The notes under the pieces were generated by a model that saw nothing but the letters and a program-made list of their open reading frames with translations, was not told the DNA's origin and did no database searches. The translations under genes and the position numbers were made by a program. DNA of 64,000 nucleotides from contig CALNZI010000007.1 in assembly GCA_942491275.1 (NCBI GenBank), forward strand, positions 63,353-127,352. The letters run 5' to 3'. This DNA comes from Minisyncoccota bacterium. GTDB lineage: Bacteria > Patescibacteriota > Minisyncoccia > Phycocordibacterales > UBA9973. How positions within the stretch are numbered: the first letter of the stretch is position 1; every line of letters begins with the position of its first letter. Of this stretch, positions 1-64,000 are shown piece after piece.

Positions 1-884
1 ACCTCAACATTTGGTATCATCTCTCTTGCAAAATCCAATTTTTTATCATATTGTCCAGCGATAATAACACCTTTAACATTTTTATCTTTAAAATTAGTTT
101 TTACCCAACCCATATACCTTGCTAGTTGCCCCACCGTATCATCACTTGTTTGATTTCTCTTTAATTCAATAACAACATAAGATTTGGTTTTTTTATCCTT
201 AACTAGAATATCAATTGGGCCAATTTCTGTTCTATACTGCTGACTTAAAAGTTCTCCTTCTTCAATTATTAAATCATATTTTTTACCAAGCTCTGTGTTG
301 TCCCAATTATGAATAATAAAATCTTCTAATTGTTTTTCCATATAGAATAATCCCTGATTCATTTCATTTACAATAGATGAAGTTGAAGATGGAACAGAAA
401 GAATTTTTTTATAATATTCTACAATAATATCAAGGTCGGAGTTTAAGTCTGTTTCGCTAGTTTTATTCTGTGAATCTGAATAGATATAATTAACTTTGTT
501 TTTATTAACTTCTATTTTGTAAGCTTTAAAAACGAAAGAATCTCCATACCGTGGAACTTTCTTGTCAAAGAAAGCATTTATCGTTGGAGCTGAATTCATT
601 ATTTCGGCTGGCCACGACTGTGGAGCAACTTCTGTTTCGCTAACACCGTAAGCTAAAATAAGTGTATGTATGTCCTTGTAGTAAAGATAAACGGGATTAA
701 TACCACGACTTACTTCTTGTCCTTCTGCTCGAATTCCAATCCAAGGTATCCTAGCAGGGGTTCCCATACCAAAAGAAGCTTTCATATTTAATCCATTCCA
801 CTCTCTAGAGTAAGGAGAGGTTTTTAGGTTATTAGTTTGTGCTTGTAAGATAAAACTGTTGAGTATTTCTTGTAATGATTTCAT
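1..884 (-). CDS. Type IV-like (modification-dependent) restriction endonuclease, N-terminal DUF3578/MrcB-like DNA-binding domain plus PD-(D/E)xK nuclease; 3' end runs off the window
   Basis: Reverse translation from the ATG at 882-884 gives MKSLQEILNSFILQAQTNNLK...GMGTPARIPWIGI, which resembles the MrcB_N/DUF3578 family. Downstream, IGPIDILVKD...YVVIELKR fits a D...ExK nuclease core. The ORF is absent from the ORF track because it is truncated by the window edge. Confidence 0.5.
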   Translation of the reverse strand, partial: MKSLQEILNSFILQAQTNNLKTSPYSREWNGLNMKASFGMGTPARIPWIGIRAEGQEVSRGINPVYLYYKDIHTLILAYGVSETEVAPQSWPAEIMNSAPTINAFFDKKVPRYGDSFVFKAYKIEVNKNKVNYIYSDSQNKTSETDLNSDLDIIVEYYKKILSVPSSTSSIVNEMNQGLFYMEKQLEDFIIHNWDNTELGKKYDLIIEEGELLSQQYRTEIGPIDILVKDKKTKSYVVIELKRNQTSDDTVGQLARYMGWVKTNFKDKNVKGVIIAGQYDKKLDFAREMIPNVE

Positions 885-885
885 T

Positions 886-1032
886 TTATTCTTTAATATT
901 ATTTATAAATTTATCAAATTCTTCATCTACAACTTTTTGACAAAGAATCCTTATAATACTAATTCTTTCAAGCACTTTTTCATCTGGAGCTTCTTCGTCT
1001 TCCATTATTTTTCTATATTCTTTAATGTTCAT
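886..1032 (-). CDS. Small 48-aa ORF immediately upstream of, and 1 nt from, the type IV-like gene; possible small regulator
   Basis: Minus-strand ORF MNIKEYRKIMEDEEAPDEKVLERISIIRILCQKVVDEEFDKFINNIKE. Its stop lies 1 nt before the next ATG, so it looks operon-coupled. It is below the ORF-track length cutoff. Confidence 0.3.
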   Translation of the reverse strand: MNIKEYRKIMEDEEAPDEKVLERISIIRILCQKVVDEEFDKFINNIKE

Positions 1033-1099
1033 ATTAAACTATTATTCTTTGTGGACCTCCTTTTATAACAAGAATTTGTATTAAAATATATTTTTGAGT

Positions 1100-1339
1100 T
1101 TAATCTTCTTCTTTTATGAACAACTGAACATCCTTGCCGTATTCTTCTATTACCTGTCTTCTCGCGTGAATTTTTGCGTTCTCTAGCGCTTTTTCTTTAG
1201 AATTACATACACCCTCTTTAATACTTAGACTATACGGGGTAAAAGTTGTAAGACCCCCTTCGCTTTTTACGAATTCGAACTTAGGAAGAAATTTCCCATC
1301 CTGCAAAGAAATAGAAGATATCAGCGCATATATTTTCAT
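1100..1339 (-). CDS. Hypothetical protein, weak HicB/UPF0150-like antitoxin resemblance
   Basis: 79 aa; ...GGLTTFTPYSLSIKEGVCNSKEKALENAKIHARRQV resembles the HicB motif (GGY.a.vPdLPGc...G.T.EEAlenA.eai). Confidence 0.3.
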   Translation of the reverse strand: MKIYALISSISLQDGKFLPKFEFVKSEGGLTTFTPYSLSIKEGVCNSKEKALENAKIHARRQVIEEYGKDVQLFIKEED

Positions 1340-1384
1340 AATATGAATTATACTATAATATCTTAATTTTGTTATACTACCAAT

Positions 1385-2749
1385 ATGGGCAAACCAACTA
1401 AAACAATAAAGGAAAAATTAGAAACAAAGTTATCTAAACTTCGTAAAGATGAAAATATAAAGATTACCAAGAAACAGGTAAAGGTGAACAAGCATATCCT
1501 TTTTAGGTATTCAACCAAGGAGATTGCATATACAAAAACTCGTTATTTTCCTTCTTTAAAAGAAGATATAAAAGAAGAAGATTTTACCGCTGTAATATTG
1601 CTTAAACACAATACTTTGAAATTTATTTCTGGTAATATGTGTAATCCGCCCAGAGGGGTAAAGAAAGTTATTGATATGGCTCGTCATTTGAGTCCTAAAA
1701 TAAATAAGATTATCGTTGGTGTAGAAAAAAATGAAATCAAAGGAGGTGTTGTATATATGACTGATGATTTATACCTAACCCTTGTATCAATCAACAAAGA
1801 AGAAGGGGTAGATAAAGTAACAAGAGTGAGAAATAGAGTTGCCCCTTTTCTTAAAAAACACTACAAATTAGAGTCAGAAGAGGAAAATACTGAACGAGAT
1901 TATTCTTTAATGCTTCAAGAAATTATTGCAACTAAAAAAATTTCTCAGAAAGATATCGCTGAATTAACAAGTGAACTCGATGGAGGTGAATATAATGAGG
2001 TTGTAATTAGAAAACAAATTAACAAACAAGCAGAATGGTTATTAAATTCTATCCAAACAATAGTTGATGAACCCGATCTACCAAAACCAAAAGCTCAAGA
2101 ATTAGGTGATAAATTTTTTAATTTCCCAAAAACAAGTATTTCAGGCCCAGAAGATTTAATGGAAAAAATTTTAACAAAGTATGGTCAGAATATTATTTTT
2201 GGGGTACCTGCCTTATTAAATATAAATAAATATGTTATATCCTCCACTGGGTTACCTAAATCACAATTTGATATTCTACTAATAAATCATTTATCAGATA
2301 TAGAAATAGTTGAGTTAAAACGTCCTGATGAATATTTATTAGAATATGATGCAAAAAGGAATAAATTTTATATATGCAAAACACTAGCGATAGCAACAGC
2401 TCAATCAGAACGTTATATCTCTGCAATACTTAAAGATAATGATAATGAATTCAAAATTAACGGTAAAACAATTCGTGAATTTATACAATCACAAGTAGGA
2501 GATACAATAATACTATCAATTTGTAGACCGAGAGCTTTAATTATTATTGGGACAATACAAAAAATAGCTAAACCCTACAAAGATTTAAACTCAGGAGAAA
2601 AAGTAGGAGTTTCTAAAAAAGATTATGAAAAGAACTTAGAAACAGCTTACAAAGAGCTGAAAGCTTCTTTTAGAAATATAGAAATAATAACATATTCAGA
2701 ACTTCTAGAAGGGGCAAGATTAAGACTACAGATTGCAAAAAATAATTAA
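1385..2749 (+). CDS. PD-(D/E)xK superfamily nuclease, candidate Shedu-like (DUF4263-type) defence protein
   Basis: 454 aa. The C-terminal half has FDILLINHLSD-IEIVELKRPDE (D...ExK) followed by TAQSERYI (QxxxY). This is the RecB/Cas4/DUF4263-type nuclease motif set, preceded by a long basic variable N-terminal region. Confidence 0.4.
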   Translation: MGKPTKTIKEKLETKLSKLRKDENIKITKKQVKVNKHILFRYSTKEIAYTKTRYFPSLKEDIKEEDFTAVILLKHNTLKFISGNMCNPPRGVKKVIDMARHLSPKINKIIVGVEKNEIKGGVVYMTDDLYLTLVSINKEEGVDKVTRVRNRVAPFLKKHYKLESEEENTERDYSLMLQEIIATKKISQKDIAELTSELDGGEYNEVVIRKQINKQAEWLLNSIQTIVDEPDLPKPKAQELGDKFFNFPKTSISGPEDLMEKILTKYGQNIIFGVPALLNINKYVISSTGLPKSQFDILLINHLSDIEIVELKRPDEYLLEYDAKRNKFYICKTLAIATAQSERYISAILKDNDNEFKINGKTIREFIQSQVGDTIILSICRPRALIIIGTIQKIAKPYKDLNSGEKVGVSKKDYEKNLETAYKELKASFRNIEIITYSELLEGARLRLQIAKNN

Positions 2750-2751
2750 AT

Positions 2752-3456
2752 TTAAATCCTTCTATTAATCAGATTCTCCTGATGAGTTTGAATCATTTGT
2801 TCTAAATAATTTTTCCAGTTAAAATCATCAAATATAGACTTAATTAATTCACGGCTTATTTCAAGGTGATTGGTTGCTATGTTTTCTTTTTTAATTTCAT
2901 AGTCTACTTTAACTTTAGGCATCCTGCAAATATACCCAGCATTAAAAGAAAAAATAGATGAACTAAAAATTGATTCAAGTTCTCTATCTCGGGTATTGTT
3001 AATTTCTATGGTAAGGTTGCCACCCTCGATATTTGTATTTTCAATTAAATTTTTTACAAATAAAACAATCTCCGTTATTTTATAAATAAGCCCAAGAAAA
3101 TCTAAATATTTTCCTTTTTCGAGTGGTTCTCCACGTAATTCACCAAGAGTATCCTCTCTTAATGCAAAAATAGAAAGAAATTGACCACTTTGATAAAAAC
3201 GAGATATTTCTATTATCCCTTGCCACGATACATAAAATTCCACCCCATTTCCTATAGAATAAGGTCTTTTCCCGTCTTCCTTATCTTCTATTGGAATATG
3301 AGGAAAGCTCCAACCCCTTAAATTTACTTTGGATTTTTCTAAAACCTCTGAGAGATTTTTCTTTGAAATACGATTCCCATCATAAAACTTTGGTTCAAAA
3401 ATAACCTTCACATTACCTATTCTTTTTAATTCTCCTTTGATTTCTTCTACACTCAT
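2752..3456 (-). CDS. Hypothetical protein, translationally coupled partner of the AlbA_2/Schlafen-domain gene
   Basis: 234 aa with no recognisable motif. Its start overlaps the stop of the upstream gene 3460..4101 (ATGA-type coupling). Confidence 0.4.
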   Translation of the reverse strand: MSVEEIKGELKRIGNVKVIFEPKFYDGNRISKKNLSEVLEKSKVNLRGWSFPHIPIEDKEDGKRPYSIGNGVEFYVSWQGIIEISRFYQSGQFLSIFALREDTLGELRGEPLEKGKYLDFLGLIYKITEIVLFVKNLIENTNIEGGNLTIEINNTRDRELESIFSSSIFSFNAGYICRMPKVKVDYEIKKENIATNHLEISRELIKSIFDDFNWKNYLEQMIQTHQENLINRRI

Positions 3457-3459
3457 AAT

Positions 3460-4101
3460 TTATTCAAAACCCTTTCTTTCTTTCTCAAAAAGAGATTTGT
3501 CACTTTTAGTAATAATATTCTCTGTCTCGTGCTTCCATCCTCGTTTATGTAAATTGGATATTTGTTTATCAGTAATTCTATCTAAAAAGTCTTGAATATC
3601 TACAGGATTACTTAGTCTAACAGAAGAAGGTTTATCTTTTAAAGTTCTTACATATATTGCTCCTTCTTCTAAAATTTTATCTTTATGTTCTCCATTTCTT
3701 CTACAAACAGAAGGATTTAAAATAAACTCCGCTACACTTATTACTATGTAATTTTTCTTTTTATAAGAACCTAGTCCTATTTCATAGTTAACTGGTGAAC
3801 TGGAAAAAGACTCAACTTTGGCTTTCAAATTTTCTACATTAAAATCAGACAAGTGTTCCTTTTCTATTCCTGTGAAATCTAAAGTTCTATCTTTTTTTTC
3901 TTTTACTCCAATAACTATATATCCACCATCTCGTATGTTAGACATAGCAAAAATTGAACGTATTAATTTTTCTCTCATCCATACATCAATTTTTAAATCA
4001 AAACCTGATTTAAATTCGACGTTCAAGCTCTCAGCATTTCCTTGTAGCACTTCTTGGATTTTATTTTCAGGTAGTTCTTTCATAGCTATTTCTTTAAACA
4101 T
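3460..4101 (-). CDS. AlbA_2 / Schlafen-like (divergent AAA) DNA-binding domain protein
   Basis: ESLNVEFKSGFDLKID...LIRSIFAMSNIRDGGYIVIGVKEKKDRTLDFTGI matches the AlbA_2 (PF04326) signature (E.e.lEfK......i.k.i.AfaNt.GGyl.iGv.d.g.i.G). Confidence 0.55.
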   Translation of the reverse strand: MFKEIAMKELPENKIQEVLQGNAESLNVEFKSGFDLKIDVWMREKLIRSIFAMSNIRDGGYIVIGVKEKKDRTLDFTGIEKEHLSDFNVENLKAKVESFSSSPVNYEIGLGSYKKKNYIVISVAEFILNPSVCRRNGEHKDKILEEGAIYVRTLKDKPSSVRLSNPVDIQDFLDRITDKQISNLHKRGWKHETENIITKSDKSLFEKERKGFE

Positions 4102-4285
4102 CTATTAATTTCTATTATGGTAACCATATTTGAATTATATCTTTATATGAAACAAAGTAAAGTTTAATTTTCCCATATTATAGTAAGGTCTTATAAAACA
4201 CCCCCTATCATCCCTTAAAATGACAAAACCTTGCAAAATAAGAATATCCTGTAAACAAGTATGATAATAAATGATAAGATTATGT

Positions 4286-4534
4286 TTATATTTTATCTTC
4301 TTTATTATCAAGACTGGGGTATTTTATTTTAGGTTCTTTAAAAATTCTATCCAGCTTAGATTGTATGTATTCCAGATAATTCAATTTACTCATTATTCCA
4401 TCTTTTCTTCCATACCCAAATAAACCACTTTTAAAATAATTTAATAAATTAATAATTTTTAAAAACCTTCTAAGAACTAGGTGGAGTTGAGTTACTATTA
4501 TGACCAATAAAATTATAATTAATGTTTCTTTCAT
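4286..4534 (-). CDS. Small hypothetical membrane protein
   Basis: 82 aa with an N-terminal hydrophobic helix (LIIILLVIIVTQLHLVL). Confidence 0.3.
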   Translation of the reverse strand: MKETLIIILLVIIVTQLHLVLRRFLKIINLLNYFKSGLFGYGRKDGIMSKLNYLEYIQSKLDRIFKEPKIKYPSLDNKEDKI

Positions 4535-4562
4535 AGTATTTATTAGCTAGAATACAAAAAGC

Positions 4563-4668
4563 TCCTAGCCAGCGATAACCCGAGGATTATCCATATCCGT
4601 TTCCAGATATGACGCAATCAAGCGTGAACTCTGACTAGGAGTTCTTTATTCTTGATTGCGTTTTTGAC
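4563..4668 (+). ncRNA. Candidate structured RNA or terminator-like element
   Basis: An 11-bp stem (ctcctagccag 4563-4573 / ctgactaggag 4631-4641) and a second 10-bp stem (cgcaatcaag 4613-4622 / cttgattgcg 4651-4660) interleave in a pseudoknot-like or alternative-structure arrangement. The second stem is followed by a T-run. Confidence 0.2.
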
Positions 4669-4745
4669 CATATCTTAGAGAAGTCTCTAAGGGTTAGGTC
4701 TCTTATTTACTTGTAATTGAATAATACCAGTATTCGGTCTTTTTG

Positions 4746-4994
4746 TTAATGTCTTTTTACTCTTCTTTCAGTTAAGATGTGTAACTTTAAAGCAGTAGAA
4801 AAATAATAAAGACAAGGGTTCCTTATAATTTGTTTAGCTTCAAGAGGTGTTATTTTCATAGTTATTCCATTAGCGCAATAGTAAAACTTTCTATTTTTTC
4901 TAATAACTTCTGTCTTATACTTAAAGAGGTCACAATTGTGAATTTGAGCTATATTACTTTTAATAAGCCTAATATTTAATTTAATTATCTCCAT
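4746..4994 (-). CDS. Hypothetical protein
   Basis: 82-aa ORF, basic, no motif. Confidence 0.25.
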   Translation of the reverse strand: MEIIKLNIRLIKSNIAQIHNCDLFKYKTEVIRKNRKFYYCANGITMKITPLEAKQIIRNPCLYYFSTALKLHILTERRVKRH

Positions 4995-5513
4995 AAAATT
5001 AAAAAATTCCTCTACTAATGAGGAAAGATAGCCGACTAATTATCTTTCCCTTACAGGCTGAATGAAGCACTTTGCTATTTCTAGTAAGTTGCTGGAGGGT
5101 CATAGAGTCAGTTCTCTCGCCTCGCTCTTGATACACGTATTTAGTTGTAATTAAATTATAATCTAAAATTTATATAATAGCAAAAAGTGTCTATTTATTA
5201 ACATTTTATACACAAATATTCTCCACTTCCTTAAATCAGAGATTTTTATTTGTATGCTATAATATAAGTAATTGAGTTCTTTGAATATTATAACTAAATC
5301 TAGCAACAACTACTGCTTGGCTCGCAGTTTAAAAATTGCCTTAAATTGGTTTAACTAGATAAAGTTTTGGATAATATTGTGAAGTAAGTGAGGATGAGGG
5401 GAGCTCAACCCCTAAAAATGATTCAAGTCAGCATCAACTAACTGTGTAAGATTAGACCAAGATAACAAAAATACTTATGGTGTTTTGTTATTTTAGTCTA
5501 GTTTTAGCACAAA

Positions 5514-5548
5514 ATAAAAACACCTAATAGAATGGGTGTTTTTATTTT
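5514..5548. terminator. Rho-independent terminator hairpin (bidirectional A/T flanks)
   Basis: aaaaacacc-taatagaat-ggtgttttt. Confidence 0.5.
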
Positions 5549-5682
5549 TCTAAATTAAATAAAAATATCGTGTTTAATTTACCGACATTTAAAAGTCCTT
5601 TTATGGCTTTGTAGGTCGTCTTGTCGGTAAACCTACATAGCCATAAGAGGATTTTGTTCTTTATAAACTAACTTATACAAAA

Positions 5683-5910
5683 ATGCGAAGTATAGAAAGA
5701 AAGTTTAAGAAAATTAAATCTTCTAATCCCTACTTAGGAGCATATCCTTGTCTGGTGCAGGCAATCAAAAATAAGAATTATGTAAGAAGGTCTCTCCTTA
5801 ATGCTTTCAAAAAACTTATGCCCGATGACGAATATGCTAAAGATGAAAAAAAAGAACTTGTTGATTATCTAGAGAAGATGACTAAACCCTCTGAGGAGGA
5901 CGAATTTTGA
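5683..5910 (+). CDS. Hypothetical small protein
   Basis: 75-aa ORF. Confidence 0.3.
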   Translation: MRSIERKFKKIKSSNPYLGAYPCLVQAIKNKNYVRRSLLNAFKKLMPDDEYAKDEKKELVDYLEKMTKPSEEDEF

Positions 5911-6541
5911 ACTAAATTTCGTCCAGGAAGCATTTAAAAAAGAAAAATGGAACTAAGTTCAAATGCAAAAAAAGACCTTCAAGAAACCTTTAAATTAGAA
6001 ATAAATCTAGAAAATTTAAGTGATGAAGAATTAAACAAAATTGGTTTATTTTTACTTGAGATTTATGGGCAAGGATTAAAAAGAAGGAGTCGTTTAACAA
6101 TTTAATATCTAACACAGCTTTAGGGGGAATGCTGTATAAACCACTCCTACACCTAAAACAATAAGTAATAAATTGGGTTCAGATGCGATAGCTTGGAAAA
6201 ACAGTTGCTTTACACCGTTTAAAATGTTAAATCATTTTGCTCTGTCCGAGCCATTTGATTTGAATCTAATTTGTTAATTATAAAAAGTAAATTCTAAAGG
6301 TAATTGTACTTGTTTATAAATAGATATTAATAAATATTAACTATAATTAATTACCTAACCCCGTAAAGGAATCAAAGGTAAAAGGGGTGGACTGTATCTA
6401 AAATAAGCAAAATTTTATAATTAAATAAGCCAGACTAAATGAAGATTCATAAGCCGTTTTAGAAATGCTTGTGAATAAAAACGAGGTAACAACCATTTAG
6501 TCTGGCGATTAAGTAAAGTTGTTGCCTCATTTTTATTTATT

Positions 6542-8221
6542 ATGGAACAAGTAGATTTTAAAAAATTAAAACCGGGTAATTATAATCGTAAATCTTCAGA
6601 AAGTGAAGATAGGCAAGTTTTATCAATTCAATCTCAGATTGATGAAGCTAACAGAATAGCAAGCTTTTATCAATTACCTCCTTTTATAGAAGTTTTTAAA
6701 GAATCCAAATCGGCTAAAACAGAATATCTGAGACCAGAATTTTCTAAGATGATGGCGATGATAGAGAGGGGAGATATAGACTCAGTAGTGTGCTGGAAAC
6801 CAGATAGACTAGCTAGAAATATGACTGAAGGTGGGCAAATAATTGATGCTCTAAGTTCTGGAAAGATTAAAGCTATTATTACTCACGATAAAGTTTTCTA
6901 TCCTTGGGATAACGTAATAGTTTTAGCGGTTGAATTTGGTCAAGGAAAACAATTTATAAAAGAATTGTCAGTAAATGTTAAACGTGGACAAACAAAGAAA
7001 GCAATGATGGGTTATCCTCACGGGCTATCTGCTCTTGGTTTTAAAAATGATAGAACCGAAGAAAAAGGTAATCGTAAATGGTTAGTTGATGAAATGAGGT
7101 TACCAGTAATAAAAGAAATGTTAAAAATGTTTTTATCTGGAAACTATTCAGGTAGCCAAATTTATCTTTGGACTAGGGATAATGTAAAATTAACAACCCC
7201 TAAGCATAAAAAGATTGGAGGGGCATTAATTAGTTACTCTAGAGTATATGAAATTCTTAAAGACCCAATATATGCTGGATTCTTTTATTACGGAGGAAAA
7301 AGGTATGAACTTACAAAAGAATTACCAAGACTAATAACCGAAGAAGAGCATAGAAAAATTTTAAGAATGCTCTCTGGTAGAGCTTTGCCTAAGACACAAA
7401 TCTATGAAAGTCCTTACTCTGGCTTTGTAAGGTCTCCTGACGGTGAGTTTGTTGGAGTTGATATGAAATGTCAAATTATTTGTGAGTGTAAATATAAATT
7501 TTCATATTTAAATAAAACTAACTGTCCTAAATGTGGCATAAAAATAGATGAAATCAATAGCCCTAAATACTTAAATTATTCCTATTATTACAATGTCGCA
7601 AAAAGAAAAAGGAGGGAGTCTGTGAAATACATTGAGGAGGGCGAAATAACGAGCTTTTTTCGCTCATACGTTGAGAAAAATCTAATTATGTCTAAATCAT
7701 TAGCTGAGTGGTGTAAAAGGCATATACAAGAAATTAAGGATAAGGAAATTCAGATTGGATTGGTGGAATCTACTAACAACACCAAAAGAATAGAGCAATT
7801 AGAAAAACGTAAAATCCGATACAGGGAAATGCTGGCTGATGGTCAGATTGATTCAATTGAATATGAAATAGATATTAAAAAAATAAAAGAGGAAATTAAT
7901 AAAATCAATAATTCAAAAAACAAAACTAACGATTGGCATAAAGTAGCTAATGATATTATAGATTTAACTACAGAGATGATTGAAACCATAAACGGGGACT
8001 CAATAAAAGATAAAAGAAGTATGTTAACAAGACTTGGTTCGAACCTAATCTGGAATGAAAAAAAACTCAATATTATCAACACAGAAGCAGTTCAAAAGCT
8101 TATAGATGGATTAAATAAGACTAAACAGATAAATCCTAAGTTCGAACCTAAAAAAACCCTTGCAAACAAAGATAAAACAGAGGTTTTTGCCTCTGTTTGT
8201 TCTACTTTGCTCCGTGGGTAG
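6542..8221 (+). CDS. Large serine recombinase (resolvase/invertase catalytic domain, recombinase domain and zinc ribbon)
   Basis: N-terminal GNYNRKSSESEDRQVLSIQSQ (Y-R-SS catalytic serine motif), ...DRLARN, a long recombinase domain and a CxxC...CPKCG zinc ribbon. The stop codon overlaps the 3' end of tRNA-Asn. Confidence 0.8.
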   Translation: MEQVDFKKLKPGNYNRKSSESEDRQVLSIQSQIDEANRIASFYQLPPFIEVFKESKSAKTEYLRPEFSKMMAMIERGDIDSVVCWKPDRLARNMTEGGQIIDALSSGKIKAIITHDKVFYPWDNVIVLAVEFGQGKQFIKELSVNVKRGQTKKAMMGYPHGLSALGFKNDRTEEKGNRKWLVDEMRLPVIKEMLKMFLSGNYSGSQIYLWTRDNVKLTTPKHKKIGGALISYSRVYEILKDPIYAGFFYYGGKRYELTKELPRLITEEEHRKILRMLSGRALPKTQIYESPYSGFVRSPDGEFVGVDMKCQIICECKYKFSYLNKTNCPKCGIKIDEINSPKYLNYSYYYNVAKRKRRESVKYIEEGEITSFFRSYVEKNLIMSKSLAEWCKRHIQEIKDKEIQIGLVESTNNTKRIEQLEKRKIRYREMLADGQIDSIEYEIDIKKIKEEINKINNSKNKTNDWHKVANDIIDLTTEMIETINGDSIKDKRSMLTRLGSNLIWNEKKLNIINTEAVQKLIDGLNKTKQINPKFEPKKTLANKDKTEVFASVCSTLLRG

Positions 8222-8281
8222 GGATCGAACCTACGACCAATCGCTTAACAGGCGACCGCTCTACCGCTGAGCTACCACGGA
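8209..8281 (-). tRNA. tRNA-Asn (anticodon GUU)
   Basis: Reverse complement folds as a cloverleaf: acceptor UCCGUGG/CCACGGA, anticodon loop CUGUUAA, T-loop GGTTCGATCC. Confidence 0.8.
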
Positions 8282-8485
8282 ATGTTCATTAAACAAACAA
8301 GTTTATACTATCAAAAAAAGACCCGAAATGCAAAAGAATTATAAATTGCCGGGAGAGTATGTTTATTGACAAATTTAAATAAGGATGTTAATGTCGTTAG
8401 TAACAATGTAATTTTTTAAAGTAATTTTATGGGTTCTCGAAGAAGATAAGTTATTATCTTTTATGAAAACCTATAAAATTATTAT

Positions 8486-8761
8486 ATGTCACAATCTAAA
8501 AAAAATGTACTTGTTGTTCAAATCTTTTCAAAAAAATATGAAACATTTTTTGATAGGGATAAACAACAAAGATTTATTTCTGATCCTTATTTTGTAAAGT
8601 TATATGATTTTGGATGCGTTAACGCGATTAAAATTCATAAAGCTTTTATAAATCAAAATTTAACAGAGGAAGAATATCTTCAATTTTTTATTAAATTAGG
8701 GTATTCTATAAAAATGGTCCTTAAGTTATTTCCAGATTTGGAGATTAGAAACTTGTCATAA
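8486..8761 (+). CDS. Hypothetical protein
   Basis: 91-aa ORF preceded by a TTGACA..TAATGT promoter-like sequence near 8366. Confidence 0.35.
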   Translation: MSQSKKNVLVVQIFSKKYETFFDRDKQQRFISDPYFVKLYDFGCVNAIKIHKAFINQNLTEEEYLQFFIKLGYSIKMVLKLFPDLEIRNLS

Positions 8762-8772
8762 TATTTTAAAAG

Positions 8773-8798
8773 CATCCTTAAATTTAGGATGTTTTTTT
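8773..8798 (+). terminator. Rho-independent terminator
   Basis: catcct-taaattt-aggatg followed by ttttttt. Confidence 0.5.
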
Positions 8799-9063
8799 AT
8801 AATAATTTTGCTAAAAAACTTATAACAGGATATAATAAGCTAATCTTATTAATAATATAAATCGTCTGACATTTACGGAATAATGACGAATTTAAGAAAT
8901 ATATGCCCAAAAGAGCTTCCGCGTTACACGCGCACTTAAAATCAAGACATTCTAAGAAAACAAAGAAAAGACTTGCTATTAAGAAAGTTATGTTAGAAGA
9001 AAAGGCTAGTAAAAGAAAGTCAAAATAAACATCAGGCCCGTTGAGGGCTTTTTGTTTATGTGG

Positions 9064-9092
9064 TTGACAAATTAATAAAATAGTACTATACT
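9064..9092 (+). promoter_or_regulatory. Sigma70-type promoter upstream of the DEAD-box helicase gene
   Basis: TTGACA, a 17-bp spacer, then TATACT; this leaves a roughly 140-nt 5' UTR. Confidence 0.5.
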
Positions 9093-9234
9093 CTTTCGGT
9101 AAGTTATATTCTCATTGGTTTTCTCGCGCTTTAAGCGCCAGCATATAAATGTTTGATCTCGTCAGAGATTCTTTATAAAACTAAGGAGAACTTCCAGTTC
9201 ATCTTACTTTTATTATATTTCTGGAAAAACATTT

Positions 9235-10449
9235 ATGTATAAAAAAAATAGTAACCGAAGTTCAAACTTCGGTAAATCTTCTTTTGTCGGTAGAAAGAAT
9301 AATAATCGCAAACCACAGAGAAATTCTCGAAAGCGTTTTGGTGGGGATGCAATTCCTCATTCTCGTTTTGTTTGCAAGGCTGATCCAATTGTGGAGTCCG
9401 CTCCCTATGTTCCTGTACACAAATTTGAAGATTTTAAAATTAGTTCTGTGCTTAAATCAAACATCTCTAAAAAAGGATATCTAACCCCAACTCCTATTCA
9501 GGACAAGGCTATTCCTTTTGTTTTAGGAGGTCGCGATGTGGTGGGAATTGCTAACACCGGTACAGGAAAAACGGCAGCCTTTTTGATTCCTCTTTTAGAT
9601 AGAATAATCAATAATCCACGAGAGAAAGTTTTGGTGATTGTTCCAACCAGAGAGTTGGCCATTCAAATTAACAAAGAATTTCAAGACTTCAGGGCAGCCA
9701 TGAGAATCTTCTCTGTCTGTTGCGTTGGTGGAGTTGGAATATATTCACAGATTTCTGGACTGCGCCGCTCCCACAATGTGGTAATTGGTACACCGGGAAG
9801 GTTGAAAGATTTAGTTGATCGAAAAGTTATTCGTTTGGGAGAATTTAAAACCATAGTTCTTGATGAAGCAGATCGAATGCTAGATATGGGTTTTGTTAAT
9901 GACATGCGTTTCCTTATGGCAAATATGGCTCCACAGCGTCAAACTCTATTCTTCTCAGCCACTATTACAAAAGAAATTGATAAATTAATTAAAGAATTTT
10001 TAACTAACCCTGAAACCATTTCTGTTAAGACAGGGGAGACTGCTCGTAATGTTGATCAGAACATTATTAGAGTTAAGGGGATTCAAGAGAAATTTAATCA
10101 TTTGGAAGATCTTCTTTATAAAAAAGAATTTTCAAAGGTTCTTGTTTTTGGACGAACTAAGCATGGTGTTGAAAAATTATGTAAGACATTAATTCAAAGT
10201 GGATTTAAAGCAGAATCAATTCATGGAGACAAGAATCAATCAAGAAGGCAAAAAGCTTTAATTTCATTTAGAGAGAATCAAAGTCAAATCCTTGTGGCCA
10301 CAGATGTGGCAGCTAGGGGACTAGATATACCTAATGTGACCCATGTCATCAATTATGACGTTCCTGCCACCTATGAGGACTACGTACATCGTATTGGCCG
10401 AACAGGCCGTGGAGATCAAATTGGTACAGCTTTGACTTTCGTTGGTTAA
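9235..10449 (+). CDS. DEAD-box ATP-dependent RNA helicase
   Basis: Q-motif TPIQ, Walker A ANTGTGKT, VLDEADRMLDMGF (DEAD), SAT, HRIGRTGRG; Arg-rich N-terminal tail. Confidence 0.9.
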   Translation: MYKKNSNRSSNFGKSSFVGRKNNNRKPQRNSRKRFGGDAIPHSRFVCKADPIVESAPYVPVHKFEDFKISSVLKSNISKKGYLTPTPIQDKAIPFVLGGRDVVGIANTGTGKTAAFLIPLLDRIINNPREKVLVIVPTRELAIQINKEFQDFRAAMRIFSVCCVGGVGIYSQISGLRRSHNVVIGTPGRLKDLVDRKVIRLGEFKTIVLDEADRMLDMGFVNDMRFLMANMAPQRQTLFFSATITKEIDKLIKEFLTNPETISVKTGETARNVDQNIIRVKGIQEKFNHLEDLLYKKEFSKVLVFGRTKHGVEKLCKTLIQSGFKAESIHGDKNQSRRQKALISFRENQSQILVATDVAARGLDIPNVTHVINYDVPATYEDYVHRIGRTGRGDQIGTALTFVG

Positions 10450-10632
10450 GATGTGAGTAGTCATAGCCATAGGCCTTACCTGTGGCTATTTGACAAAGTG
10501 ACATAAATATGCTATTTTATAAAGAATAGTAGCTCTTTGACATTTTGATTTTAGATTAAATTAGATTATTTATTTCTGCTTCTTTAAGGAGGTGGGAATA
10601 AATAATCTAATTTATTAACTAAATATTTTATC

Positions 10633-11127
10633 ATGAGAAAGAAAGTTTCATATAATAAAAATCACCCTGAAAGACGTTGGGGAGAAGTTTTTCTCTATAA
10701 TTCCTTTGTAGAGGATTTTAAAAAAATAAATTATACTACTAAAAGGATGGGCCGCAAAGCCTATAAAAGTTCTGGAGAAGAACTTTCGGAATACCCGGAT
10801 TGTTTCCCTGTGTTTATTAAGAAGTGGGAATATGAAAAGGGTTCTTTTAAAAGGGCCCAAAATCTTTTACTTGTTATTGCTTGGGTAAGATTTATTGGGG
10901 TATTAGGATTATTGTTTCTCATTTGGTTGACGGTGTCCACGTTGTTTAATGTCTCTTCTTTCCTATTGGTTGGAGTTTTATTTGGAATTGAAGTTTTTAT
11001 ATATTTTCTTTTAATGTGTTTAAAAAGAAGATATAAAAAGCACCCAGGAAGAATTTCTTCAAAATTAGAAAGGAGAGAAATCAGAGAATTTGATAAACAA
11101 ATGATGAAGTCTGTTGCAAATGAATGA
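10633..11127 (+). CDS. Hypothetical membrane protein
   Basis: 164 aa with two predicted TM helices in the C-terminal half. Confidence 0.4.
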   Translation: MRKKVSYNKNHPERRWGEVFLYNSFVEDFKKINYTTKRMGRKAYKSSGEELSEYPDCFPVFIKKWEYEKGSFKRAQNLLLVIAWVRFIGVLGLLFLIWLTVSTLFNVSSFLLVGVLFGIEVFIYFLLMCLKRRYKKHPGRISSKLERREIREFDKQMMKSVANE

Positions 11128-11373
11128 TGGTTAAAAAATCAAAAAATCAAAAAATCAAAAAATGAAAAAATGAAAAAGCTAAGAAAATATTTAATTAAGC
11201 TCGAGAAAGAGCTTGATCAAATATTAGAACAAGCAGTTACGATATGCTTAATTCCAAGTATATTTATACTCACGCCAGTTTTCATCTGGCTTGTTTTAAA
11301 GAAATTATTTTATAAAACCTTATCGCTTATATGATAGGGTTTTTTATTTTTATATTTTTGCTATAATAGAACC

Positions 11374-11904
11374 ATGGAAAATTTTAAATACGCATTATTT
11401 TCAATTGTAGTTTTGGCTTTATTAACCTTTATTGGGTATTGGGCTTTTTCAAGTATCGAATCTGGCAGTTCGCATTTAAATAATCAAGAAATAAAAGATT
11501 TATCACAAGAAAATAAAGATTTGAAAGATGAAGTTTTAAGTTTAAAAAATGAGATAACAATATTAGAATCTCAAATAAAAGAGCAGATTTATGAAGTTGT
11601 GAAGGAAGATGTTGTGGAAAAGACAGAGCCAACTATTTTAAAATATCAAAGTAATATAGATGCATTACAGAAATTGATTAATGATAAAATCTATATGAAA
11701 AAAGGCTCTAAGGGGTCACGAGTTGGAACGGTTCAAACTTTTTTGAATATTTATAATAAGACTTCAACTAAAATTGATAATGACTATGGGCCAGGAATGG
11801 AGACTTTGATAAAGAAATTCCAGGCAGATCAAAAGATAACTGTTGATGGAGAGGCGGGGCCAGGGACTTTTAAGAAAATGATTGAATGGTTAAAGAAACA
11901 ATAG
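11374..11904 (+). CDS. Membrane-anchored coiled-coil protein with C-terminal peptidoglycan-binding (PG_binding_1) domain
   Basis: N-terminal TM, coiled coil, C-terminal GSRGSRVGTVQTFLN...DNDYGPGMETLIKKFQADQKITVDGEAGPGT. Confidence 0.6.
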   Translation: MENFKYALFSIVVLALLTFIGYWAFSSIESGSSHLNNQEIKDLSQENKDLKDEVLSLKNEITILESQIKEQIYEVVKEDVVEKTEPTILKYQSNIDALQKLINDKIYMKKGSKGSRVGTVQTFLNIYNKTSTKIDNDYGPGMETLIKKFQADQKITVDGEAGPGTFKKMIEWLKKQ

Positions 11905-11914
11905 CTTCAATAAT

Positions 11915-12772
11915 ATGGAAATAATAAATAAAATTTTGTCAGCGGAAGTTCTACACTGGCTATCTACCACTGGGTTAAAAATATTTGGAATAATAGTTGG
12001 AGTTTTTATTGTGAATAAAATACTTCAAGCTTTTTTAGAAAAATTAATTAGAAAAATGATTGTTTCTGATAGATACTCTTCTAAAGAAGCTGAGATAAAG
12101 AGGGAAGACACTCTTATTAAAATAGTAAAGAGCACCCTTAGTGTTATCATTATTTTAATAACTGGATTAATGATTTTGCAAAGCTTGGGTATTCCCACTG
12201 CTCCTATTTTAGCAGCTGCTGGAATAGTGGGAGTTGCTGTTGGTTTTGGAGGTCAGTATTTAATAGCAGATGTTATTTCTGGGCTTTTCATAATTTTAGA
12301 AAATCAGTACAGGGTTGGGGATGTCGTTTCCATCGGAACTGTTTCTGGCACAGTTGAAGATATAAGTTTAAGAATGACGACTCTTCGAGACCTGGACGGA
12401 ACCGTTCATCATATTTCTCATAATGAAGTAAAATCAGTTTCTAATCTATCTAAGACATATTCAAGAATTAATTTAGATATTGGAGTAGCCTATAATTCAA
12501 ATTTAGAGAAAGTTATTGATGTTATAAATAAAGTAGGGACAGAGCTTGCTGACCATCCTATTTGGAAGGACTCTATTATTAAAACACCTCAATTTTTAAG
12601 AGTTAATAATTTTGGAGATTCGGCTATTGATATGAAGATTCTTGGAGAAACGAAACCCGGGAAGCAATGGGAAGTTACAGGAGAGCTTCGCTTGAGAATA
12701 AAAATAGCTTTTGATAAAGAGGGAATTGAAATTCCATTCCCCCAAAGAGTTATTCACCAAGCAAAAAATTAA
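11915..12772 (+). CDS. mscS: Small-conductance mechanosensitive channel (MscS family)
   Basis: TM helices followed by the conserved MscS beta-domain (RVGDVVSIGTVSGTVEDISLRMTTLRDLDGTVHHISHNEV). Confidence 0.8.
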   Translation: MEIINKILSAEVLHWLSTTGLKIFGIIVGVFIVNKILQAFLEKLIRKMIVSDRYSSKEAEIKREDTLIKIVKSTLSVIIILITGLMILQSLGIPTAPILAAAGIVGVAVGFGGQYLIADVISGLFIILENQYRVGDVVSIGTVSGTVEDISLRMTTLRDLDGTVHHISHNEVKSVSNLSKTYSRINLDIGVAYNSNLEKVIDVINKVGTELADHPIWKDSIIKTPQFLRVNNFGDSAIDMKILGETKPGKQWEVTGELRLRIKIAFDKEGIEIPFPQRVIHQAKN

Positions 12773-12793
12773 CCACAGTTTACTTACAAAATA

Positions 12794-14299
12794 ATGATTA
12801 ATCATTTACCGACAATTTTAGCCCTCTTTCCATTTTTAGTTTTTCTTATTCTTTTATTGGTCAAGAAAACTCCTCTACTTAAAACTTCCGTTGTTACTCT
12901 TGTCATATATACAGTATTGGCAATTTTCTATTGGAAAATATTGCCAAACTTTTTATATATTTCCTATGGGAAGGGAATTTTTATTGCTTTTGATATTTTT
13001 ATAATTATTTTTGGAGCGATCTTCTTCCTTGAAATTCTTAAGGACTTGAAAATAATAAAAAATATTTCTTATTATCTTTCTAAAATTTCAAAAGATTATA
13101 GAATTCAAATAATAATTATTGCTTGGTTTTTCTCGGCCTTTCTTGAGGGGACAGCGGGATTTGGAGTTCCCGCAGCCATTGCTGTGCCTCTTCTAATTGG
13201 AGTTGGCTTACCTCCAATTAGAGCATTGATTGTTGGTCTTTTAGGGAATAGTACTCCAGGGGTTTTTGGAGCCGCAGGAACTCCAATAAAAGTTGGAATG
13301 GCTGGACTGAATACTGCAGGAGTCCCTTATTTAGCCGCTCTCTTAAATTCTGTTGGAATTATCATTCCTGTATTTATGCTTTGGGTAATTACTAAAGGAA
13401 GAGAAAATAGGAAGAAAGAATTTTTTGATGCTTTACCCTTTGCCCTTTGGTCAGGAATTGTTTTTGTGGTGCCTTCAATTTTAGCCGTTTCTCTGGGACA
13501 AGAATTTCCATCAATTATGGGATCCATCATTGGTTTAATTCTAATAATAATTTCAATCAAATTAAAAATATTTGTTCCCAAAACAAACTTAACTTTGATT
13601 GAAGAAAAAGAAAATCCTCAAACAATGTCTGCTTTTAAATCTTTCTTGCCTTATGGGATATTGGTGGCTTTGTTAATTTTAGGAAAAATAATTTTAGGAA
13701 AAGTTGGAATACCTATTTTTCTCGGCTTTAAACATACCTTCAATTTGTTTAATCCTGGTTTTGCTTTTATTATTGCAGGGGCCGCTGTGGCTCTTTTGTG
13801 GAAAAGTTGGAAAAAAATATTTACTCATTCTATTAAGATTTCTTTTAAAGGAACAATTGGCCCATTTTTAGTTATTGCTTCTATGTTGGCTATGGTTCAG
13901 GTTATGATTAATTCTGGGAACAATTTATCTTCAATTCCATCAGCAATTAATCTTATTGCCAGAGGTTTTGAAACAAGCCTCCTTCCTTTTATAACTCCAT
14001 TTGCTGGAGCCTTTGGGGGATTCATGACAGGAAGTGTCACTGTTTCTAATATTATGTTTGGAGCACTGTTTAGCACTGCGGCAACCAACTTGGGCATGAG
14101 TGTGGCCGTAATTCTTTCTCTGGCTGTGGTGGGGGCCGCTGCTGGAAATATGATTGCTTTAGCTGACATTCTAACAGCAGAAGCTGTCGTAGGGGCAGAA
14201 AATTCAGAAAGACAGATACTGAAAGGGGTCTTTATCCCTTGTTTTACTTATTTACTCATTCTAGGAGTTATTGGATTAATTGTGTTTAATATTTTATAA
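12794..14299 (+). CDS. L-lactate permease (LctP) family transporter
   Basis: 501-aa polytopic membrane protein with EGTAGFGVPAAIAVPLLIGVGLPP and GNSTPGVFGAAGTPIKVG motifs typical of LctP. Confidence 0.6.
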   Translation: MINHLPTILALFPFLVFLILLLVKKTPLLKTSVVTLVIYTVLAIFYWKILPNFLYISYGKGIFIAFDIFIIIFGAIFFLEILKDLKIIKNISYYLSKISKDYRIQIIIIAWFFSAFLEGTAGFGVPAAIAVPLLIGVGLPPIRALIVGLLGNSTPGVFGAAGTPIKVGMAGLNTAGVPYLAALLNSVGIIIPVFMLWVITKGRENRKKEFFDALPFALWSGIVFVVPSILAVSLGQEFPSIMGSIIGLILIIISIKLKIFVPKTNLTLIEEKENPQTMSAFKSFLPYGILVALLILGKIILGKVGIPIFLGFKHTFNLFNPGFAFIIAGAAVALLWKSWKKIFTHSIKISFKGTIGPFLVIASMLAMVQVMINSGNNLSSIPSAINLIARGFETSLLPFITPFAGAFGGFMTGSVTVSNIMFGALFSTAATNLGMSVAVILSLAVVGAAAGNMIALADILTAEAVVGAENSERQILKGVFIPCFTYLLILGVIGLIVFNIL

Positions 14300-14305
14300 A
14301 TTTTT

Positions 14306-14875
14306 ATGGCTATAATTTTTAATGTAATAGCATTACTACTTTCTTTCTATGTTCTGGCTGTTGTCTGTGAACGTTATTTTGTGGATTCATTGGATACTAT
14401 TGCTCAAAAATGGAAGATGAATTCTGATATGGCTGGGGCAACATTAATGGCTATTGGTTCAAGTGCTCCTGAACTATTCGTTTCTCTTTTTGCTCTCTTT
14501 AAGCCTGGTAATGAATCATTGGGAGCTGGGACAATTGTGGGTTCTGCCTTATTTAATATTTTAGTCATCATCGGAGCTTCAGCTATGATAAAAAAAGCGG
14601 TGATTGCTTGGCAGCCGGTGGTGAGAGACCTTATTTTTTATGCCATGAGTATTTTACTTCTTATTTTCTCGTTTAGAGACGGAATTATTAGCATGAATGA
14701 AATAATAATATTTTTGGTGATGTATGTGATTTATATTTTTGCTGTTGTTAGTTGGAGAAAAATTTTACCCTATAAAGAAGAATCGAAAGAAGTTATTGAC
14801 GAGTTAGAAAAAGAATTAAAAAAGGAAGAAAAGAAAAAAGAATCTTTGGGCCCGTCTTTTGTTGTACATAGATGA
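14306..14875 (+). CDS. Na+/Ca2+ exchanger (CaCA) family, N-terminal half (alpha-1 repeat)
   Basis: GATLMAIGSSAPELFVSL alpha-1 repeat. Ends in the hydrophilic central loop (EELEKELKKEEKKKE) and overlaps the next ORF by 17 nt in another frame. Confidence 0.65.
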   Translation: MAIIFNVIALLLSFYVLAVVCERYFVDSLDTIAQKWKMNSDMAGATLMAIGSSAPELFVSLFALFKPGNESLGAGTIVGSALFNILVIIGASAMIKKAVIAWQPVVRDLIFYAMSILLLIFSFRDGIISMNEIIIFLVMYVIYIFAVVSWRKILPYKEESKEVIDELEKELKKEEKKKESLGPSFVVHR

Positions 14876-15371
14876 GATTTTGGATAAAGTTTTCCCTAGT
14901 AAAAAACATTATTGGTGGGTTTTTCTTATCTCTATTTTTATGATAATGGGTCTTAGCTGGGTTTTAGTTGAAAACGCTATTGCGATTTCTGTGGCCCTCC
15001 ATGTTCCTGCTGTAATTATAGGATTAACCGTTTTGGCTATTGGGACAAGTGTGCCAGATTTTGTTTCTTCTATTATTGTGGCTAAACAAGGGCGAGGAGG
15101 TATGGCTATCTCAAATGCCATTGGGTCTAATATTTTTAATATCTTATTGGGGCTTGGATTACCTTGGTTTGTTATAGCCCTTTTTTCAAAAAACACAATT
15201 ACAGTAGCAACTGAAAACTTAAATAGTTCTATTTTTCTTTTATTCGCGACTATTATTGCGACACTCTTTCTTCTTATTGTTAGAAAATGGAAGATGGGCA
15301 GGGTTTCAGGATTGTTCTTAGTTGGAACATATGCAATCTATTTAATCTGGGCTATTTTGCAAGCTTTATAA
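14859..15371 (+). CDS. Na+/Ca2+ exchanger (CaCA) family, C-terminal half (alpha-2 repeat)
   Basis: LAIGTSVPDFVSSIIVAKQGRGGMAISNAIGSNIFNILLGLGLPW alpha-2 repeat. Confidence 0.65.
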   Translation: MLYIDEILDKVFPSKKHYWWVFLISIFMIMGLSWVLVENAIAISVALHVPAVIIGLTVLAIGTSVPDFVSSIIVAKQGRGGMAISNAIGSNIFNILLGLGLPWFVIALFSKNTITVATENLNSSIFLLFATIIATLFLLIVRKWKMGRVSGLFLVGTYAIYLIWAILQAL

Positions 15372-15379
15372 AAAATATT

Positions 15380-16153
15380 TTATTTTTTGAATGGAAGTTT
15401 AACAAAAAAAGTTGAACCCTTATTTAATCCTTTTGATTTAGCATAAATTTTTCCATGGTGTCTTTTTATAATTTTTTTAGCTAAATAAAGACATAGACCC
15501 ATACCATCAGTATTCATCAAAACTGCTTTTTTATTTCGATAAAATCTTGAAAATATTCTTAACTTATCTATTGTGTTTAGCCCAAAACCCGTATCACTAA
15601 TAAAGAAAACTAAGTGATTATTGTCAGCAATACAATCAATTAAAATTTTTCCTTTATTTGGTGTATAAAAAATAGCGTTTTCCATTAAAGCATCCACAAC
15701 AAAAGATATTTTTTTAAGGTCTATTGAGAGTAAAGGTATTTGGTTAAAAGAAGAAACATTAAAGACTAAATTTTTTTCATTTATTTTATCTCGGTATTTT
15801 TTAATGGATGATTCCACAATTTCTCTAATGGAGATTGCTTCAAAGTTATATCCAGAAATATCATTAATATTTTTGATACCAGCTACAATATCAACTATTC
15901 CTAACACTCTTTCAGTTGCATTATTGATATTTTGAACATGAGATATTCTTTCTTCAAAGGGTAAGTCTTCTTCTAATTCTTTAGATAGCCAGAGAATTCT
16001 TGTTAAGGGCGTTCTGAATGTGTGATTAACTATGGAGGAAAATTCGCTTTCTAATTTATTGATTTTGATAAATAAATTAATATATCTGAAAAATAAATAA
16101 ATTAATCCAATCAAAGCGATTATTGGAATAATGTAAGGTAGTGAATTTGTCAT
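15380..16153 (-). CDS. Sensor histidine kinase (single TM, HisKA plus HATPase_c), orphan
   Basis: H-box SIVNHTFRTPLTRI and a G1/G2 ATPase region FISDTGFGLN...DGMGLCLYLAKKII. No adjacent response regulator. Confidence 0.7.
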   Translation of the reverse strand: MTNSLPYIIPIIALIGLIYLFFRYINLFIKINKLESEFSSIVNHTFRTPLTRILWLSKELEEDLPFEERISHVQNINNATERVLGIVDIVAGIKNINDISGYNFEAISIREIVESSIKKYRDKINEKNLVFNVSSFNQIPLLSIDLKKISFVVDALMENAIFYTPNKGKILIDCIADNNHLVFFISDTGFGLNTIDKLRIFSRFYRNKKAVLMNTDGMGLCLYLAKKIIKRHHGKIYAKSKGLNKGSTFFVKLPFKK

Positions 16154-16219
16154 ATGTGGTTTATTGTATCTTTTTTTATTAAAAATGACAATAAATGGTT
16201 TTAATACTATAATGAAATT

Positions 16220-16444
16220 ATGTATATAAAAGTTAAAGCTATCGCTGGAGCGAAGAAAGAAAAAATAGAGAAAAAATCAGAAGACTCTTATGTTATTTGG
16301 GTGAAAGAAAAAGCTGAACGGAATATGGCTAATAAGAGAATATGTGAGATTATGGCTACCTTATTAGATGTCTCTTTGGACCAGATAAGAATAATTAATG
16401 GACACCAAAGTCCAAGTAAGATTTTGTCAATAAGAGATTTGTAG
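16220..16444 (+). CDS. DUF167/YggU (UPF0235) family protein
   Basis: IKVKAIAGAKKEKIEK...VKEKAERNMANKRICEIMATLLDVSLDQIRIINGHQSPSK matches the YggU-like pattern. Confidence 0.45.
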   Translation: MYIKVKAIAGAKKEKIEKKSEDSYVIWVKEKAERNMANKRICEIMATLLDVSLDQIRIINGHQSPSKILSIRDL

Positions 16445-16493
16445 AACTTTTGATACAATGTAATTATTAGTAATTTTAATTTTTTAAATAAAT

Positions 16494-16874
16494 ATGATAA
16501 ATATTAAAGCAACAAATATTGAATTAACTAATGGAATAAATAAATACATTGCAAAAAGATTAGCTTCCATAAAAAAGTTTTCTAAGGGAAAGCAAATTTC
16601 TGGTTATATAGAGGTGGGTAGAACTACTAATCATCACAATAAGGGAGATGTATTTATGGCAGAGTTCAATATAACCCTAAATGGGGAAAATTACTTTACT
16701 ACTTCAAAGAAAGAAGATTTATATTCAGCCATTGATGAAGCAAAAGAAGAAATAATTCGACAAGTTACTCAGAATAAAGATAAAAAAAGAACTCTCTTTA
16801 AGAGAGGGGCGGCTAGTGTTAAAAAAATGGTAAAAGGAATTTCTGATAGGAATCCTTTTACTTCTAAATATTAA
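16494..16874 (+). CDS. hpf: Ribosome hibernation promoting factor / RaiA (sigma54-modulation protein family)
   Basis: MINIKATNIELTNGINKYIAKRL...HHNKGDVFMAEFNITLNG...DLYSAIDEAKEEIIRQV follows the HPF pattern. Confidence 0.7.
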   Translation: MINIKATNIELTNGINKYIAKRLASIKKFSKGKQISGYIEVGRTTNHHNKGDVFMAEFNITLNGENYFTTSKKEDLYSAIDEAKEEIIRQVTQNKDKKRTLFKRGAASVKKMVKGISDRNPFTSKY

Positions 16875-17728
16875 TTATTCCGAATGAAATCTGTATAATT
16901 AATTTCTTTTTTACCCTGTGGGATGACTTTTTCTATAATGAAAGAGTCATTTTCATATCTAGCTTTAGTGATTTTAATTCTTTTTTCATTAACAAAAAAA
17001 TAAGTTCCTGGCCAACCATAAAAAGCTCTATATTTATTATAATTTTTTTGGGCATCTGCATCCAGATTTAACAATCCATCTTCTTTTTTAATTTTACCGC
17101 AGCGGGTAGCTTTTTCTTCATTCTGAAGAATGGGATGTAATTCTTCGTTGAAAATTTTAGGAAAAATCTCAGAGAGAGTCTGACCTCCAATTTTTATCAA
17201 TTTATCTTTTAGAATATCCTTAGTGTCATTCATTTCAATGGGAACTTCTTTTTTAAATAAAATAGGACCGCTATCCAGTTTAAATATCATTTGCTGAATA
17301 CTAATTCCAGTTTCCTTATCTCCATTAAGTAAGCAAGATTCCAGAGGAGAAGCTCCTCGATATTTAGGCAGTAGGGAGTAATGGATGTTTATGGTCCCTA
17401 ATTTTGGTAAATTTATTATTTTTTCTGGCAAAATTTTTCCATAGGCCACTACAACTGAAAGCTGAGAGTCAAAGGTTGAAAGTTTTGAAATAAATTCATC
17501 ATCGATTTTTTCTGGCTTTAGACAGGGGATTTCATTTTCATCAGCCCAAAGAGAAGTAGGACTGGGAGTTAAATGTAACCCCCGGCCGGCTGGTTTATCT
17601 GGGGAAGTAATAATAAGAGTTGGTAAAAACCCATTATTTTTTAATATTTCTAATGTGTCAGAGGCCACATGAGGTGTTCCCCAAAATATAAAATTGTAAT
17701 TATCTTTATTCATTTTCAAGAGTTTCAT
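16871..17728 (-). CDS. fmt: Methionyl-tRNA formyltransferase
   Basis: IFWGTP...PDKPAGRG...INIHYSLLPKYRGASPLE motifs. Confidence 0.9.
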   Translation of the reverse strand: MKLLKMNKDNYNFIFWGTPHVASDTLEILKNNGFLPTLIITSPDKPAGRGLHLTPSPTSLWADENEIPCLKPEKIDDEFISKLSTFDSQLSVVVAYGKILPEKIINLPKLGTINIHYSLLPKYRGASPLESCLLNGDKETGISIQQMIFKLDSGPILFKKEVPIEMNDTKDILKDKLIKIGGQTLSEIFPKIFNEELHPILQNEEKATRCGKIKKEDGLLNLDADAQKNYNKYRAFYGWPGTYFFVNEKRIKITKARYENDSFIIEKVIPQGKKEINYTDFIRNN

Positions 17729-18269
17729 TCTCCAGCAGAGATTCTTCTCTCATATTTTTTGCTTTATCAATAAATAAAATTCCATCCAGATGATCAATTT
17801 CATGCTGGAATATATGTGCGATTAAACCTGACCCATCTTTGGTGAATTTTTCACCTTTTTCATTATAGGCTTCGACGGTTGCTCGAGTTGCTCGACGGAC
17901 TCGTCCATAAATAGGCCTAACAGATAAACATCCTTCGTCCATTAATTTTTTATCTTTAGATATTTTTTTAATTACTGGATTAATAAAAATTAGGTTAGGA
18001 GGGTATTTCTTAGTTGGATTTATAGTGGAGGGAGAGCTTCCACCATAAAGAAATTCTTCATCAAAAACCTTACTGGATATTATAAAAATTCTTAATGAAA
18101 CACCAATCTGTGGAGCAGCTATGGCTACACCATCGTATTGAGAATTTAGAGCCCAGTTCATATCAGCTAAAATTTTTTGAATTTTAGGTTTAGTTATGTT
18201 GCCCACAGGAACTTCTTTTGAAATTTCCCGTAAAACATTATTTCCATTTTGGATAATTTCAACAACCAT
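17706..18269 (-). CDS. def: Peptide deformylase
   Basis: GVAIAAPQIG, EGCLSV, HEIDHLDG motifs. The gene overlaps fmt, matching the usual def-fmt operon. Confidence 0.9.
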   Translation of the reverse strand: MVVEIIQNGNNVLREISKEVPVGNITKPKIQKILADMNWALNSQYDGVAIAAPQIGVSLRIFIISSKVFDEEFLYGGSSPSTINPTKKYPPNLIFINPVIKKISKDKKLMDEGCLSVRPIYGRVRRATRATVEAYNEKGEKFTKDGSGLIAHIFQHEIDHLDGILFIDKAKNMREESLLENETLENE

Positions 18270-18283
18270 AATATTTTTTAAAA

Positions 18284-19579
18284 TTATTTTAAACTTTTGA
18301 GATATTCTAGTAGTTTTTCCAATTTAACAGTTTTTTGAGAACGATTACTCATGTCTCTAACAATGGCTGAATTTTCTATAGCTTCTTTTTGTCCAAAAAT
18401 GATAGCATAATTCATTCCAAGTTTTTCAGCTGTTGCCAACTGAGAGCCCAGGTTGTCTTTTGAGAGAGATTGCGCAATTGGGACTCTTCCTTTTCGTAAA
18501 ATTTCGATAAGATTGAGTGATTTTAATTTTGCATCAAAACCAAGCTGAATGAAATATATTTTTGGCTTCTTAATTATTCTAGGTGAAAGGTTTGCGAACC
18601 AAGGAGCTTCAACAATTCGATCAACTCCAATTGAAATTCCAACGGCTGGAATATCTTTTTTACTTCCCAACTGTCGTCCTAGATAATCATACCGTCCACC
18701 CCCAGCGATGCTGACCATTTTACCAGTTTCTTCATCGGGTGCCATAATTTCAACCACAGTTCTTGTATAGTAAGATAATCCACGAACTAAACATTTATTT
18801 ATGGTGTAGGGAATTCCCATTTCCTCTAAATATTCTAGAACTTCCTTAAAGTGTTTTTTGCAGGCAGGGCAAAGAGTGGAAAGAATATCGGGAGCTCCCT
18901 GGTTGAGTTCGATTGTTTTTTCATCTTTTGAATCAAGTATTCTTAAAGGATTTGTTTTTAATCTTTCTTTCTCTAAAGCAGAAAGGTGGCTTACATTTTT
19001 TTTATAATAAGAAACTAATTCTTGAATGTATGATTTTCGACAATCCTTATCTCCGATTGAATTTATATCTAAAGATAGATCTTTCGCTCCAGATTCTTCT
19101 AATATTGTCCAAGCCGTTTTAATGGCTAGGGCATCAAGAATGCTTTTTTCATTGCCCAAAATATCCATATCAAATTGAAAAAATTGACGGTATCTTCCTT
19201 TTTGGGGTTTGTCATGCCTAAAAACTGGACCATAACTATAAAGTAGTACTGGTTGAGGGAGAGATTGCATCCCATTTTCAATATAACTTCGCATTAAACC
19301 AGCAGTGTGTTCTGGACGTAGTGCCAGTCGATCACCCCCCTTTGTTTTCAAAGAATACATTTCTTTATCAATTATATCGGTTCCGGTTCCAATAGAAGAA
19401 GTAAAAACATCTTCTTCTTCAACTATAGGAGTATCTATTGGTTTGAAGCCGTAGTAAACCGCGACTTCTTGAGCTTTTTCAAAAAATCCTTGAAAATGAT
19501 AATATTTCTCTCCAATAATATCACGCATACCTTTCACAGAATTCATAGGACCTTTTTTTGTTTTTTTGACTTTGGGCAT
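18284..19579 (-). CDS. hisS: Histidyl-tRNA synthetase
   Basis: Class II aaRS motifs with a HisRS-type N-terminus (MRDIIGEKYYHFQ...RPEHTAGLMRSY) and an anticodon-binding C-terminus. Confidence 0.9.
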   Translation of the reverse strand: MPKVKKTKKGPMNSVKGMRDIIGEKYYHFQGFFEKAQEVAVYYGFKPIDTPIVEEEDVFTSSIGTGTDIIDKEMYSLKTKGGDRLALRPEHTAGLMRSYIENGMQSLPQPVLLYSYGPVFRHDKPQKGRYRQFFQFDMDILGNEKSILDALAIKTAWTILEESGAKDLSLDINSIGDKDCRKSYIQELVSYYKKNVSHLSALEKERLKTNPLRILDSKDEKTIELNQGAPDILSTLCPACKKHFKEVLEYLEEMGIPYTINKCLVRGLSYYTRTVVEIMAPDEETGKMVSIAGGGRYDYLGRQLGSKKDIPAVGISIGVDRIVEAPWFANLSPRIIKKPKIYFIQLGFDAKLKSLNLIEILRKGRVPIAQSLSKDNLGSQLATAEKLGMNYAIIFGQKEAIENSAIVRDMSNRSQKTVKLEKLLEYLKSLK

Positions 19580-19605
19580 ATTTTAATTAATTAAATGTTA
19601 AAAAT

Positions 19606-20157
19606 TTAGTTGTCAGTTTTATATTCACCTGGTAGATAGGAGATTTCTTTTAGAGGAAGAAGCCTTAGGTAAGCTCTACCAATCATTAATTTATGAGGAA
19701 GTAATCCCCAAATTCTAGAGTCTGAACTTTTATTTCTATTGTCTCCTAGAACAAAATAATTTTTTTCTCCTGTTCTATATGTTCCATTTCCTTCAAAGTA
19801 TTCAGTAACATAGGGTTCATCTAGAATAAAACCTTCAGGATGTTCCGCATTCATGATTTTAACTTCATTTTTATTAATAATTATTTTTTCATTTGGTAAA
19901 CCGATAATTCTTTTAATGAAGAATCTTTTTGGGTCGTTTGGGTAGCGAAAAATTACCACTTCTCCTCGTTCTGGTTCTCCAATAATATAAGAAATCTCAT
20001 CAACGATCAGGTATTCTCCATTATGAAAAGTAGGGACCATTGATTCTCCATTAACGATAAATGGTTGAGCAATAAACATTCGTATTGGGATAACAATTGC
20101 AAAAGCAATTACAGCAAATTTAATTAAATCCCAAATATTCTCTTTCTTTTTTTCCAT
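19606..20157 (-). CDS. lepB: Signal peptidase I
   Basis: MEKKKENIWD...NGESMVPTF...IKRIIGLPNEK...VLGDNRNKSSDSRIWG. The ORF-track entry 19606..20403 carries an implausible N-terminal extension, so the start was moved to the ATG at 20155-20157. Confidence 0.8.
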   Translation of the reverse strand: MEKKKENIWDLIKFAVIAFAIVIPIRMFIAQPFIVNGESMVPTFHNGEYLIVDEISYIIGEPERGEVVIFRYPNDPKRFFIKRIIGLPNEKIIINKNEVKIMNAEHPEGFILDEPYVTEYFEGNGTYRTGEKNYFVLGDNRNKSSDSRIWGLLPHKLMIGRAYLRLLPLKEISYLPGEYKTDN

Positions 20158-20278
20158 GTTTTTTATTTTATCACAGAAGTAGTATTGACATAATGTTAAA
20201 ACTCGTGTCTTGATGTGTTTCTTGTAACTAAAACAATTCTTAAAATTGATTGTATTTAAATTATGATATAATAAAAAA

Positions 20279-20845
20279 ATGATTTTAGTAGTTGGACTTG
20301 GAAATCCAGAAAAAAAATATGAGAAAACCAGACACAATGCCGGGTTTATTATTCTTAATAGTATTTTAGGTGATGTGAGTTGGAATAAAAGTTCAAAGGC
20401 CAATGCTTTTTATTTTTGGGATAAAGGTGGAGCTCAGGAGGTGGAATATTTAAAACCACAAACTTTTATGAATAATTCAGGTAGAGCTGTTTCCTATGCT
20501 CAAAAAAATCACGATTTGGAGGCAGAAAATATTGTTGTGGTTTATGATGATATAGATTTACCCTTTGGTAAAATAAAAATTTCCTATGATAGGGGAGATG
20601 GTGGACATAATGGAGTTAAATCTATCATGGATCATTTGGGTTCTCAGTCCTTTATTCGTATCCGAGTTGGAGTTTCTATTTTAGATGAGAATGAAATACT
20701 ACGTAAACCCGATGTTCTTAGTAAATTTTCTAAAAAAGAATTTGAATTGCTAGAAAAAGATATTTCTTCAACAGTGAAAGAGATTATTGAAATGATATCC
20801 AAAGAGGGGAAAGATTCTGCTATGAATAAGTTTAATACAAATTAA
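20279..20845 (+). CDS. pth: Peptidyl-tRNA hydrolase
   Basis: MILVVGLGNPEKKYEKTRHNAGF...NNSGRAV...GGHNG. Confidence 0.9.
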   Translation: MILVVGLGNPEKKYEKTRHNAGFIILNSILGDVSWNKSSKANAFYFWDKGGAQEVEYLKPQTFMNNSGRAVSYAQKNHDLEAENIVVVYDDIDLPFGKIKISYDRGDGGHNGVKSIMDHLGSQSFIRIRVGVSILDENEILRKPDVLSKFSKKEFELLEKDISSTVKEIIEMISKEGKDSAMNKFNTN

Positions 20846-20869
20846 AAACCACCCAATTGGGTGGTTTTT
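20845..20869. terminator. Bidirectional rho-independent terminator between pth and rpsA
   Basis: aaaaaccaccc-aatt-gggtggttttt. Confidence 0.55.
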
Positions 20870-20881
20870 AATTTAGAGTTT

Positions 20882-22069
20882 TTACTCAGCTTTGCCTCCT
20901 TCCAGGGCTTCTTTAGCTGGAGTCTCTTCTTTTTCTTTGCCTTTCTCTTTTTCGGCAGCATCTTTGTCTAAGAAAATTAAAGTCATTCTTTGTTCAGCTG
21001 GTTCGAATAGAGTAATTTGGAAATCGTAAGTTTTTCCAAGATCAAGAGTTTGTTTTAGTTTTTCTTCGGAACCAAAACTAGAATTGTGGACTAATCCAGC
21101 AACACCTTGTTTGATTGAAACCAAAGCTCCATGTTTGTTGAACTTAATAACAACTCCAGAAACGATGTCTCCTTTTTTAAGACTGTTTTCAAATTCATTC
21201 CATGGGTTCTCTTTCAAAGCTTTTATTGAAAGAGAGATTTTATCATCTTTAATTTCAATAATTTTAGCTTTAACCTTATCATCAACTTTAAACATTCCTC
21301 GTGGATCTTCAACTAGACCCCAGTCAATTTCAGAAATATGAACCAATCCTTCAAATCCTTCCTCAACCTTTAGGAAGACTCCAAAGTCAACGATTCCGGC
21401 TACTGTACAATCTAATTCATCTCCAACTTTATATTTACCGATTATTTCTTGTCTTTCTTCGGGGTTGTTTTCTTTTTCAGAGAAAATTAATTTTCCTTCC
21501 TTTGGTAAAGCAGAAATCATAATAACTTCCATTCTTTTTCCGACAAGAGTTTTCAAAGCCTTTAGAATTTTGTCTTTATCTGAATCTTCAACTCGTGGGT
21601 AGTTTTCACTCTTAAGTTGAGATGCTGGAAGGAATCCGGAGATACCTTGCCAGTCAAGGATAAGACCTCCTTTATTGGCTTCCTTAACAGTTAATTCAAG
21701 AGTTTGTTTAGACTTAATAGCTTTTTCAGCTTCACTCCATAGAAGAGCTTGACGAGCCTCCTTAAGTGAAAGTTCAATATATCCTTCATCGCTGTCTGTT
21801 AAAACAACCTTAGCTTTAACAACGTCTCCAATGCTAATTTTCCTAATGATGTCTTTTGCGTTAATAAATTCACGTCCATAAATGATACCTGTACCAAATG
21901 GAGTTAAATCTACATAGACAGAAGATTTTTGAATTGAAATAACAGGGCCCTCAACAAGAGCTTCAACTTGAGGAGGAAGTTCTGTTTTTTCGAGCATTTT
22001 ACCAATACTAGAAAGTTCGATTTTTACTTCTTCCGCAACAACATCAACTATTTCTTCTTTTGTATTCAT
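20882..22069 (-). CDS. rpsA: 30S ribosomal protein S1 (four S1 domains)
   Basis: Repeated S1 RNA-binding domains (GDVVKAKVV..., VGDELDCTVAGIVDFGVFLKVEEGFEGLVHISE) and an acidic C-terminal tail. Confidence 0.75.
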   Translation of the reverse strand: MNTKEEIVDVVAEEVKIELSSIGKMLEKTELPPQVEALVEGPVISIQKSSVYVDLTPFGTGIIYGREFINAKDIIRKISIGDVVKAKVVLTDSDEGYIELSLKEARQALLWSEAEKAIKSKQTLELTVKEANKGGLILDWQGISGFLPASQLKSENYPRVEDSDKDKILKALKTLVGKRMEVIMISALPKEGKLIFSEKENNPEERQEIIGKYKVGDELDCTVAGIVDFGVFLKVEEGFEGLVHISEIDWGLVEDPRGMFKVDDKVKAKIIEIKDDKISLSIKALKENPWNEFENSLKKGDIVSGVVIKFNKHGALVSIKQGVAGLVHNSSFGSEEKLKQTLDLGKTYDFQITLFEPAEQRMTLIFLDKDAAEKEKGKEKEETPAKEALEGGKAE

Positions 22070-22291
22070 AATAATGTATTGTTCCAGTTTTTTTAATTTT
22101 GGAACTAAAAAAACCGCTCTTTAGCGGCACAGTTTGAGTGTCTTCTCTCTGCTTGGCTTCCAAGTCATTAAAAAGGTTTAATCTCAACTGGGCTTTTAAT
22201 AGATAATTTATACTATATTTACTATAAATATGCAAGTTCAAAAATGATTTTAACCCTTTTGTTTTTAGTCTAAATTTGATATAATAGCTCC

Positions 22292-22918
22292 ATGATAATC
22301 ACTTATTTAGGTAAACAATTCTTTAAAATTCAGCAGGGAGATTTAACTGTTGCTTTTAATCCAATCAGTAAAGATACAAAATCAAATGTTAAGACATCTC
22401 GTTTTGGTTCAGACATTGCACTTTCAACAATTAACCATCCTGATTACAATGGATTTGGCATGGTTTCCCACGGAGAAGTATCCCCTTTTTCAATTTCTGG
22501 TCCAGGAGATTACGAAATTAAAGACATATTTATTAAAGGGACAATGACGGAAACTATTCTTGAAAAGAAAAAATATATTAATACAATTTATTCAATGTCC
22601 ATTGATAATATCTCTCTGTGTTTTCTGGGAACTGTTTCTAAAGAGAAGATAGAGGCAAAGGTTTTAGAAGATATTGATTCCCCGGACGTATTATTTGTTT
22701 CTCTTGGAGATGATGAATTAATGACTTCAGCGGAAGCCTATAAATTAGCTGTTAAGCTTGAATCTAAAATTATTATTCCAATGGATTATGACAAAAAGTC
22801 TCTGGAGGCCTTCCTTAAGGAAGGAGGGCAAGATAAAGTTCCTTCAATTGAAAAATTAACTATTAAAGCCAAAGACATCGTTGGTCGTGAAGGTGAGATT
22901 GTGGTATTATCAGCCTAG
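22292..22918 (+). CDS. Metallo-beta-lactamase fold metal-dependent hydrolase (UPF0173-like)
   Basis: MIITYLGKQFFKIQQGDLTVAFNPIS... resembles the N-terminus of the MBL-fold UPF0173 family. Confidence 0.5.
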   Translation: MIITYLGKQFFKIQQGDLTVAFNPISKDTKSNVKTSRFGSDIALSTINHPDYNGFGMVSHGEVSPFSISGPGDYEIKDIFIKGTMTETILEKKKYINTIYSMSIDNISLCFLGTVSKEKIEAKVLEDIDSPDVLFVSLGDDELMTSAEAYKLAVKLESKIIIPMDYDKKSLEAFLKEGGQDKVPSIEKLTIKAKDIVGREGEIVVLSA

Positions 22919-22930
22919 TTTAAAAATTAT

Positions 22931-23251
22931 ATGAGAGCCTATATAAAAAATTTACAAAGTAAAGACGAAATTGTTCGGAAGCAAATATTTTTTGGATTGA
23001 TGGTGGTTTCGATGTTTGTTGTTGGATTTGTTTGGATTTATAATTTAACAGATAGATTAGATAAAAAAGTCTCAGAACAAGTTCGTGAAGATGTTAAACC
23101 TTTTAAACTTTTCGCCAATTCACTTTCAAGTACTTATAAAGATATTAGTGCTAGTGTTGGAAATATAAAAACAGCAAAAGAAGAAGTTCCTGTTGTAGAA
23201 GTTTCAGAAAAACAGATTGACCTAGTAATAATAGAAGAAGTGAAAGATTAA
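22931..23251 (+). CDS. Hypothetical membrane protein
   Basis: 106 aa with one TM helix. Confidence 0.35.
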
Positions 23252-23256
23252 TAATT

Positions 23257-25701
23257 ATGTCTAAAAAAGAAGAAAAGAAAGAACAAACAAATATTGTTTC
23301 CGTTGATATTGGTGGTGAAATGAAAAATTCTTTCATTGACTATGCCATGTCAGTTATTGTGGATAGAGCATTGCCCGATGTGCGAGATGGATTGAAACCG
23401 GTTCATCGTCGGATTCTTTATGCCATGCATGAAATGGGCTTAAGTCATCAGGGGCGCTTCCGTAAAAGTGCCGCAGTGGTTGGAGATGTCTTAGGAAAAT
23501 ATCACCCTCACGGAGATGTAGCCGTTTACGATTCCATGGCTGGGATGGCTCAATATTTTTCATATAGATATCCATTGGTTTTTGGTCAAGGTAACTTTGG
23601 CTCCATTGATGGAGATAGACAAGCGGCCATGCGTTATACTGAAGCAAAGATGTCCAAAATATCTTCCTTGCTATTACTTGATTTGGAAAAAGAAACTGTT
23701 GATTTTCAACCCAACTACGACCAAACTAGAAAAATGCCTAGCGTCTTACCTACAGCTGTTCCAAGCTTACTTTTAAATGGAACTCTGGGTATCGCTGTTG
23801 GAATGGCCACAAATATTCCTCCGCATAATCTAGGAGAAGTTGTTGATGCTGCTATCCATTTGATTGACAACAAAGATGCCACAACAGAAGATTTAATGAA
23901 TTTTATAAAGGGTCCAGATTTTCCAATTGGAGGTATTGTTTATGGACAATCTGATTTAGTCCATGCTTACTCTACTGGAAGAGGAGGAGTTGTTACTCGA
24001 GGTGAAGCAGAAATTGTTGAAGCAAAAAATGGACAATTTCAAATTATAATTACTTCAATTCCTTATCGTGTTAACAAATCTTCATTAATTGAAGCTATTG
24101 CTGGTTTGATTCAGACCAAAAAGCTTGAAGGGATCAAGGCTCTTCGTGATGAATCTACGAAAGATATTAGAGTAGTTATAGAATTGAAATCAGGAATTTT
24201 CCCACAAAAAGTTTTAAATTATATTTACAAACATACTCAACTTGAGCAGTCATTTAATTTTAATATTGTTGCATTGGTTGATGGTGTCCCTCAAACTTTG
24301 TCATTGAAAGGTTTATTGAGTGAGTTCGTTGATCATAGAGTCATTGTTGTTCGTCGCCGGACTGAATATGATTTACGAAAAGCTCAAGACAGAGAACATA
24401 TTTTACTTGGGCTTAAAAAAGCTCTTGATCACATAGATAAAGTTATTTCTGTAATTCGAGCATCTAAAGATACGTCCGTTGCTAAAGCCAATTTAATGAA
24501 ACAATTTAAATTTTCAGATCTTCAAGCTTCTGCTATTTTAGAAATGAAGTTGGCTAAATTGGCTGGACTTGAAAGAAAAAATGTTGAACTTGAATTAAAA
24601 CAAAAGCAAGAATTAATAAAAGAACTTCAGGCATTGTTGGCTAGTCCAAAGAAAATGCTAAAGGTTATTTCAGAAGAATTGAAAGATATAAAAGAAAAAT
24701 ATTCTGACGAAAGAAGAACTCGTATTATTAAAGGTGGAGTTAAGGCTATTAATGAAGAAGATTTAATTCCAGAGAAAGAATCAATACTTGTTTTCACAAA
24801 AGGAGGCTATGTTAAAAGAACTGATCCAGGTGAATACCGAAAACAAAAGAGAGGAGGAGTTGGAGTTATTGATATCGAGCCTAAGGAAGAAGATTTTGTC
24901 ACAATGCTTTTGACTGCTAGTACTCATAGTGATTTGTTATTCTTTACAAATCTAGGAAAGGCCTATCAAATTAAAATGTATGATATTCCAGAAGGGAAAC
25001 GTGCCACAAAAGGAAAATCAATTATGAATTTTATTTCTCTGGAAAGTGATGAAAAAGTAACATCCATATTACCAATGGATAAGGAATCCATGAAGACAGC
25101 AACTCATTTAATGCTGGTTACAAAAAATGGTGTTGCTAAAAAAGTTTCCGCCGAAAGCTTTAAAGATGTTCGTCGAAGTGGCTTAATCGCTATTAAATTA
25201 GAAAAAGAAGACGAATTAAAAGATGTTCTTTCTATCACAAAAGGAGATGATGTTATGCTTGCCACAGCTTTAGGACAATCAATTAGATTTAAAGAAAGTG
25301 ATGTTCGGGAAATGGGAAGAACAGCCAGCGGAGTTAGGGGAATTAAATTAAATAAAGATGACTTTGTTATTGGAGTTGATAATATTTCAAAAGGAGAAGT
25401 TGATTTATCCCTATTAACCCTTGGCTCAAATGGTCTTGGTAAAAAAACAAATATTAAAGAATACAAAACTCAAAAAAGAGGAGGTTCAGGAATTAAAACA
25501 GCTAAAGTGAACAAAAAAACAGGGAACTTGATTGTGGCTAAGTTGGTGGGTGATGAAAATGAAATAATTGCTGTTTCTCAGAAAGGGCAGGTGATTCGTG
25601 TTGATTTAGAATCCATTCCTTCATCTGGACGTCAGACTCAGGGAGTTACAGTAATGAAATTAAGGGCTGGAGATAGCATTGCTTCCATTACGTGCCTATA
25701 A
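23257..25701 (+). CDS. gyrA: DNA gyrase subunit A
   Basis: [26 protein letters not shown], the active-site [13 protein letters not shown], and C-terminal beta-pinwheel repeats. Confidence 0.95.
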
Positions 25702-25724
25702 TAAATATGTTATAATAAATATAT

Positions 25725-26252
25725 ATGTTTTCTAACCCAGAACAAAATGTTGGACAATTGGGATTAAGAGAAGGGATGAAAGTCGCTGATTTTGGGGCGG
25801 GAACCGGAATGTATTCTAAAGCTGCTGGGAAAAGAGTGGGAGAGGAAGGAAAAGTTTATGCTGTTGAAGTTCAGAAAGACTTAGTCAAGAAAATGGAAAA
25901 TGAAATTAAAACTTGGGGGGCAGTTAATATCGAATGTATTTGGGGTGACATCGAAAAAAAGAACGGGACTAAAATTGCCGATCAATCAATGGACGCGGTG
26001 ATTGTTTCTAACGTGTTTTTTCAAGTGGCAGATAAATTAGGCTTAATTGATGAAGTTAAAAGAATATTAAAAGAGAAAGGGAAGGTTTTGTTTATAGACT
26101 GGAGTGATTCTTTTAATGGAATGGGTCCAGCTTTGGAGCATATTATAAAAAAAGAAAAATCCATTGAATTATTTGGGAGTAGGGGTTTTAAGTTTTTAGA
26201 AGATGTAATTGTTTCAGACCATCATTATGGTATAATTTTTATACATGAATAA
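25725..26252 (+). CDS. Class I SAM-dependent methyltransferase
   Basis: Motif I VADFGAGTGMYS. Confidence 0.6.
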   Translation: MFSNPEQNVGQLGLREGMKVADFGAGTGMYSKAAGKRVGEEGKVYAVEVQKDLVKKMENEIKTWGAVNIECIWGDIEKKNGTKIADQSMDAVIVSNVFFQVADKLGLIDEVKRILKEKGKVLFIDWSDSFNGMGPALEHIIKKEKSIELFGSRGFKFLEDVIVSDHHYGIIFIHE

Positions 26253-27543
26253 TTTTCAAACAATTTTATCTGCTATATTTCTCGCATTTTTTATATTTGC
26301 AGTGATGATTTTTTCTGGAATGATAAAAATTGGAGATAATACAAATACTTCAGGAGGGCTGACTGGTAAGGTTGTAATTTGGGGTACCTTGACCGAACCT
26401 AATTTATATAAAGTTTTTGAAATAGCTACAGAAGATCACCAGGATTTAAATATTCGTTACATTAAGAAATCACCCTTGACCTATCAACAAGATTTGATTG
26501 AAGCTTTTGCTTCTGAAAAAGGGCCTGATCTATTTTTTATTACTCCTGATATGATTATCAAAAATAAGGATTTCTTTTATCCGGTACCCTATGAAAGTTA
26601 TCCGGAAAAAGTTTTTAGAGATTCATTTATAGATGGAGCAAATATATTTTTAGCAGAGGATGGAATAATTGGTTTTCCGATTGTAGTGGACCCGATGGTT
26701 CTTTATTACAACAAAAACATGTTGAATGATCAAGGATTAGTTTCTCCTCCAGTTCTTTGGAATGATTTATTTAATTTAAATGAATTGTTAACAAAAAGTG
26801 AAAATGATGGAACTATTTTGGAGAGCATGATTGCTCTGGGAAGATATGACAATATAAATAATTCAAAGGAAATTCTATCAACATTTTTGTTACAAAGTGG
26901 GGATCCGATAGTTGTTCGAGAAGGGAATAACTATGTTTCGGTTTTAGATAAAAAAGCATTGGGGGCAAGTACTTCTCCTTTTAAAACAATACTTACCTTT
27001 ATAATGGAATTTTCTAATCCATCCAATAAAGGTTATTCTTGGAATCGCTCATTGTCTAGTTCTTTTGATATGTTTGTTCGTGGAAAATTGGCTTTTTATC
27101 TAGGGAAATCAAGTGAGTTATTTAAAATTCAATCAACCAATCCAAATTTGAGTTTTGATGTTGCTCCAATTCTTCAAACAAAAAATGTGCCAAAAAGGAC
27201 ATTTGCTGATATATATGCAATTACTGTTAATAAAAAATCACAAAACACCAGTTTAGCTTTTAGTGTTTCTGGATTGTTGAGTTCTAAAGATACTGTAAAA
27301 CATTTCAGTGATACTCTTTCACTTCCTCCGGCAACGAAATTATTACTTTCTGAGAAACCAACGGATCCATATATGTATAGTTTTTATGATTCTGCTATTT
27401 TTTCTCATTCTTGGATTGATCCAAATCCTGTTACAACTAATGCAATTTTTGGTGAATTATTCAACAATGTTTCATCTAATAAATTAGAAATTGACGCAGC
27501 TATTAATAAGGCCCAAGGCCAATTAAGTCAAACCGTTAAATAA
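26245..27543 (+). CDS. Extracellular solute-binding protein (ABC transporter, family 1-like)
   Basis: N-terminal TM/signal; PIVVDPMVLYYNKNMLNDQGLVSPPVLWNDL resembles the sugar-SBP motif. Confidence 0.5.
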   Translation: MNNFQTILSAIFLAFFIFAVMIFSGMIKIGDNTNTSGGLTGKVVIWGTLTEPNLYKVFEIATEDHQDLNIRYIKKSPLTYQQDLIEAFASEKGPDLFFITPDMIIKNKDFFYPVPYESYPEKVFRDSFIDGANIFLAEDGIIGFPIVVDPMVLYYNKNMLNDQGLVSPPVLWNDLFNLNELLTKSENDGTILESMIALGRYDNINNSKEILSTFLLQSGDPIVVREGNNYVSVLDKKALGASTSPFKTILTFIMEFSNPSNKGYSWNRSLSSSFDMFVRGKLAFYLGKSSELFKIQSTNPNLSFDVAPILQTKNVPKRTFADIYAITVNKKSQNTSLAFSVSGLLSSKDTVKHFSDTLSLPPATKLLLSEKPTDPYMYSFYDSAIFSHSWIDPNPVTTNAIFGELFNNVSSNKLEIDAAINKAQGQLSQTVK

Positions 27544-27544
27544 T

Positions 27545-27910
27545 ATGAAAAAAATACTAGCATTTCTTTTTAGTTTTATGATCCTTTTAGTTCCTGTGTT
27601 TTTTGTTACAGCTGCAGGGTTAGTACCAGATTGTCCTAATGGATGTAATTTTAATGATTTGATGATTATGATAAACAGGGTAATTAAATTTCTATTATTT
27701 ACCATTGCTACTCCGTTGGCTGCTATAATTTTTGCATATGCTGGATTTCTTTTGATTACTTCAGGGGGAGATCCCGGAAAGAAAACTCAGGCAAAAAAAA
27801 TAATAGGAAATTTATTGATTGGTTATATTATCGCTCTGGCCGCTTGGTTAATTGTGAATACCATTGTTACAGGGTTAGGTTTTACAGGTGATACATTTTT
27901 AGAGAAGTAA
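27545..27910 (+). CDS. TrbC/VirB2-like pilin family protein (paralog 1)
   Basis: Signal peptide, then two hydrophobic helices separated by a short basic loop (FLLFTIATPLAAIIFAYAGFLLITSGGDPGKKTQAKKIIGNLLIGYIIALAAWLIVNTI). This is the VirB2/TrbC topology. Confidence 0.55.
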   Translation: MKKILAFLFSFMILLVPVFFVTAAGLVPDCPNGCNFNDLMIMINRVIKFLLFTIATPLAAIIFAYAGFLLITSGGDPGKKTQAKKIIGNLLIGYIIALAAWLIVNTIVTGLGFTGDTFLEK

Positions 27911-27936
27911 ATTATTAATAGTTGAGTTAAAATAAT

Positions 27937-28410
27937 ATGAAAATTTTAAAAACAAAAAAATATAGCATTTTGAAAAATTTATTAAAATATAGTTTTGTAA
28001 TTGTATTTATTTTCTCTTTGGCAGTTGCTTCTGTTTTTGCAACAACAGACGGTGTAGGGAATACAGGAGGAGATGGAGTTGGGAATAATAATACTGGGAA
28101 TAATAGTGGTGAAATGAATTTAAATATAAACACTACAATTGATAATCCACTGAATGACAAACTTAACGATATTCCTTCTTTTATCCAAGCCATTCTAGAA
28201 ATTGTTTTAACTGTCGGTATTCCAATTGTAACTCTAGCAATTATTTATTCAGGTTTTCTTTTTGTTTCAGCTCAGGGTAGTCCAGAGAAATTAACTAAAG
28301 CCAAGAATACTTTAATGTACACCCTAATTGGGGCAGCTTTATTATTGGGAGCCTTTGTATTAGCAGAGGCAATACAATCAACGGTCGAAGAAATTAAAAC
28401 AACAACATAA
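27937..28410 (+). CDS. TrbC/VirB2-like pilin family protein (paralog 2) with Gly/Asn-rich linker
   Basis: Signal peptide, a GNTGGDGVGNNNTGNNSG low-complexity region, then the two-helix module IPIVTLAIIYSGFLFVSAQGSPEKLTKAKNTLMYTLIGAALLLGAFVLAEAI. Confidence 0.5.
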   Translation: MKILKTKKYSILKNLLKYSFVIVFIFSLAVASVFATTDGVGNTGGDGVGNNNTGNNSGEMNLNINTTIDNPLNDKLNDIPSFIQAILEIVLTVGIPIVTLAIIYSGFLFVSAQGSPEKLTKAKNTLMYTLIGAALLLGAFVLAEAIQSTVEEIKTTT

Positions 28411-28416
28411 TTAATT

Positions 28417-28734
28417 ATGAATGATCCAAAACAAATAACAGATGTTTGTAGTAATGTTAAATTTGATAGTATTGGAAATATTTTTAATTGGGCAAGCTGT
28501 ACTTTAGTAAAATCAATCATTCCTTTTCTGATTACTTTGGCAGTGGTCTCTTTTATTTGGGGAATAATTCAATATTTTTTAAATCCAGATAACGAAGAAA
28601 AACGCAAACAAGGTAAAACTTTTTTACTTTGGGGATTAATTGCGTTATTTGTCATGATTAGCGTTTGGGGATTAGTGAACATCTTCTCTGAGACTTTTCA
28701 TGTTAAAACACTTATTCCACAGCTTTCTCAGTAA
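28417..28734 (+). CDS. Pilin-like two-helix membrane protein (paralog 3)
   Basis: IIPFLITLAVVSFIWGIIQYFLNPDNEEKRKQGKTFLLWGLIALFVMISVWGLVNIF; the same two-helix-plus-basic-loop architecture. Confidence 0.45.
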   Translation: MNDPKQITDVCSNVKFDSIGNIFNWASCTLVKSIIPFLITLAVVSFIWGIIQYFLNPDNEEKRKQGKTFLLWGLIALFVMISVWGLVNIFSETFHVKTLIPQLSQ

Positions 28735-28892
28735 TTCCTTGCTTTTATTGTTGTATTTTTGTGATATAATACAAGTATCGTAAGTTGTTCTTTTTCTATA
28801 AAATATATAGAAATTATTATTAGGTCGTTGTTTTTTATTATTATTAAAATTACGTTTTTTAGATAAAATGTAATTAAATTAAGTTAAATTAT

Positions 28893-29255
28893 ATGAAAAA
28901 AATTATTTCATTGGGTGCTGTTTTAGGAACTTTTCCTTTGGCTGTGTTTGCAGAAGATGCTTTTGGTATTGTTTACACATTAAGTAATCTTCTTAACAAT
29001 TGGATAATTCCATTGTTGATTACTGTTGCAGTTGTTTATTTCATTTGGGGAGTTATTTCCTATATTACAGCTGGAGATGAAGAGAAAAAGAAAACAGGTA
29101 AGACTAAAATCATAAATGGTCTTATTGGATTATTTGTGATTGTTGCTTTCTGGGGAATAATAAGAGTTTTCTCATCAACATTTAATGTTGGACCAGAACA
29201 ATTAAACAATAACGCCATTCCTTGTATTCCTAGCCCAGGCTCCGATAATTGTTAA
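28893..29255 (+). CDS. Pilin-like two-helix membrane protein (paralog 4)
   Basis: Signal peptide plus IIPLLITVAVVYFIWGVISYITAGDEEKKKTGKTKIINGLIGLFVIVAFWGIIRVF. Confidence 0.45.
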   Translation: MKKIISLGAVLGTFPLAVFAEDAFGIVYTLSNLLNNWIIPLLITVAVVYFIWGVISYITAGDEEKKKTGKTKIINGLIGLFVIVAFWGIIRVFSSTFNVGPEQLNNNAIPCIPSPGSDNC

Positions 29256-31258
29256 TTGATATGAATTTTGGACTTATACCAGTTGCTGAAGCAAGTGTAG
29301 TTACTCTGATGAAGAGTATTAATAAGGTTATCATTAACCCTATTATATTGTTTTTATTTGCTTTAGCACTGGCATATTTCCTTTATGGTGTTGCTCAGTA
29401 TTTATTAAATTCTGATAGTGAAGAAATAAAAACTAAAAGTAAATCCCACATGCTCTATGGAGTTATTGGGCTTTTTATTATGGTGGCTGTTTTTGGAATT
29501 ATGAGATTAGTTTTAAATACTGTGGGAGAAAGTAAAACAGCTAAAATTGAAATTGAGGAGAGTGGGGATTATCAAATAACCAATAAAGATACAAATAAAA
29601 ATTATACTTTTATTGGTGATAACGTACTTGATTTAAATAATTATGATCCAACAGGGAGTGGAATTTTTTCTGCCAACGACTTAGACCTTCGTTCAGCTAG
29701 AAATATTGATTTAACGGATGTTAAAACAAACAGAACAACTAATTTTGACGAAAGTCCTTTTAATATAATATATATAGAAAATCCACTTTGTTGGCATGAG
29801 GAAGTCTATGCAACAGCTAATACAGAATATGATTCTATTAAATATGTAAAAAATATAGCAAAAGAACATTACTCTTCTGTTTTGGGAGAGGAAAAAACAC
29901 CCTCAAATTCAGGAATCTTAACTTCTTATGATGCTGAGAATGCAGTTTATCATAGCTGGATGGATGCTAGAGGTCCTAAAAAAGGAGGAACCGACGAGGA
30001 CTGTGTTTTAAAAGTTGATATAGAAAAAACTAAAAAAATATATGATGAGTTACCAATTGATAGTTATGTTAATGATGAGATATTTACTAAACCTCGAGAT
30101 ATGAGTTTGAATCCACCTCCCGAAGATTGGACAGGGAATTTCAGTTCTGATCCTTTGTTCCACAGAGTAATGGCTTCTGGATCTAATCCTCTTCTGGTGA
30201 TAGCTAGAAATCTCGCTATAAAAAATGCTTTTGCTCTTTTGGGAATAGAGATTCAGGAAATTAATGCCATGACCATTGTTTATCCAACAGCTAGTATTTT
30301 AGAAGAAAGTTATACCATTGATCCAAAAACTGGTAATTATGAATATTGGGTAGCCATTGAATCTAAAAAAACAACAACTGAAAGTAATATAACTCTTGAC
30401 CAGTATGCGGAAAAAGTAAAACCTTTTACTAAAACATATGAAAGTGATGATCTTTTCTTAAGAATTGTGGACTATGGAACAAGTACAGAATTAGCTACAG
30501 CTCGTGAAATTGCTTTAAGTAATGCTTTAATGCAAATCAGTTTTGCAGTTTGTGGTGATGGAAAAGATAATGATGGTGATGGTTCTACTGATAAAAATGA
30601 TGCCATGTGCCATCTAGATGGGGATGCTACAAATGATGATTCATATCTTCCCACCTATTATTCAGAAAATATAGTACCTCCGATTGATTTTTCAGGTGGG
30701 GAAATATCTTTAAGTTCTGGAATTTGTAATGATGGTATAGATAATGATGGAGATGAAAAGACTGACATAGAAGATCCTCAATGTCACACAGATGGAAATG
30801 CTGGAAATTCAGCTTCATATGTTCCTAGTTATGAATCAGAAAGTATTATCCCTCCTGTAGACCTGGCTGCTGAAATAGATTGGATAATTGTTCTTGAAGA
30901 AAAACAAATATTTAATGAAGAAACAGGGGAGTATGAATATTGGGTGGCTATAGAAAGTCCTCATACCATGGTGGATGGGGCTTCTCCAGTTTCTCAGAGT
31001 TTCAAAGCTATTCCATTTACTAAAATTTATAAAACTGATGGAACATATTATCGTGTTATTGATTCAGGAGTTGATATTAGCTTAGGTAAAGCTCGAGAAA
31101 TAGCTATCAATAATGCTTTCATCAAGCTAGAAGAAGAAGTGGAAGGGGAATTGGTGGGTGTTCAATATGTAACTATATTAGAAGAAAAACATATTTTTGA
31201 TTCCAAAACTGGCCTCTATGAATATTGGGTTGTCCTCCAGGCTACTAAGAAAAAATAA
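29249..31258 (+). CDS. Pilin-like N-terminal module fused to a 570-aa repeat-rich extracellular domain (paralog 5)
   Basis: N-terminal IINPIILFLFALALAYFLYGVAQYLLNSDSEEIKTKSKSHMLYGVIGLFIMVAVFGIMRL. The C-terminal part has three AREIA(L/I)xNA(F/L)...(I/V)LEE(S/K)xxFDxxTGxYEYWV modules and two CxDGxDNDGDxxTDxxDxxCHxDG(N/D)A Asp-rich (MopE-like) repeats. Confidence 0.5.
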   Translation: MLIDMNFGLIPVAEASVVTLMKSINKVIINPIILFLFALALAYFLYGVAQYLLNSDSEEIKTKSKSHMLYGVIGLFIMVAVFGIMRLVLNTVGESKTAKIEIEESGDYQITNKDTNKNYTFIGDNVLDLNNYDPTGSGIFSANDLDLRSARNIDLTDVKTNRTTNFDESPFNIIYIENPLCWHEEVYATANTEYDSIKYVKNIAKEHYSSVLGEEKTPSNSGILTSYDAENAVYHSWMDARGPKKGGTDEDCVLKVDIEKTKKIYDELPIDSYVNDEIFTKPRDMSLNPPPEDWTGNFSSDPLFHRVMASGSNPLLVIARNLAIKNAFALLGIEIQEINAMTIVYPTASILEESYTIDPKTGNYEYWVAIESKKTTTESNITLDQYAEKVKPFTKTYESDDLFLRIVDYGTSTELATAREIALSNALMQISFAVCGDGKDNDGDGSTDKNDAMCHLDGDATNDDSYLPTYYSENIVPPIDFSGGEISLSSGICNDGIDNDGDEKTDIEDPQCHTDGNAGNSASYVPSYESESIIPPVDLAAEIDWIIVLEEKQIFNEETGEYEYWVAIESPHTMVDGASPVSQSFKAIPFTKIYKTDGTYYRVIDSGVDISLGKAREIAINNAFIKLEEEVEGELVGVQYVTILEEKHIFDSKTGLYEYWVVLQATKKK

Positions 31259-31271
31259 AGTGTAATAAAAA

Positions 31272-31301
31272 AAGCCTCAAGATTTTACCTTGAGGCTTTT
31301 T
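31272..31301 (+). terminator. Rho-independent terminator after the pilin array
   Basis: gcctcaag-attttac-cttgaggc followed by ttttt. Confidence 0.55.
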
Positions 31302-31318
31302 AGGTATTTTTTTACCTA

Positions 31319-31672
31319 TTAGTCAGTAAAAGTGATTGTCACTGTTACTGTTTGATAGTAACATCGAATTTTTAAGTATTCAATGTTATTTCCTATATTA
31401 TGGAAACTTCCATCTCCCCAAATTTTCTCAGGGCCTGGAATAATTTTTCCATTAATTTCATAGAAAGGCTTCACATAATATGCATCACCATTTCCATCTA
31501 GTTCAAAGGGTCGTTTTTTAACTTCGATCGTTTGAACTTCGTCACCTTTGAGGGTGTAAGTGTCTCCAGATGTTAAAAATCCTGGAGGATAAAGAAACAG
31601 AAGAAAAATGATAAAAGAAATAATAAAGATTATCCATCCCCCAAATGGGATCCCTTTTGCACCTTGTTTCAT
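31319..31672 (-). CDS. Small membrane protein, possible NfeD-like partner of the SPFH protein
   Basis: N-terminal TM helix plus a short beta-rich C-terminal domain. Its start overlaps the stop of the upstream SPFH gene by 4 nt. Confidence 0.3.
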   Translation of the reverse strand: MKQGAKGIPFGGWIIFIISFIIFLLFLYPPGFLTSGDTYTLKGDEVQTIEVKKRPFELDGNGDAYYVKPFYEINGKIIPGPEKIWGDGSFHNIGNNIEYLKIRCYYQTVTVTITFTD

Positions 31673-33066
31673 TCCTTACCTCCTTTCTTTATGAAAAGTT
31701 CAAGAATTTTTAAGGCTGAAGGGGCAAGGGTTTCCTTGAAGCTTTTCAACGTTTCTGGAGAAATTGTGACTATATTTTCTTTTATAGTTTTTACCACCTT
31801 GTCTCTTTCAGTTTGAATAGTTTCTCGGGCTTGCTCCAATGAATATCCTAGATCCAGAAATTCTCTTATTCTATTTCTTAGATGTTCTAATTCAAGTTTT
31901 TCCCCACGCATTTGTTGTTCCTCTTTGGCTTGATTATCCGCTTCTTCTGCTACTTTTCCCAGTACTTTAATATTACCTATATTAAGGAGTTGTAATTCTA
32001 TCCCAAGATCTGTAATTTCTAGTTTACCGGAACCTTTTCTGAGAGCGTCAATTTGTTTTCTTCTGCTCTCCACACTATCTTTCAATTTTTTTAATTGAAT
32101 ATTTAGACCAGTGGGATCATTATCAGGATATTTTTTCTTTATTTGATCAATAACCTCCTTTACTTTTGCCCAGTTATCTTTCCCCCAATCTTCTTCGTTA
32201 TTATTGAGTTTTGTAGGTTTTGGTTCCCGGAAATAAAGCATCCAAATCCAAGTCGGAACTTCTTGTGCCTCTTTTGGTTCAATGGGAACCAAAAAATTAT
32301 GAGCTAGTTTCTTAACCAAGACAAAAGTTCCTTCTGCTTGAGATTGATCTAATTCAACCCAAGTATCTGGTCCTTCTTCTTTTCCCATACACCACTCGCG
32401 TATTCTTTCAGTTACTCTTCCAAATAATTGTTCTTTTACGCCTTCTTCTCCTCCTGAGTCTAGATAATTTATTGCTAATCTCGGAATTTGTTGAAAAGCG
32501 AGATGAACAGGAACTTCTGATGCAGCTCTATCGGGGGTTCTGGCAGTTGGTATTGTGACATCATAAGGGATTCTAGTTCTTTTTATAGGAATTACACCAT
32601 ACCATAATCCTCGTAGAGGAATAAAGTGCCATCCTTCTGTTAAAAACTCTCCCGTAATTCTTTCCCCAAAGATTGTTAATTGACCAATATGTGTTGGATC
32701 TGATTCAATCTTTACTAATCCTTCTAGGATTATAGCTACGGATAAGAAGATTATAATTCCACCTATACATTCTACTTCAGAGAATGGAAACAGGAGTATT
32801 ACAATCGTTGAAAGTAATAATAAAAGAATTAGTAATCTTAATGTAATTTTACTATCTTTTTTTAAATTACTAGCAGTCCCAGTTAAGGGAGGATCATTTT
32901 CTATAGTGATAGTAGGATTCTCTGCGAATTCATTATTATCACTAAGAAGTCTATTGGGATTGGTGACTTCACTTTCAATGTCTTCACATTCTTGCTCTCT
33001 GACATTTTTAAATCTTCTTATATTCAAGAATTTAAATTCCCAAAAACTACTTCTTGTTTTTTTCAT
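31669..33066 (-). CDS. SPFH/band-7 (flotillin-like) domain membrane protein
   Basis: TM segment, then GERITGEFLTEGWHFIPLRGLWYGVIPIKRTRIPYDVTIPTARTPDRAASEVPVHLAFQ (SPFH-like), then a long C-terminal coiled coil. Confidence 0.5.
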   Translation of the reverse strand: MKKTRSSFWEFKFLNIRRFKNVREQECEDIESEVTNPNRLLSDNNEFAENPTITIENDPPLTGTASNLKKDSKITLRLLILLLLLSTIVILLFPFSEVECIGGIIIFLSVAIILEGLVKIESDPTHIGQLTIFGERITGEFLTEGWHFIPLRGLWYGVIPIKRTRIPYDVTIPTARTPDRAASEVPVHLAFQQIPRLAINYLDSGGEEGVKEQLFGRVTERIREWCMGKEEGPDTWVELDQSQAEGTFVLVKKLAHNFLVPIEPKEAQEVPTWIWMLYFREPKPTKLNNNEEDWGKDNWAKVKEVIDQIKKKYPDNDPTGLNIQLKKLKDSVESRRKQIDALRKGSGKLEITDLGIELQLLNIGNIKVLGKVAEEADNQAKEEQQMRGEKLELEHLRNRIREFLDLGYSLEQARETIQTERDKVVKTIKENIVTISPETLKSFKETLAPSALKILELFIKKGGKE

Positions 33067-33297
33067 TTTCTAAATTTATTAATTAATAATTTGAGTTAGT
33101 TTCTAAAATTACCTATTAGATAAACTTAGAAACCAACTCAATTATTAACCTTTTTCAAAGAACTAATTTTACATAGATATTATATCACTATACTATAGAA
33201 AAGTCAAGTTATATATTGTAATTAAGCCTTTGTTACATAGGCTTTAAAAGGGAAGGTTGTATTTTTTTTATAAAATGGTATACTCTTTTTGTTATAG

Positions 33298-33372
33298 GGC
33301 CCCATCGTCTAACGGTTAGGACATCGGGTTTTCAATCCGGTAATCAGAGTTCGATTCTCTGTGGGGTCACCA
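33298..33372 (+). tRNA. tRNA-Glu (anticodon UUC), CCA encoded
   Basis: Acceptor GGCCCCA/TGGGGTC, anticodon stem-loop TCGGG-TTTTCAA-TCCGG, T-arm CAGAGTTCGATTCTCTG, 3' ACCA. Confidence 0.85.
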
Positions 33373-34855
33373 ACGAAGAAGGATCAATCAAATATTGTTG
33401 ATATAGGCTGTAAATAGGGCTTAGTTTCTTAGTTCCAAATTTCTCTCCAGAAAATTCAATATTTTCTTCAAATATAATCTTTTGGAACTGCAATCTTTTT
33501 TCTGGTTGTTTTCCAAGGTCTACCCAGGTCTTAGATGTTTCTCTAACAAAATTAAAACAATATTCAAGGGCTTCTTCCATATTAAATCCTTCTTCTATCT
33601 TTTCTTGAATCAAAGACCTTTGTAAGGCTATTTTTTGATTAATTTTATTTTTTTGATAAGAAAAATCATCATTATCATAAACTTTAGATTCATGTAACTC
33701 AAAAATTCTTTCTTTTTGTTTTTCAAGGTTTGTAATTTCATTTCTAATTTTTTGATTATTACCATGAAAGCTCTTACAGTTATTTTTCCAAATATCCATA
33801 ACTATTTTTTTAAAAGCATTCTCATATTCAACACTAGGAGTTATTTCATTTAAAAATTCCACAAACAATTGTTCAAAGTTTTCTTTGGGTATAAATTTAC
33901 TATGAGGACAATCTTGTTTGTGATGGTGGTAATAAGAATACTTTTTACCAGTACAACTAGTGGAGGCACTTCCTGTTAACGGCTTAGTACAAAATTTACA
34001 GATAGCTAAACTACGAAGTGGAAATTTATCATTAATCTTTTTATGTGGAATATTTCTACGGGTTTTTCCTTTGGGCTGACATTGGTAAAATAGATGTTCA
34101 TCAATAATAGGTTCGAACTTGCCTTTAGCTTCTATACCCCAAGCTTTAATGATTCCAGCATACAAAGGATTCTTGATTATCTTTTCAATTAATTGAGGTA
34201 TAGCAGAATTCCCTCGCTTGGTAGTAAAACCTTGTTTATTTATGTATTCAGCTAACGATTTATAAGTATAAGTACCTTTTGCGTATTCCTCGAAGATAAG
34301 GCGTATAAATGGGGCAAATTTAGGGTCTAAAGATAGGTTGTCTCCTTTTTGTAATCTAGTATAACCAATAGGTGCTGGCCATACCCATACTCCTTGTTTA
34401 AGTCTTTCTCTCATTCCGTTAACACTCCTTTCAGTTCTCACGTTATTATCAAATTCAGCAAAACCAGAAAGCATAACTTCCATAAGTTTACCCGAAGGAC
34501 TATCATCAATCTTTTCTGATACAGAGCGAATTTCAGTTCCGTACTTTTTTAGTTTTTGTTTAACTATTGCATAGTCAGTTTGATTACGAGAGAATCTATC
34601 TATCTTATAAACAATAAAAGAAGAAATTTTATTTTTCTTTTCTGAACAAAAACTAATAGCTTTCATAAATTCTGTTCGGTTGGCTGTTTTTGCTGATTCT
34701 CCTTTCTCTATAAAAATTTTAAGAATATTTATATTTTCTTTTTCAGCATACTCCTTACAGATTCGTTCTTGAGAATCAAGACTAGTACCTTCTATCTGTT
34801 CGTGAGAAGAAACTCTTACATAAATTATTCCATTTTCTTTTTCAATTTTCTCCAT
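33344..34855 (-). CDS. Large serine recombinase
   Basis: MEKIEKENGIIYVRVSSHEQ (catalytic Ser), YKIDRFSRN, a recombinase domain and Cys-rich zinc-ribbon region. Its 3' end overlaps the 3' end of tRNA-Glu. Start moved to the internal Met (ORF track starts at 34942). Confidence 0.8.
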   Translation of the reverse strand: MEKIEKENGIIYVRVSSHEQIEGTSLDSQERICKEYAEKENINILKIFIEKGESAKTANRTEFMKAISFCSEKKNKISSFIVYKIDRFSRNQTDYAIVKQKLKKYGTEIRSVSEKIDDSPSGKLMEVMLSGFAEFDNNVRTERSVNGMRERLKQGVWVWPAPIGYTRLQKGDNLSLDPKFAPFIRLIFEEYAKGTYTYKSLAEYINKQGFTTKRGNSAIPQLIEKIIKNPLYAGIIKAWGIEAKGKFEPIIDEHLFYQCQPKGKTRRNIPHKKINDKFPLRSLAICKFCTKPLTGSASTSCTGKKYSYYHHHKQDCPHSKFIPKENFEQLFVEFLNEITPSVEYENAFKKIVMDIWKNNCKSFHGNNQKIRNEITNLEKQKERIFELHESKVYDNDDFSYQKNKINQKIALQRSLIQEKIEEGFNMEEALEYCFNFVRETSKTWVDLGKQPEKRLQFQKIIFEENIEFSGEKFGTKKLSPIYSLYQQYLIDPSSLVTPQRIEL

Positions 34856-34859
34856 ATAA

Positions 34860-35051
34860 TTACTTTCCCACATCCTCCTCATTAAGTCCATATACCCTAA
34901 TGGGATATTTGGAACTAGTTTTCTTTTCAATAAAGGATTCAAGGGCTAATTGTCCTAAAGAATACAAAGAACGCCTTATTTTAATAAGTTCTTTATCAGG
35001 TATATTTTTCAGACGATGGTCTGTTTTTCTTAATTCTTCAAGACTAATCAT
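34860..35051 (-). CDS. Small ORF between Rep and recombinase (possible regulator or directionality factor)
   Basis: 63 aa; overlaps the Rep stop and immediately precedes the recombinase start. Confidence 0.3.
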   Translation of the reverse strand: MISLEELRKTDHRLKNIPDKELIKIRRSLYSLGQLALESFIEKKTSSKYPIRVYGLNEEDVGK

Positions 35052-35817
35052 TTTTCTTTTTAAATATTCTTAATCGACCTCTACCAAGCCAACTGGTAAG
35101 ATACTCTCTATCTACTATTGGTTCATTTTGATTCATTCCGTGTTGATCTAATATAAATCCAATTCCTGCATAGGAAACATATTTCATTACATTTGGTCTT
35201 TCTATATTACGAGAAGCGACATAGCACTTTTGATTTTTTAATCTTGGATCTATAAATGCTTTTGCCATATATTTTGATAAATAAAATGACAATTTTTCAT
35301 CTCCATCAGTTTCCTTTATAAATACATAACCCCTTGACCAAAGTCCGGCAATCGTTCTAGTTTTCCGTTCCAATAAAAATACTTCCTCGGGTAACCCCCA
35401 GAAGAGAGCGTGATAATGAACTGCTCCACGTTTTTGAAATTCTGGAACGCAGATGTACCTGAAAATTTTTCCGTATTTGTAGCGGAGAGACTGGACAAAA
35501 GACGAGAGATCTTTATAGGCTCTTTTAAGGTCTGTGAGGTTTTCTCCGTAGGTAAGAGTAATAAGTAAAGGTCTTGTAAGTCCTCCGAGGTTAGAAGCAA
35601 CGATGCGTCTAAAAGCCAATTCCGCGCGTCTAGCATTATCTTGTCTTTTCCCCAACTTCCTTTCCGATAAATTATCTTCTCCATTAACTCCCAAATCCTT
35701 ATCATCAGATTTCCTTTCCCCGCCATTAATAATTGTTCGTTCGTATGTAATGATGTCTTTTTCATACTCATAAAGTTCTAATGTATTACCATAACTAATA
35801 ATCTTGTTGTAACCCAT
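35044..35817 (-). CDS. HUH-superfamily rolling-circle replication initiator (phiX174 gpA-like, two-tyrosine)
   Basis: HUH motif GAVHYHALFWG and a two-tyrosine motif SFYLSKYMAK (compare gpA YVAKYVNK). Confidence 0.7.
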   Translation of the reverse strand: MGYNKIISYGNTLELYEYEKDIITYERTIINGGERKSDDKDLGVNGEDNLSERKLGKRQDNARRAELAFRRIVASNLGGLTRPLLITLTYGENLTDLKRAYKDLSSFVQSLRYKYGKIFRYICVPEFQKRGAVHYHALFWGLPEEVFLLERKTRTIAGLWSRGYVFIKETDGDEKLSFYLSKYMAKAFIDPRLKNQKCYVASRNIERPNVMKYVSYAGIGFILDQHGMNQNEPIVDREYLTSWLGRGRLRIFKKKND

Positions 35818-36331
35818 ATAAATTAAGTTATCTTATTAAGTGAGTGAGTAAGCAAGTCACTCACTAGGGCTCAGATTCACCGAAGTCCAGCCACTTGCTT
35901 GGGAAATTCAGAATTCACTTCTAAAAAGATAAAGATCGACCACAAGAAAACCCCGCGACTCATAAAAAGTCCGCGGGGGTTTTCATCCTTGTAAATACTC
36001 AAAAACCTTTCTCTGTTGAAGATTTTGGTTATTTTCTCTATTAATTTTTGATTACATCTATATTCCTCCATACCTTTTTTAGGTACAAAAAAACCGCCTG
36101 AAATAGACAACGTAAAATTAGATTTCTTTAAATTGTTTTCTTTCTAGTCGGAGGAATTAAGTTGCAGAGCATTGCTTATGTACACATACTAGTTGCTATG
36201 GGTCTTTCCCATTCGCTTATTTGTATTCCAAGGTGCTCTTCTGTATTAATTTAAGTATCTACCTATTTATAAATTATGTCAAGTTTTAATTTAATGTTCA
36301 CAAAAAGGTAGTTATATTGTATAATTAATAA

Positions 36332-37336
36332 ATGCAATTATATATAGATTCTAATATATATTTAGAATATTTTAGAGAAAACTCTGCCGAAAGATTAACA
36401 CCCTTAAAAGAACTTCTGAAATTACTTAAAAAAGAAGAAGTTGTATTACTTTTACCTAGTCAAACCAGGCAAGAGTATTTTAGAAATAGAAGAAAAATAG
36501 CAGAGATAACAAGGTTATCTCTAATAAGACAAAGTAATATTTCTTCTTTCATTCCAGCTGTTCTTGATAAAGGAAATAAAGAAGTAAAGGATGTTTTAAG
36601 TAAAAAGAAAGATTTAATTACTTCATATAAAAAATTAATTAAAAAATATGATAAAGAAGTGGAAAAAGAAAAAACTGATGCGGATTTATTAATAAATGAA
36701 CTTTTTTTAAAATTTGCAAAAGTAATTAAAGAAACTGATGAAATCATAGCAAGTGCATATCGTAGATATATGAAAGGTAACCCTCCTAGAAAAAATGATC
36801 ATTCATATGGCGATGCATTAATATGGGAGACTCTTTTAAAAGAAGGGGCAAATGACGATTTGGTTTTAATTACAAAAGATGGTGATTTCATTGAAAAACA
36901 TAAAGGCAAACCTAAAATTAACCAATTTTTATTTGTAGAATGGAGAATCAAAACAAAGAAGAAAAAGAAGGTTATTTTATACAAATCACTTGCAGAATTT
37001 GTAAACACTTTTACAAAAAAAGAAATTTTAAAAAAGGAAATAATAGAAAAAGAGAATAGTTCTGTATTTAATGCAAGCATAACAAAAAGTTTATCTTACA
37101 ATACACAAGGAACACCAACGATTAGTGCTTCAAATTGTAGAATTTCAGATACAACGAGCCAAACAATAACAAAAATTACAAGAAATGGACTTATAGCAGA
37201 AGCAGACCTTGACTCTGATCCTCTTAGAATTAGCGCTTGCCAAAATTATGATTCGCTAGGAAAGATCTGTTCTTTTTGTGGAAATATTTATCATTATGAA
37301 CAAGAATATTGCTTTAATTGTGGTATAAAATTATAA
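36332..37336 (+). CDS. PIN-like domain protein (DUF4935-like) with C-terminal zinc ribbon
   Basis: N-terminal LYIDSNIYLEY...GDALIWETLLKEG...LVLITKDGDF resembles PIN-like acidic-residue spacing; C-terminal CSFCGNIYHYEQEYCFNCG. Confidence 0.4.
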   Translation: MQLYIDSNIYLEYFRENSAERLTPLKELLKLLKKEEVVLLLPSQTRQEYFRNRRKIAEITRLSLIRQSNISSFIPAVLDKGNKEVKDVLSKKKDLITSYKKLIKKYDKEVEKEKTDADLLINELFLKFAKVIKETDEIIASAYRRYMKGNPPRKNDHSYGDALIWETLLKEGANDDLVLITKDGDFIEKHKGKPKINQFLFVEWRIKTKKKKKVILYKSLAEFVNTFTKKEILKKEIIEKENSSVFNASITKSLSYNTQGTPTISASNCRISDTTSQTITKITRNGLIAEADLDSDPLRISACQNYDSLGKICSFCGNIYHYEQEYCFNCGIKL

Positions 37337-37498
37337 AATCTCTAATGTTTAAATATAGTGACAAACTAATAAAAGAAACGCAAAAAGTCTTTAAAGAAGA
37401 AGAGGGCTTAGATATTTCAAAGGAGACCGCGGTTGAATATATGGATCAATTATCGGGTTTGTTTTTAGCATTTTCAAAAAGACAAAAATAATTAGTAT

Positions 37499-39316
37499 TT
37501 ATTTACTATAATCTAAAACTATCTCATCTCCAGCAATATTACGGATTTTTATTTTAAATTTATTTGTTGGCAATTCGTATACCCCCTTGATTTTGTCTTT
37601 AATCTCTGCTTTATCCTCTAAATCCAAGTTACTAGTCCAAACACCACTTTTCTTTAATTCTGTATCAAACTGTAATGATTCAATAAGCTCTAAACCATTC
37701 TCACTGATTTTAACAGCTTTTGTTTTATCTTTAGTTAAAGTCCCTTTTTTAACTTTCTTGGCATTATATTCATCTATTTTGGCTTTAAGATAAGGACTAA
37801 AGAACTTTTTAATTTTAACATTGCATCCTTTGCCATCTTTTTTAAGTTCAATACCAACTGAATCCTCTGGGAAAAACATATCTCTTTTGTCAGCCAATAA
37901 ATCATCTAAATTAATCAACTCAACTAAAATACTTGTCTTGCCAGAATTTTTTATTTCTTTATTTAAATAACACTGGTCTATATCTAAATCCTTAAAAGCA
38001 TAGATAATATTAACTTTACTCGCTCCTTTTTCTGTTTCTTCTAGAGCGTAAATTTCTTCCAAGACAACATCTAGTAATTCTTTTGTTAGTTTCTTATCAA
38101 TACCAATAAATTTAACTGGCTCAAAACTACCTTTTTCTTTAATAATTCCACCATCCCAAAATTCCCCCAGTTCAAGTTCGACTCTTGGTCTAAAGCCCTC
38201 AATCAAAGAGAACATCTTTTGAGTTGTTTGAGCTGGGTTTCTAAATAATCTTATACCATCTTTTATTTTTAAAATATCAAAATCCACTTTTCTTTTTACT
38301 AACCCATCTCTAGTTTCTTGAATAGCATTTATTCCAACATCACAAACAATAAATTTTCTATTCAAATCACTAGCAACTTTTGCAGTTGTCCCACTTCCAA
38401 CAAAAAAATCTGCAACAATCATTCCTTCACTGGTGGCTGTATCAATAATTCTTCTTAATAACTCTATTGGTTTTTGTGTATTATATTGAGTTTTTTCTTT
38501 TGATTGAACATTTTCAAGTGGTATATCCCAAACATCATCAATAGGTATTTCTTCTTTGAAATATTTTTTACCTCCTCGAACTAATTTGTATTTTTTTCCA
38601 TTTTCATCTTTTAAATTATATTTGGATTCAGTAAATTCGCTTACCTTTTTTAAAATTGGACTAAAATAATATTCTTTTGATTTTCCATAATGATAAATAT
38701 TATCGTGCTTACGAGCATATCGGTCTTCGGGGGCTCTACTGCTTGTGTAATGCCAAATAATTTCATTTATAAAATTCTCTTCTCCAAAAACCTCGTCCAT
38801 CATAACCTTCGCATATTGTCCTATATGCCAATCCAAATGGATATAGATGCTAGCTTTTTCACTCATAATCTCTCTAATAGCCAATAAACGCTCATAAAGC
38901 CAGTTTAAATAGTCCTCTTTCTGCCAAATGTCACCATACATAATCTCTTCACCAATACCATTATCTTCATTTTCAAATTGAGTTTTATTACCATTTCTTA
39001 AAAAGATTTTTTTTGCATAATTAGCTCCACTAGCAAATGGCGGGTCAATATATACCAAATCAACTTTTATATTTTTTGATTTTAAATAAGCACAGGCAGA
39101 TAAAGTATCTCCATATAAAAACAAATTTTTAAAATCAGCATTAATTTCTTTTTGCTTATTCACTAATTTCTTTTTTTCTTTTTGTTTTATCTCTTCAATA
39201 ACTTCTGTTTCAAAAAGTTGCATTTCAATATTTTTACTTGGAAGTAATCGCCCTTGATAGTTTAATAGGGCTTGTCCTTTGGCTGGTGTGATATTGTATG
39301 ATTTTGGTTTTTGCAT
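37499..39316 (-). CDS. mod: Type III restriction-modification Mod subunit-like DNA methyltransferase (beta-class N6A/N4C)
   Basis: DPPF motif IV (DLVYIDPPFASGANY) lies before motif I (IVADFFVGSGTTAKVA), i.e. beta-class order. The protein is 605 aa. Confidence 0.75.
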   Translation of the reverse strand: MQKPKSYNITPAKGQALLNYQGRLLPSKNIEMQLFETEVIEEIKQKEKKKLVNKQKEINADFKNLFLYGDTLSACAYLKSKNIKVDLVYIDPPFASGANYAKKIFLRNGNKTQFENEDNGIGEEIMYGDIWQKEDYLNWLYERLLAIREIMSEKASIYIHLDWHIGQYAKVMMDEVFGEENFINEIIWHYTSSRAPEDRYARKHDNIYHYGKSKEYYFSPILKKVSEFTESKYNLKDENGKKYKLVRGGKKYFKEEIPIDDVWDIPLENVQSKEKTQYNTQKPIELLRRIIDTATSEGMIVADFFVGSGTTAKVASDLNRKFIVCDVGINAIQETRDGLVKRKVDFDILKIKDGIRLFRNPAQTTQKMFSLIEGFRPRVELELGEFWDGGIIKEKGSFEPVKFIGIDKKLTKELLDVVLEEIYALEETEKGASKVNIIYAFKDLDIDQCYLNKEIKNSGKTSILVELINLDDLLADKRDMFFPEDSVGIELKKDGKGCNVKIKKFFSPYLKAKIDEYNAKKVKKGTLTKDKTKAVKISENGLELIESLQFDTELKKSGVWTSNLDLEDKAEIKDKIKGVYELPTNKFKIKIRNIAGDEIVLDYSK

Positions 39317-39320
39317 AAAA

Positions 39321-42092
39321 TTATAATTTTTTTACCTCATTTTTTAATTTACTAATAAAGTTTGTAAAATCGTTATCTTCATTTTCGTCCACAAAGCAAA
39401 CATAATTGAAATTGGGATTATGTTTTTTAAAATCATTCAACATAAACCGCTCTTTTTGTTTAAAATCATCATCGTAGTAAATCTTGCCTTTTGTTTCAAT
39501 TATCAAGACCTTTTCAATCATTCTACCTTTTCTTTTGAGAATCAGGAAATCAGGAGTATAAACACCTCGGGGAGTTTGAACCCAAAAACTCTGCAATTCA
39601 TTGTTTTTAAAACCATTAAAATAAACTTCTAGAGCAGCGAGCTCATTCATTTTTAACATTTCAGACAAAGCATTTATTTCAAAATTACTATCTACTTTAT
39701 AAGGCACATAATTAAAACTGATATTTTGGGAATCTAAATTTTCAGCATCCGCTTCTAAATCTTCAGGATGTTTTCTAAAAAGTTCTATGTTGCGATTATC
39801 AATTTTAGGCATAAATTTTGCCAACGCTCCACTTGAAGAATAAAGAGCCATTGTAGGATTTTTTGTTTGCCATTCAAGTAATTCAATCTCGACATCTTTT
39901 GTTATTATTTCTTTTTTATATTCAACTTCTTCCATTAAAAATGAAGCGAGGTATTTTATAATATTATCAACTTCCAAGTTGGGATTAGATTCAATCCAAT
40001 TAAGTTCCTTCTGTATTTCAGTAAAGATTTTCTTTAATTTAGTATGATAATTTTCTAACAAGTGAATCTCACTAAATTTTCCAAGGGTTGCTTTTGCTAA
40101 ATCATAAATAAAGTCGTTAAAAAAATAATCAGTAATTTCAAATTTTGAAATTTTTTCTTCCACTTCACGGCTTATACCAGTTTTACCAATTCTGCCTTTT
40201 ATTATTCTTTCATCATATTTATATTTTTCTTTTACATCCTTAAAGTTAAATTTATTTAAATTGCTGACCGCTGTCTTTTTTAAAAGAATTTTGTATTTAG
40301 TTTCAACTTGCTTGTATCTCAATTTGCCAAGTTTGGGTTTCCTTATCTTAACAGAAATTTCTGGCTGTGAACCAAATTTCAAATCTGAAATACTCAAGTC
40401 ATAATTTTCTCTTAATTCAGAGTCTAGTGTTTTGTAGTTTTCTTTTTCCAAATAAATCAAAGCTTTCTCTTTTTTTGCATCAATAACTTCTCGCAAGCAC
40501 CGGCAAGTTGTTTGTAGAACAAAATTTTTGGTGGTTTTTTGTCGGGGTAATACAACAGCAGTTAAACTCTTACAATCCCAACCTTCTGTGCCAATCGCTA
40601 CGAGCAAAATAACTCTCTTGTCAGAGTAAGGTTTATCTAAATTATTAAATACAGCCAAACTTTCTTTTGGTATCTCATACTGCTTGTTTTCTTTCCCATT
40701 TGTATAAAATTTAAATATTTCAGACTCCTTGTTTTTCCTTTTTGACCTATACCAATCTTGAATCACTGGTAATATCTTTTCATTTAATACCTTAATAGAT
40801 GGACAATAAAAAACAATTTTGCTTTTTGTATCGTTGCTGTATGTAATATCAAAATTATTAAAGAAATCAGTCAGAGCTTGTTTAATAAACAAATCCTCTT
40901 TTACTTCAACTTTTTTAATCTCTGGGATTTTTAAAAACCTACCTATTCCTTGATTTAAGTAATAGTTATAAACTATATCTTGAATTTGATTTAATTTTAT
41001 CTCATCATCTCCAATTTTTACCTTATGCTTAACATAAGGAGTGCCAGAAAGTCCAAGGACAGAAATAATATTTTTATGCTGATCTAAAATATTAACTGCC
41101 TTTCTTAATGCTTTTTCTTTTTTCTCGGCATTTACTCCATAACTATGGTGAACTTCATCTAGTATTACGCCTAGATGAGAAATCTGAGATAATTTTTCTC
41201 TTAATTCATTCAACTTTAAAATCTCACTAATTTTTTTCTCATCATAATACAAACTGTCTTTCTCAACAAAAATTTTGTCTTTATCCTCATATTTTTCAAG
41301 CACAACTTTTTCGGCATTAGTAATAAAAACCATACCAAATTTTTTGGTTTGAAAGATACGATTTACCTTTTCTAAATTTGGATTATTACCTTGTAGTTTG
41401 TCTTTCCTTTGAGAACTTAAAGCGTCTAAAATTTCAATCTGAATTATTTGCTTTAATTTATGAGCTTCTTTGTCTGGAAATATCCATTCGGGATTAAAAT
41501 TCTTTATAGTTTGTAAAGATGGAAGAATTGCTGTTTTAGATGCAGACGGAGCTAAAACAATAAAATTATGCGCAAACCTTTTATCGTTTTTGTATATGCT
41601 AGCAAAATATAAATCTAAGTATATAAAACAAGCCATTAAGAATGTCTTACCTGCCCCCATTGGTAAACTGAATAAATAGTTTGGGTAGTTGTAATTATGT
41701 AAAAGTTCATCTAAAACTTTATCCCAGTTTGTTTTTTCGCTTTTTGGATCGTTTGCTAATTTTTTTTGAAGATTATGAACGCTATTTTCTTGAAAAAATT
41801 GATTCAAAAAATGGGTTGTATAATTACTGCCAAAATTGTGAAAGTTATCATAGCCCTTTGCTATTTCTTCATCATATAAAAACCCAGCTCGAATAATATC
41901 TGATAGTTTTTTATTATTACCAACAAATTTTAACCAAAGATAAACTTCAATAGCTTGTTTTTGTGGTTCTCTTAATTTATTTTCTACTTCAATATATTTA
42001 ATTAAGTTACCTACAATTGACTGATTCTTAGATTTTTCTTGGGTTACCCAGCTAGATGCCTTATTTTCTATTAAATTAAAAATTGTGTTCAT
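39321..42092 (-). CDS. res: Type III restriction enzyme Res subunit (SF2 helicase plus C-terminal PD-(D/E)xK nuclease)
   Basis: Walker A LPMGAGKT, DEVH (ILDEVHHS), SGTP, QTTCRCLR, and C-terminal YTPDFLILKRKGRMIEKVLIIETKG. Confidence 0.75.
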   Translation of the reverse strand: MNTIFNLIENKASSWVTQEKSKNQSIVGNLIKYIEVENKLREPQKQAIEVYLWLKFVGNNKKLSDIIRAGFLYDEEIAKGYDNFHNFGSNYTTHFLNQFFQENSVHNLQKKLANDPKSEKTNWDKVLDELLHNYNYPNYLFSLPMGAGKTFLMACFIYLDLYFASIYKNDKRFAHNFIVLAPSASKTAILPSLQTIKNFNPEWIFPDKEAHKLKQIIQIEILDALSSQRKDKLQGNNPNLEKVNRIFQTKKFGMVFITNAEKVVLEKYEDKDKIFVEKDSLYYDEKKISEILKLNELREKLSQISHLGVILDEVHHSYGVNAEKKEKALRKAVNILDQHKNIISVLGLSGTPYVKHKVKIGDDEIKLNQIQDIVYNYYLNQGIGRFLKIPEIKKVEVKEDLFIKQALTDFFNNFDITYSNDTKSKIVFYCPSIKVLNEKILPVIQDWYRSKRKNKESEIFKFYTNGKENKQYEIPKESLAVFNNLDKPYSDKRVILLVAIGTEGWDCKSLTAVVLPRQKTTKNFVLQTTCRCLREVIDAKKEKALIYLEKENYKTLDSELRENYDLSISDLKFGSQPEISVKIRKPKLGKLRYKQVETKYKILLKKTAVSNLNKFNFKDVKEKYKYDERIIKGRIGKTGISREVEEKISKFEITDYFFNDFIYDLAKATLGKFSEIHLLENYHTKLKKIFTEIQKELNWIESNPNLEVDNIIKYLASFLMEEVEYKKEIITKDVEIELLEWQTKNPTMALYSSSGALAKFMPKIDNRNIELFRKHPEDLEADAENLDSQNISFNYVPYKVDSNFEINALSEMLKMNELAALEVYFNGFKNNELQSFWVQTPRGVYTPDFLILKRKGRMIEKVLIIETKGKIYYDDDFKQKERFMLNDFKKHNPNFNYVCFVDENEDNDFTNFISKLKNEVKKL

Positions 42093-42180
42093 ATCTATAA
42101 AATTATTGAGGTATTAAGTAATACCTCAAACCATTTTTCATAACAATGATATTATAAAACAAAACCACTAAATTTCCTAA

Positions 42181-42232
42181 ATTCCCCTATATTCTCTACA
42201 ATCGAGTTCCAACTGCGTCCCGTTTGGGTCAC
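42181..42232. repeat. Left copy of a ~50-bp imperfect direct repeat
   Basis: tcccctatattctctacaatcgagttccaa...cccgtttgggtcac; 28/30 identical to 43326-43355 over the core, with a similar tail. Confidence 0.6.
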
Positions 42233-42305
42233 TGCACATTTATAACCTTATTTGTTAAGGTTTATTCTAGTTACAATTTTATATTTTTCATGGTAATATA
42301 TAATC

Positions 42306-42379
42306 GATGTGGTAGCCAAGTGGTAAGGCATTTACTCGCAAGGTAAATATCGTAGGTTCAATTCCTACCCACATCTCCA
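42306..42379 (+). tRNA. tRNA-Cys (anticodon GCA), CCA encoded
   Basis: Acceptor GATGTGG/CCACATC, anticodon stem-loop TTTAC-TCGCAAG-GTAAA, T-arm GTAGGTTCAATTCCTAC. Confidence 0.85.
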
Positions 42380-43326
42380 TGACAGCACAAGAATATATTG
42401 AAAAAAGGTTAAATGGAATTAAAGATATAAAAGTTAAGCAAGAAGGAGATCTTGCTGATTTTATATATGACACAATAATGTCAAAAAAATTTAGAAAATA
42501 TAGTGTAAACCCTGAAGCCTTCCCAAAAATTAAAGAAGCAATAGGGCTAAATATAAAGAATAATGAGCCTATAAAAATTGTTATTCCGTTTGGTTCATAT
42601 AAACTATGGAAATTTGAGGAAAGCCCAGAACCAGATTGGGCTGAACTTTTTGCAATGATTTATTATGCCTATTGGTTAAAACCAATTACAGATGTATATA
42701 AGCCTGGAGTATGGTTTGATTTTTGTGCAGACGATGCGATTCTAGAACTAATGAATAACATTCCTGAAGAAGATACTAATAAATATAAGAAAACTTTTAG
42801 AGAGTTAATTGAATTTATAAAACCCTACTTACCTGATAATTTTAAATATACTTTCAGTCCAGTTGGAGAAAGATACTCTTCAAAAGAAGAATTTATGGCT
42901 GACCTTAATAATCAGATTGCTGAATTAAAAAAGAATGGAATTACACCAATAATAGAAAAAGATATTAGAAGAATGAAAACTAATATTAAGGTAGATAATA
43001 AAGAAGAAATAAATTTAGAAGAAAATCATCTCCTTCATGATGCATATATGAATGTTAGTAAAAGAAGGTCGTACCACAAAACACCTGACAGAATTTCAAT
43101 ATCTGCTACTCCGTTTGGTAAAAGGACCGCTATCCCAGTAGGAACAACAAAAACATCCGCTGTTCAATTTCAAGTTGGTACTGGTGTTTTAGGAAAACAT
43201 AAAGATGGTTTAATAGAATACATCTATTCTGTTTCTCAATTAGAATCAAGTAAGTTTATAAAAGAGGATGTTTCAATCGATGGTTTAAATGCAAAAAACT
43301 TTAAAACAATACGCGTAATTGATTAA
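42379..43326 (+). CDS. Hypothetical 315-aa protein; its ATG overlaps the terminal A of tRNA-Cys CCA
   Basis: ORF with Trp/Tyr-rich core (WAELFAMIYYAYW...GVWFDFCADD) and no recognisable motif. Confidence 0.4.
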   Translation: MTAQEYIEKRLNGIKDIKVKQEGDLADFIYDTIMSKKFRKYSVNPEAFPKIKEAIGLNIKNNEPIKIVIPFGSYKLWKFEESPEPDWAELFAMIYYAYWLKPITDVYKPGVWFDFCADDAILELMNNIPEEDTNKYKKTFRELIEFIKPYLPDNFKYTFSPVGERYSSKEEFMADLNNQIAELKKNGITPIIEKDIRRMKTNIKVDNKEEINLEENHLLHDAYMNVSKRRSYHKTPDRISISATPFGKRTAIPVGTTKTSAVQFQVGTGVLGKHKDGLIEYIYSVSQLESSKFIKEDVSIDGLNAKNFKTIRVID

Positions 43327-43374
43327 AATCCCTTATATTCTCTACAATAGAGTTCCAATAAATTACCCGTAGGG
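43323..43374. repeat. Right copy of the ~50-bp imperfect direct repeat
   Basis: tcccttatattctctacaatagagttccaa...cccgtagggtcac. Confidence 0.6.
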
Positions 43375-43424
43375 TCACAAATGAAAAAACTTCTCGAAAG
43401 AGTGGGTTTTTTCATTTGTGACCC
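43372..43424. repeat. Perfect 19-bp inverted repeat (hairpin) with 15-nt loop
   Basis: gggtcacaaatgaaaaaac (43372-43390) / gttttttcatttgtgaccc (43406-43424). Confidence 0.7.
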
Positions 43425-43619
43425 CAAGTAAGCAAACTGCTTTGCTTACGTCAGAGAATCGAAAGGCGGAGCTATAATTTTTTGAGTACAAAAAATAAGC
43501 GAGCCAGGGTCGTGAAATTTTTGTTGAGGCGGCAACAAAAATATTCCTGACCGAAAACGTACTCGTGGTTCTCTTTTGACGAAAAATAAATTATTGTGGC
43601 TCACAAAAAAACAAACCCA

Positions 43620-43970
43620 CTATTTAGCGGGTTTGAATATTTTTTTAAATAAAATTAAAATATTTTTAATAATAATATCTAATTTGGCAAGAATTATTTT
43701 TAATCTTAATTCTTTTCTTTCATTTTCTGTAATTTCTCTGAGGCCTTTTATTTCAGACCTATTCAAAATTGCAGAACAATTCCGATTTTTGTGATAGGAA
43801 AATACTTGAAAATTTTTGGGAACATCTTTAAGTTTTTTACCTTTTAATAAAGGAGTTCGAGGAATTGTTCTTTGTTTTTTTTGAATTACAAAAAAAGGAA
43901 CGTTTGTCTTATTTTCTAGCTCTATCATAATAACAGAGCCTAATTGAATTTGGTCAAACTCTAGTTTCAT
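43620..43970 (-). CDS. Hypothetical protein
   Basis: 116-aa ORF with no motif. Confidence 0.25.
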   Translation of the reverse strand: MKLEFDQIQLGSVIMIELENKTNVPFFVIQKKQRTIPRTPLLKGKKLKDVPKNFQVFSYHKNRNCSAILNRSEIKGLREITENERKELRLKIILAKLDIIIKNILILFKKIFKPAK

Positions 43971-44120
43971 GATATTTAATTTTAGATTTTTAACTTACTT
44001 TTATTTACATTATCTTTTATGGTTTAAAATGTCAAATTTAAAATGCGGAGGAATCCCTTTTTTGCTATAACCCTGTGGTAGAATTTTGGTAAAAATTTCA
44101 CTACGGGGTATAATATTCTT

Positions 44121-45626
44121 ATGTCTAAACAAATTGCTTTAATTGTTCTTGATGGATGGGGATATAGAGAAGACACAAAAGATAATGCTATCGCTCAGGC
44201 TAAAAAGCCTGTTTTTGATGAAATATGGAATAAGTATTCACATACTACTTTGAACACTTCTGGCGTTAGTATAGGGCTTCCTGAGGGCCAAATTGGGGAC
44301 AGTGAGATAGGGCATATGACTATTGGAGCAGGAAGAATTTTAGATGAAGACTTAGTAAGGATAAATAAGGTTATTAAACCCGGACACTTTGAAGATAATC
44401 TAGCTATGGATACTTTATTTGATCATGTTAAGGAAAATAATTCTACCTTGCACGTGATAGGTCTGTTGTCTCCAGGAGGAGTTCATAGTCACATGTCACA
44501 TTTATTTGCTTTCCTTGAAACAGCCAAAGAGTACGGGCTTACAAAAATTGCTATTCATGTAATTACCGACGGGAGAGATACTCCTCCTCACGCGGGAGCT
44601 GGATATATTAAACAGCTGGAAGATTTTATTAAAGAAATAGGTGTTGGAGAAATTGCTTCCGTCTCTGGACGACTATACGCCATGGATAGAGACTTACGAT
44701 GGGAAAGATTAGCTAAAGCAGAAGAGGTGATGTTTGAAGGTAAAGGAAAAATTTGTGATATCCCTGCTTCAGAATTTTTAGAAAATTTATATAAAGATGA
44801 AGTTAAATCTGATGAATATTTAAAACCTTTTGTTTGTTTAAATAAAAAAGGAGGAACTTATAAATTAAATAAAAATGATGGTGTATTTCTGTTTAATTTT
44901 AGGGCTGATCGAATGAGAATGATTACAAAGAGATTGATGGAAAGAGCAGAGAAGGACAATATTTCTTTGTCTACTATGACTGATTACGGGAAAGAATATA
45001 AAAGTTTGATTGTTTTTCCGCCAATTCACATTGAAGTTACTTTAGGAAAAATGATTAGTGATCAAGGTTTAACACAAGCCCATATAGCTGAAACGGAAAA
45101 ATTTGCCCATGCTACTTATTTTATAAATTGTGGAAAGGAAACTCCCTATGAAGGAGAAGAACAAATAATGGTTCAAAGTCCTAAGGGTGTTTTAACCTAC
45201 GACCTGGCTCCTAAAATGTCTGCCGAAATGGTAGCTGACAAAGCTATAGAACAAATAGAAAAAGGAACGGATTTCATTTTTATTAATTTTGCAAACGCTG
45301 ATATGGTTGGACATACAGCGAATGTTCCGGCTATTATTACTGCAATTGAAGAAATAAATAAACAATTGGGAAGAGTGCTGGAGGTTCTTCATTCAAAGGG
45401 AGGGATTGCTTGTGTCACGGCTGATCATGGAAATGCTGAAATTAATATTGATCCAGTTACTGGGGCTAGGCATACTTCCCATACTACAAGTTTAGTTCCT
45501 TTTATTATTACTGACACAACTAAACCTTTACATAGAGGAACTTTGGCTGATGTAGCTCCGACTGTTTTGGAATTATTGGATATAGAGAAGCCAAAAGAGA
45601 TGACAGGAGAGAGTTTGATAGATTAG
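44121..45626 (+). CDS. gpmI: 2,3-bisphosphoglycerate-independent phosphoglycerate mutase
   Basis: LIVLDGWGYRED...GDSEIGHMTIGAGRI... iPGM signature across the full length. Confidence 0.9.
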   Translation: MSKQIALIVLDGWGYREDTKDNAIAQAKKPVFDEIWNKYSHTTLNTSGVSIGLPEGQIGDSEIGHMTIGAGRILDEDLVRINKVIKPGHFEDNLAMDTLFDHVKENNSTLHVIGLLSPGGVHSHMSHLFAFLETAKEYGLTKIAIHVITDGRDTPPHAGAGYIKQLEDFIKEIGVGEIASVSGRLYAMDRDLRWERLAKAEEVMFEGKGKICDIPASEFLENLYKDEVKSDEYLKPFVCLNKKGGTYKLNKNDGVFLFNFRADRMRMITKRLMERAEKDNISLSTMTDYGKEYKSLIVFPPIHIEVTLGKMISDQGLTQAHIAETEKFAHATYFINCGKETPYEGEEQIMVQSPKGVLTYDLAPKMSAEMVADKAIEQIEKGTDFIFINFANADMVGHTANVPAIITAIEEINKQLGRVLEVLHSKGGIACVTADHGNAEINIDPVTGARHTSHTTSLVPFIITDTTKPLHRGTLADVAPTVLELLDIEKPKEMTGESLID

Positions 45627-45659
45627 TATTATTCTTGTATACTTTTTAGTATTGAAAAA

Positions 45660-45749
45660 GGAGGGTTGGCAGAGAGGTTGAATGCACCACTTTCGAAAAG
45701 TGGAATCCCTGAAAGGGGATCACAGGTTCGAATCCTGTACCCTCCGCCA
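45660..45749 (+). tRNA. tRNA-Ser (anticodon CGA), long variable arm, CCA encoded
   Basis: Acceptor GGAGGGT/ACCCTCC, anticodon loop TTCGAAA, long extra arm. Confidence 0.85.
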
Positions 45750-45764
45750 ATGATTGATTTTAAA

Positions 45765-45998
45765 ATTTGCGCGATTAGCTGTCTTGGTAGGAAAAGAAAG
45801 ATAAATAAATTAGTTTTATGTATGTTTTTTAAATTAAAATAAATTTGCGCGGTTAGCTGTCTTGGTAGGAAAAGAAAGATAAATAAATTAGTTTTATGTA
45901 TGTTTTTTAAATTAAAATAAATTTGCGCGGTTAGCTGTCTTGGTAGGAAAAGAAAGATAAATAAATTAGTTTTATGTATGTTTTTTAAATTAAAATAA
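45765..45998 (+). repeat. Three tandem 78-bp repeats, each beginning with a ~21-nt copy of the tRNA-Val 5' end
   Basis: The unit atttgcgcg(a/g)ttagctgtcttggtaggaaaagaaagataaataaattagttttatgtatgttttttaaattaaaataa starts at 45765, 45843 and 45921, with an exact 78-bp period. A fourth start at 45999 leads into the intact tRNA-Val. Confidence 0.85.
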
Positions 45999-46002
45999 AT
46001 TT

Positions 46003-46075
46003 GCGCGGTTAGCTCAGTTGGTAGAGCGACTCATTGACGTTGAGTAGGTCACAGGTTCGATTCCTGTATCGCGCA
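46003..46075 (+). tRNA. tRNA-Val (anticodon GAC)
   Basis: Acceptor GCGCGGT/ATCGCGC, anticodon stem-loop ACTCA-TTGACGT-TGAGT, T-arm CAGGTTCGATTCCTG. Confidence 0.8.
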
Positions 46076-46111
46076 CAAAGTATTAGAATAAATATAACCA
46101 CATTAAAATTT

Positions 46112-46745
46112 ATGGAAAATACACAAGTAATTATTTTAGCAGCAGGAAAGGGGACAAGAATGGAGTCTGAAGACCCCAAGGTTCTTTCTTTGCTTAAGAA
46201 GAAACCATTTCTAAAACACATATTAGATACTCTTTCTCATTTAAAACTAACCCTTGAGCCGGTAATTGTTGTTGGATATATGAAAGAAAGAATATCTGAA
46301 GTAATTGGGAAAAATTTTAATTATGCTCATCAAAAAGAACAATTAGGAACTGGTCACGCAGTTCTTTCGGCTAAAGACTCAATGCACTCAGACCATAAAA
46401 CAGTTATGGTTATTTCAGGAGACCAACCACTGGTTTCTAAGGGCACTTTAGAAAAATTAATAAAGGTTCATAAAAAGAATAATTCAATGGTTAGTATTGC
46501 TACTGTTAAATTACCTGATTTTAATGAATGGAGGGAGGGAGCTCTCACTTGGGAAGAGTTATAAGAGATGAAAATGGTAAAGTCTTAAAAATTGTTGAAA
46601 ATAAAGACGCCACCGAAGAAGAGAAAAAAATTACAGAAATAAATTATGCTTTGTATGTTTTTGATGGAGATTGGCTTTGGGGAAATATAGATAAATTAAA
46701 AAATGAAAATGCTTTAGAGCAACCAGTGTCAAGTTTGTCGGCGAT
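46112..46745 (+). pseudogene. GlmU-like sugar-1-phosphate nucleotidyltransferase N-terminal domain, frameshifted and truncated at the composition junction
   Basis: [17 protein letters not shown]...GTGHAV...ISGDQPLV, then a frame change near 46530-46550 (a gggaggga run), continuing [24 protein letters not shown]. The AT-rich sequence ends around 46745. Confidence 0.55.
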
Positions 46746-47475
46746 AAACAGATTGTGGTCATTCCCAATACCCCCTTCCTCTGGGGTCCGGAAGCCAGCG
46801 TCAGTAGTGGTATCCGGGCGCGACTTCACCTAAGTTGAAGGTTCAACGTTTCTGGTTCCTGGTCAGCCTTGCCGGCATTCGGGCTATTCGTTACTAAATC
46901 AACCTTGGTTACACCAGATTATTGCGAGCCGTCCGCCGCCAGGCGACATTCCGTCTTAAATGAGTATATTGACACATCCGCCTTCATCGATTCCCCGGGA
47001 ATTCGGCCGGTACCGAGCGCCCGCATCCAGACTGGCCACACCGGGCGCGGTACGATTGGCGACGGCCTTTGCTGTGGTGCGCAAATTTGCCGCGGTCGTT
47101 TAGCAAACCATGACCGACTCACCGTTGGCGATTTCCGATACCGGGCATCAGCGGAATTAATCAGATCGCATCGTCGCTTTTTTGTTTCAGATGGGGGATA
47201 TTTATCAAACATCGATAAGACCCTGGTCCTGGCTGTGCGGACTGATGACCGTGGATCGGATAGTGCTTAACCGCGGCATCCCGAGGCTGCTTTCCAGGGC
47301 TCGATATGCGTCAGGAGGGGTGGAATCCGGTCGTTTTTTCATCGCCGCTATTTAACAGCTGTAGATCTCGATCTTGCCCGATGGCGTCGGGAAGGGGTTG
47401 TTTACCGGATCATCGATCTGTTCGCGAAAGGCAGCGGGGTGTTTCAATTCAATTTTGGTGAGCAGCATCAGCTGT

Positions 47476-48600
47476 TTAAATGCTTGTCGTGTTCAAACCC
47501 GGTGTGTTGTGCGATATATTTGATGTGATCGAATGGAGGTAAAGCCAGTCAGTCCCAAAACGCTCAGCCAGCTGGGTAAAAATTGTGTCAGATCGGAGCG
47601 GGTTTCGGGCCGGGGTCAGGGCCGATTCATATAGATAACAAGGTCCGCCAAGCCACGGTTGGGCGATGTCTTCTTCTTCCAGAAAATGGGTGACCGGCAA
47701 CACGATATCTGCCCAGCGGGCCGTTGGCGTCATGAAAAGATCGTGGACCACGATACATTCCGGGCGTTTTAACCCTTGCAGACCTTTATTTATATTTTGA
47801 AACTGATTTAACAGGTTGCAGCCCACGATATAAACCAGCTTGATATCGGCTTCAAACCCACCGGCTTTTCCCTCCAGCAGGGCGTCATAAATTTGGGTTA
47901 GATGGATTTTCGGATTTCTTTGCCGGGGTACCTCCATCGGATCGGCAATTGCGCCCGCTTTCGATATACCCAGGCCCGCCAGCCACCTAGCCCGCCTTTA
48001 TTGCCGATGTTGGCGGTCATGGCTGCCAGGGTAATGGCCGACCGGTGGAATTGTTCACCAAATGCGGTCCGGCCGGTTTCTCATCCCGTAAACGGTGCCG
48101 CCGGTTTAGATTGGGCATATTCTCTGGCTGAGGTCGTGATGTCATCTGCTGTTACACCAGTGATTGGTGAAGCCCATTGCGGTGTTTTCGGAATCCCGTC
48201 CCCATCTCCCATCACATAGTGCATTGAAATCGTAGAGAACACCTTCAGTACGCCGGGTCTTGATAAACTCATGATCGTAATATTCTCGGATATCATCACC
48301 TGGGCCATGGCAGCAGCATATGCGTGTCGGTAGCCGGTTTGATGGCTTCTATCCATTGGTTAGCCAACATTGCCGACAGGCTCAGGCGCGGGTCCACACA
48401 GACGATCCGGGTGCCGTTCCTTTTGGCCTGTCTTAAATAAGCGTATCCGGACCAAAGCGGGAGACCAGCGGATTCAACCCACATGATAATCAGTCTGGAA
48501 TACAGCAGATTGTCATGACTTACCGGTAATTGAGCTGCCCAAGGTGGCTGTGCCGCGAAATTGGCTGATTCGAAGGGCATTGCCGCTGAGGACACTGCAC
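47476..48600 (-). pseudogene. Molybdopterin (DMSO reductase family) oxidoreductase fragments, multiply frameshifted and truncated
   Basis: Pieces ...RIVCVDPRLSLSAMLANQWIEAIKPATDT..., ...YAAAMAQVMISENITIMSLSRPGVLKVF... and ...ECIVVHDLFMTPTARWADIVLPVTHFLEEED... lie in different minus-strand frames. The N-terminal region is absent. Confidence 0.5.
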
Positions 48601-48631
48601 CCGCAAACATATTAAAAAAACGCCTGCTATT

Positions 48632-50221
<1,590 letters not shown>

Positions 50222-50223
50222 CC

Positions 50224-50439
50224 ATGGACGTGATTTACAGCTTGATACCCGGCATGATGTTCTTCGGCCTGATCTTCCTCGTGGTGCTGATCTGGGCGGT
50301 GAAGAAGGGACAGTATGAGGACATGGAGGGCAACGCCAACCGTATCCTGCTGGATGACGACGAGGACATGATGGCCCGCCACGATGACCGCCAGGATGGC
50401 GAAGCAGGCAAGGAAAATACCGATCCGAAGCTGCACTGA
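50224..50439 (+). CDS. ccoS: cbb3-type cytochrome oxidase maturation protein CcoS/FixS
   Basis: MDVIYSLIPGMMFFGLIFLVVLIWAVKKGQYEDMEGNANRILLDDDED follows the CcoS pattern. Confidence 0.7.
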   Translation: MDVIYSLIPGMMFFGLIFLVVLIWAVKKGQYEDMEGNANRILLDDDEDMMARHDDRQDGEAGKENTDPKLH

Positions 50440-50584
50440 TTCATTCCTGCATGCGTCAGGAATGTCGTGCATGAATACCACAGCCGCTTTTCGCAATCGA
50501 CCGGTTTCCGCTACACTCGCATGCCACCGTGCATTCGAATCCGTCGTTCCGCTTCCATCTTCATATTTATCAAAAAGGATGTCG

Positions 50585-50980
50585 CCATGACCCACAAGCC
50601 ATTTTTATTGCGCATCATGCTGGCCGCCCTGTTGCTGCTTTCCGGCATGCCCGGTCATGCGGGAACGGATACGGTCGGCACCATCACCCCCTGCGGAATT
50701 GGCGCAGAGACTGAAAGCACCCAACCCGTCGGTCATCATCGATACCCGCACGCGCGAGGAGTATTCGGCCGGGCATATCGACACCGCCCTGAACCTGCCG
50801 TACGACGAGCTGGCGCACCGGCTGGACGCCATACCCGGCGGCAAATCCGCTGAGATCGTCGTGTATTGCCGGAGCGGTAAACGCGCGCGGATTGCCGAGG
50901 AAATTCTCGTCGAAAAGGGCTATACGAACGTGAAGGATCTGGCGGGGCACTGGCAGGCATGGAGCCGGCAAACGCAGTAG
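50585..50980 (+). CDS. Periplasmic rhodanese-domain sulfurtransferase, interrupted by a 1-nt frameshift in a C5 run (~50690)
   Basis: Signal peptide MTHKPFLLRIMLAALLLLSGMPGHAG in one frame; rhodanese domain PAELAQRLKAPNPSVIIDTRTREEYSAGHIDTALNLP...VVYCRSGKRA in the adjacent frame. Confidence 0.55.
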
Positions 50981-50990
50981 CAGAAAGCTG

Positions 50991-52400
50991 TCAAGCCCGC
51001 ATCAACGCCTCGATTTCCGCCACCGTCTTCGGTGCGGCTGCGGTCAGCACTTCGCAGCCTTGCGCGGTGATCGTCACGTCGTCCTCGATGCGCACGCCGA
51101 TGTTCCACAGTGCCTGCGGCACATCGTCGGCGGGGCGGATGTAGCAGCCGGGTTCGACGGTGAACACCATGCCGGGCTGCAACGCGCGCCACTCGTCGCC
51201 TGCCTTGTAATCGCCGACATCGTGCACGTCCATGCCCAGCCAGTGACCGGTGCGGTGCATGTAGAAGCGGCTGTAGTCGCCGGCTTTCCAGCACGCCATC
51301 GACGCGTGCCGGTGAGCATAGCTTCAGGTCGATGATGCCCTGCGCCAGGACGGCGACGGCGACATCATGCGGTACGTTCCAGTGCACGCCGGGACGGGTG
51401 GCGGCAATGGCGGCTTCCTGGGCGGCAAGCACAAGTTCATAAACGTCGCGCTGCGGCGGCTGAAGCGGCCGTTGACCGGGAAGGTGCGGGTAATGTCCGA
51501 GGCGTAGCCGTCGAGCTCGCAGCCGGCGTCGATCAGCAGCAGTTCGCCATCGGCCTGAGCACGGCATCGTTGCCCACGTAATGCAGCACGCACGCATTCG
51601 CGCCGCCCGCGACGATGGAAGGATAGGCGGGATGGCGCGCGCCGTGGTGGCAGAATTCATGCAGCAATTCCGCCTCGACCTGGTATTCGAACTGGCCGGG
51701 GCGGACAAAGCGCATGGCGCGCCGGTGCGCCCGGGTTGCAATCTCTGCGGCACGGCGCATGACGGCCAGTTCGTGCTCGTCCTTGAACAGCCGCATTTCG
51801 TTGAGCAGCGTGCGCACGTCGTGGATCTCGTTCGGTGCGCGGATGCCGCTGCGCGCCTTGGCCTGCACCTCGCCGCGCGTGTCGAGGATGCGCTGATCCC
51901 ACACCGCATCATGGCCCACCGGATAGAACAGCGCAGGCTGGTTGCCCATCAGTTCGGCCAGCTTGTCATCCAGTTGCGCGACCGGGCAGGCATCATCGAA
52001 CCCGTATTGCTCCCTTGCGGCGTCGGGACCGGCACGGTAGCCGTCCCATACTTCGCGTTCCGGATTCTTTTCGCGGCAGAACAGGATGGCTTGCGTTTCA
52101 TCTCGCCGCGACCAGCACCAGCACCGCCTCGGGCTCGGCGAAGCCGCTCAGGTAATAAAAATTGCTGTCGTGGCGATAACCGTAATGGGTGTCGCCATTG
52201 CGCGCGACTTCCGGTGCGGTGGGAATGACGGCGATGCCGTGCCGCGAGCGGTAGTTTCCAGCAGGCGCTGGTGCGGCGTTGTGCGTAGAGGGCAGATGTC
52301 CAATGAGTCATGGCGCGTTGTGCTGCGAGCGGATCGAGCTGTGTCGAGCTCGGCGAGGCGCTGCGGGGTGCCGATATCCACCCACAGGCCGTCGAATGAT
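50991..52400 (-). pseudogene. pepP: Xaa-Pro aminopeptidase (PepP), split over at least 3 minus-strand frames
   Basis: C-terminal [15 protein letters not shown]...GMVFTVEPG...GVRIEDDV, middle LLLIDAGCELDGYASDITRTFPVNGRFS, and N-proximal HELAVMRRAAEIATRAHRRAM, each in a different frame. Confidence 0.65.
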
Positions 52401-52402
52401 GT

Positions 52403-53116
<714 letters not shown>

Positions 53117-54238
53117 TCAAAAGGTGTACCCCGTTTGCGCCTCGCGCTGCTCCAGCTCGTCCAGCAGGTTCAGCAACGGCTTGAGATCGATATAGCGTGC
53201 GCAGGCGGCACGCAGGTAATCCATCACCAGCGGCAGGTCTTTCAAATAGCCATCCTTGCCGTCGCGATGATACAGGCGCGCGAAGATGCCCAGCACCTTG
53301 AGATGGCGCTGCACGCCCATCCATTCGTAATCGCGGTAGAACTCGCCGAAGTCCGCATGCACCGGCAACCCCGCCTTGCGCGCCTTTTCCCGGTAGCGGA
53401 TCAGCCAGTCCATGATCTCCGCCTCTTCCCAGCGGATATAGGCATCCTTGAACAGCGAGACCAGGTCGTAGGTAATCGGGCCGTATACGGCGTCCTGGAA
53501 ATCCAGGATGCCGGGTGAGGTTAGAATATTGACCTTCTCGTTCTCCCCCTCTCCCGCAAGCGGGATAACCAGCGACTTGGCTGCGGTCGTTTGCAGCCTA
53601 GTCGAATGGCTAGTTGTTTCACTCAGAGAGTTAGAGAGAGGGTGGCCAATATGCATCAAATTGCGCGAATGGTAGTCGCGATGCACGTAGACGCGCGGCT
53701 GGGCGAGATTGCTGGCGAGGATGCGGCGAAAGCATTCTTCCAGTGCTGCCTGCTGCCTGTCGCTGAGCGTGACACCCAGATGCCTGGCGACATACCAGTC
53801 CGGAAACAGGTTCAGTTCACGGCGCAGCAGGGATTCATCATAAGGCGGCAGTTCGTTCGCGCGCGAGGCAAGCTGGATCCTGATCAGTGCGTCAGTGGCG
53901 GAACCGTACAGCCTGCACGCCGTACCGCCATCCAGTACCTGCAGGTAAGTGGTATTGCCAAGATCGGACAGCAGCAGAAAACCCTGTTGCAAATCATGCG
54001 CATATGCATGCGGCACATGCGTTCCGGCCTCCTCGAACAATTTGGCGACATGCAGGAATGGTGGCAATCCTCGGGCTGTGGCGGGGTGATCCAGTGATGA
54101 TTCGGGTCGACCCGTCGACGAATGTAGCGAAAAGTAGCGGCGAAAGCTGCCTTCGTGCTGAAGCCGGAAGGCAAGTGCAAAGGTCTTGCCGGGGAACAGG
54201 TCTTGCAGCCACGCGGCTAGTTGTTGCTGACGTTGCAT
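53117..54238 (-). CDS. amgK: Anomeric MurNAc/GlcNAc kinase AmgK-like aminoglycoside-phosphotransferase-fold protein, carrying an in-frame ~45-codon insertion
   Basis: APH-fold motifs YVHRDYHSRNLM...ILDFQDA; the inserted lower-GC block around 53,520-53,650 contains a REP-like palindrome. Confidence 0.65.
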   Translation of the reverse strand: MQRQQQLAAWLQDLFPGKTFALAFRLQHEGSFRRYFSLHSSTGRPESSLDHPATARGLPPFLHVAKLFEEAGTHVPHAYAHDLQQGFLLLSDLGNTTYLQVLDGGTACRLYGSATDALIRIQLASRANELPPYDESLLRRELNLFPDWYVARHLGVTLSDRQQAALEECFRRILASNLAQPRVYVHRDYHSRNLMHIGHPLSNSLSETTSHSTRLQTTAAKSLVIPLAGEGENEKVNILTSPGILDFQDAVYGPITYDLVSLFKDAYIRWEEAEIMDWLIRYREKARKAGLPVHADFGEFYRDYEWMGVQRHLKVLGIFARLYHRDGKDGYLKDLPLVMDYLRAACARYIDLKPLLNLLDELEQREAQTGYTF

Positions 54239-54298
54239 ATCGGGCTTTTGAATGGCGTTAATGGTAAACTCGCGAAAGTTTACCACCTTACTATTGTC

Positions 54299-56522
54299 AT
54301 GCGGCACCGTCTCAAGCCCATCGCGTTCACCCTGCTCTGCACTTTCGCGCATCACGCCAGCGCGAATACCGAGTGGCTTGCCTTGCGCATGGACAAGACT
54401 TTCATGGCGATGTCGGAGCCGGCAGAGGAACCGCCCACCTTCATGGAAGCCGACCGCCTGACGGGCAAAAAGGAAAGCCAGATCGAGGCGCATGGGCAAC
54501 GCGGTACTGCGCAAGCGCGAGCCAGTCCATCAAGGCGGATCGCCTGCTGTATTTCCAGGATACCAGTGACCTCGACGCACAGGGCTCGGTGGTACTGGAA
54601 CAGGGCGGCAACACGATGCGCGGCCCGCACCTCAAGCTGAACCTGGATACCGATATCGGCACCATGGAACAACCGGTATTCTATCTTGCGGAAAATGACG
54701 GACGCGGTTCGGCGGACATGATGCACATCCACGACAAGGAGCATTACACGCTCGACAATGCCACCTATACCACCTGCCCCGCCGATAACGAGGACTGGCT
54801 GCTGAAAATGCGCGGCCCGGAAATCGACCGCGACCGGCAGATAGGCACTGCCCATCATGCCTGGGTAGAGTTCATGGGCCTGCCGATCCTGTATTCCCCA
54901 TGGATGGACTTCCCGCTCAATGACCGGCGCAAGTCTGGTTTCCTGTCGCCGGTATTCGGCAGCACCACCAAGGGCGGCAAGGAACTGACCCTGCCCTATT
55001 ACTGGAATATTGCGCAGAACCGCGACGCGACAATCGCGCCGCGTGCAATGACCAAACGCGGCATATCGCTCAATAATGAATTCCGCTACCTGGAATCGGG
55101 CTATAGCGGCGAGCTACAACTGGATGTATTGCCCGACGACAGGCTGGCCAGACGCAGCCGCACCCGCGTATCGGTTGTCCATAAACAAGCCATTGCAGGC
55201 GGTCTGAACGGCTATGTCAACCTGAACAGCGTTTCGGACGACGCCTATTTCCGCGACCTGGGCAGCACCATCAATGCCACCTCGCAGGCCAACCTGTTGC
55301 AGGAAGCGGTTTTGACCTATGGTGACGGCTGGTGGAATGCGGCCGCACGCATCCAGCGTTACCAGACCCTGCAGGATCCCACCGCCCCGATTGGCGCACC
55401 ATACAAGCGCCTGCCGCAATTGACGGTCAATGCACAACAGAGTTATTCGGATGCCCGTCTGGCCTTTGCCGGCGAGTTCGTCGATTTCAGCCACCCCACC
55501 GCGCTGGAATGTGCGAGACGCCTGGTCATCCATCCCAGCGCCAGCTATCCCCTGACTGTCGATCCGGCCTTTTACGTAACGCCGAAAATCGCGCTGCACA
55601 GCACGCACTATGTACTGGAAGCGAACAACCGCAATACTCTGCCGAACGCTTCGCGCACCCTGCCCATCGTGAGCGTGGACAGCGGGGTGGCTTTCGAGCG
55701 CGACTGGGATCTGTTCGGCGGTAGTTATGTACACACCCTCGAGCCGCGCGCCTTTTATGTTTATGTGCCCTACAAGGATCAAAACCAGCTGCCCAATTTC
55801 GACTCGGCCCAGGCCAATTTTGATTTCACGCAGATGTTCACCGAAAACCGTTTCTTCGGCAACGACCGGGTGGGGGACGCAAACCACGTTACGCTGGCCG
55901 TCACTTCACGCCTGCTGGAGCCCAGAGAAACGGCATGGAGCGACTGAAATTATTGATAGGCGAACGTTTCAGCTTTAAGACCCCCCGTGTAAATCTGGTT
56001 GCGCCCACGACCACCACCAGCAAATCCGACATTCTGCTCGCCGCCTCCGGCAGGCTGACCAATGCGTGGTCTTTAGACAGCGAGTTCCAGTACGACCCCA
56101 ATCAGTCGCACAGCCAGCGCTACAACATCGCTTCGCGTTACCGGCCGGAAATCGGCAAATCCTTCGACCTCGGCTACCGCTTTTCACGCAACACCTTGCG
56201 CCAGATCGACGTTTCCGGGCAGTGGCCGCTGTCCAGCCACTGGCGTGCAATCGGGCGCCTGAACTATTCGCTGCAGGACGGCAAAACCTTGGAGTCGATT
56301 GCCGGGCTTGAGTATAATCAAAGCTGCTGGACGCTTCGTTTCGTAGCGCAACGTTTTACTGTCGCGCAGCAGGATGCCAATACCGGCCTGTTCCTGCAGC
56401 TTGAATTGAATGAATTTATCAGTGTCGGCGTCGACCCCATCAACGCTTTGAAGCAAAGCGTGCCGAGCTATACAAAGTTGAACGAGAAAACCCCCAACAA
56501 ACCCGGTTCAGCCCTGCGCTGA
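54299..56522 (+). pseudogene. lptD: LPS-assembly protein LptD, interrupted by at least 4 frameshifts
   Basis: Signal peptide MRHRLKPIAFTLLCTFAHHASA, OstA-like N-terminus, then beta-barrel segments in shifting frames (breaks near 54,490-54,520 and 55,925-55,945). Confidence 0.7.
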
Positions 56523-56535
56523 ATCAGGCAGAGGA

Positions 56536-57897
56536 ATGATGATGCCCAGGATAGCTGCCACCGCGCTTGTTTGCTGCGCCGCCCTTATTGCCACCCACCC
56601 CGCTTGGGCCGCCGACACCATGACCAGGCCTGCACATGCTGCGCCAGCCGCTCTCGACCCGCAAAAACAGGTGGCAGTCATTGACTGGGTCGTTGCGGTA
56701 GTCAACGATGATGTCATTACCCGCAAGGAACTGGACGGGCGGTTGCGCGTAGTGGTGCAACAACTGCAAAAGCAGGGCACGCCGCTGCCTCCCCCTGAAG
56801 TGCTGGAAAAACAGATACTCGAACGCATGATCACCGATATGCTGCTGGCGCAATTCGCCGAGGAAAACGGCGTCCGTGTCGACGACACGCAACTGGATCT
56901 GGCGATCACGCGCATTGCCCAGCAAAACAACTTCCCATCGCAGGCCGAATTCCGCGCCAGACTGGAGGCGGATGGTGTGGATTACAAGAAATTCCGCGAG
57001 GAAATACGCAGTGAAATCATTGCCACGCGCCTGCGCGAGCGGGAGGTGGAAAGCAAACTCATTATCAGCGACAGCGAGGTGGACAGCTATCTCGCCAACA
57101 AGGCGAAAATGAAAGGTGTTGAGGAAGATATCCATCTTGCGCACATTTTGGTAGTGATACCGGAGCAGGCCAATGCGGAAAAAATCCAGGCCGCGCGCAG
57201 CAAGGCAGAGCAGGCATTGAGCCAATTGCGGGAAGGCGCAGATTTTGCGCAAGTGGCCGCCGGTTACTCAGATGCGAAAGATGCCTTGAAGGGCGGTGAT
57301 CTCGGCTGGCGGCCAAGCGACCGCCTGCCGCCGATGTTTGCCGCCGAACTGCAAAAATTGCAGCCCGGCCAGACCACCACCGTGCTGCGCAGCCCGAATG
57401 GCTTACATATCCTCAAGCTGGTCGACAGGCGCAGCGGCAGCGCGCCGGAGATAATCACGCAAACCCATGCACGGCATATCCTGATCAAGACCAGCGAGAT
57501 CGTTTCTGAAAATGAGGCAAAGAAACGCCTGCTGGAAATCCGGCGGCGCATCGATGCCGGCGCGGATTTTGCCGAACAGGCCAGACGCTTCTCGCAGGAC
57601 GGCAGCGCGCAACAGGGGGGCGACCTGGACTGGCTGTCTCCCGGGCAGACCGTGCCGGAATTCGAAGAAACCATGAACAAGCTGCAGCCCGGCAAGATCG
57701 GCATGACACAAACGCAGTTCGGCTGGCACCTGATTCAGGTACTGGAGCGCAGGAACGCCGATGTCAGCGAGCAGCAGCAGCGCCAGCAAGCGCGCATGGC
57801 CATCGGAACCTTCCGGTCGGACGAGTTGTACCAGGATTGGCTGCGGCAATTGCGCGATCGCGCCTTTATCGAATACCGCATCGAGGAAAACCAGTAA
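56536..57897 (+). CDS. surA: Periplasmic chaperone / peptidyl-prolyl isomerase SurA
   Basis: Signal peptide, SurA N-terminal domain and two parvulin-type PPIase domains (GGDLGW...; FGWHLIQV). Confidence 0.85.
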   Translation: MMMPRIAATALVCCAALIATHPAWAADTMTRPAHAAPAALDPQKQVAVIDWVVAVVNDDVITRKELDGRLRVVVQQLQKQGTPLPPPEVLEKQILERMITDMLLAQFAEENGVRVDDTQLDLAITRIAQQNNFPSQAEFRARLEADGVDYKKFREEIRSEIIATRLREREVESKLIISDSEVDSYLANKAKMKGVEEDIHLAHILVVIPEQANAEKIQAARSKAEQALSQLREGADFAQVAAGYSDAKDALKGGDLGWRPSDRLPPMFAAELQKLQPGQTTTVLRSPNGLHILKLVDRRSGSAPEIITQTHARHILIKTSEIVSENEAKKRLLEIRRRIDAGADFAEQARRFSQDGSAQQGGDLDWLSPGQTVPEFEETMNKLQPGKIGMTQTQFGWHLIQVLERRNADVSEQQQRQQARMAIGTFRSDELYQDWLRQLRDRAFIEYRIEENQ

Positions 57898-57900
57898 GCT

Positions 57901-58920
57901 GTGAACACAGCGCTTTCTCCGGCACCCTTGGTAGTCACCTCCGGTGAGCCGGCAGGCATAGGCCCCGATTTATGCGTGCAACTGGCAGCCGCGCAACTTG
58001 ATATCCCGTTCGTAATCATGGCCGACCGGCGCCTGCTGCAACAGCGCGCCGCACTGCTCGGTGCCGATTTGCGTCTTTGCGATTATGCCGGTGCAGGAAC
58101 ATGGAAAAATGAAAAAGGCAGGGAGCCTCCTGTCATACCGGTCATCCATGTTCCGCTTGCCGCGCCATGCCAGGCCGGCATGCTGGAAATATCCAACAGC
58201 GCATATGTATTGGCCATGTTGCGCCGTGCCGTACAGGGCTGCCAGTCCGGTGAATTTTCCGGCATGGTCACCGCACCGGTGCACAAGGGTGTCATCAACG
58301 ATGCCGGCATCCCGTTCACCGGGCACACCGAATTTCTCGCTGCGCAAACCGGTGCCGATCATGTCGTCATGATGCTTGTCGGGGCAGGGATGCGCGTAGC
58401 GCTGGCCACCACACACCTCCCGTTGAAAGATGTACCGGCCGCAATCACCGCACCACTGCTGGAAAACGTGCTGAACATCCTCAGGCGCGATTTGCAGTGC
58501 CGCTTCGGCATTACACAGCCGCGCGTCCTGGTAGCAGGATTGAACCCGCACGCTGGCGAAGGCGGCCATCTGGGACGCGAGGAAATCGAAATCATGATTC
58601 CGGTACTGGACAGGCTGCGCGCCAAAGGCTTCGATGTCAGCGCGCCGTTGCCTGCCGACACGCTGTTTACTCCGCAAAAACTGGCGCAGTGCGATTGCGT
58701 GCTTGCGATGTACCACGATCAGGGCCTGCCGGTGCTCAAGCATGCCAGCTTCGGCCAGGGCGCAAACATCACGCTCGGCCTGCCGATCATCCGCACCTCT
58801 GTTGACCATGGCACTGCGCTGGAACTGGCCGGCTCCGGCCAGGCCGACAGCGGCAGCCTGCTGGAAGCGATCAGAATCGCGGCACAGATGGTACATAACG
58901 AAGCGGCATATCGTGCATGA
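57901..58920 (+). CDS. pdxA: 4-hydroxythreonine-4-phosphate dehydrogenase
   Basis: VTSGEPAGIGPDL...NPHAGEGG...; GTG start. Confidence 0.85.
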   Translation: MNTALSPAPLVVTSGEPAGIGPDLCVQLAAAQLDIPFVIMADRRLLQQRAALLGADLRLCDYAGAGTWKNEKGREPPVIPVIHVPLAAPCQAGMLEISNSAYVLAMLRRAVQGCQSGEFSGMVTAPVHKGVINDAGIPFTGHTEFLAAQTGADHVVMMLVGAGMRVALATTHLPLKDVPAAITAPLLENVLNILRRDLQCRFGITQPRVLVAGLNPHAGEGGHLGREEIEIMIPVLDRLRAKGFDVSAPLPADTLFTPQKLAQCDCVLAMYHDQGLPVLKHASFGQGANITLGLPIIRTSVDHGTALELAGSGQADSGSLLEAIRIAAQMVHNEAAYRA

Positions 58921-59030
58921 ACTTGCGCCAAAACGTTTTTTTGCCTTATGAACCATAAGGCCATGGTACGTTTTAGCTCCGGCGTCACGCGCTACGCGCA
59001 TGAGCCTTCACTGAAACGCTTTTTTGCCTT

Positions 59031-59822
59031 ATGAACCATAAGGCAAAAAAGCGATTTGGTCAGAACTTTCTTGTCGATGCGCATATCGTCGCCGCTATCG
59101 TTGCCGCCATCCGCCCCGAAGCGAAAGACAACATGGTGGAAATCGGACCCGGGCTGGGCGCGCTGACCCGCCCGCTGCTGGAACGGCTGGATCGCCTGCA
59201 TGTGGTGGAAATCGACCGCGACATCATCGCGCGCCTGGCACACGACTATCCGCAGGGCGGCCCGGCATCGAAACTGATTATCCACGCCGGTGATGCGCTG
59301 GAGTTCGATTTTTCGACGCTGCCAACTCCGCTGCGTATTGTCGGCAACCTGCCCTACAACATTTCCTCTCCGCTGCTGTTTCATTTTGCCGCCTATGCCG
59401 GGCGCATCTCCGACATGCATTTCATGCTGCAAAACGAGGTCGTCGAACGCATGGTTGCCCAACCCTCCACTCCGGAATACGGGCGGCTATCGGTGATGCT
59501 GCAATACCGCTTCCAGATGGAAAAACTGCTCGACGTCCCGCCGCAGTCTTTCCGTCCGGAACCGAAGGTGAATTCCGCTATCGTGCGCATGATCCCGCTT
59601 CCTGCCGGTGAAATCGTGGTGCGCAATGAAAAACTGTTTGCCGCCGTGGTCGGTGCTGCATTCGGCCAGCGCCGCAAGACGCTGCGCAACACCCTGCGCA
59701 ATTACCTGAGCGAGGCGGATTTTGAAAAACTGGGGATCGACGCCCGGCTACGCGCGGAAAACCTGACCGTGGCCGAGTTTGCCAAGATGGCAAATTATCC
59801 TGATATCCACTCCGGCAACTGA
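59031..59822 (+). CDS. rsmA: 16S rRNA (adenine1518/1519-N6)-dimethyltransferase
   Basis: KKRFGQNFL...[10 protein letters not shown] motifs. Confidence 0.9.
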
Positions 59823-59829
59823 TGGCAGC

Positions 59830-61237
59830 TCAGCCTATCCCATGCTGCTTCAGTTTTTTCCACAACGTGGTGCGCGACATGCCAAGCTTCTCGGCAGCAG
59901 CGGCCTTGTTGCCCCCGGTTTCCTTTAACGCAGCCATGAGCATCTCTTTTTCCTGCCCTTCCTGTTGCACGGGCGCGCGGTAATAGCGCTGCACGAGCGC
60001 TACCGCCGGTGCCGTAACGTTCGCAGCACGCAAATCGGCAACCTGATGGCCGGCCTCCTGGATTTCGGGCGGCAAATGGCGTGCCAGGATTGCAGTGCCG
60101 TCCACGTGAACCATGGCATATTCCAGGGCATTGACCAGCTCCCGGACGTTGCCCGGCCAATTGTAGGCGCCCAGCGCATCCAGCGCCTCGCCGGAAAGCT
60201 GTATATCGCGCCCCGGGAGGCGGGCAAGCATATTGGCCAGCATGGTGCTGGCCAGCAACGGGATATCCTCACGGTGCTCGCGCAAGGCGGGAACGTGCAA
60301 GGGGAGCACACGCAAGCGGTAATAAAGATCCGCGCGGAATTCACCGCGACTGACCATGGCCGGCAAATCGCGGTGCGTTGCCGCAATAATGCGCACATCC
60401 ACCTTGCGGGTCTGGTTTTCGCCGAGCCGCTCGATTTCGCGCTCCTGCAAAACACGCAACAGTTTTACCTGAACGTTCAGGGGCACTTCGCCGATCTCGT
60501 CCAGCAACAGCGTTCCGCCGTGAGCGGCTTCAAAACGGCCTTCGCGTGCGGTAGCCGCACCGGTGAATGCGCCGCGCGCGTGGCCTGAACAATTCACCCT
60601 CCAGCAACTGCTCGGGAAAGGCGGCACAGTGCACTCGTATATAAGGCCCCTTGGCACGGCTCGGCTAATTGTCATGCAGCGCACGCGCAACCAGCTCCTT
60701 GCCGGTGCCGCTCTCTCCGGTAATCAGGATGCTGGCCTCGCTGGCTGCCGCCCGCAGTATCTGGCGGAACAAGTCCTGCATGACACCGCTGTGCCCGACC
60801 AGGCCGCCCAGGCGCAGCCTGTCGCTGGCCGCCTCTTCCAGTTGCACCTCCTGAGTCCGGTCGCGCAACACCACGGCACAATATGCCAGCTTCTCGTCGG
60901 AAGGCAGCACCATGGCCCACATGCGCAACGGAACCAGCGTCCCGTCCGGGCGCTGCACGACCATGTCCTGGATTTTTTTCCCCTGTATCGCGTTTTTCAT
61001 CAGCGTGCAATGCCCTCTTTTTTCGCAGCTTCGCGCACAGGACGTTCCCTGGAAAATGCTGGGGCAGAGCTTGTTCAGGATATTGTCGTGATCCTGGCCC
61101 AGCATGCGGCTGGCCGCTTCATTGATCGCCACCACCTGGCGTTGCTGATCAAGAAAAAGAATGCCCTCCTCAAGATTGTCCAGGAATTGGCTCAGGCCGG
61201 ATAATGTAATCATAAACCCTCTCACTTTCGTTAACAC
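59830..61237 (-). pseudogene. Sigma54-dependent transcriptional activator with N-terminal Cys-rich PAS domain, frameshifted around 60,560-60,690
   Basis: PAS-like N-terminus with CPSIFQGTSCARSCEKRGHC, Walker [18 protein letters not shown], then in other frames [23 protein letters not shown] and a C-terminal Fis-type HTH ([15 protein letters not shown]). Confidence 0.7.
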
Positions 61238-61339
61238 GTTAACAGTTGACGCATGTTAACGTCACATCTTTACACTGTCAACCCTTGCCGCAACACACAT
61301 AAAAACGGCAAGTTATTGATATTAAATTGATTGTTATTT

Positions 61340-61357
61340 GTGGCACGGTAAATGCTT
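61340..61357 (+). promoter_or_regulatory. Sigma54 (-24/-12) promoter
   Basis: tTGGCACggtaaaTGCTtg: GG and GC separated by exactly 10 nt, one mismatch to the TGGCAC-N5-TTGCW consensus, about 62 nt upstream of the ATG. Confidence 0.6.
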
Positions 61358-61418
61358 GTAAGTTGGCATAGGCGGTCTTTCGGTACCGCCCCAATCAACA
61401 ACTTAAGGAGTGATCATC

Positions 61419-61929
61419 ATGAAACTGAACAAACTTGCCTTGACCTTGACTACCGCAGCCTTGCTGCCAACCTTTGCCTTCGCCGGCGCAGATCCCGTTG
61501 CCACCAGCTTCGAGCGCGACCTGAACCGCACCGCCACCACCGGGACCACTATCGTGGCCAAGTCGGCTGCCGACCCACTGGACATCATCAACCAGATCAT
61601 CGGCCAGGCTCCGGATGTTGTCGTAGCCAGCTTTGACCGCGACCTGTACCGCGCACCGACCGTAACGCCGGCCGTGTCGTTCGCCGGGGCAGCCGATCCG
61701 CTGGATGCGATCAATGTCGCGTTCCGCAGCGGCGGCAGCAACGAGCAAACCACCATTCTGGCGAGCTTCGAACGCGACCTGTACGCGCGTGCCGACTGTT
61801 TCTGCGGCAGTGAACGCCGGAACGGCTGACCCGCTGGTGGAAGCGTTCAATGTGGCCTTTTACGGCACGACCACCGATCAGGTACTGGCCAGCTTCGAGC
61901 GTGACCTGAACCGCACCTTTGCCGCATAA
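61419..61929 (+). CDS. Small secreted protein with four ~40-aa repeats ending in ASFERDL(N/Y)R, one frameshift near 61,800
   Basis: RBS aaggag; signal peptide MKLNKLALTLTTAALLPTFAFA; repeats containing AADPLD(A/I)IN...(A/T)SFERDL(N/Y)R. Confidence 0.5.
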
Positions 61930-62061
61930 GCGTGTTGACCGGGCGGGCACCTCATGGCCCGCCCACCCGACGAATGTCTTGACTGCCTCCCAAGATAGTT
62001 GAGACTTCGGCCCCCCTCCCCTCAGGGACTTTTTTGGGTGGCGCATCATCACATGCAGCGC

Positions 62062-64000
62062 TCAGGCAGCAGCCAGATGCATGCCATCAGTGGATTGCCT
62101 CTCCAAGAACCTGCTTGAAACAGGCTCTAAATCCGTTCCTCGCGCCGCCGCAATGCATGCCACACCCATGCACTGACAGCAACAATACTGCGGCCAGCAG
62201 CCACAGCGGCCACTCGGCAGGGCACAGTTCCACTTGCGGCGCAAACTGTCTCTCTGCCGGGCATCAAGACGCCAGTATTTAAGCTTGTTGTTCGCCATGA
62301 CATTGGGCTTCACGTTGTACAGCCAGCCATGCTGCAGCACATAGTTTTTCGGGTGAAAGCCCCACAGCCACGGCGAGTCGCGGCGCAGTATCTCCAGCAT
62401 TTTGTCGATGATGGCCTGGCGTCGCGGGCTGTTTTCCATGTTCTTCATCTGCTCGAACAGCCGGTCGTATTCCGGGTTGCTGTAGTTCGCCGCATTCTCG
62501 CCGTTCTGACCTACCTTGGCCTGTGCACCGTGCAGCAGGAACAGGAAGTTTTCCGGGTCGGGGTAATCGGCGTTCCAGCCGAAATAGAACATCTGCGTAT
62601 CGCCCTTGCGGATTTTGTCCTGGAAGCGGTTGTAGTCGGTGCTGCGCACCACCGGTTGCACGTTGATCTTCGGTCGAACTGCTTGCGCAGCCAGTCGAGG
62701 CGCGCCTTGCTGCCCACGCCGGCGGAAGTGGTATCCAGGTTGATCACCAGCGGCTGGCCGGTCTGCGCATTTACGCCGTCCGGATAGCCCGCCTCGGCGA
62801 GCAGTTTTTTTGCTTCTTCGATGGACTTGCGCGGTGCGCCATCCATCCAGTCATACACCTGGCGATTGACGCCTGCTTCGCCGTCGCGGTAGCCGAAGAT
62901 GCCCGGCGGGATCGGCGACTGCGCGGCGATGCCGCGCCCGTTGGCGAAAATCGAGATGAACTCCTCGAAGTCCACCGCGATGGCAATCGCACGCCGCAGT
63001 TTGGTTGCTCGATCGCTGTTGCCGCCCACCACCGGATCCAGCCAGTTGAAGCCGGTGTACATGGTGGAAGTCGAAACAGCGGTGGACAGGCTGATGCCCT
63101 GCGCCCGCATCGCGTCGGTCACGGCGGTTTCGCCGCCGACATTGACCTGCACCGCCTGGTCGAAACTGTCCGAGCTGATGCCGGAGGCGTCGTAATAACC
63201 CTGCAAGAATTTGTTCCAGTAGGGGATGGTCTCCTTTTCCAGACTGAACACCACCCGCTCGATCAGCGGCAGCGGCCTGCCCGCATCCGCCAGCAGACCG
63301 GATTCCCTGTCGCCCGCCTCACCTTCCGCCGGATAGGTCTCGCTGTCGTAATACGGGTTGCGCGACAGCACCATGCGCTGGTTGGGATTGTTCTCGGACA
63401 GGTAATACGGCCCGCTGCCTACCGGCCACCAGTCCAGCGTCAGATTGCGTTCGCGCATCCCCGGCTGCGCGTAGAAGCGCTCGGCCTCATGCGGCATCGG
63501 CGCGAAGAACGGCATCGCCAGCCAATACATGAATTGCGGGTATTTGCCGTGCACCTCGATACGGTAAGTGTGCGCGTCGAGCACCTGCACGCCCGGCAGG
63601 GGGTGTTCGTTCAGGTCGAGAAATGCATCGGGGTTTTTCCGTGCCGCCTGCCGCAAGGTCGCCGCATAATCCTTCAGACCGACGATATATTCGCCCATCA
63701 CGCCGAAAATCGGCAGGTGCAGATGCGGGTGCGCGAGGCGCTTGATCTGGTAGGCGTAGTCCGCCGCCGTCACGGCGCGCGTGGCGCTGCGCGGGAAATC
63801 GTTCAGCGCGTGGACGCCGCGCAAATCGTCCGGCGTCAGGCGCGCGTATTCCGGCACGAACGCCGGGTGCGGCTGGTAGCGCATGCCGGGCTTGATGCGG
63901 ATTTCGTAGACGCTGAAGGCGATCTTTTCCGCCGGCGCATCGTCCGGCAAGGCGCGGCGCTCCTTGTCCAGGTAGCGCACCGTTGGCATCTGCGCCGCCG
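62062..64000 (-). CDS. ABC transporter periplasmic substrate-binding protein, family 5 (peptide/nickel-type); frameshifted near 62,650 and 5' end beyond the window
   Basis: SBP_bac_5-type segments (...VINLDTTSAGV..., QMFYFGWNADYPDPENFL) across two frames. Confidence 0.6.

Follow-up and report, generated by a model that had tools for sequence, protein, structure and literature searches.

Characterised serine integrases mostly target protein-coding genes. In the staphylococcal and enterococcal cassette chromosomes (SCC/ECC), the Ccr recombinases place their element at the very 3' end of a housekeeping gene, rlmH, which stays active. In the cluster G mycobacteriophages BPs and Brujita, attP lies in the 3' end of a phage gene, and the C-termini of the integrated and free forms differ; there it is the repressor gene that is truncated, by a tyrosine integrase. 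Integration into tRNA genes, as catalogued by Islander, is catalysed by tyrosine integrases (PMC4383910).

The window analysed here is a stretch of 64,000 nucleotides from a Patescibacteria (Paceibacteria/Nomurabacteria-like) genome. Its bases 1 to about 8209 are best explained as the right-hand part of an integrative element, a reading that, with the mechanism and the RNA role proposed below included, is given a probability of about 0.72. The element, which lies at a tRNA-Asn gene, may be phage-derived or act as a satellite. It is a member of a widespread family, apparently undescribed in the literature searched. The points of interest are the link between the LOOT RNA and a large serine recombinase (LSR), and the putative attP inside the recombinase gene.

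The locus resembles the serine-integrase elements phiC31, Bxb1, A118, TP901-1 and SPbeta (SprA) in its recombinase, where Resolvase and Recombinase domains are combined with a four-Cys zinc ribbon and with a long C-terminal region, and in its short crossover with no long duplication. As in those elements, the outer motif of the attP-type half-site (P') lies 5 bp further from the crossover than that of the attB-type half-site. Unlike them, it has the 3' boundary of a tRNA gene as target, an attP that would lie within the integrase ORF, such that integration alters the C-terminus of the protein, and asymmetric P and P' arms; the closest match of the LSR in any deposited phage has 24.5% identity. 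With SCC/ECC it shares insertion by an LSR at the very 3' end of a conserved gene that stays active, variable cargo, and tandem arrays of elements and recombinase-less remnants with direct site copies between them (L021, L005, L008, L016). It differs from them in having a tRNA as target, a single LSR at the element edge reading into that target, a CPR host, and a LOOT RNA and riboswitch; the LSR scores just 39.5 bits with the NCBIfam CcrB model, whose cut-off is 900.

Islander-type tRNA islands, defence islands and P4/PICI-like satellites likewise combine an integrase beside a tRNA gene with defence cargo and tandem arrangement; the small size, and replication or terS-like genes in some members, are shared with the islands and satellites. 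Here, in contrast to the Islander type, the enzyme is a serine recombinase, the tRNA is unsplit, and there is no displaced tRNA fragment or direct repeat. P4 has an RNA immunity factor, to which the LOOT RNA, from its position at the apparent head of an operon, might be compared. As in the cluster G phages, attP would lie inside the 3' end of a gene whose product has an integration-dependent C-terminus, except that the truncated gene would be that of the serine integrase itself.

The recombinase and its junction with tRNA-Asn

The features at the junction are as follows.
6542..8221, + strand: large serine recombinase, 559 aa, intact (Pfam, PHROG)
8039..8233, + strand: three TCGAACCTA motifs in phase, at 8039, 8142 and 8225; the last is the tRNA T-loop
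8175..8198, no strand assigned: A-tract, hairpin and T-tract in the last 15 codons of the LSR gene, the putative P arm (terminator scan)
8208..8212, no strand assigned: TGCTC, inferred crossover region at the tRNA-Asn discriminator base (attR junction)
8209..8281, − strand: tRNA-Asn (GTT), intact, the putative host half (B') of the attachment site (ARAGORN; Rfam 70.2 bits)

The LSR matches Resolvase (8e-15) and Recombinase (2e-8) in Pfam and the PHROG 'integrase' (3e-41). An alignment of nine orthologues contains an invariant R16-K17-S18 and four invariant cysteines (C314, C316, C328 and C331). No relative of this LSR family was found among 2.9 million viral contigs. In the integrated state the antisense strand of the tRNA supplies the last four codons and the stop; the stop codon (TAG, 8219-8221) does lie within the 3' end of tRNA-Asn, as the first-pass annotation had stated. 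The same overlap recurs in about 17 distinct orthologous Patescibacteria loci (L001-L004, L007, L011-L013, L015, L016 with its second LSR, L017, L019, L023, L024, L026, L029 and L033) and is thus not due to chance. LSRs of 25-35% identity end in the same way at tRNA-Trp (L042-L044) and tRNA-Gly (L040-L041). Acceptor stems vary among loci yet are always perfectly paired, as expected if the whole tRNA is host-derived.

At synonymous positions of the TCGAACCTA motifs the base is fixed in 21 of 25 and in 24 of 26 distinct LSR genes. The P-arm hairpin persists across 20 distinct loci, with differing sequences and variable encoded residues. The terminator scan is positive for both strands at 8175-8198, which looks like a bidirectional terminator that would also serve tRNA-Asn. 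Seven distinct loci have the same P arm joined to a P' arm in place of a tRNA, which extends the ORF by 12-37 aa. TGCTC is the only sequence common to all junction types (P to tRNA, P to P' and X to P'), and for this reason it is taken as the likely crossover. P and P' do not form an inverted repeat, an asymmetry that is unusual among LSR attP sites and counts against the model, so that the crossover position is set by junction comparison alone.

Proposed mechanism of integration

We infer that the LSR inserted the element exactly at the 3' end of tRNA-Asn. In the circular element the 3' end of the LSR gene would contain attP, made up of the P arm (A-tract, hairpin, T-tract and CTAYNNTG), a crossover within TGCTC, and the P' arm. 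The latter, CTCCGNNCTTGGGACGATGTTCGRA, resembles the tRNA 3' end, but its TCGAA sits 5 bp further out; in serine integrases such an outward shift distinguishes attP from attB half-sites. Recombination with the tRNA boundary would leave the tRNA untouched, provide it with a new trailer and terminator, and remove the last 12-37 codons of the LSR. The tail-coding P' arm would land at the far (left) end as attL, and the element in the window would therefore be bounded on its left by a P' site outside the window. Repeated integration beside the same tRNA would give rise to tandem stacks of elements and remnants.

Sites of the predicted kind are found in relatives, at 7.6-9.5 kb to the left of the junction. 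In L021 the tail occurs a second time (26 of 33 aa identical), beginning exactly at ATGCTC, 7.6 kb upstream and in direct orientation; in L002 a P' site lies 9.5 kb upstream and scores 31, where shuffled sequences reach at most 10. To the left of an LSR, nearly all strong sites are on the + strand. A matrix built from the relatives' sites found nothing above noise in window positions 1-8209. This is consistent with the earlier proposal that the left end lies beyond the window, which is probable yet unproven. That annotation had expected the far end to be marked by a direct repeat of the tRNA-Asn 3' segment; no such repeat is present in the window or in five related loci, as expected of a serine recombinase, which at the tRNA boundary would duplicate no tRNA sequence. 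Instead, the far end would be recognisable by the recombinase gene's displaced 3' tail. The site array within the cargo operon of L021 and the inverted site pair of L016 show that these sites serve for more than a single simple integration, a point against the model.

The search for an empty tRNA-Asn locus in related genomes yielded no true empty site: the two nearest relatives are devoid of any tRNA-Asn at this locus and hence do not qualify. Nor was any excised circular form seen for the window's element. Core chromosome makes up the right flank, which is collinear with both L048 and L050, beginning at about 8893 and continuing past 21.5 kb; nothing in either matches window positions 1-8890.

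The shared module and the LOOT RNA

The homology detected by blastn with L001 and L002 covers only 4494-8286. The 3.7-kb module (4494-8209) alone is common to the relatives, and further left lies locus-specific cargo, mostly anti-phage; the left flanks share no gene family besides those of the module. With the conserved LSR-tRNA junction and the core right flank, this supports the original interpretation as an integrated mobile element with defence cargo, or defence island. The 2.4 kb between cargo and LSR, absent from the first-pass annotation, contain the following, among them three or four conserved small ORFs.
4286..4534, − strand: 82-aa ORF with a hydrophobic N-terminus, the first after LOOT (ORF list)
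4555..4710, − strand: LOOT RNA with conserved 3' extension (Rfam model 4574-4700; RF03000, 76.7 bits, gathering score 46.4)
4721..4749, − strand: promoter-like site immediately upstream of LOOT, TTAACA, 17 nt, TG-TATTAT (consensus match only)
4746..4994, − strand: 82-aa ORF of family F17, between riboswitch and LOOT (63% identity with the L001 copy)
5007..5183, − strand: SAM-I riboswitch (RF00162, 48.3 bits, gathering score 44.4)
5683-5910, + strand: small ORF F3, 75 aa, upstream of the LSR, conserved in relatives
5947-6105, + strand: small ORF F2, 52 aa, upstream of the LSR, conserved in relatives
6429..6529, + strand: structured LSR leader (inverted repeat)

The order is shared: leftward, the riboswitch, a small ORF and LOOT; rightward, two small ORFs, the structured leader and the LSR. 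The riboswitch comprises a promoter-like site (5183-5155), the aptamer (5137-5037) and an antiterminator/terminator (5036-5007) followed by U6, as located by terminator and promoter scans, and the corresponding positions reach 43.2 bits in L002 but 29.9 bits in L001. The leader forms two overlapping helices, GCCAGACTAAATG/CATTTAGTCTGGC and GAGGTAACAAC/GTTGTTGCCTC, followed by a U-run and then the ATG; it is kept in L002 and, with compensatory changes, in L001. F3 and F2 both occur upstream of the LSR in many relatives and found no informative family match in searches that included NCBIfam and PHROGs; they are candidate regulators or a candidate directionality factor. The F17 ORF has no family match, and the ORF at 4286-4534 has a counterpart of equal size and position in L002, with no significant similarity.

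LOOT (RF03000) is described in Rfam as a metagenome-based sRNA (PMC7779021), and no host or genomic context is given for it in the literature searched. The present analysis locates the motif beside LSR genes, both in Patescibacteria elements and on phage contigs. Its likeness to the Rfam entry lies in full-length matches (69-95 bits) and strong covariation, with compensatory changes at 35 of 36 pairs among 15 distinct copies; the structural support includes G-U pairs on the modelled strand. The 3' extension, which terminates in UUUUUG, folds back to pair with the P3 region and forms an extra helix beyond the Rfam model (16 pairs, 97% paired, 12 compensatory). LOOT is present in all distinct loci with sufficient left flank, the exceptions being L007 and L008. 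In three of five phage contigs, found by the LOOT pattern alone, another LSR lies 0.15-2.8 kb from it. Transcribed from its own promoter, LOOT would head the leftward gene run, and its most likely role would be as an sRNA or regulatory leader of that operon, a proposal weaker than any other step of the explanation; the genes downstream of LOOT are heterogeneous across loci, which counts against it.

Alternative explanations

The visible 8.2 kb could belong to a complete temperate phage, as its end carrying integration, moron and defence functions, with the structural genes left of the window. LOOT does share IMG/VR contigs with genes for terminase, ParB-methylase and LSR, and the element of L001 has a terS-like GP3_package gene. 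Nevertheless, a complete phage is rather unlikely given an LSR family with no relative in the viral contigs searched and at most 24.5% identity to deposited phages, and given that relatives with candidate left ends span only 7.6-9.5 kb with no capsid or tail genes. It is improbable, too, that the island is an immobile remnant, once inserted and now fixed, whose LSR is kept functionless or for another role. The absence of attL from the window and of any visible polymorphism would fit such a remnant, and the LSR-less cassette arrays of L021, L005 and L008 show that decay occurs. However, the LSR is full length with all family-invariant residues present, and the module has 69-75% nucleotide identity with L001 and L002 even in its non-coding parts, and so is under selection. 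Moreover, several metagenome contigs break 40-230 bp past the LSR, which fits population heterogeneity at the junction.

An integron-like or invertible platform, in which the LSR shuffles or captures single cassettes with P'-like borders downstream of the LOOT-headed promoter, is distinctly improbable. It would account for the six P'-like sites of L021, all on the + strand and all intergenic, which separate units of one or two genes and several of which lie inside the LOOT-headed leftward run, and for the inverted 120-nt P' pair that flanks 6.3 kb in L016. Yet such arrays are equally well explained by tandem accretion, the window cargo (1-4100) has no such site, and the junctions imply insertion beside the tRNA, not beside LOOT. 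It is very improbable that the tRNA-Asn gene itself travels with the element, placing the true right boundary between 8282 and about 8890. L048 and L050 are syntenic only from about 8893 and both lack a tRNA-Asn upstream of the helicase, while L002, L004 and L007 have a second fragment resembling a tRNA-Asn 5' end about 150 bp beyond the tRNA. Against this, the homology of the window with L001 and L002 ends at 8285/8286, the 5' end of the tRNA, beyond which the sequence is different in every locus; acceptor stems differ between genomes; and the P arm meets non-tRNA partners in seven loci exactly at the tRNA 3' boundary.

Cargo of the proposed integrative element

To the left of the module, the element proposed here to end at tRNA-Asn carries the following genes.
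1..884, − strand: type IV-like restriction protein, MrcB_N (DUF3578) with NucS_C-type PD-(D/E)xK (Pfam, PADLOC)
886..1032, − strand: 48-aa ORF, translationally coupled to the restriction gene
1100..1339, − strand: 79-aa ORF, formerly 'HicB-like' (0 family matches)
1385..2749, + strand: Shedu-like gene, SduA C-terminal nuclease domain, 454 aa (Pfam, PADLOC)
2752..3456, − strand: 234-aa ORF that follows the AlbA_2 gene directly, as part of its operon (3-base gap to the upstream gene)
3460..4101, − strand: Schlafen/AlbA_2-domain gene, 213 aa (Pfam SLFN_AlbA_2, 5.8e-11)

Family profile searches agreed with the initial view that no housekeeping gene lies left of the LSR (0 ORFs in 1-8209 match a housekeeping family). 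None of the genes visible in the window shows how the element moves between cells. The restriction assignment at 1-884 was confirmed by MrcB_N (5e-9) and NucS_C/PD-(D/E)xK (1.5e-14) in Pfam and PDC-S02 (7e-42) in PADLOC, with an NCBIfam match to the McrB N-terminal part (7e-22) under its cut-off; the 294 N-terminal aa are visible, the C-terminus lying past the window edge. The 48-aa ORF, which has no family match in Pfam, PADLOC or NCBIfam, is coupled to it as described: its TAA stop is separated by one base from the restriction gene ATG, with AAGGAGG upstream. The Shedu-like assignment was likewise confirmed, with SduA_C (2e-6, 28.5 bits against a cut-off of 27) in Pfam and SduA (3.7e-8) in PADLOC. 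The 'HicB-like' label is unsupported, with nothing in Pfam, NCBIfam, PHROGs or PADLOC matching the ORF. The suggested Schlafen/AlbA_2 pair is reduced to a single assigned gene, 3460-4101; its partner at 2752-3456 has no family match in Pfam, PADLOC, NCBIfam or PHROGs.

The cargo of relatives includes DRT2 (2e-126), NERD with UvrD (3e-79), a type I REase (4e-125) and PD-T7-5 (6e-21), as well as HsdM, HsdS, a TIR domain and methylases. Replication or packaging genes of relatives are represented by Prim-Pol, AAA_25 and terS-like genes. An AlbA_2 gene is also present on the LOOT-bearing phage contig L056.

A recombinase-borne defence element at tRNA-Asn

In the first-pass annotation the left part of the window was read as an integrated defence element at tRNA-Asn, and this reading holds: an integrative element, borne by a large serine recombinase (LSR) and carrying defence cargo, lies at the tRNA, as attested by a junction that recurs among relatives, cargo that is specific to the locus and a right flank of core genes. 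The left end of the element most likely lies outside the window. As a kind, LSR integrative elements with defence cargo are known. The features of the window element are as follows.

1-884, minus strand: gene with MrcB_N (DUF3578) and NucS_C-type PD-(D/E)xK domains; PADLOC candidate system PDC-S02, 7e-42
886-1032, minus strand: ORF of 48 aa, separated from the next ATG by one base
1385-2749, plus strand: SduA_C (Shedu) match, weak, above threshold
3460-4101, minus strand: SLFN_AlbA_2 gene, HMM match
4574-4700, minus strand: LOOT RNA (RF03000), Rfam 76.7 bits against a gathering cut-off of 46.4
5025-5007, minus strand: terminator of the SAM-I riboswitch, UUCCUC-N7-GAGGAA-U6, terminator scan
5037-5137, minus strand: SAM-I aptamer (RF00162), Rfam 48.3 bits against a gathering cut-off of 44.4, marginal
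5183-5155, minus strand: promoter-like site of the SAM-I riboswitch, promoter scan
5683-5910 and 5947-6105, plus strand: two small conserved ORFs ahead of the LSR
6429-6529, plus strand: structured LSR leader, two overlapping conserved helices and a U-run immediately preceding the start codon
6542-8221, plus strand: LSR, a Resolvase + Recombinase protein, HMM matches

The catalytic domain of the LSR (PF00239, 8.2e-15) spans residues 14-113, and Pfam also recognises a Recombinase domain (PF07508, 1.9e-8). In an alignment of nine orthologues R16-K17-S18 is invariant, as in resolvase-type domains with a serine nucleophile, and so are four cysteines (C314, C316, C328 and C331), in keeping with the zinc ribbon and long C-terminal region that follow the Recombinase domain in serine integrases. 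The Pfam Zn_ribbon_recom model gives no match to the window LSR; it does match the LSRs of three viral contigs that bear LOOT RNA (L052, L053 and L056). Orthologues of 50-74% identity were obtained from genomes and metagenomes, and the metagenome-assembled genomes of the relatives belong to Candidatus Paceibacterota, Nomurabacteria, Yonathbacteria, Taylorbacteria and Saccharibacteria, which places the host among the Patescibacteria (CPR). No member of the family was found in viral contigs, and among deposited phages the best identity to the LSR is 24.5%.

Two known kinds of element invite comparison. The tRNA islands of tyrosine integrases carry a displaced tRNA 3' fragment, as a direct repeat, at their far end; none was found in the window, whose only recombinase is of the serine type. 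Such a repeat of the tRNA 3' segment, proposed in the first pass as the mark of the other att site, was rejected as a signature in both the window and its relatives: a 22-mer of it (at most three mismatches) has no second copy in the window, and tRNA 16-mers (at most two mismatches) are absent from the left flanks of five related loci. SCC and ECC elements are alike in that they insert at a conserved gene's 3' end, which is seen in the window, and in their tandem arrays bounded by direct site copies, which are seen only in relatives (L021, L005, L008 and L016). They are defined, however, by a Ccr-family recombinase, and the window LSR scores 39.5 bits with NCBIfam CcrB, far below the cut-off of 900; XisF gives 47 bits against a cut-off of 375.

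The junction with the tRNA

The overlap of the recombinase stop codon with tRNA-Asn was seen correctly in the first pass: the TAG at 8219-8221 sits within the antisense tRNA (8209-8281, minus strand). The same LSR ending, consisting of an A-tract, a hairpin, a T-tract and CTAYNNTG followed by the antisense tRNA-Asn 3' end, is found in about 17 distinct loci, and LSRs of 25-35% identity share it at tRNA-Trp (L042-44) and tRNA-Gly (L040-41). The ORF ends at the first stop that the tRNA offers, which is TAG in the T-stem or, where the T-stem is CAGGG, TAA in the anticodon loop. By sequence comparison across these loci, the LSR-tRNA junction is a family trait. The hairpin is retained under differing sequences, with variable encoded residues, and is scored by a terminator scan as a terminator on both strands; thus it would also terminate the tRNA transcript, 10 nt beyond the tRNA 3' end.

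A short motif, TCGAACCTA, occurs three times on the plus strand here, at 8039-8047, at 8142-8150 (103 nt further on) and at 8225-8233 (a further 83 nt, in the tRNA T-loop). Almost every relative keeps this spacing, and so does the tRNA-Trp clade at 25% identity. In the first two copies, which are read in different frames as GSNL and KFEP, the synonymous positions are fixed across the family, distant clades included (21/25 and 24/26 distinct LSR genes), despite an AT-rich codon usage. These upstream copies may be additional binding sites of the recombinase.

Proposed attachment sites and mechanism

At seven distinct loci the same P arm (the A-tract, hairpin and T-tract inside the LSR 3' end) is joined not to a tRNA but to another site, termed P', with the consensus TGCTCCGNNCTTGGGACGATGTTCGRA. 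At P' junctions the LSR ORF is 12-37 codons longer and its tail carries the motif ML..(D/E)FRT.DW. P' is similar to the tRNA 3' end (CTCCG...GGGA...TCGAAC), but TCGAA lies 5 nt farther from TG, and it is in just such motif spacing that the attP and attB half-sites of serine integrases differ. Copies of P' are also found upstream of the LSR in direct orientation. L021 has one 7.6 kb upstream, starting exactly at ATGCTC and with 26/33 tail residues identical; L002, one of the two closest relatives of the window, has one 9.5 kb upstream that adjoins a DRT2 gene; L005 and L008 have two to four. An array of six P' copies, all intergenic, is present in L021. With a position matrix, P' sites in relatives score 17-40 bits, against a maximum of 10 for shuffled sequence; the best P'-like site in 1-46000 of the window scores 7.8 (at 6238), inside the shuffled range.

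Because TGCTC is the sole sequence common to every junction type, and because the acceptor stems differ among genomes yet always pair, we infer that crossover takes place at the 3' boundary of the tRNA, which would be host DNA throughout, and that any attP x attB exchange by the window LSR, with the 2-bp crossover of serine integrases, would be confined to TGCTC. A crossover in the T-loop of the tRNA was rejected, since the 3' strand of the acceptor agrees with the host 5' strand in every case and all non-tRNA junctions diverge right after TGCTC. The sequence 3' of the LSR in L005 and L008 was also considered as attP and rejected, as it has no copy in any left flank. In one subclade (L005 11675-11715; L008 8701-8768; the ends of L020 and L022) the partner of the P arm is an ATGYGTACCCC repeat, which is neither tRNA nor P'; these contigs end 40-125 nt further on.

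With crossover at the tRNA boundary, attP would lie within the LSR ORF. Integration would truncate the LSR and shift its tail-coding arm to attL, which for the window element should be a P' site to the left of base 1; the enzyme would have a long C-terminal tail when the element is free and a truncated form when it is integrated. The LSR-P' loci (for example L016 and L021) are consistent with insertion of a second element between the tRNA and an element already resident there, and L016 has two LSRs in tandem, the second of them at the tRNA. Composite SCC islands are built by such serial insertion. As the tRNA boundary would be regenerated, the site might serve as an accretion platform on which defence islands are built cassette by cassette. 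L016 also holds a perfect 120-nt inverted repeat of P' (11667-11790, plus strand, and 18000-17881, minus strand) flanking 6.3 kb between the two LSR genes, and the P arm of its second LSR is duplicated as well, in inverted orientation. The inverted P' pair looks like the outcome of LSR-mediated inversion and shows that rearrangements besides integration also occur.

Cargo genes

At the nucleotide level the window is homologous to its closest relatives, L001 and L002, over 4494-8286 only, and clustering of the genes in the left flanks revealed nothing in common except module genes. The cargo of relatives is mostly concerned with defence, comprising DRT2 (2e-126), NERD+UvrD (3e-79), type I R-M, PD-T7-5, a TIR protein, methylases and a large STAND-like protein; some relatives bear Prim-Pol, AAA_25 or terS-like genes instead. 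The candidate attL (P') of L002 is followed, about 350 nt on, by the DRT2-type defence reverse transcriptase (2123-3830, PADLOC), whose non-coding RNA would be expected in the intervening stretch.

HMM searches of the window cargo agree with the earlier assignment of a DUF3578/PD-(D/E)xK gene at 1-884. McrBC type IV restriction combines the McrB N-domain with an AAA+ GTPase and an McrC partner, whereas this gene has the N-domain only, fused to a nuclease, and candidate system PDC-S02 is its best description. The small ORF reported as coupled to it does lie one base before its ATG. The Shedu-like gene is also upheld as a DUF4263 nuclease, with marginal scores (28.5 bits with PF14082, whose cut-off is 27; PADLOC SduA 3.7e-8). 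The supposed Schlafen/AlbA_2 pair is reduced to its member at 3460-4101, as the second gene, of 234 aa, has no match in four libraries (Pfam, PADLOC, NCBIfam and PHROGs). The 79-aa ORF described as HicB-like has no match in these libraries either; no HicA partner was found, and the ORF is not retained as a HicB antitoxin.

The SAM-I riboswitch and the LSR leader

The 2.4 kb between cargo and LSR, missed in the first pass, is dense in features. Its small conserved protein families (F2, F3, F17 and F78/F28) have no informative match in Pfam, PHROGs or NCBIfam. In the SAM-I riboswitch both aptamer and expression platform are present, and an antiterminator pairing (GAAAGAUA/UAUCUUUC) can be made out on inspection by eye. 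Homologous positions score 43.2 bits in L002 and 29.9 in L001, where they sit before unrelated ORFs. On the minus strand the order is riboswitch, 82-aa ORF, LOOT, 82-aa ORF, AlbA_2 gene and 234-aa ORF; none of the ORFs after the riboswitch is recognisable as a gene of SAM or methionine metabolism or transport, and they differ between the window and L001 on one side and L002 on the other. That it may couple cargo expression to the SAM level, for example on depletion by a phage SAM lyase, is pure speculation. The helices of the LSR leader show compensatory changes in L001, and the leader may be an attenuator. Three more inverted repeats or hairpins lie at 5447-5548 and 5580-5667, in the divergent region upstream of the ORF at 5683-5910; they include a perfect 14-bp stem (AAAATAAAAACACC) and one that gives a spurious match to a microRNA family.

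LOOT RNA

In the literature searched, LOOT is solely a metagenome-derived motif, without an assigned host or function. With a model built in this analysis, 15 distinct copies were found, and every distinct locus with enough left flank has one, save L007 and L008. LOOT always lies on the strand of the adjoining gene run, 20-70 nt before its first ORF, and this run is usually divergent from the LSR module. Membership of the RF03000 class is borne out by covariation, with compensatory changes in 35/36 pairs and 93.9% of cells paired, against 30-41% in slid controls. An alignment extended 3' and made independently of structure revealed an extra helix of 16 pairs with the 3' flank (97% paired, 12 compensatory pairs) that is absent from the Rfam model. 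In it, AUAAAGAAC and the 5' side of the P3 tip pair with the flank ...GGNGCUUUUUG; in the window, 4555-4571 pairs with about 4632-4648 (minus strand) and the 3' flank ends in UUUUUG. As this helix crosses P3, it represents a pseudoknot or an alternative fold.

Viral contigs searched by LOOT patterns alone yielded five true LOOTs (77-106 bits). Three of the five lie 0.15-2.8 kb from an LSR of another clade (426-444 aa), and in two of these three transcription diverges from the LSR. The contigs encode terminase (L052 and L055), ParB-methylase (L052, L055 and L056), KAP/PifA-like (L052), GmrSD (L053) and AlbA_2 (L056) proteins.

A guide RNA, such as the IS110-like bridge RNA, has loops complementary to target and donor DNA; the longest complementarity between LOOT and att sites is 5-7 nt in 13 loci, the same as in shuffled controls, and this role was rejected. 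A riboswitch of one gene class was rejected too, since LOOT is followed by a heterogeneous set of genes, with a trypsin-like protease in several loci as well as DUF805 and small membrane ORFs. The sole recurrent downstream partner is a Trypsin_2-type protein, recognised by Pfam in the first gene after LOOT in L003 (6710-8029), L016 (2900-4993) and L030 (5109-6092); the proteins of L001 (7113-8126), which has no Pfam match, and L025 (16318-17205) cluster by BLAST with that of L003. The best guess is that LOOT would be a promoter-proximal regulatory RNA of the leftward operon that works through antitermination, attenuation or immunity.

Implications

Against the literature searched, in which the tRNA 3' boundary niche is attributed to tyrosine integrases, what is new is a family of serine integrases in CPR bacteria that is dedicated to tRNA 3' boundaries, a conserved LOOT RNA adjoining the LSR, a SAM riboswitch within the element and, as the junctions suggest, an attP inside the integrase gene. 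A coherent and widespread family of serine-integrase elements is thereby described, and LOOT gains a genomic home and a testable context. The candidate attB, attP, attL and attR sequences are explicit, and could be tested and used as integration tools. A joint reading, tentative at a probability of roughly 0.3, is that LOOT is dedicated to CPR serine-integrase elements and phages, that the C-terminus of the LSR reports the integration state and that the tRNA site builds defence islands; LOOT could then control the cargo or early operon, or the recombinase itself. Very few mobile-element mechanisms are known in the CPR lineage, and a possible route of defence-island assembly is suggested for Patescibacteria, a group in which little is known of mobile elements. 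Regulatory switches that are directly testable are suggested by the predicted attP within the LSR gene and by the presence of a SAM riboswitch in a defence element.

Right flank and composition

From about 8893 the right flank is collinear for more than 12 kb with two relatives (helicase 78-79% identical) and, by this comparison, is core chromosome; left of 8893 the window has no counterpart in them. As both lack tRNA-Asn at the locus, they show non-conservation and were rejected as a true empty tRNA-Asn site. A conserved tRNA-like stretch some 150 bp past tRNA-Asn (L004 5983-6160; L002 11741-11920; L007 about 11800-11880) begins like the 5' end of tRNA-Asn (UCCGUGGUAGCUCAGCGGUGGAGUGAGGAUUGGGAUGGGACCC...), with no ARAGORN or Rfam call. 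Intron-containing tRNA-Asn genes in Patescibacteria escape standard tools, according to a 2026 paper (PMC13011429).

The G+C content is about 0.30 in 1-8000 against about 0.32 in the flank, a difference that is not diagnostic, and remains near 30% up to about 46.7 kb. Over the next 200 bases (46700-46900; junction near 46716-46725) it leaps from about 0.32 to 0.55-0.66, and a low-GC ORF is cut in mid-gene. The last 17 kb of the window, on to 64000, look like a different genome (a chimeric contig or joined sequence); the tRNA-Asn element is unaffected.

Follow-up and report, generated by a model that had tools for sequence, protein, structure and literature searches.

Positions 27545-31258 of the window (the whole stretch of 64,000 nucleotides of Minisyncoccota DNA that was analysed) hold five neighbouring plus-strand open reading frames, g1 to g5, which encode paralogous forms of a single membrane module with two helices (Table 1). 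A sequence-only reading of this DNA had described five consecutive genes sharing a pilin module, and the reading frames are present as described and proved to be true paralogs. Hydropathy segments place two long hydrophobic helices with a short Lys-rich (Lys/Arg) loop between them in all five proteins. The N-terminal signal-peptide-like segment, which the same reading had made part of the shared module, exists in g1, g2, and g4, whereas g3 and g5 display no canonical signal peptide by hydropathy and sequence reading and start with a short N-tail instead. As had also been noticed, the sequences have diverged; they fall into two subgroups, with identities of 49% for the best pair (g3-g4), 39% for g3-g5, 36% for g4-g5, and 30% for g1-g2.

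Table 1. Features of the array and its immediate surroundings, in coordinates of the window
Feature	Position	Strand	Description
SBP gene	26245..27543	+	SBP_bac_8-like solute-binding protein, membrane-anchored; PF13416 48.7 bits; stop 1 nt before g1 start
g1	27545..27910	+	121 aa; VirB2-like pilin paralog; signal-peptide-like N-terminus, Cys pair, C-terminal two-helix module
g2	27937..28410	+	157 aa; VirB2-like pilin paralog; signal peptide, Gly/Asn-rich linker, C-terminal two-helix module
g3	28417..28734	+	105 aa; VirB2-like pilin paralog; no canonical signal peptide; short N-tail with two Cys
Extended -10 element TGATATAAT	28762..28770	+	g3-g4 gap; conserved in related loci
Leader motif ATTATTATTAGGTCGTT	28813..28829	+	Upstream of g4; conserved block in intergenic alignment
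g4	28893..29255	+	120 aa; most canonical pilin; two helices with DEEKKK loop, C-terminal Cys-Cys tail, Sec-type signal peptide that ends in AFA
g5	29261..31258 (ATG) or from TTG 29249	+	665 aa (ATG) or 669 aa (TTG); pilin module plus ~570-aa extracellular domain
g5 pilin module	29291..29536	+	Residues 11-92; after conserved short leader xFxIIPVAEA; highly conserved in 46 homologs; AF2 helices 13-49, 54-90
g5 A repeat	29753..30013	+	Residues 165-251; beta-alpha-beta-beta with conserved Cys pair; HMM
g5 B1 repeat	30149..30370	+	Residues 297-370; equals DNA repeat D1; HMM, AF2
g5 B2 repeat	30446..30964	+	Split: residues 396-434 and 533-568; split HMM matches
g5 B2 insert	30563-30856	+	~98 aa; two acidic double-disulfide repeats; low AF2 confidence
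g5 B3 repeat	31037..31249	+	Residues 593-663; C-terminal B domain; HMM, AF2
Intrinsic terminator hairpin	31269..31301	+	13-bp stem and T run; closes array, between convergent g5 and downstream minus-strand genes

The alignment of g4 orthologs shows P15 and A20 to be invariant at the cleavage motif, and conservation beyond hydrophobic character extends to this AFA motif, to the DEEKKK loop, and to the Cys pair at the C-terminus. An AF2 model of g4 comprises a signal helix followed by a hairpin of H23-59 and H63-96. Both the conserved Cys pairs of the array proteins and their acidic disulfide repeats are confined to predicted-outside parts, and no cargo domain at all is attached to three of the five. 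Size and promoter make g4 the candidate major subunit and g5 a putative minor one.

The promoter in question is the extended -10 element TGATATAAT, likely an internal promoter for g4-g5. The pattern TGnTAnAAT occupies the same spot in 31 of 38 related loci, and across 17 aligned sequences of the intergenic region no variation occurs in its TG and TATAAT columns. A generic promoter scan did not pick up this element because it has no good -35. RNAalifold returned no consensus structure for the leader region upstream of g4, where ATTATTATTAGGTCGTT forms a second conserved block.

Family assignment and conserved neighbourhood

Searches against PF04956 and other pilin families returned pilin families for the array, in agreement with the VirB2/TrbC-like identity that had been proposed. 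For PF18895 (T4SS_pilin; Pfam gathering threshold 26.6 bits), g1, g2, g3, and g4 scored above threshold with 40.7, 31.8, 38.3, and 48.2 bits, while g5 remained below it at 18.4 bits. PF04956 (TrbC/VirB2; threshold 27.9 bits) was passed by g2 (28.9 bits), approached from below by g1 (22.0 bits), and not matched by g3-g5. Among NCBIfam models, NF045849 (Mbov_0395) was the best match of all five genes (23.5, 28.6, 33.3, 35.0, and 23.5 bits for g1 to g5), none of which reached its cut-off of 40 bits. NCBI annotates g4 orthologs as “pilin”. For g5, module membership follows from comparing the g5-family and g4-family profiles (hhalign: 99.0% probability, E 5e-18, 86 columns), and the AF2 hairpins of both g4 and g5 display the PF18895-type architecture of two hydrophobic helices and a charged loop.

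Structure-based searches were less specific. No match at E<=1e-3 came from Foldseek with the g4 model, whose top 50 included no conjugative pilin because helical hairpins are such simple folds that they do not discriminate, and a profile search of the PDB recovered no solved conjugative pilin. Type IV pilus pilins have a class III signal peptide, in which a short basic leader with a final Gly precedes a hydrophobic helix that has Glu at +5. The array proteins, read directly, do not show this pattern: their leaders are either Sec-type (MKK...AFA) or the short xFxIIPVAEA, in neither case with a G/F-x-x-x-E motif, and the ComGF match in NCBIfam was 13-bit noise only. Assignment to holins or bacteriocin-immunity proteins, which the sequence-only reading had named as the outcome that would overturn it, did not occur: g1-g5 matched no PHROG at E<=0.01, and the holin and immunity profiles of Pfam and NCBIfam gave noise-level matches far under their cut-offs.

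One-to-one orthologs of g1-g5 in the same order were found in about 45 Paceibacteria species genomes, comprising 46 syntenic loci from distinct species genomes among MAGs of Paceibacteria, Nomurabacteria, and Parcubacteria. Exactly five module reading frames are present in 37 of these 46 loci. The order of the neighbourhood is conserved as well, with a Lactamase_B-like gene, gyrA, a methyltransferase gene, and the SBP gene preceding g1 to g5; the location is part of the syntenic core genome and has no phage or bacteriocin context. Identities of the array modules (40-75%) are about those of the neighbouring methyltransferase and SBP genes. In essentially all 46 loci, the SBP gene lies directly 5' of g1, which makes it a possible operon partner of the array; neither the Pfam scan of the window nor the annotation of the closest syntenic relative, L001, found an ABC permease or ATPase beside it. 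In other species, the g1 orthologs at the first position carry N-terminal extensions of up to 569 aa, and those of g2 at the second position are extended up to 613 aa (in L040). All extensions sit at the end predicted to lie outside, which is N-terminal in g1 and g2 and C-terminal in g5. About 2 kb downstream of the array, the window encodes a serine recombinase as part of an island next to tRNA-Glu that also carries Rep, PIN, and restriction-modification genes and is absent from L001.

The repeat domains of g5

The product of g5, read from its ATG, is identical to database protein P0001. The earlier description of the fifth gene as a pilin module fused to a domain of about 570 aa holds for both the reading frame and the module (AF2, hhalign). 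The threefold internal repeat ascribed to this domain corresponds to three genuine B copies but was an undercount, since a related A repeat makes four copies of one fold. Within the outer ~570 residues, AF2 models four confident beta-alpha-beta-beta domains, one Cys-bearing A and three B, and within the A repeat pLDDT exceeds 90 (E177-186, H189-208, E215-224, E229-239). The repeats were delimited with an HMM made from 89 repeat copies and can be detected even in the DNA as three 80-nt copies of 64-70% identity. C177 is invariant across the 46 homologs. Unlike in g5, B2 is uninterrupted in the closest homologs (P0002-P0008), and a C-terminal B3-type domain is kept in nearly all long homologs. 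The acidic double-disulfide repeat NF033662 matches two stretches of g5 with 41.1 bits, barely over the cut-off of 41 bits, and this repeat accounts for all matches of g5 to non-pilin proteins (P0048-P0056).

Between species, the outer domains of g5 orthologs differ strongly: their copy number ranges from 0 to 6, and in some relatives other extracellular modules replace the g5-type domain (P0044 and P0196, for instance, have Kazal). When 1.84 billion representatives were searched exhaustively, the g5 outer domain turned up in 33 clusters and only in fusion to the pilin module, and the same is true of all loci. Queried with the g5 repeats, Foldseek gave as its best local matches dodecin-type domains (such as PDB 3onr) and HP1454, a secreted protein of Helicobacter (4kzs), which share the beta-alpha-beta-beta order but did not score significantly (TM 0.59 on target, probability 0.63, E 0.3-0.4). 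Neither the conserved Cys pair of g5 nor its PF..Y and YDYWVA motifs recur in these matches, and the fold comparison provided no evidence for flavin or Ca-dodecin function.

Comparison with known type IV secretion pilins

VirB2-like pilin arrays are an already published feature of Patescibacteria, from which 441 arrays of 2-11 genes have been described across 383 assemblies with a mean identity of 25% and a maximum of 54% (Quinonero-Coronel et al. 2025, PMC12102498). In Southlakia epibionticum, a six-pilin array that was found to be essential (Wang et al. 2023, PMC10633639) is located within the T4SS cluster (PMC10633639; PMC12857230). With the published arrays, g1-g5 have in common the PF18895 (and weak PF04956) matches, tandem divergent paralogs, identities within the published range, and a monoderm phylum. 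Unlike the S. epibionticum array, they sit behind gyrA, methyltransferase, and SBP genes and not in a T4SS cluster, and g5 shows a fusion to a large extracellular domain of which PMC12102498 and PMC10633639 make no mention. New here are the fixed five-gene set at this position, the confinement of the outer domain to pilin fusions, and the extended -10 element before g4.

Classical VirB2/TrbC/TraA pilins are small proteins without appended domains that are encoded beside virB3/virB4. The array resembles these Gram-negative pilins (PF04956, passed by g2) in signal peptide, two hydrophobic helices, and basic loop but differs by its five paralogs, the lack of linked machinery, and the 665-aa fusion; the PDB profile and Foldseek searches gave no significant similarity to solved conjugative pilins. 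Mbov_0395 proteins of Mycoplasma ICEs are likewise small, two-helix, VirB2-like, and part of a wall-less/monoderm T4SS, though the array scores under the cut-off of their model and has no ICE context. The VirB5 tip protein and the type IV minor-pilin/PilY1 tip complexes share with g5 only the proposed role, that of a low-copy contact component at the end of a filament whose bulk is a small subunit and whose several minor subunits are encoded side by side. There is no class III prepilin signal motif in the array and no sequence or fold relation of g5 to VirB5 or PilY1; g5 is itself a VirB2-type hairpin and not a separate tip protein.

As noted from the sequence before, no VirB4 or VirD4 gene is in view: within the low-GC portion of the window, nearly all reading frames with 90 aa or more were scanned without finding any T4SS family. 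The window is chimeric and turns into proteobacterial DNA after ~46.75 kb. In the examined flanks of related loci, no T4SS ATPase or channel gene was found either, with only housekeeping or unknown genes in the Pfam annotation of L001 within 10 kb and among 10 representatives of flanking ORF clusters (at least 250 aa). It is nevertheless plausible that a T4SS is encoded elsewhere in the genome because RAAC4_OD1_1, which carries the same array (locus L038), is listed as VirB4-positive (Table S1 of PMC12102498).

A proposed pilin set with an adhesin-bearing member, and its alternatives

Taken together, the locus probably encodes a T4SS pilin set, the Paceibacteria form of the Patescibacteria VirB2-like array, with the fifth member as a minor, adhesin-bearing subunit. 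The hairpins would insert into the membrane such that their two ends face outward and their Lys-rich loop faces inward, by means of a cleaved Sec signal peptide for g1, g2, and g4 and by translocation of the short N-tail for g3 and g5. A monoderm-type T4SS encoded elsewhere (VirB4, VirB6, VirB3, and VirB8 homologs) could then extract them into a pilus-like filament or channel extension, with g4 as the likely bulk subunit; we know of no pilus seen in any Patescibacterium or for any monoderm-type T4SS. Because of its 570-aa load, g5 would not be a bulk subunit and may instead occupy the tip or the shaft in low copy, displaying to the surface of a host cell repeat domains that would be stabilised by disulfides and probably bind Ca. 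It would therefore act as a contact or specificity element, a role held by VirB5 or separate adhesins in other T4SSs, and N-terminal extensions of g1 or g2 might bear this load in other species. Patescibacteria represent a large share of bacterial diversity, apparently live attached to other microbes, and depend on their T4SS in the one species tested; that the outer domain of g5 is a host-contact piece is plausible, and this variable, disulfide-rich, pilin-fused domain offers a concrete candidate, open to testing, for the structure in contact with the host.

Solved conjugative pili have five-fold symmetry, and the five non-redundant paralogs may mirror the symmetry of their layers. As a speculation to which we give little credence, the five hairpins could assemble as a single hetero-pentameric layer that acts as a tip or priming complex in place of the missing VirB5. 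The termini that face outward, those of g5 here and of g1 or g2 elsewhere, would carry exchangeable host-binding domains and make the locus a host-range determinant of Paceibacteria.

It is possible, but on balance unlikely, that the hairpins are not filament subunits and merely anchor extracellular domains by two helices independently of any T4SS, possibly in a complex with the SBP that binds or takes up host-derived molecules. That no T4SS gene was found near the array, either in the window or in those flanks of the 46 loci that were examined, agrees with this idea, as do extensions at whichever terminus is predicted outside and a structure search without specific ties to pilins, and the translational coupling to the SBP gene in essentially all loci could point to a different membrane complex. 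On the other hand, the proteins are profile homologs of PF18895 and PF04956, homologous arrays of Saccharibacteria belong to a T4SS cluster with which they share their essentiality, three cargo-free proteins out of five would be odd for mere anchors, and the SBP comes without ABC permease or ATPase.

The pilin-set reading also has to be weighed against the view of g1-g5 as alternative pilins of which one is expressed at a time, allowing antigenic or phase variation or host-range switching. Divergent tandem paralogs have been read this way in Bartonella and Anaplasma, the idea was raised for Patescibacteria (PMC12102498), and both the strong variation of g5 outer domains across species and the nearby serine recombinase would suit it. 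We regard it as very improbable for this locus: the ortholog of every paralog is stable and keeps its place in the order throughout ~45 species, the modules are conserved like the neighbouring housekeeping genes, and the recombinase belongs to an island missing from L001. A search of the array further revealed no homopolymer tracts, high-identity repeats, or inverted repeats in the style of invertible segments, within or flanking it. For these reasons, the phase-variable surface display suggested from the sequence alone found no support, while the pilus-subunit diversification suggested with it stands insofar as the paralogs did diversify but is ancient and fixed. A fixed five-gene set with one-to-one orthologs argues for distinct structural roles and not for interchangeable variants, so that the published idea of antigenic variation should be reweighed, at least for Paceibacteria.

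Finally, it is barely credible that g1-g5 encode small membrane proteins of another kind, such as holin-like or bacteriocin-immunity ones, which match pilin profiles only by hydrophobic composition, since short proteins of mostly two hydrophobic helices, weak sub-threshold matches to many membrane families, and a non-specific fold search are countered by four independent scores over the curated PF18895 cut-off, the lack of PHROG matches, the conserved motifs of g4, and the syntenic core-genome location. Even if none of these readings were true, the locus would still have been annotated correctly as belonging to a known family.

Family membership and paralogy of the five pilin genes

The open reading frames g1 to g5 are tightly packed on the + strand (table) and are paralogous members of a VirB2-like pilin family. 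Each encodes two long hydrophobic segments separated by a short lysine-rich loop, and g1, g2, and g4 additionally carry a signal-peptide-like N-terminal segment. The sequence-only reading had taken the array for VirB2/TrbC-like pilins, and profile searches bear this out: g1 to g4 score 40.7, 31.8, 38.3, and 48.2 bits against PF18895 (T4SS_pilin; gathering score 26.6), with g5 at 18.4 bits, and g2 also passes PF04956 (TrbC/VirB2; 28.9 bits, gathering score 27.9), for which g1 remains below the gathering score with 22.0 bits. The NCBIfam model for Mycoplasma "pilin-like conjugal transfer" proteins is the best match for 4 of the 5 and second for g5 behind an acidic repeat model, all five scores being below the NCBIfam cut-off, and g4 orthologs carry the NCBI annotation "pilin." That g5 is a true member of the family, with a short leader in place of a signal peptide, follows from its profile (46 homologs) matching that of g4 (40 homologs) with a probability of 99.0% (E 5e-18, 86 columns) in an alignment whose start coincides precisely with the N-terminus of mature g4. 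The paralogs fall into two subgroups, with pairwise identities of 49% (g3–g4), 39% (g3–g5), 36% (g4–g5), and 30% (g1–g2).

The predicted structure of g4, built with database homologs, shows a signal helix followed by a hairpin (H23-59/H63-96) at a mean pLDDT of 75.5. Foldseek with this model returned generic helical hairpins only and was uninformative on kinship to solved pilins; querying the PDB with a sequence profile of g4 orthologs similarly gave chance membrane matches only and nothing relevant. No holin or immunity family of Pfam or NCBIfam reached its cut-off for g1 to g5, and a phage or holin reading of the array was rejected, with none of the five genes matching PHROGs.

At the position of the g4 signal peptide, g5 and its homologs share a very short, strongly conserved leader (xFxIIPVAEA|S) in which P7, A9, E10, and A11 are invariant or near-invariant. 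It has an AxA-like end, yet lacks the length and charge of a Sec signal peptide, and could represent either a dedicated site for processing or an N-tail under conservation.

Features of the array and its surroundings (positions in the window unless given as residues of g5 in the numbering of P0001, the identical 665-aa database protein)
Feature	Position	Strand	Remark
Shedu SduA C-terminal domain protein	1385-2749	+	28.5 bits, cut-off 27
Schlafen/AlbA_2 protein	3460-4101	-	
LOOT RNA	4574-4700	-	76.7 bits
SAM riboswitch	5037-5137	-	48.3 bits
Second serine recombinase	6542-8221	+	
tRNA-Asn	8209-8281		
SBP (SBP_bac_8-like)	26245-27543	+	
g1	27545-27910	+	121 aa
g2	27937-28410	+	157 aa
g3	28417-28734	+	105 aa
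g3–g4 gap	28735-28892		158 nt
TGATATAAT	28762-28770		
ATTATTATnAGGTCGTT block	28813-28829		
g4	28893-29255	+	120 aa
g5	29249-31258	+	669 aa from TTG; 665 aa from ATG 29261 (P0001 form)
g5 leader	29261-29293		residues 1-11
g5 domain A	165-251		g5 residues
g5 domain B1	297-370		g5 residues
g5 domain B2	396-434 + 533-568		g5 residues
g5 domain B3	593-663		g5 residues
Terminator	31269-31301		13-bp stem
117-aa gene	31319-31672	-	
465-aa membrane protein	31669-33066	-	
Mobile island	33298-42379		
tRNA-Glu	33298-33372		island boundary
Large serine recombinase	33344-34942	-	island
Rolling-circle Rep	35044-35817	-	island
PIN-domain protein	36332-37336	+	island
N6/N4 DNA methylase	37499-39316	-	island
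ResIII/endonuclease protein	39321-42092	-	island, with DNA methylase
tRNA-Cys	42306-42379		island boundary
High-GC part	~46700-64000		

A syntenic locus and its expression signals

With each species represented by a single genome, a scan recovered 46 related loci, all in Paceibacteria-type MAGs including Nomurabacteria, Vogelbacteria, and RAAC4_OD1_1 (locus L038); many TPA records among them bear the generic label "Saccharibacteria." Complete Paceibacteria genomes with the array include CP174359.1, AWSN01000001.1 (the RAAC4_OD1_1 scaffold), and CBFHKH010000001.1. The array is orthologous and syntenic across these loci, nearly all of which show the order Lactamase_B-like gene, ~106-aa gene, gyrA, methyltransferase, SBP, and g1 to g5. 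At each position the best match is the corresponding window gene, exactly five pilin-module ORFs are present in 37 of the 46 loci (4–7 in the remainder), and module identity to the window orthologs (~40–75%) is comparable to that of the methyltransferase and SBP genes. Since orthology is stable and neither suitable repeats nor switch elements were found in the array, phase or antigenic variation is unlikely, and the phase-variable surface display that had been proposed for these genes finds no support.

No T4SS genes were found linked to the array among the window ORFs and flanking genes scanned. The earlier remark that neither VirB4 nor VirD4 is in view agrees with our scan, in which none of the ORFs scanned in the low-GC part of the window encoded any T4SS component. 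For L001, the closest of the long contigs, precomputed Pfam annotation listed housekeeping genes only within 10 kb. The remaining flanking ORFs with a minimum length of 250 aa were clustered, and a T4SS ATPase was absent from 10 scanned representatives, which comprised ClpB, IF-2, a P-type ATPase, thioredoxin-reductase-like proteins, a recombinase, and unknowns.

The SBP gene stops 1 nt before the start of g1 and is itself overlapped at its start by the methyltransferase gene, so the genes upstream of g1 may be co-transcribed with the array. As judged from sequence conservation, a predicted promoter motif precedes g4: the gap between g3 and g4 contains TGATATAAT, and this extended -10 motif lies at the equivalent place in 31 of 38 related loci and is invariant in an alignment of 17 sequences, which also contains a conserved ATTATTATnAGGTCGTT block. 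Many relatives additionally have a small CCTGC-GGTC-GCAGG hairpin in this gap that is absent from the window, and RNAalifold found no consensus RNA fold for the g4 leader. This upstream leader, conserved in the gaps of loci L001–L042, is a possible regulatory element. A terminator follows g5.

Outer domains of g5 and other array members

The AlphaFold2 model of g5 (46 homologs; mean pLDDT 72, domains above 90) runs from a helical hairpin (13-49, 54-90) over a small beta hairpin and a disordered linker (111-158) to four domains with a common beta-alpha-beta-beta order; the threefold internal repeat noted previously is detectable already at the DNA level. Repeat HMMs split these domains into type A (~93 aa; Cys pair invariant; consensus SPF..Y....LCW...TEY.A...AR..YL...YD...K.YYAW.DARAP...G...DC.L.) and type B (~73 aa; FYRV.DSG....AR.IAI.NAL...ILEEKY....TGNYDYWVAIE), and one shared fold fits the cross-matches between their HMMs. 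B2 is broken by ~98 low-confidence residues with two acidic double-disulfide repeats (NF033662; 41.1 bits, cut-off 41) and is uninterrupted in the nearest g5 homologs. A Foldseek search of the whole model against the PDB yielded nothing at E<=1e-3, and the best local matches, dodecin (3onr) and HP1454, were not significant.

The outer part of g5 has a restricted distribution: an exhaustive HMMER search of 1.84 billion cluster representatives with the A+B1 fragment returned 33 clusters only, and every full-length protein among them opens with the g5-type pilin module. Within the related loci the extension is lineage-specific: g5 consists of the pilin module alone (~105 aa) in about half of them, and in the others it has 1–5 domains of type A and 1–3 of type B. 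In other species it is g1 or g2, instead of g5, that is lengthened by a large insert separating the signal peptide from the module, up to 569 aa (g1 of L030) and 613 aa (g2 of L040); g1 of L032 measures 456 aa. In the ~320-aa g1 orthologs of L026, L027, and L029, this extension includes an A-type domain like that of g5, which suggests domain exchange between array paralogs. Further extracellular inserts in relatives are a Kazal domain (homologs P0044, by precomputed Pfam, and P0196, read from the sequence), a Trp/Asp/Gly-rich module, and a Gln/Ser-rich stretch.

Interpretation and neighboring features

Quinonero-Coronel et al. 2025 (PMC12102498) screened 3,035 genomes of Patescibacteria for PF18895 and PF04956 and reported 441 VirB2 arrays of 2–11 genes in 383 assemblies (mean identity 25%, maximum 54%); only 1,135 of 1,948 pilin-positive assemblies had the pilin genes close to virB4. 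Given these counts, the array itself belongs to a known kind, and arrays lying apart from virB4 were already implicit. The same study lists RAAC4_OD1_1, which carries the same array, as VirB4-positive and places virB4 of Paceibacteria mostly near dnaA/dnaN; Wang et al. 2023 (PMC10633639) found a pilin series within the T4SS cluster of S. epibionticum to be essential. Fusions of pilins to large extracellular domains, a fixed set of five orthologs behind gyrA, or an internal promoter are mentioned neither in these two papers nor in a 2025 review (PMC12857230).

We suggest that both hairpin termini would lie outside, because the loop is positive and Cys pairs and acidic disulfide repeats are confined to the terminal parts. 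The extra domains sit at whichever terminus is predicted outside, g5 being extended C-terminally and g1 and g2 N-terminal to the module. Assembly would depend on a T4SS encoded elsewhere in the genome, with g4, the most canonical of the five, as the likely bulk subunit since it bears no cargo and lies behind a conserved promoter of its own, and with g5 as a low-copy subunit displayed outward for host contact. The 2025 review points out that a monoderm T4SS with a pilus would be without precedent. The main rival reading, less probable though consistent with these data, is that the hairpins are simple surface anchors, perhaps acting together with the SBP-like protein.

The SBP gene, always the immediate upstream neighbor of g1 in related loci, encodes an orphan, membrane-anchored SBP_bac_8 protein with no ABC permease or ATPase nearby and may functionally be part of the pilin set. 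Convergent to g5 lies a gene for a 465-aa membrane protein without Pfam match that, judged by eye, appears SPFH/band-7-like after its TM segment; homologs with 22–44% identity follow the array at the same place in L007, L010, L021, L023, L030, L031, and L038. The adjoining 117-aa gene had no match. The genes for the serine recombinase, Rep, the PIN-domain protein, and restriction-modification between tRNA-Glu and tRNA-Cys were rejected as parts of the system because they make up a mobile island at tRNA-Glu that L001, a syntenic relative, lacks. A serine recombinase occupies the equivalent position in RAAC4_OD1_1 as well.

At about 46.75 kb the GC content jumps from ~31% to ~60%, and the high-GC part encodes a P-type ATPase and an lptD-surA-pdxA-ksgA cluster (LptD, SurA, PdxA, KsgA/RsmA), a proteobacterial (diderm) arrangement incompatible with an origin in a Patescibacterium. 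Because this jump and gene cluster are joined to Patescibacterial DNA, the window or its 131.5-kb source contig is probably chimeric or concatenated.

Near the other end, the Shedu and Schlafen/AlbA_2 genes are possible defense genes. A LOOT RNA and a SAM riboswitch, both above their Rfam gathering scores, lie within the ORF-poor 4.1–6.5 kb, and a second serine recombinase gene adjoins tRNA-Asn.

What the first reader, a model, noticed from the sequence alone, without database searches (positions are those of the whole stretch)
33298..42232. Second integrated element at tRNA-Glu: serine recombinase, two-tyrosine HUH Rep, PIN-like zinc-ribbon protein and a type III restriction-modification system
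Directly 3' of tRNA-Glu (the recombinase's 3' end overlaps it) lies a tightly packed minus-strand operon of HUH Rep (HYH plus YLSKYMAK), a 63-aa ORF and a large serine recombinase. It is followed by a PIN-like/DUF4935 protein with a C-terminal zinc ribbon and a res-mod pair. A phiX gpA-type rolling-circle initiator combined with a serine integrase and restriction-modification cargo suggests an integrative plasmid- or satellite-like replicon. The region ends before the imperfect direct repeats at 42.18 kb.
Basis: partly seen in the sequence, partly recalled or inferred. Interest (0 to 1): 0.7.

Follow-up and report, generated by a model that had tools for sequence, protein, structure and literature searches.

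The report
tRNA-integrating rolling-circle element, split integrase
This is an 8.9-kb mobile DNA element inserted in a tRNA-Glu gene of a Patescibacteria (CPR) genome; it carries its own integrase, rolling-circle replication protein and origin plus restriction-modification cargo, and its large, undescribed family has the unusual property that insertion cuts off and swaps the tail of its own integrase gene.

Summary
Window 33,298-42,232 holds tRNA-Glu(UUC). On the minus strand follow a large serine recombinase (LSR) whose ORF ends 29 nt inside the tRNA, a 63-aa ORF and a two-tyrosine HUH Rep (Pfam PF23343). A PIN_12/zinc-ribbon gene and a res-mod pair come next.

The layout Rep, small ORF, LSR, antisense tRNA recurs in about 40 Patescibacteria loci, at 11 tRNA species. 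A 5,052-bp circular contig, seen in two samples, carries the same module with no tRNA.

In this LSR clade attP lies inside the 3' end of the LSR gene. Recombination at GGGTCAC in the tRNA acceptor arm replaces the last ~25 codons (conserved 'WNxIV' helices) with tRNA-antisense codons. The displaced exon sits at the far junction.

The element is therefore 8,862 bp. It has a conserved origin hairpin (GACTTGCTT, 35,840-35,864) and PIN/restriction-modification cargo.

The closest characterised relatives are the phiRSM filamentous phages, but this element has no virion genes. No excision junction of this particular copy was found.

Verdict: new variant of a known kind; interest 0.7.

The parts
33298..33372 (+). 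tRNA-Glu(UUC), the integration target. Its 3' acceptor strand contains the attL core GGGGTCAC (33363-33370).
   Evidence: ARAGORN; Rfam tRNA 59.6 bits; core defined by comparing attL, attR and attP.
33371..33412 (.). P' arm of attL. It lies inside the last ~15 codons of the LSR (SLYQQYLIDPSSL). The motif TATATCAACAATA is conserved at the DNA level in clade members.
   Evidence: Junction sequences of WIN, L001, L033, L034, L035 and L038; identical arrangement in the attP forms L108, L107 and L115.
33344..34891 (-). Large serine recombinase in its integrated, C-terminally swapped form. The last 8 residues (VTPQRIEL) are encoded by antisense tRNA-Glu. The mechanical ORF runs to 34942; a 99%-identical database protein (P0121) starts at the codon at 34891; the family consensus suggests the ATG at 34855.
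   Evidence: Pfam Resolvase + Recombinase + Zn_ribbon_recom; PHROG 95 integrase 1.8e-85; P0121, 99% identical, 515 aa; the model of homologue P0199 matches full-length serine integrase structures at E 6e-18.
34860..35051 (-). 63-aa ORF between Rep and LSR, of unknown function (candidate directionality factor or regulator). It overlaps the Rep stop by 8 nt.
   Evidence: tblastn finds homologues at 41-67% identity at the same position in clade loci, with 59-66-aa counterparts in the episomal forms L108 and L115. No Pfam, PHROG or PADLOC hit.
35044..35817 (-). HUH rolling-circle replication initiator with two catalytic tyrosines (LITLTY; HYH; YLSKYMAK).
   Evidence: PF23343 7.3e-20; PHROG 3419; invariant H134, H136, Y179, Y183 and K186; 582 homologues; relatives in phiRSM1 ORF12, Microviridae VP4 and Spiroplasma SVGII3.
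35840..35864 (-). Putative plus-strand origin. A hairpin GTGAGTGA/TCACTCAC holds GACTTGCTT (35850-35858 on the minus strand) in its loop, about 40 nt upstream of the Rep ATG.
   Evidence: 31-36 nt at 91-100% identity to loci whose Rep is only 60-81% identical. GACTTG[C/A]T is conserved upstream of Rep across the family, including circular Zot-carrying genomes. The hairpin appears in the MFE and centroid folds.
35946..35984 (.). G+C-rich hairpin in the 514-nt non-coding region upstream of the origin. It may be an accessory origin or minus-strand-origin element (inferred).
   Evidence: Folding of 35818-36010 gives z = -4.4 against shuffles. Analogous G+C-rich hairpins precede the origin motif in most family members.
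36332..37336 (+). Cargo: PIN_12 (formerly DUF4935) protein with a C-terminal CxxC...CxxC.
   Evidence: Pfam PF16289 4e-18. No PADLOC or NCBIfam hit. No homologue in the other fetched loci.
37499..39316 (-). Cargo: DNA methyltransferase (Mod-like, N6/N4).
   Evidence: PF01555 1.9e-44; PADLOC MTase_II and MTase_III at about 1e-48. Methyltransferases recur in the cargo of other family members (L007; L112).
39321..42092 (-). Cargo: Res-like helicase-nuclease (SF2 ResIII domain plus C-terminal RE_endonuc).
   Evidence: Pfam, 29.9 and 25.9 bits; weak NCBIfam hit to a restriction endonuclease family; no PADLOC hit.
42152..42232 (-). attR R1: the core (TGGGTCAC, 42225-42232 on the + strand) and the P arm, which encode the displaced LSR C-terminal exon VTQTGRSWNSIVENIGEFRKFSGFVL*. 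The core-to-core distance to attL is 8,862 bp.
   Evidence: Core plus the TTGGAAC...ATTGT P-arm motif is shared with L001, L038 and L068. The in-frame exon carries the family motif. The same motif ends 19 full-length LSRs in the database.
43301..43378 (-). attR-like R2: a second copy of core plus P arm, with exon VTLRVIYWNSIVENIRDFNQLRVLF*. It probably marks the outer, older junction.
   Evidence: The same doubling occurs in L112 and L068.
42306..43326 (+). Segment between R1 and R2: tRNA-Cys(GCA) 42306-42379 and a 315-aa ORF (42379-43326). It may be a remnant of an earlier occupant or a captured segment; status unresolved.
   Evidence: ARAGORN and Rfam; weak DIT1_PvcA match below cut-off; no homologue in the other loci.
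43369..43463 (.). Hairpin abutting R2. Its distal arm is an inverted copy of the tRNA-Glu 3' end (TTCGATTCTCTG...TGGGGTCAC). Unexplained.
   Evidence: Local alignments; sequence. The same structure lies next to the outer attR of L068.

Best explanation
The block is an 8,862-bp site-specific integrative element with a plasmid-like rolling-circle replicon. It runs from the attL core at 33363-33370 to the attR core at 42225-42232.

It belongs to a large Patescibacteria family whose conserved backbone is origin, Rep, small ORF and LSR.

**Proposed cycle**
1. In the circular form, the LSR gene is complete and contains attP within its last ~40 codons.
2. The LSR recombines attP with the 3' acceptor strand of tRNA-Glu, at a shared core of 7-10 bp (GGTGACCC).
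3. Integration leaves the tRNA intact, now with an encoded CCA. It also splits the LSR gene. The integrated copy ends in a few codons read from antisense tRNA. The true C-terminal exon, two predicted helices carrying WNxIVxxI, is left about 8.9 kb away at attR.
4. Recombination of attL with attR would restore both the circle and the full-length LSR gene.
5. The two-tyrosine Rep would then nick the conserved GACTTG|CTT hairpin upstream of its own gene and replicate the circle by the rolling-circle mode.

The PIN_12 gene and the res-mod pair are cargo, of the defence or addiction type.

**Shown here:** the gene identities; family-wide tRNA adjacency; the attL/attR/attP relationship; the split LSR gene; a circular episomal relative; the conserved origin motif.

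**Inferred:** the exact crossover dinucleotide; the nick position; that this copy is still active; the role of the 63-aa ORF; how the element moves between cells.
For: 1. **Domains.** establish the LSR and Rep identities.

2. **Recurrent layout.** In 43 of the 60 listed loci where Rep is followed by an LSR, a tRNA gene lies on the opposite strand at or near the LSR stop. In nearly all of them the ORF runs 13-205 nt into the tRNA. Targets are Glu(ttc), Glu(ctc), Lys, Arg(tct), Gln(ttg), Gln(ctg), Tyr, Ile, Leu(gag), Leu(tag) and Ser(cga).

3. **Same site, different cargo.** Relative L001/L031 shares gyrA-to-pilin and iPGM-tRNA-Ser synteny with the window. It has a module about 75% identical at tRNA-Glu. 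DNA homology covers only 33298-35866 and then resumes at iPGM.

4. **attR sites.** Five sites (window R1 and R2, L001, L038, L068) each combine the last ~8 nt of that locus's own target tRNA (GTGACCC for Glu, GTGCCCC for Arg) with a TTGGAAC...ATTGT arm. Each continues the LSR frame into a conserved W[NK]x[IL][VL] peptide.

5. **Two tail types.** Of the 120 best LSR homologues, 19 end in that peptide and lie on contigs of 18 kb or less. Another 92 end in tRNA-antisense tails (GIEP, RIEL) and lie on contigs up to 682 kb.

6. **Direct attP/attL/attR match.** L108 has contiguous P'-core-P with Rep, a 66-aa ORF and a full-length LSR, and no tRNA. L112 has an 88%-identical LSR at tRNA-Glu(ctc), and the L108 sequence is split between L112 positions 11533 and 5462.

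7. **Circular form.** L114 has a 30-nt terminal overlap, and L115 from another sample is its circular permutation. The molecule is 5,052 bp with Rep (64% identical to the window's), a 59-aa ORF, a full-length LSR (62%), an intact attP and origin, and no tRNA.

8. **Origin.** The motif is conserved far above the coding sequence and extends to circular Zot-carrying genomes.

9. **State of this copy.** All ORFs, both cores and the R1 exon are intact.
Against: - No circular junction or empty site was found for this particular copy. The window's own proteins are not in the contig index, and the attP pattern scan of JGI metagenomes gave only two chance matches.
- There are two attR-like sites (R1 and R2), so the functional right end is not proven. 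If R2 is used, the circle would also carry tRNA-Cys.
- No directionality factor has been identified.
- The element encodes no transfer or packaging functions.
- Base composition does not distinguish the block from its flanks.
- The Res assignment rests on scores close to threshold, and PADLOC does not recognise it.
Confidence: 0.82

Rival explanations
1. It is a defective filamentous (inovirus-like) prophage. On this view a complete Rep + Zot + coat phage integrated via its LSR and later lost its morphogenesis genes, while the restriction-modification and PIN genes arrived afterwards.
For: The Rep and the origin motif are shared with ~5-kb circular contigs that carry a Zot-like ATPase: L011, L012, L014 and L074. 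The Rep is about 30% identical to phiRSM1 ORF12, and phiRSM integrates into a tRNA 3' end by a serine recombinase (PMC3816273).
Against: None of the Rep+LSR loci examined has a Zot homologue, and none of the Zot-carrying relatives has an LSR. The gene tables of L001, L007, L008, L108, L112 and L115 also show no Zot. The complete circular 5,052-bp form has Rep, a small ORF, LSR and three other ORFs, with no Zot Pfam hit. The Zot-less state is therefore the stable design of the lineage, not decay of this one copy.
Confidence: 0.08
2. Only the 2.5-kb backbone (LSR, 63-aa ORF, Rep, origin; 33.35-35.87 kb) is the mobile unit. PIN-Mod-Res would then be an unrelated defence island in a variable hotspot next to it.
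For: DNA homology with relatives stops at 35866-35871, about 50 nt upstream of Rep. PIN and Res have no homologues in the other loci. The region between tRNA-Glu and iPGM varies between relatives.
Against: The displaced LSR exon and the P arm, which must be joined to attL to rebuild attP and the LSR gene, lie beyond Res at 42152-42232 and not at 35.87 kb. In L001, L038, L068 and L112 the attR lies 2.1-5.6 kb upstream of Rep and encloses variable cargo. Episomal forms carry cargo between attP and Rep. Methyltransferases or restriction-modification genes recur in that position.
Confidence: 0.05
3. It is a fixed relic that no longer moves. The integrated LSR is truncated, excision no longer occurs, and the block now serves only as a chromosomal restriction-modification/PIN island.
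For: No junction for this copy was found. The doubled attR suggests old, layered events. In L033 the LSR carries a frameshift, so decay does occur in the family.
Against: Truncation of the integrated LSR is the normal state for the clade: 92 of 120 homologues show it. In the window, Rep, the small ORF, the LSR body, the origin, both cores and the R1 exon are all intact and in frame. A Rep 98% identical exists on another contig (P0001) and an LSR 99% identical on a 131-kb contig (P0121).
Confidence: 0.15
4. It is a rolling-circle transposon of the IS91/Helitron type, in which the HUH protein is the transposase and the serine recombinase is an accessory resolvase.
For: There is a weak Helitron_like_N match (19 bits against a cut-off of 28.9). 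The protein is a Y2 HUH enzyme with hairpins nearby.
Against: The junctions coincide with the LSR gene end and rebuild an LSR-type site with a short shared core. The HUH origin motif is internal, 2.5 kb from attL, not terminal. Targets are specific tRNA 3' ends that co-vary with the LSR clade. The Helitron match is below threshold.
Confidence: 0.02

Closest known systems
phiRSM1/phiRSM3 filamentous phages of Ralstonia (Inoviridae, Habenivirus)
   Same: The Rep is a homologue (ORF12, 29.5% identity over 74% of the window Rep). The genome is a circular rolling-circle replicon. Integration is by a self-encoded serine recombinase into the 3' end of a tRNA gene, with a short shared core (13 nt of tRNA-Ser; PMC3816273).
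   Different: phiRSM uses a small resolvase/invertase-type recombinase (ORF14, 196 aa). Its attP lies between genes, not inside the recombinase gene. It carries a full virion and assembly module. The window element has a ~500-aa LSR with a recombinase domain, zinc ribbon and coiled coil, no Zot or coat genes, restriction-modification cargo and a Patescibacteria host.
AICEs such as pSAM2 of Streptomyces (integrative elements with a rolling-circle Rep)
   Same: The logic is the same: a tRNA-integrated element that excises and then replicates by the rolling-circle mode using its own Rep. This is from my own knowledge of pSAM2. The Pfam RepSA model gives faint sub-threshold hits.
   Different: pSAM2 has a tyrosine integrase plus Xis, a Rep of another family and an FtsK-like transfer gene. 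None of these is present here.
SSV1-type (fusellovirus) integrases of archaea
   Same: attP lies inside the integrase gene, so the gene is partitioned by integration and restored by excision. For the archaeal case this is from my own knowledge and the review PMC8371274, which turned up but was not opened.
   Different: Those are tyrosine recombinases, and the split removes a large part of the gene. Here the enzyme is a serine recombinase and only the last ~25 codons are exchanged for tRNA-antisense codons.
Phage-type large serine integrases (Bxb1, phiC31, Listeria A118/LI)
   Same: The domain architecture and fold are the same. The att sites are short, with a small common core and no long direct repeats.
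   Different: S-Ints were stated in 2020 not to be known for targeting tRNA genes (PMC7192596). In this family tRNA 3' ends are the rule. I found no report of an LSR whose attP lies within its own coding sequence.
RS1 satellite of CTXphi and PLE of Vibrio cholerae (satellites carrying replication and integration modules only)
   Same: A replication initiator plus an integration function without virion genes. PLE uses an LSR (PMC9638900, abstract seen). Zot-carrying circular genomes with the same Rep and origin family exist and could act as helpers.
   Different: No helper dependence, packaging signal or interference function has been shown here. The satellite idea is only an inference.

Membership tests
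Large serine recombinase (serine integrase) | N-terminal resolvase-type catalytic domain with the serine nucleophile | tested here: met
   PF00239 1e-31. The YVRVSS motif has both serines invariant in 41 homologues. The fold matches serine integrase structures at E 6e-18.
Large serine recombinase (serine integrase) | C-terminal recombinase domain plus zinc-ribbon domain with an inserted coiled coil | tested here: met
   PF07508 1e-13. PF13408 scores 21.8 bits, slightly below its 25.3 cut-off. Cysteines are invariant. The model shows long helices at 345-392 and 398-421. Full-length matches to Bxb1, phiC31 and LI integrase structures.
Large serine recombinase (serine integrase) | Short att sites sharing only a small core, with no long flanking direct repeats | tested here: met
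   No repeat of the tRNA 3' half in the window. The shared core is 7-10 bp, GGTGACCC(TA). The crossover dinucleotide itself cannot be determined here.
Large serine recombinase (serine integrase) | Excision needs a recombination directionality factor | not testable with these tools
   The 63-aa ORF is a positional candidate only. It has no family match.
HUH rolling-circle Rep, two-tyrosine class (Pfam PF23343 REP_ORF2-G2P) | Profile match above the curated threshold | tested here: met
   71.5 bits against a cut-off of 27.8; PHROG 3419 at 2.7e-31.
HUH rolling-circle Rep, two-tyrosine class (Pfam PF23343 REP_ORF2-G2P) | Motif I (uuTu), the HUH motif and YxxxY(xxK) | tested here: met
   LITLTY, H134-Y-H136 and Y179-LSK-Y183-MAK. 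H134, H136, Y179, Y183 and K186 are invariant in 30 sequences.
HUH rolling-circle Rep, two-tyrosine class (Pfam PF23343 REP_ORF2-G2P) | A cognate origin with a nick site near the gene | tested here: inconclusive
   A conserved GACTTG[C/A]T motif lies in a hairpin loop about 40 nt upstream of Rep. Its resemblance to the phiX174 origin ACTTG|ATA is recalled from memory. Nicking was not tested.
Inovirus (Tubulavirales) prophage | pI/Zot-type morphogenesis ATPase | tested here: not met
   No Zot hit for any ORF of the element. tblastn with three Zot-like proteins from related circular genomes finds nothing in the window or in any Rep+LSR locus.
Inovirus (Tubulavirales) prophage | Small major coat protein and adsorption protein genes | not tested
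   Between attL and R1 the only small ORFs are the 63-aa ORF and a doubtful 77-aa ORF. No coat-specific search was run.
Type III restriction-modification system | Mod: N6/N4 DNA methyltransferase with a target-recognition region | tested here: met
   PF01555 1.9e-44. PADLOC MTase_III 5e-48, but MTase_II scores equally well.
Type III restriction-modification system | Res: SF2 helicase motifs plus a C-terminal endonuclease | tested here: inconclusive
   ResIII 29.9 bits and RE_endonuc 25.9 bits, both just above cut-off. No PADLOC REase hit. The NCBIfam hit is far below its cut-off.
Type III restriction-modification system | Classical gene order, mod upstream of res | tested here: not met
   On the minus strand res (42092 to 39321) precedes mod (39316 to 37499).
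Integrative genetic element (attL, attR and a contained integrase; definition in PMC7192596) | attL and attR identifiable, and attP/attB reconstructible | tested here: met
   attL core at 33363-33370 and attR core at 42225-42232. The attP form was observed in relatives L107, L108 and L115. The L108 attP equals L112 attL plus attR.
Integrative genetic element (attL, attR and a contained integrase; definition in PMC7192596) | An uninterrupted attB in a reference genome, for this lineage | tested here: not met
   No empty tRNA-Glu site was recovered.
AICE (pSAM2-like) | Tyrosine integrase/Xis and an FtsK-like transfer protein | tested here: not met
   No such domains in any ORF of the element.
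Partitioned-integrase elements (SSV1 type) | attP inside the integrase ORF, so the gene is split by integration | tested here: met
   The family-defining tyrosine recombinase is not met, because this is a serine recombinase. The resemblance is therefore functional only.

The most novel reading that the evidence does not exclude
The C-terminal swap may be a built-in control device for a serine integrase. Only the circular form can make the full-length LSR with its WN helices, and this form would carry out integration. The integrated copy makes a tRNA-tailed, helix-less LSR with altered activity, either locked or biased toward excision. Directionality would then be partly encoded by DNA topology rather than only by a separate directionality factor.

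In addition, these Zot-less Rep+LSR circles could be satellites mobilised as single-stranded DNA by the Patescibacteria inovirus-like phages that share their Rep and origin family.
Probability: 0.25. Interest if true: 0.85.

Novelty: new variant of a known kind. Interest (0 to 1): 0.7.

Why it matters
- **Mobile elements of Patescibacteria are barely charted.** Here is an abundant backbone with hundreds of Rep and LSR homologues. It exists both as ~5-kb circles and as tRNA-integrated islands that ferry restriction-modification, toxin and nuclease genes.
- **It extends what large serine integrases are known to do.** The family systematically targets tRNA 3' ends, which a 2020 survey said S-Ints were not known to do (PMC7192596). 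In one clade attP lies within the integrase's own coding sequence, so integration rewrites the enzyme's C-terminus. This makes a question about directionality control directly testable: compare full-length and tRNA-tailed enzyme on attP x attB and on attL x attR.
- **It may be useful as a tool.** A native small replicon with a defined origin, a Rep and a site-specific integrase with predictable tRNA attB sites is a candidate starting point for vectors in a phylum that is still hard to manipulate genetically.

Tried and rejected
- **Direct repeats of the tRNA-Glu 3' half as att sites.** None exist in the window. The junctions share only about 7 nt, so repeat-based boundary finding fails for this clade. 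It does work for the Gln/Leu-targeting clade, which has 13-19-nt repeats.
- **Exact-protein look-ups of the window's Rep and of P0121.** Neither is on record.
- **Single-sequence Rep scan of viral contigs.** No relatives. The alignment-based scan gave only distant, LSR-less relatives plus two distant Rep+LSR contigs.
- **attP pattern scan of JGI metagenomes.** Two G+C-rich chance matches with no LSR.
- **Rep profile against PDB sequences.** No match.
- **Base composition as a boundary marker.** Uninformative.
- **Anticodon-loop match as a crossover site.** I considered the match GGGTTTTCATCC at 35977-35988. Its score is within the shuffle null and no supporting exon or arm is present, so I rejected it.
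- **A conserved displaced exon in the Gln/Leu/Ile LSR clade.** Not found. The split-gene feature is specific to the window's clade.
- **MAFFT alignment of the R2 region with the L068 outer site.** Not informative on its own.
- **The last protein-database search.** I ran no further search on the 63-aa ORF, because a clear functional answer seemed unlikely.


Full report
**1. Observation**

- tRNA-Glu(ttc) lies at 33298-33372 on the + strand.
- On the minus strand, an ORF at 33344-34942 carries Resolvase, Recombinase and Zn_ribbon_recom domains. Its stop codon lies 29 nt inside the tRNA.
- A 63-aa ORF (34860-35051) links it to a 257-aa protein (35044-35817). That protein matches Pfam PF23343 (REP_ORF2-G2P) at 71.5 bits and PHROG 3419, 'rolling circle DNA replication initiation'.
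- In an alignment of 30 homologues the HUH histidines (H134, H136) and the two tyrosines and lysine of YLSKYMAK (Y179, Y183, K186) are invariant.
- After a 514-nt non-coding stretch come a PIN_12 protein with a C-terminal CxxC...CxxC, a Mod-like N6/N4 methyltransferase and a Res-like helicase-nuclease.
- The Res assignment is the weakest. Both Pfam scores are just above threshold, PADLOC does not recognise it, and res precedes mod, unlike classical Type III systems.

**2. The backbone is a recurrent unit next to tRNA genes**

The Rep has 582 database homologues. The named ones come from Patescibacteria: Campbellbacteria, Pacebacteria, Nomurabacteria, Taylorbacteria and Zambryskibacteria.

Across 76 genome loci plus contig look-ups, 60 listed loci have Rep followed by an LSR. 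In 43 of them a tRNA gene lies on the opposite strand at or near the LSR stop, and in nearly all of these the ORF runs 13-205 nt into the tRNA. The targets are Glu(ttc), Glu(ctc), Lys, Arg(tct), Gln(ttg), Gln(ctg), Tyr, Ile, Leu(gag), Leu(tag) and Ser(cga). Most of the remaining loci end at a contig break.

The closest relative found (L001/L031) shares the window's gyrA-to-pilin and iPGM-tRNA-Ser synteny and also carries the module at tRNA-Glu. DNA homology covers only 33298-35866 and resumes at iPGM. Everything between is different. The block is therefore accessory and not core genome.

**3. Boundaries, and a split integrase gene**

The window contains no repeat of the tRNA 3' half, as expected for a serine integrase. 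I therefore searched upstream of Rep for the last 8 nt of each locus's own target tRNA. This gave five sites: window R1, window R2, L001, L038 and L068. In each, that core (GTGACCC for Glu, GTGCCCC for Arg) is followed at 17-19 nt by TTGGAAC...ATTGT.

Reading the LSR frame from attL across each of these sites continues the ORF for 23-40 codons. The continuation contains a conserved peptide W[NK]x[IL][VL]xx[IL].

The same peptide ends 19 of the 120 best LSR homologues in the protein database, all on contigs of 18 kb or less. Another 92 end in tRNA-antisense tails such as LVTLPGIEP or LVTLQRIEL and lie on contigs up to 682 kb.

One pair shows the relationship directly.
- Contig L108 has Rep, a 66-aa ORF and a full-length LSR, followed by a PemK toxin gene, with no tRNA.
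- Its LSR is 88% identical to the LSR of L112, which sits at tRNA-Glu(ctc).
- The sequence that is contiguous in L108 is split in L112 between position 11533 (attL) and position 5462 (attR).

So in this LSR clade attP lies inside the 3' end of the LSR gene. Integration exchanges the last ~25 codons for a few codons of antisense tRNA.

An AlphaFold model of the full-length homologue P0199 predicts the exchanged tail as two helices with pLDDT 84-90. The whole model matches solved full-length serine integrases.

In the window the displaced exon is present twice.
- R1: 42152-42232, with the core TGGGTCAC at 42225-42232.
- R2: 43301-43378.

Measured core to core, attL to R1 is 8,862 bp.

**4. An episomal form exists**

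L114 has a 30-nt terminal overlap. L115, from a different sample, is its circular permutation. The molecule is 5,052 bp and encodes Rep (64% identical to the window's), a 59-aa ORF, a full-length LSR (62%) and three further ORFs. It has an intact attP (GATCCTTCTAATTTGGTGACCCACATTAGTGCGAATTGGAAC), the origin motif and no tRNA.

**5. Origin**

About 40 nt upstream of the Rep ATG lies the hairpin GTGAGTGA-CTTGCTTAC-TCACTCAC (35840-35864, minus strand). Over 31-36 nt it is 91-100% identical to loci whose Rep proteins are only 60-81% identical.

The core GACTTG[C/A]T is kept across the whole family, including circular Zot-carrying genomes. The hairpin appears in the MFE and centroid folds. From memory, the core resembles the phiX174 gpA cleavage site ACTTG|ATA. 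I treat that as a lead and not as a test.

**6. Relation to filamentous phages**

Four circular ~5-6-kb contigs (L011, L012, L014, L074) carry a Rep 46-50% identical to the window's (43-50% by tblastn), together with a Zot-like ATPase and no LSR.

Among deposited phages the Rep's relatives are Ralstonia phiRSM1/3 ORF12, rodent-faeces inoviruses, Microviridae VP4 and a Spiroplasma plectrovirus. phiRSM integrates into the 3' end of tRNA-Ser through a small serine recombinase (PMC3816273), which makes it the closest characterised system.

No Rep+LSR locus has a Zot homologue. This lineage is therefore a plasmid-like, possibly satellite-like, offshoot and not a decayed prophage.

**7. Cargo**

The cargo lies between attR and the origin and varies from element to element.
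- Window: PIN, Mod and Res.
- L007: an EcoRI-type methylase with a GmrSD/HNH nuclease.
- L107: an OLD-family nuclease.
- L108: a PemK toxin.
- L112, L054, L063, L069, L070 and L076: methyltransferases.

 Defence and addiction genes are thus typical passengers.

**8. Mechanism**

Shown:
- the identities of the parts;
- the tRNA targeting;
- the attP/attL/attR relationship and the exchange of the LSR tail;
- a circular relative;
- the conserved origin motif.

Inferred:
- the LSR integrates the circle at GGTGACCC in the acceptor 3' strand;
- attL x R1 recombination regenerates the circle and the full-length LSR gene;
- Rep nicks within GACTTG|CTT and replicates the circle by the rolling-circle mode;
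- the 63-aa protein may be a directionality factor or regulator;
- transfer between cells is by transformation or by hitch-hiking with helper phages.

Whether the tail swap changes LSR activity is open. It is my 'novel case'.

**9. Novelty**

Each ingredient is known separately: serine integrases, HUH Reps, tRNA-integrated rolling-circle elements such as phiRSM and pSAM2, and integrase genes split by integration in archaeal SSV-type tyrosine recombinases.

I found no description of this Patescibacteria family, nor of an LSR whose attP lies within its own ORF. A 2020 survey states that S-Ints were not known to target tRNA genes (PMC7192596). I therefore class it as a new variant of a known kind.

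**10. Unresolved**

- No junction or empty site was found for this particular copy.
- Two attR-type sites bracket tRNA-Cys and a 315-aa ORF. The same doubling occurs in L112 and L068, where the inner core is mutated. This suggests serial occupation of one tRNA or capture of small segments.
- The flank of R2, like the outer site of L068, contains a hairpin whose far arm is an inverted copy of the tRNA-Glu 3' end.
- R1 is the more plausible active end, because using R2 would remove tRNA-Cys from the chromosome. This is inference.

Noticed in passing
window 46,700-64,000: Base composition jumps from about 30% to about 60% G+C near 46.75 kb. The genes beyond (SurA, P-type ATPase, APH, SBP_bac_5) look proteobacterial. 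The window appears to join DNA of two unrelated organisms, either as a chimeric contig or as concatenated contigs of a MAG.
   Followed up: partly
window 1,385-8,281: This is the 'first' element. An LSR (6542-8221, +) has a 3' end that overlaps tRNA-Asn (8209-8281, -), the same LSR-into-tRNA architecture but with no Rep. Upstream lie a Shedu SduA_C-like protein (1385-2749) and a Schlafen AlbA_2 protein (3460-4101).
   Followed up: partly
window 4,574-4,700 (-) and 5,037-5,137 (-); L008 9278-9378: A LOOT RNA (Rfam RF03000, 76.7 bits) and a SAM riboswitch lie in a 2.4-kb stretch with no ORF of 100 aa or more. About 100 nt that is 75% identical to a stretch overlapping the LOOT RNA (window 4552-4649) lies between the cargo and Rep in L008/L009.
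   Followed up: no
window 42,183-42,240 and 43,329-43,385; L112 5463/5933; L068 4416/7750: Doubled attR-type sites in direct orientation, each with its own copy of the LSR C-terminal exon, occur in three independent elements. In L112 and L068 the inner copy has a mutated core.
   Followed up: partly
window 43,369-43,463; L068 4350-4422: A long hairpin abuts the outer attR. Its distal arm is an inverted copy of the tRNA-Glu 3' end (T-loop to acceptor). In the window a 25-nt mini-hairpin is inserted into it. The sequence CTCCGYCTT beyond it is conserved in both loci.
   Followed up: partly
L011, L012, L014 (IMG/VR) and L074 (Patescibacteria MAG contig): Circular 4.8-6.2-kb genomes (after removing the terminal overlap) with Rep, a Zot-like ATPase, a 490-578-aa protein and 84-95-aa ORFs. 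These are small inovirus-like phages that share the Rep and origin family and probably infect Patescibacteria.
   Followed up: partly
L008, L040, L058, L072, L099: A second LSR clade (25-31% identical to the window's), also paired with this Rep family, targets tRNA-Gln, Leu, Ile and Tyr. Its elements have 13-19-nt direct repeats of the tRNA 3' end, 2-6.4 kb upstream of Rep. The LSR ORF reads up to 61 nt into tRNA-Gln, but no conserved displaced exon exists.
   Followed up: yes
L057 3728-7600: Two recombinase elements lie back to back. A Rep+LSR element ends in tRNA-Ser(cga) at 5969-6056. The adjacent, divergently oriented tRNA-Glu(ttc) at 6127-6199 is followed by another LSR gene on the opposite strand.
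   Followed up: no
window 27,545-31,258: A cluster of T4SS_pilin-like small proteins matches L001 10067-11859. The 669-aa ORF at 29249-31258 has a pilin-like N-terminus (first ~90 aa).
   Followed up: no
several MAGs (e.g. CAIPHR01 bin-1666, CAIMKX01 bin-0381): Single Patescibacteria MAGs carry four separate Rep loci, so multiple elements of the family coexist in one small genome.
   Followed up: no
protein P0172: This LSR homologue ends in ...EIGRASCRERVCYPV. That tail looks like a read-through into unrelated or artefactual sequence rather than a genuine C-terminus.
   Followed up: no
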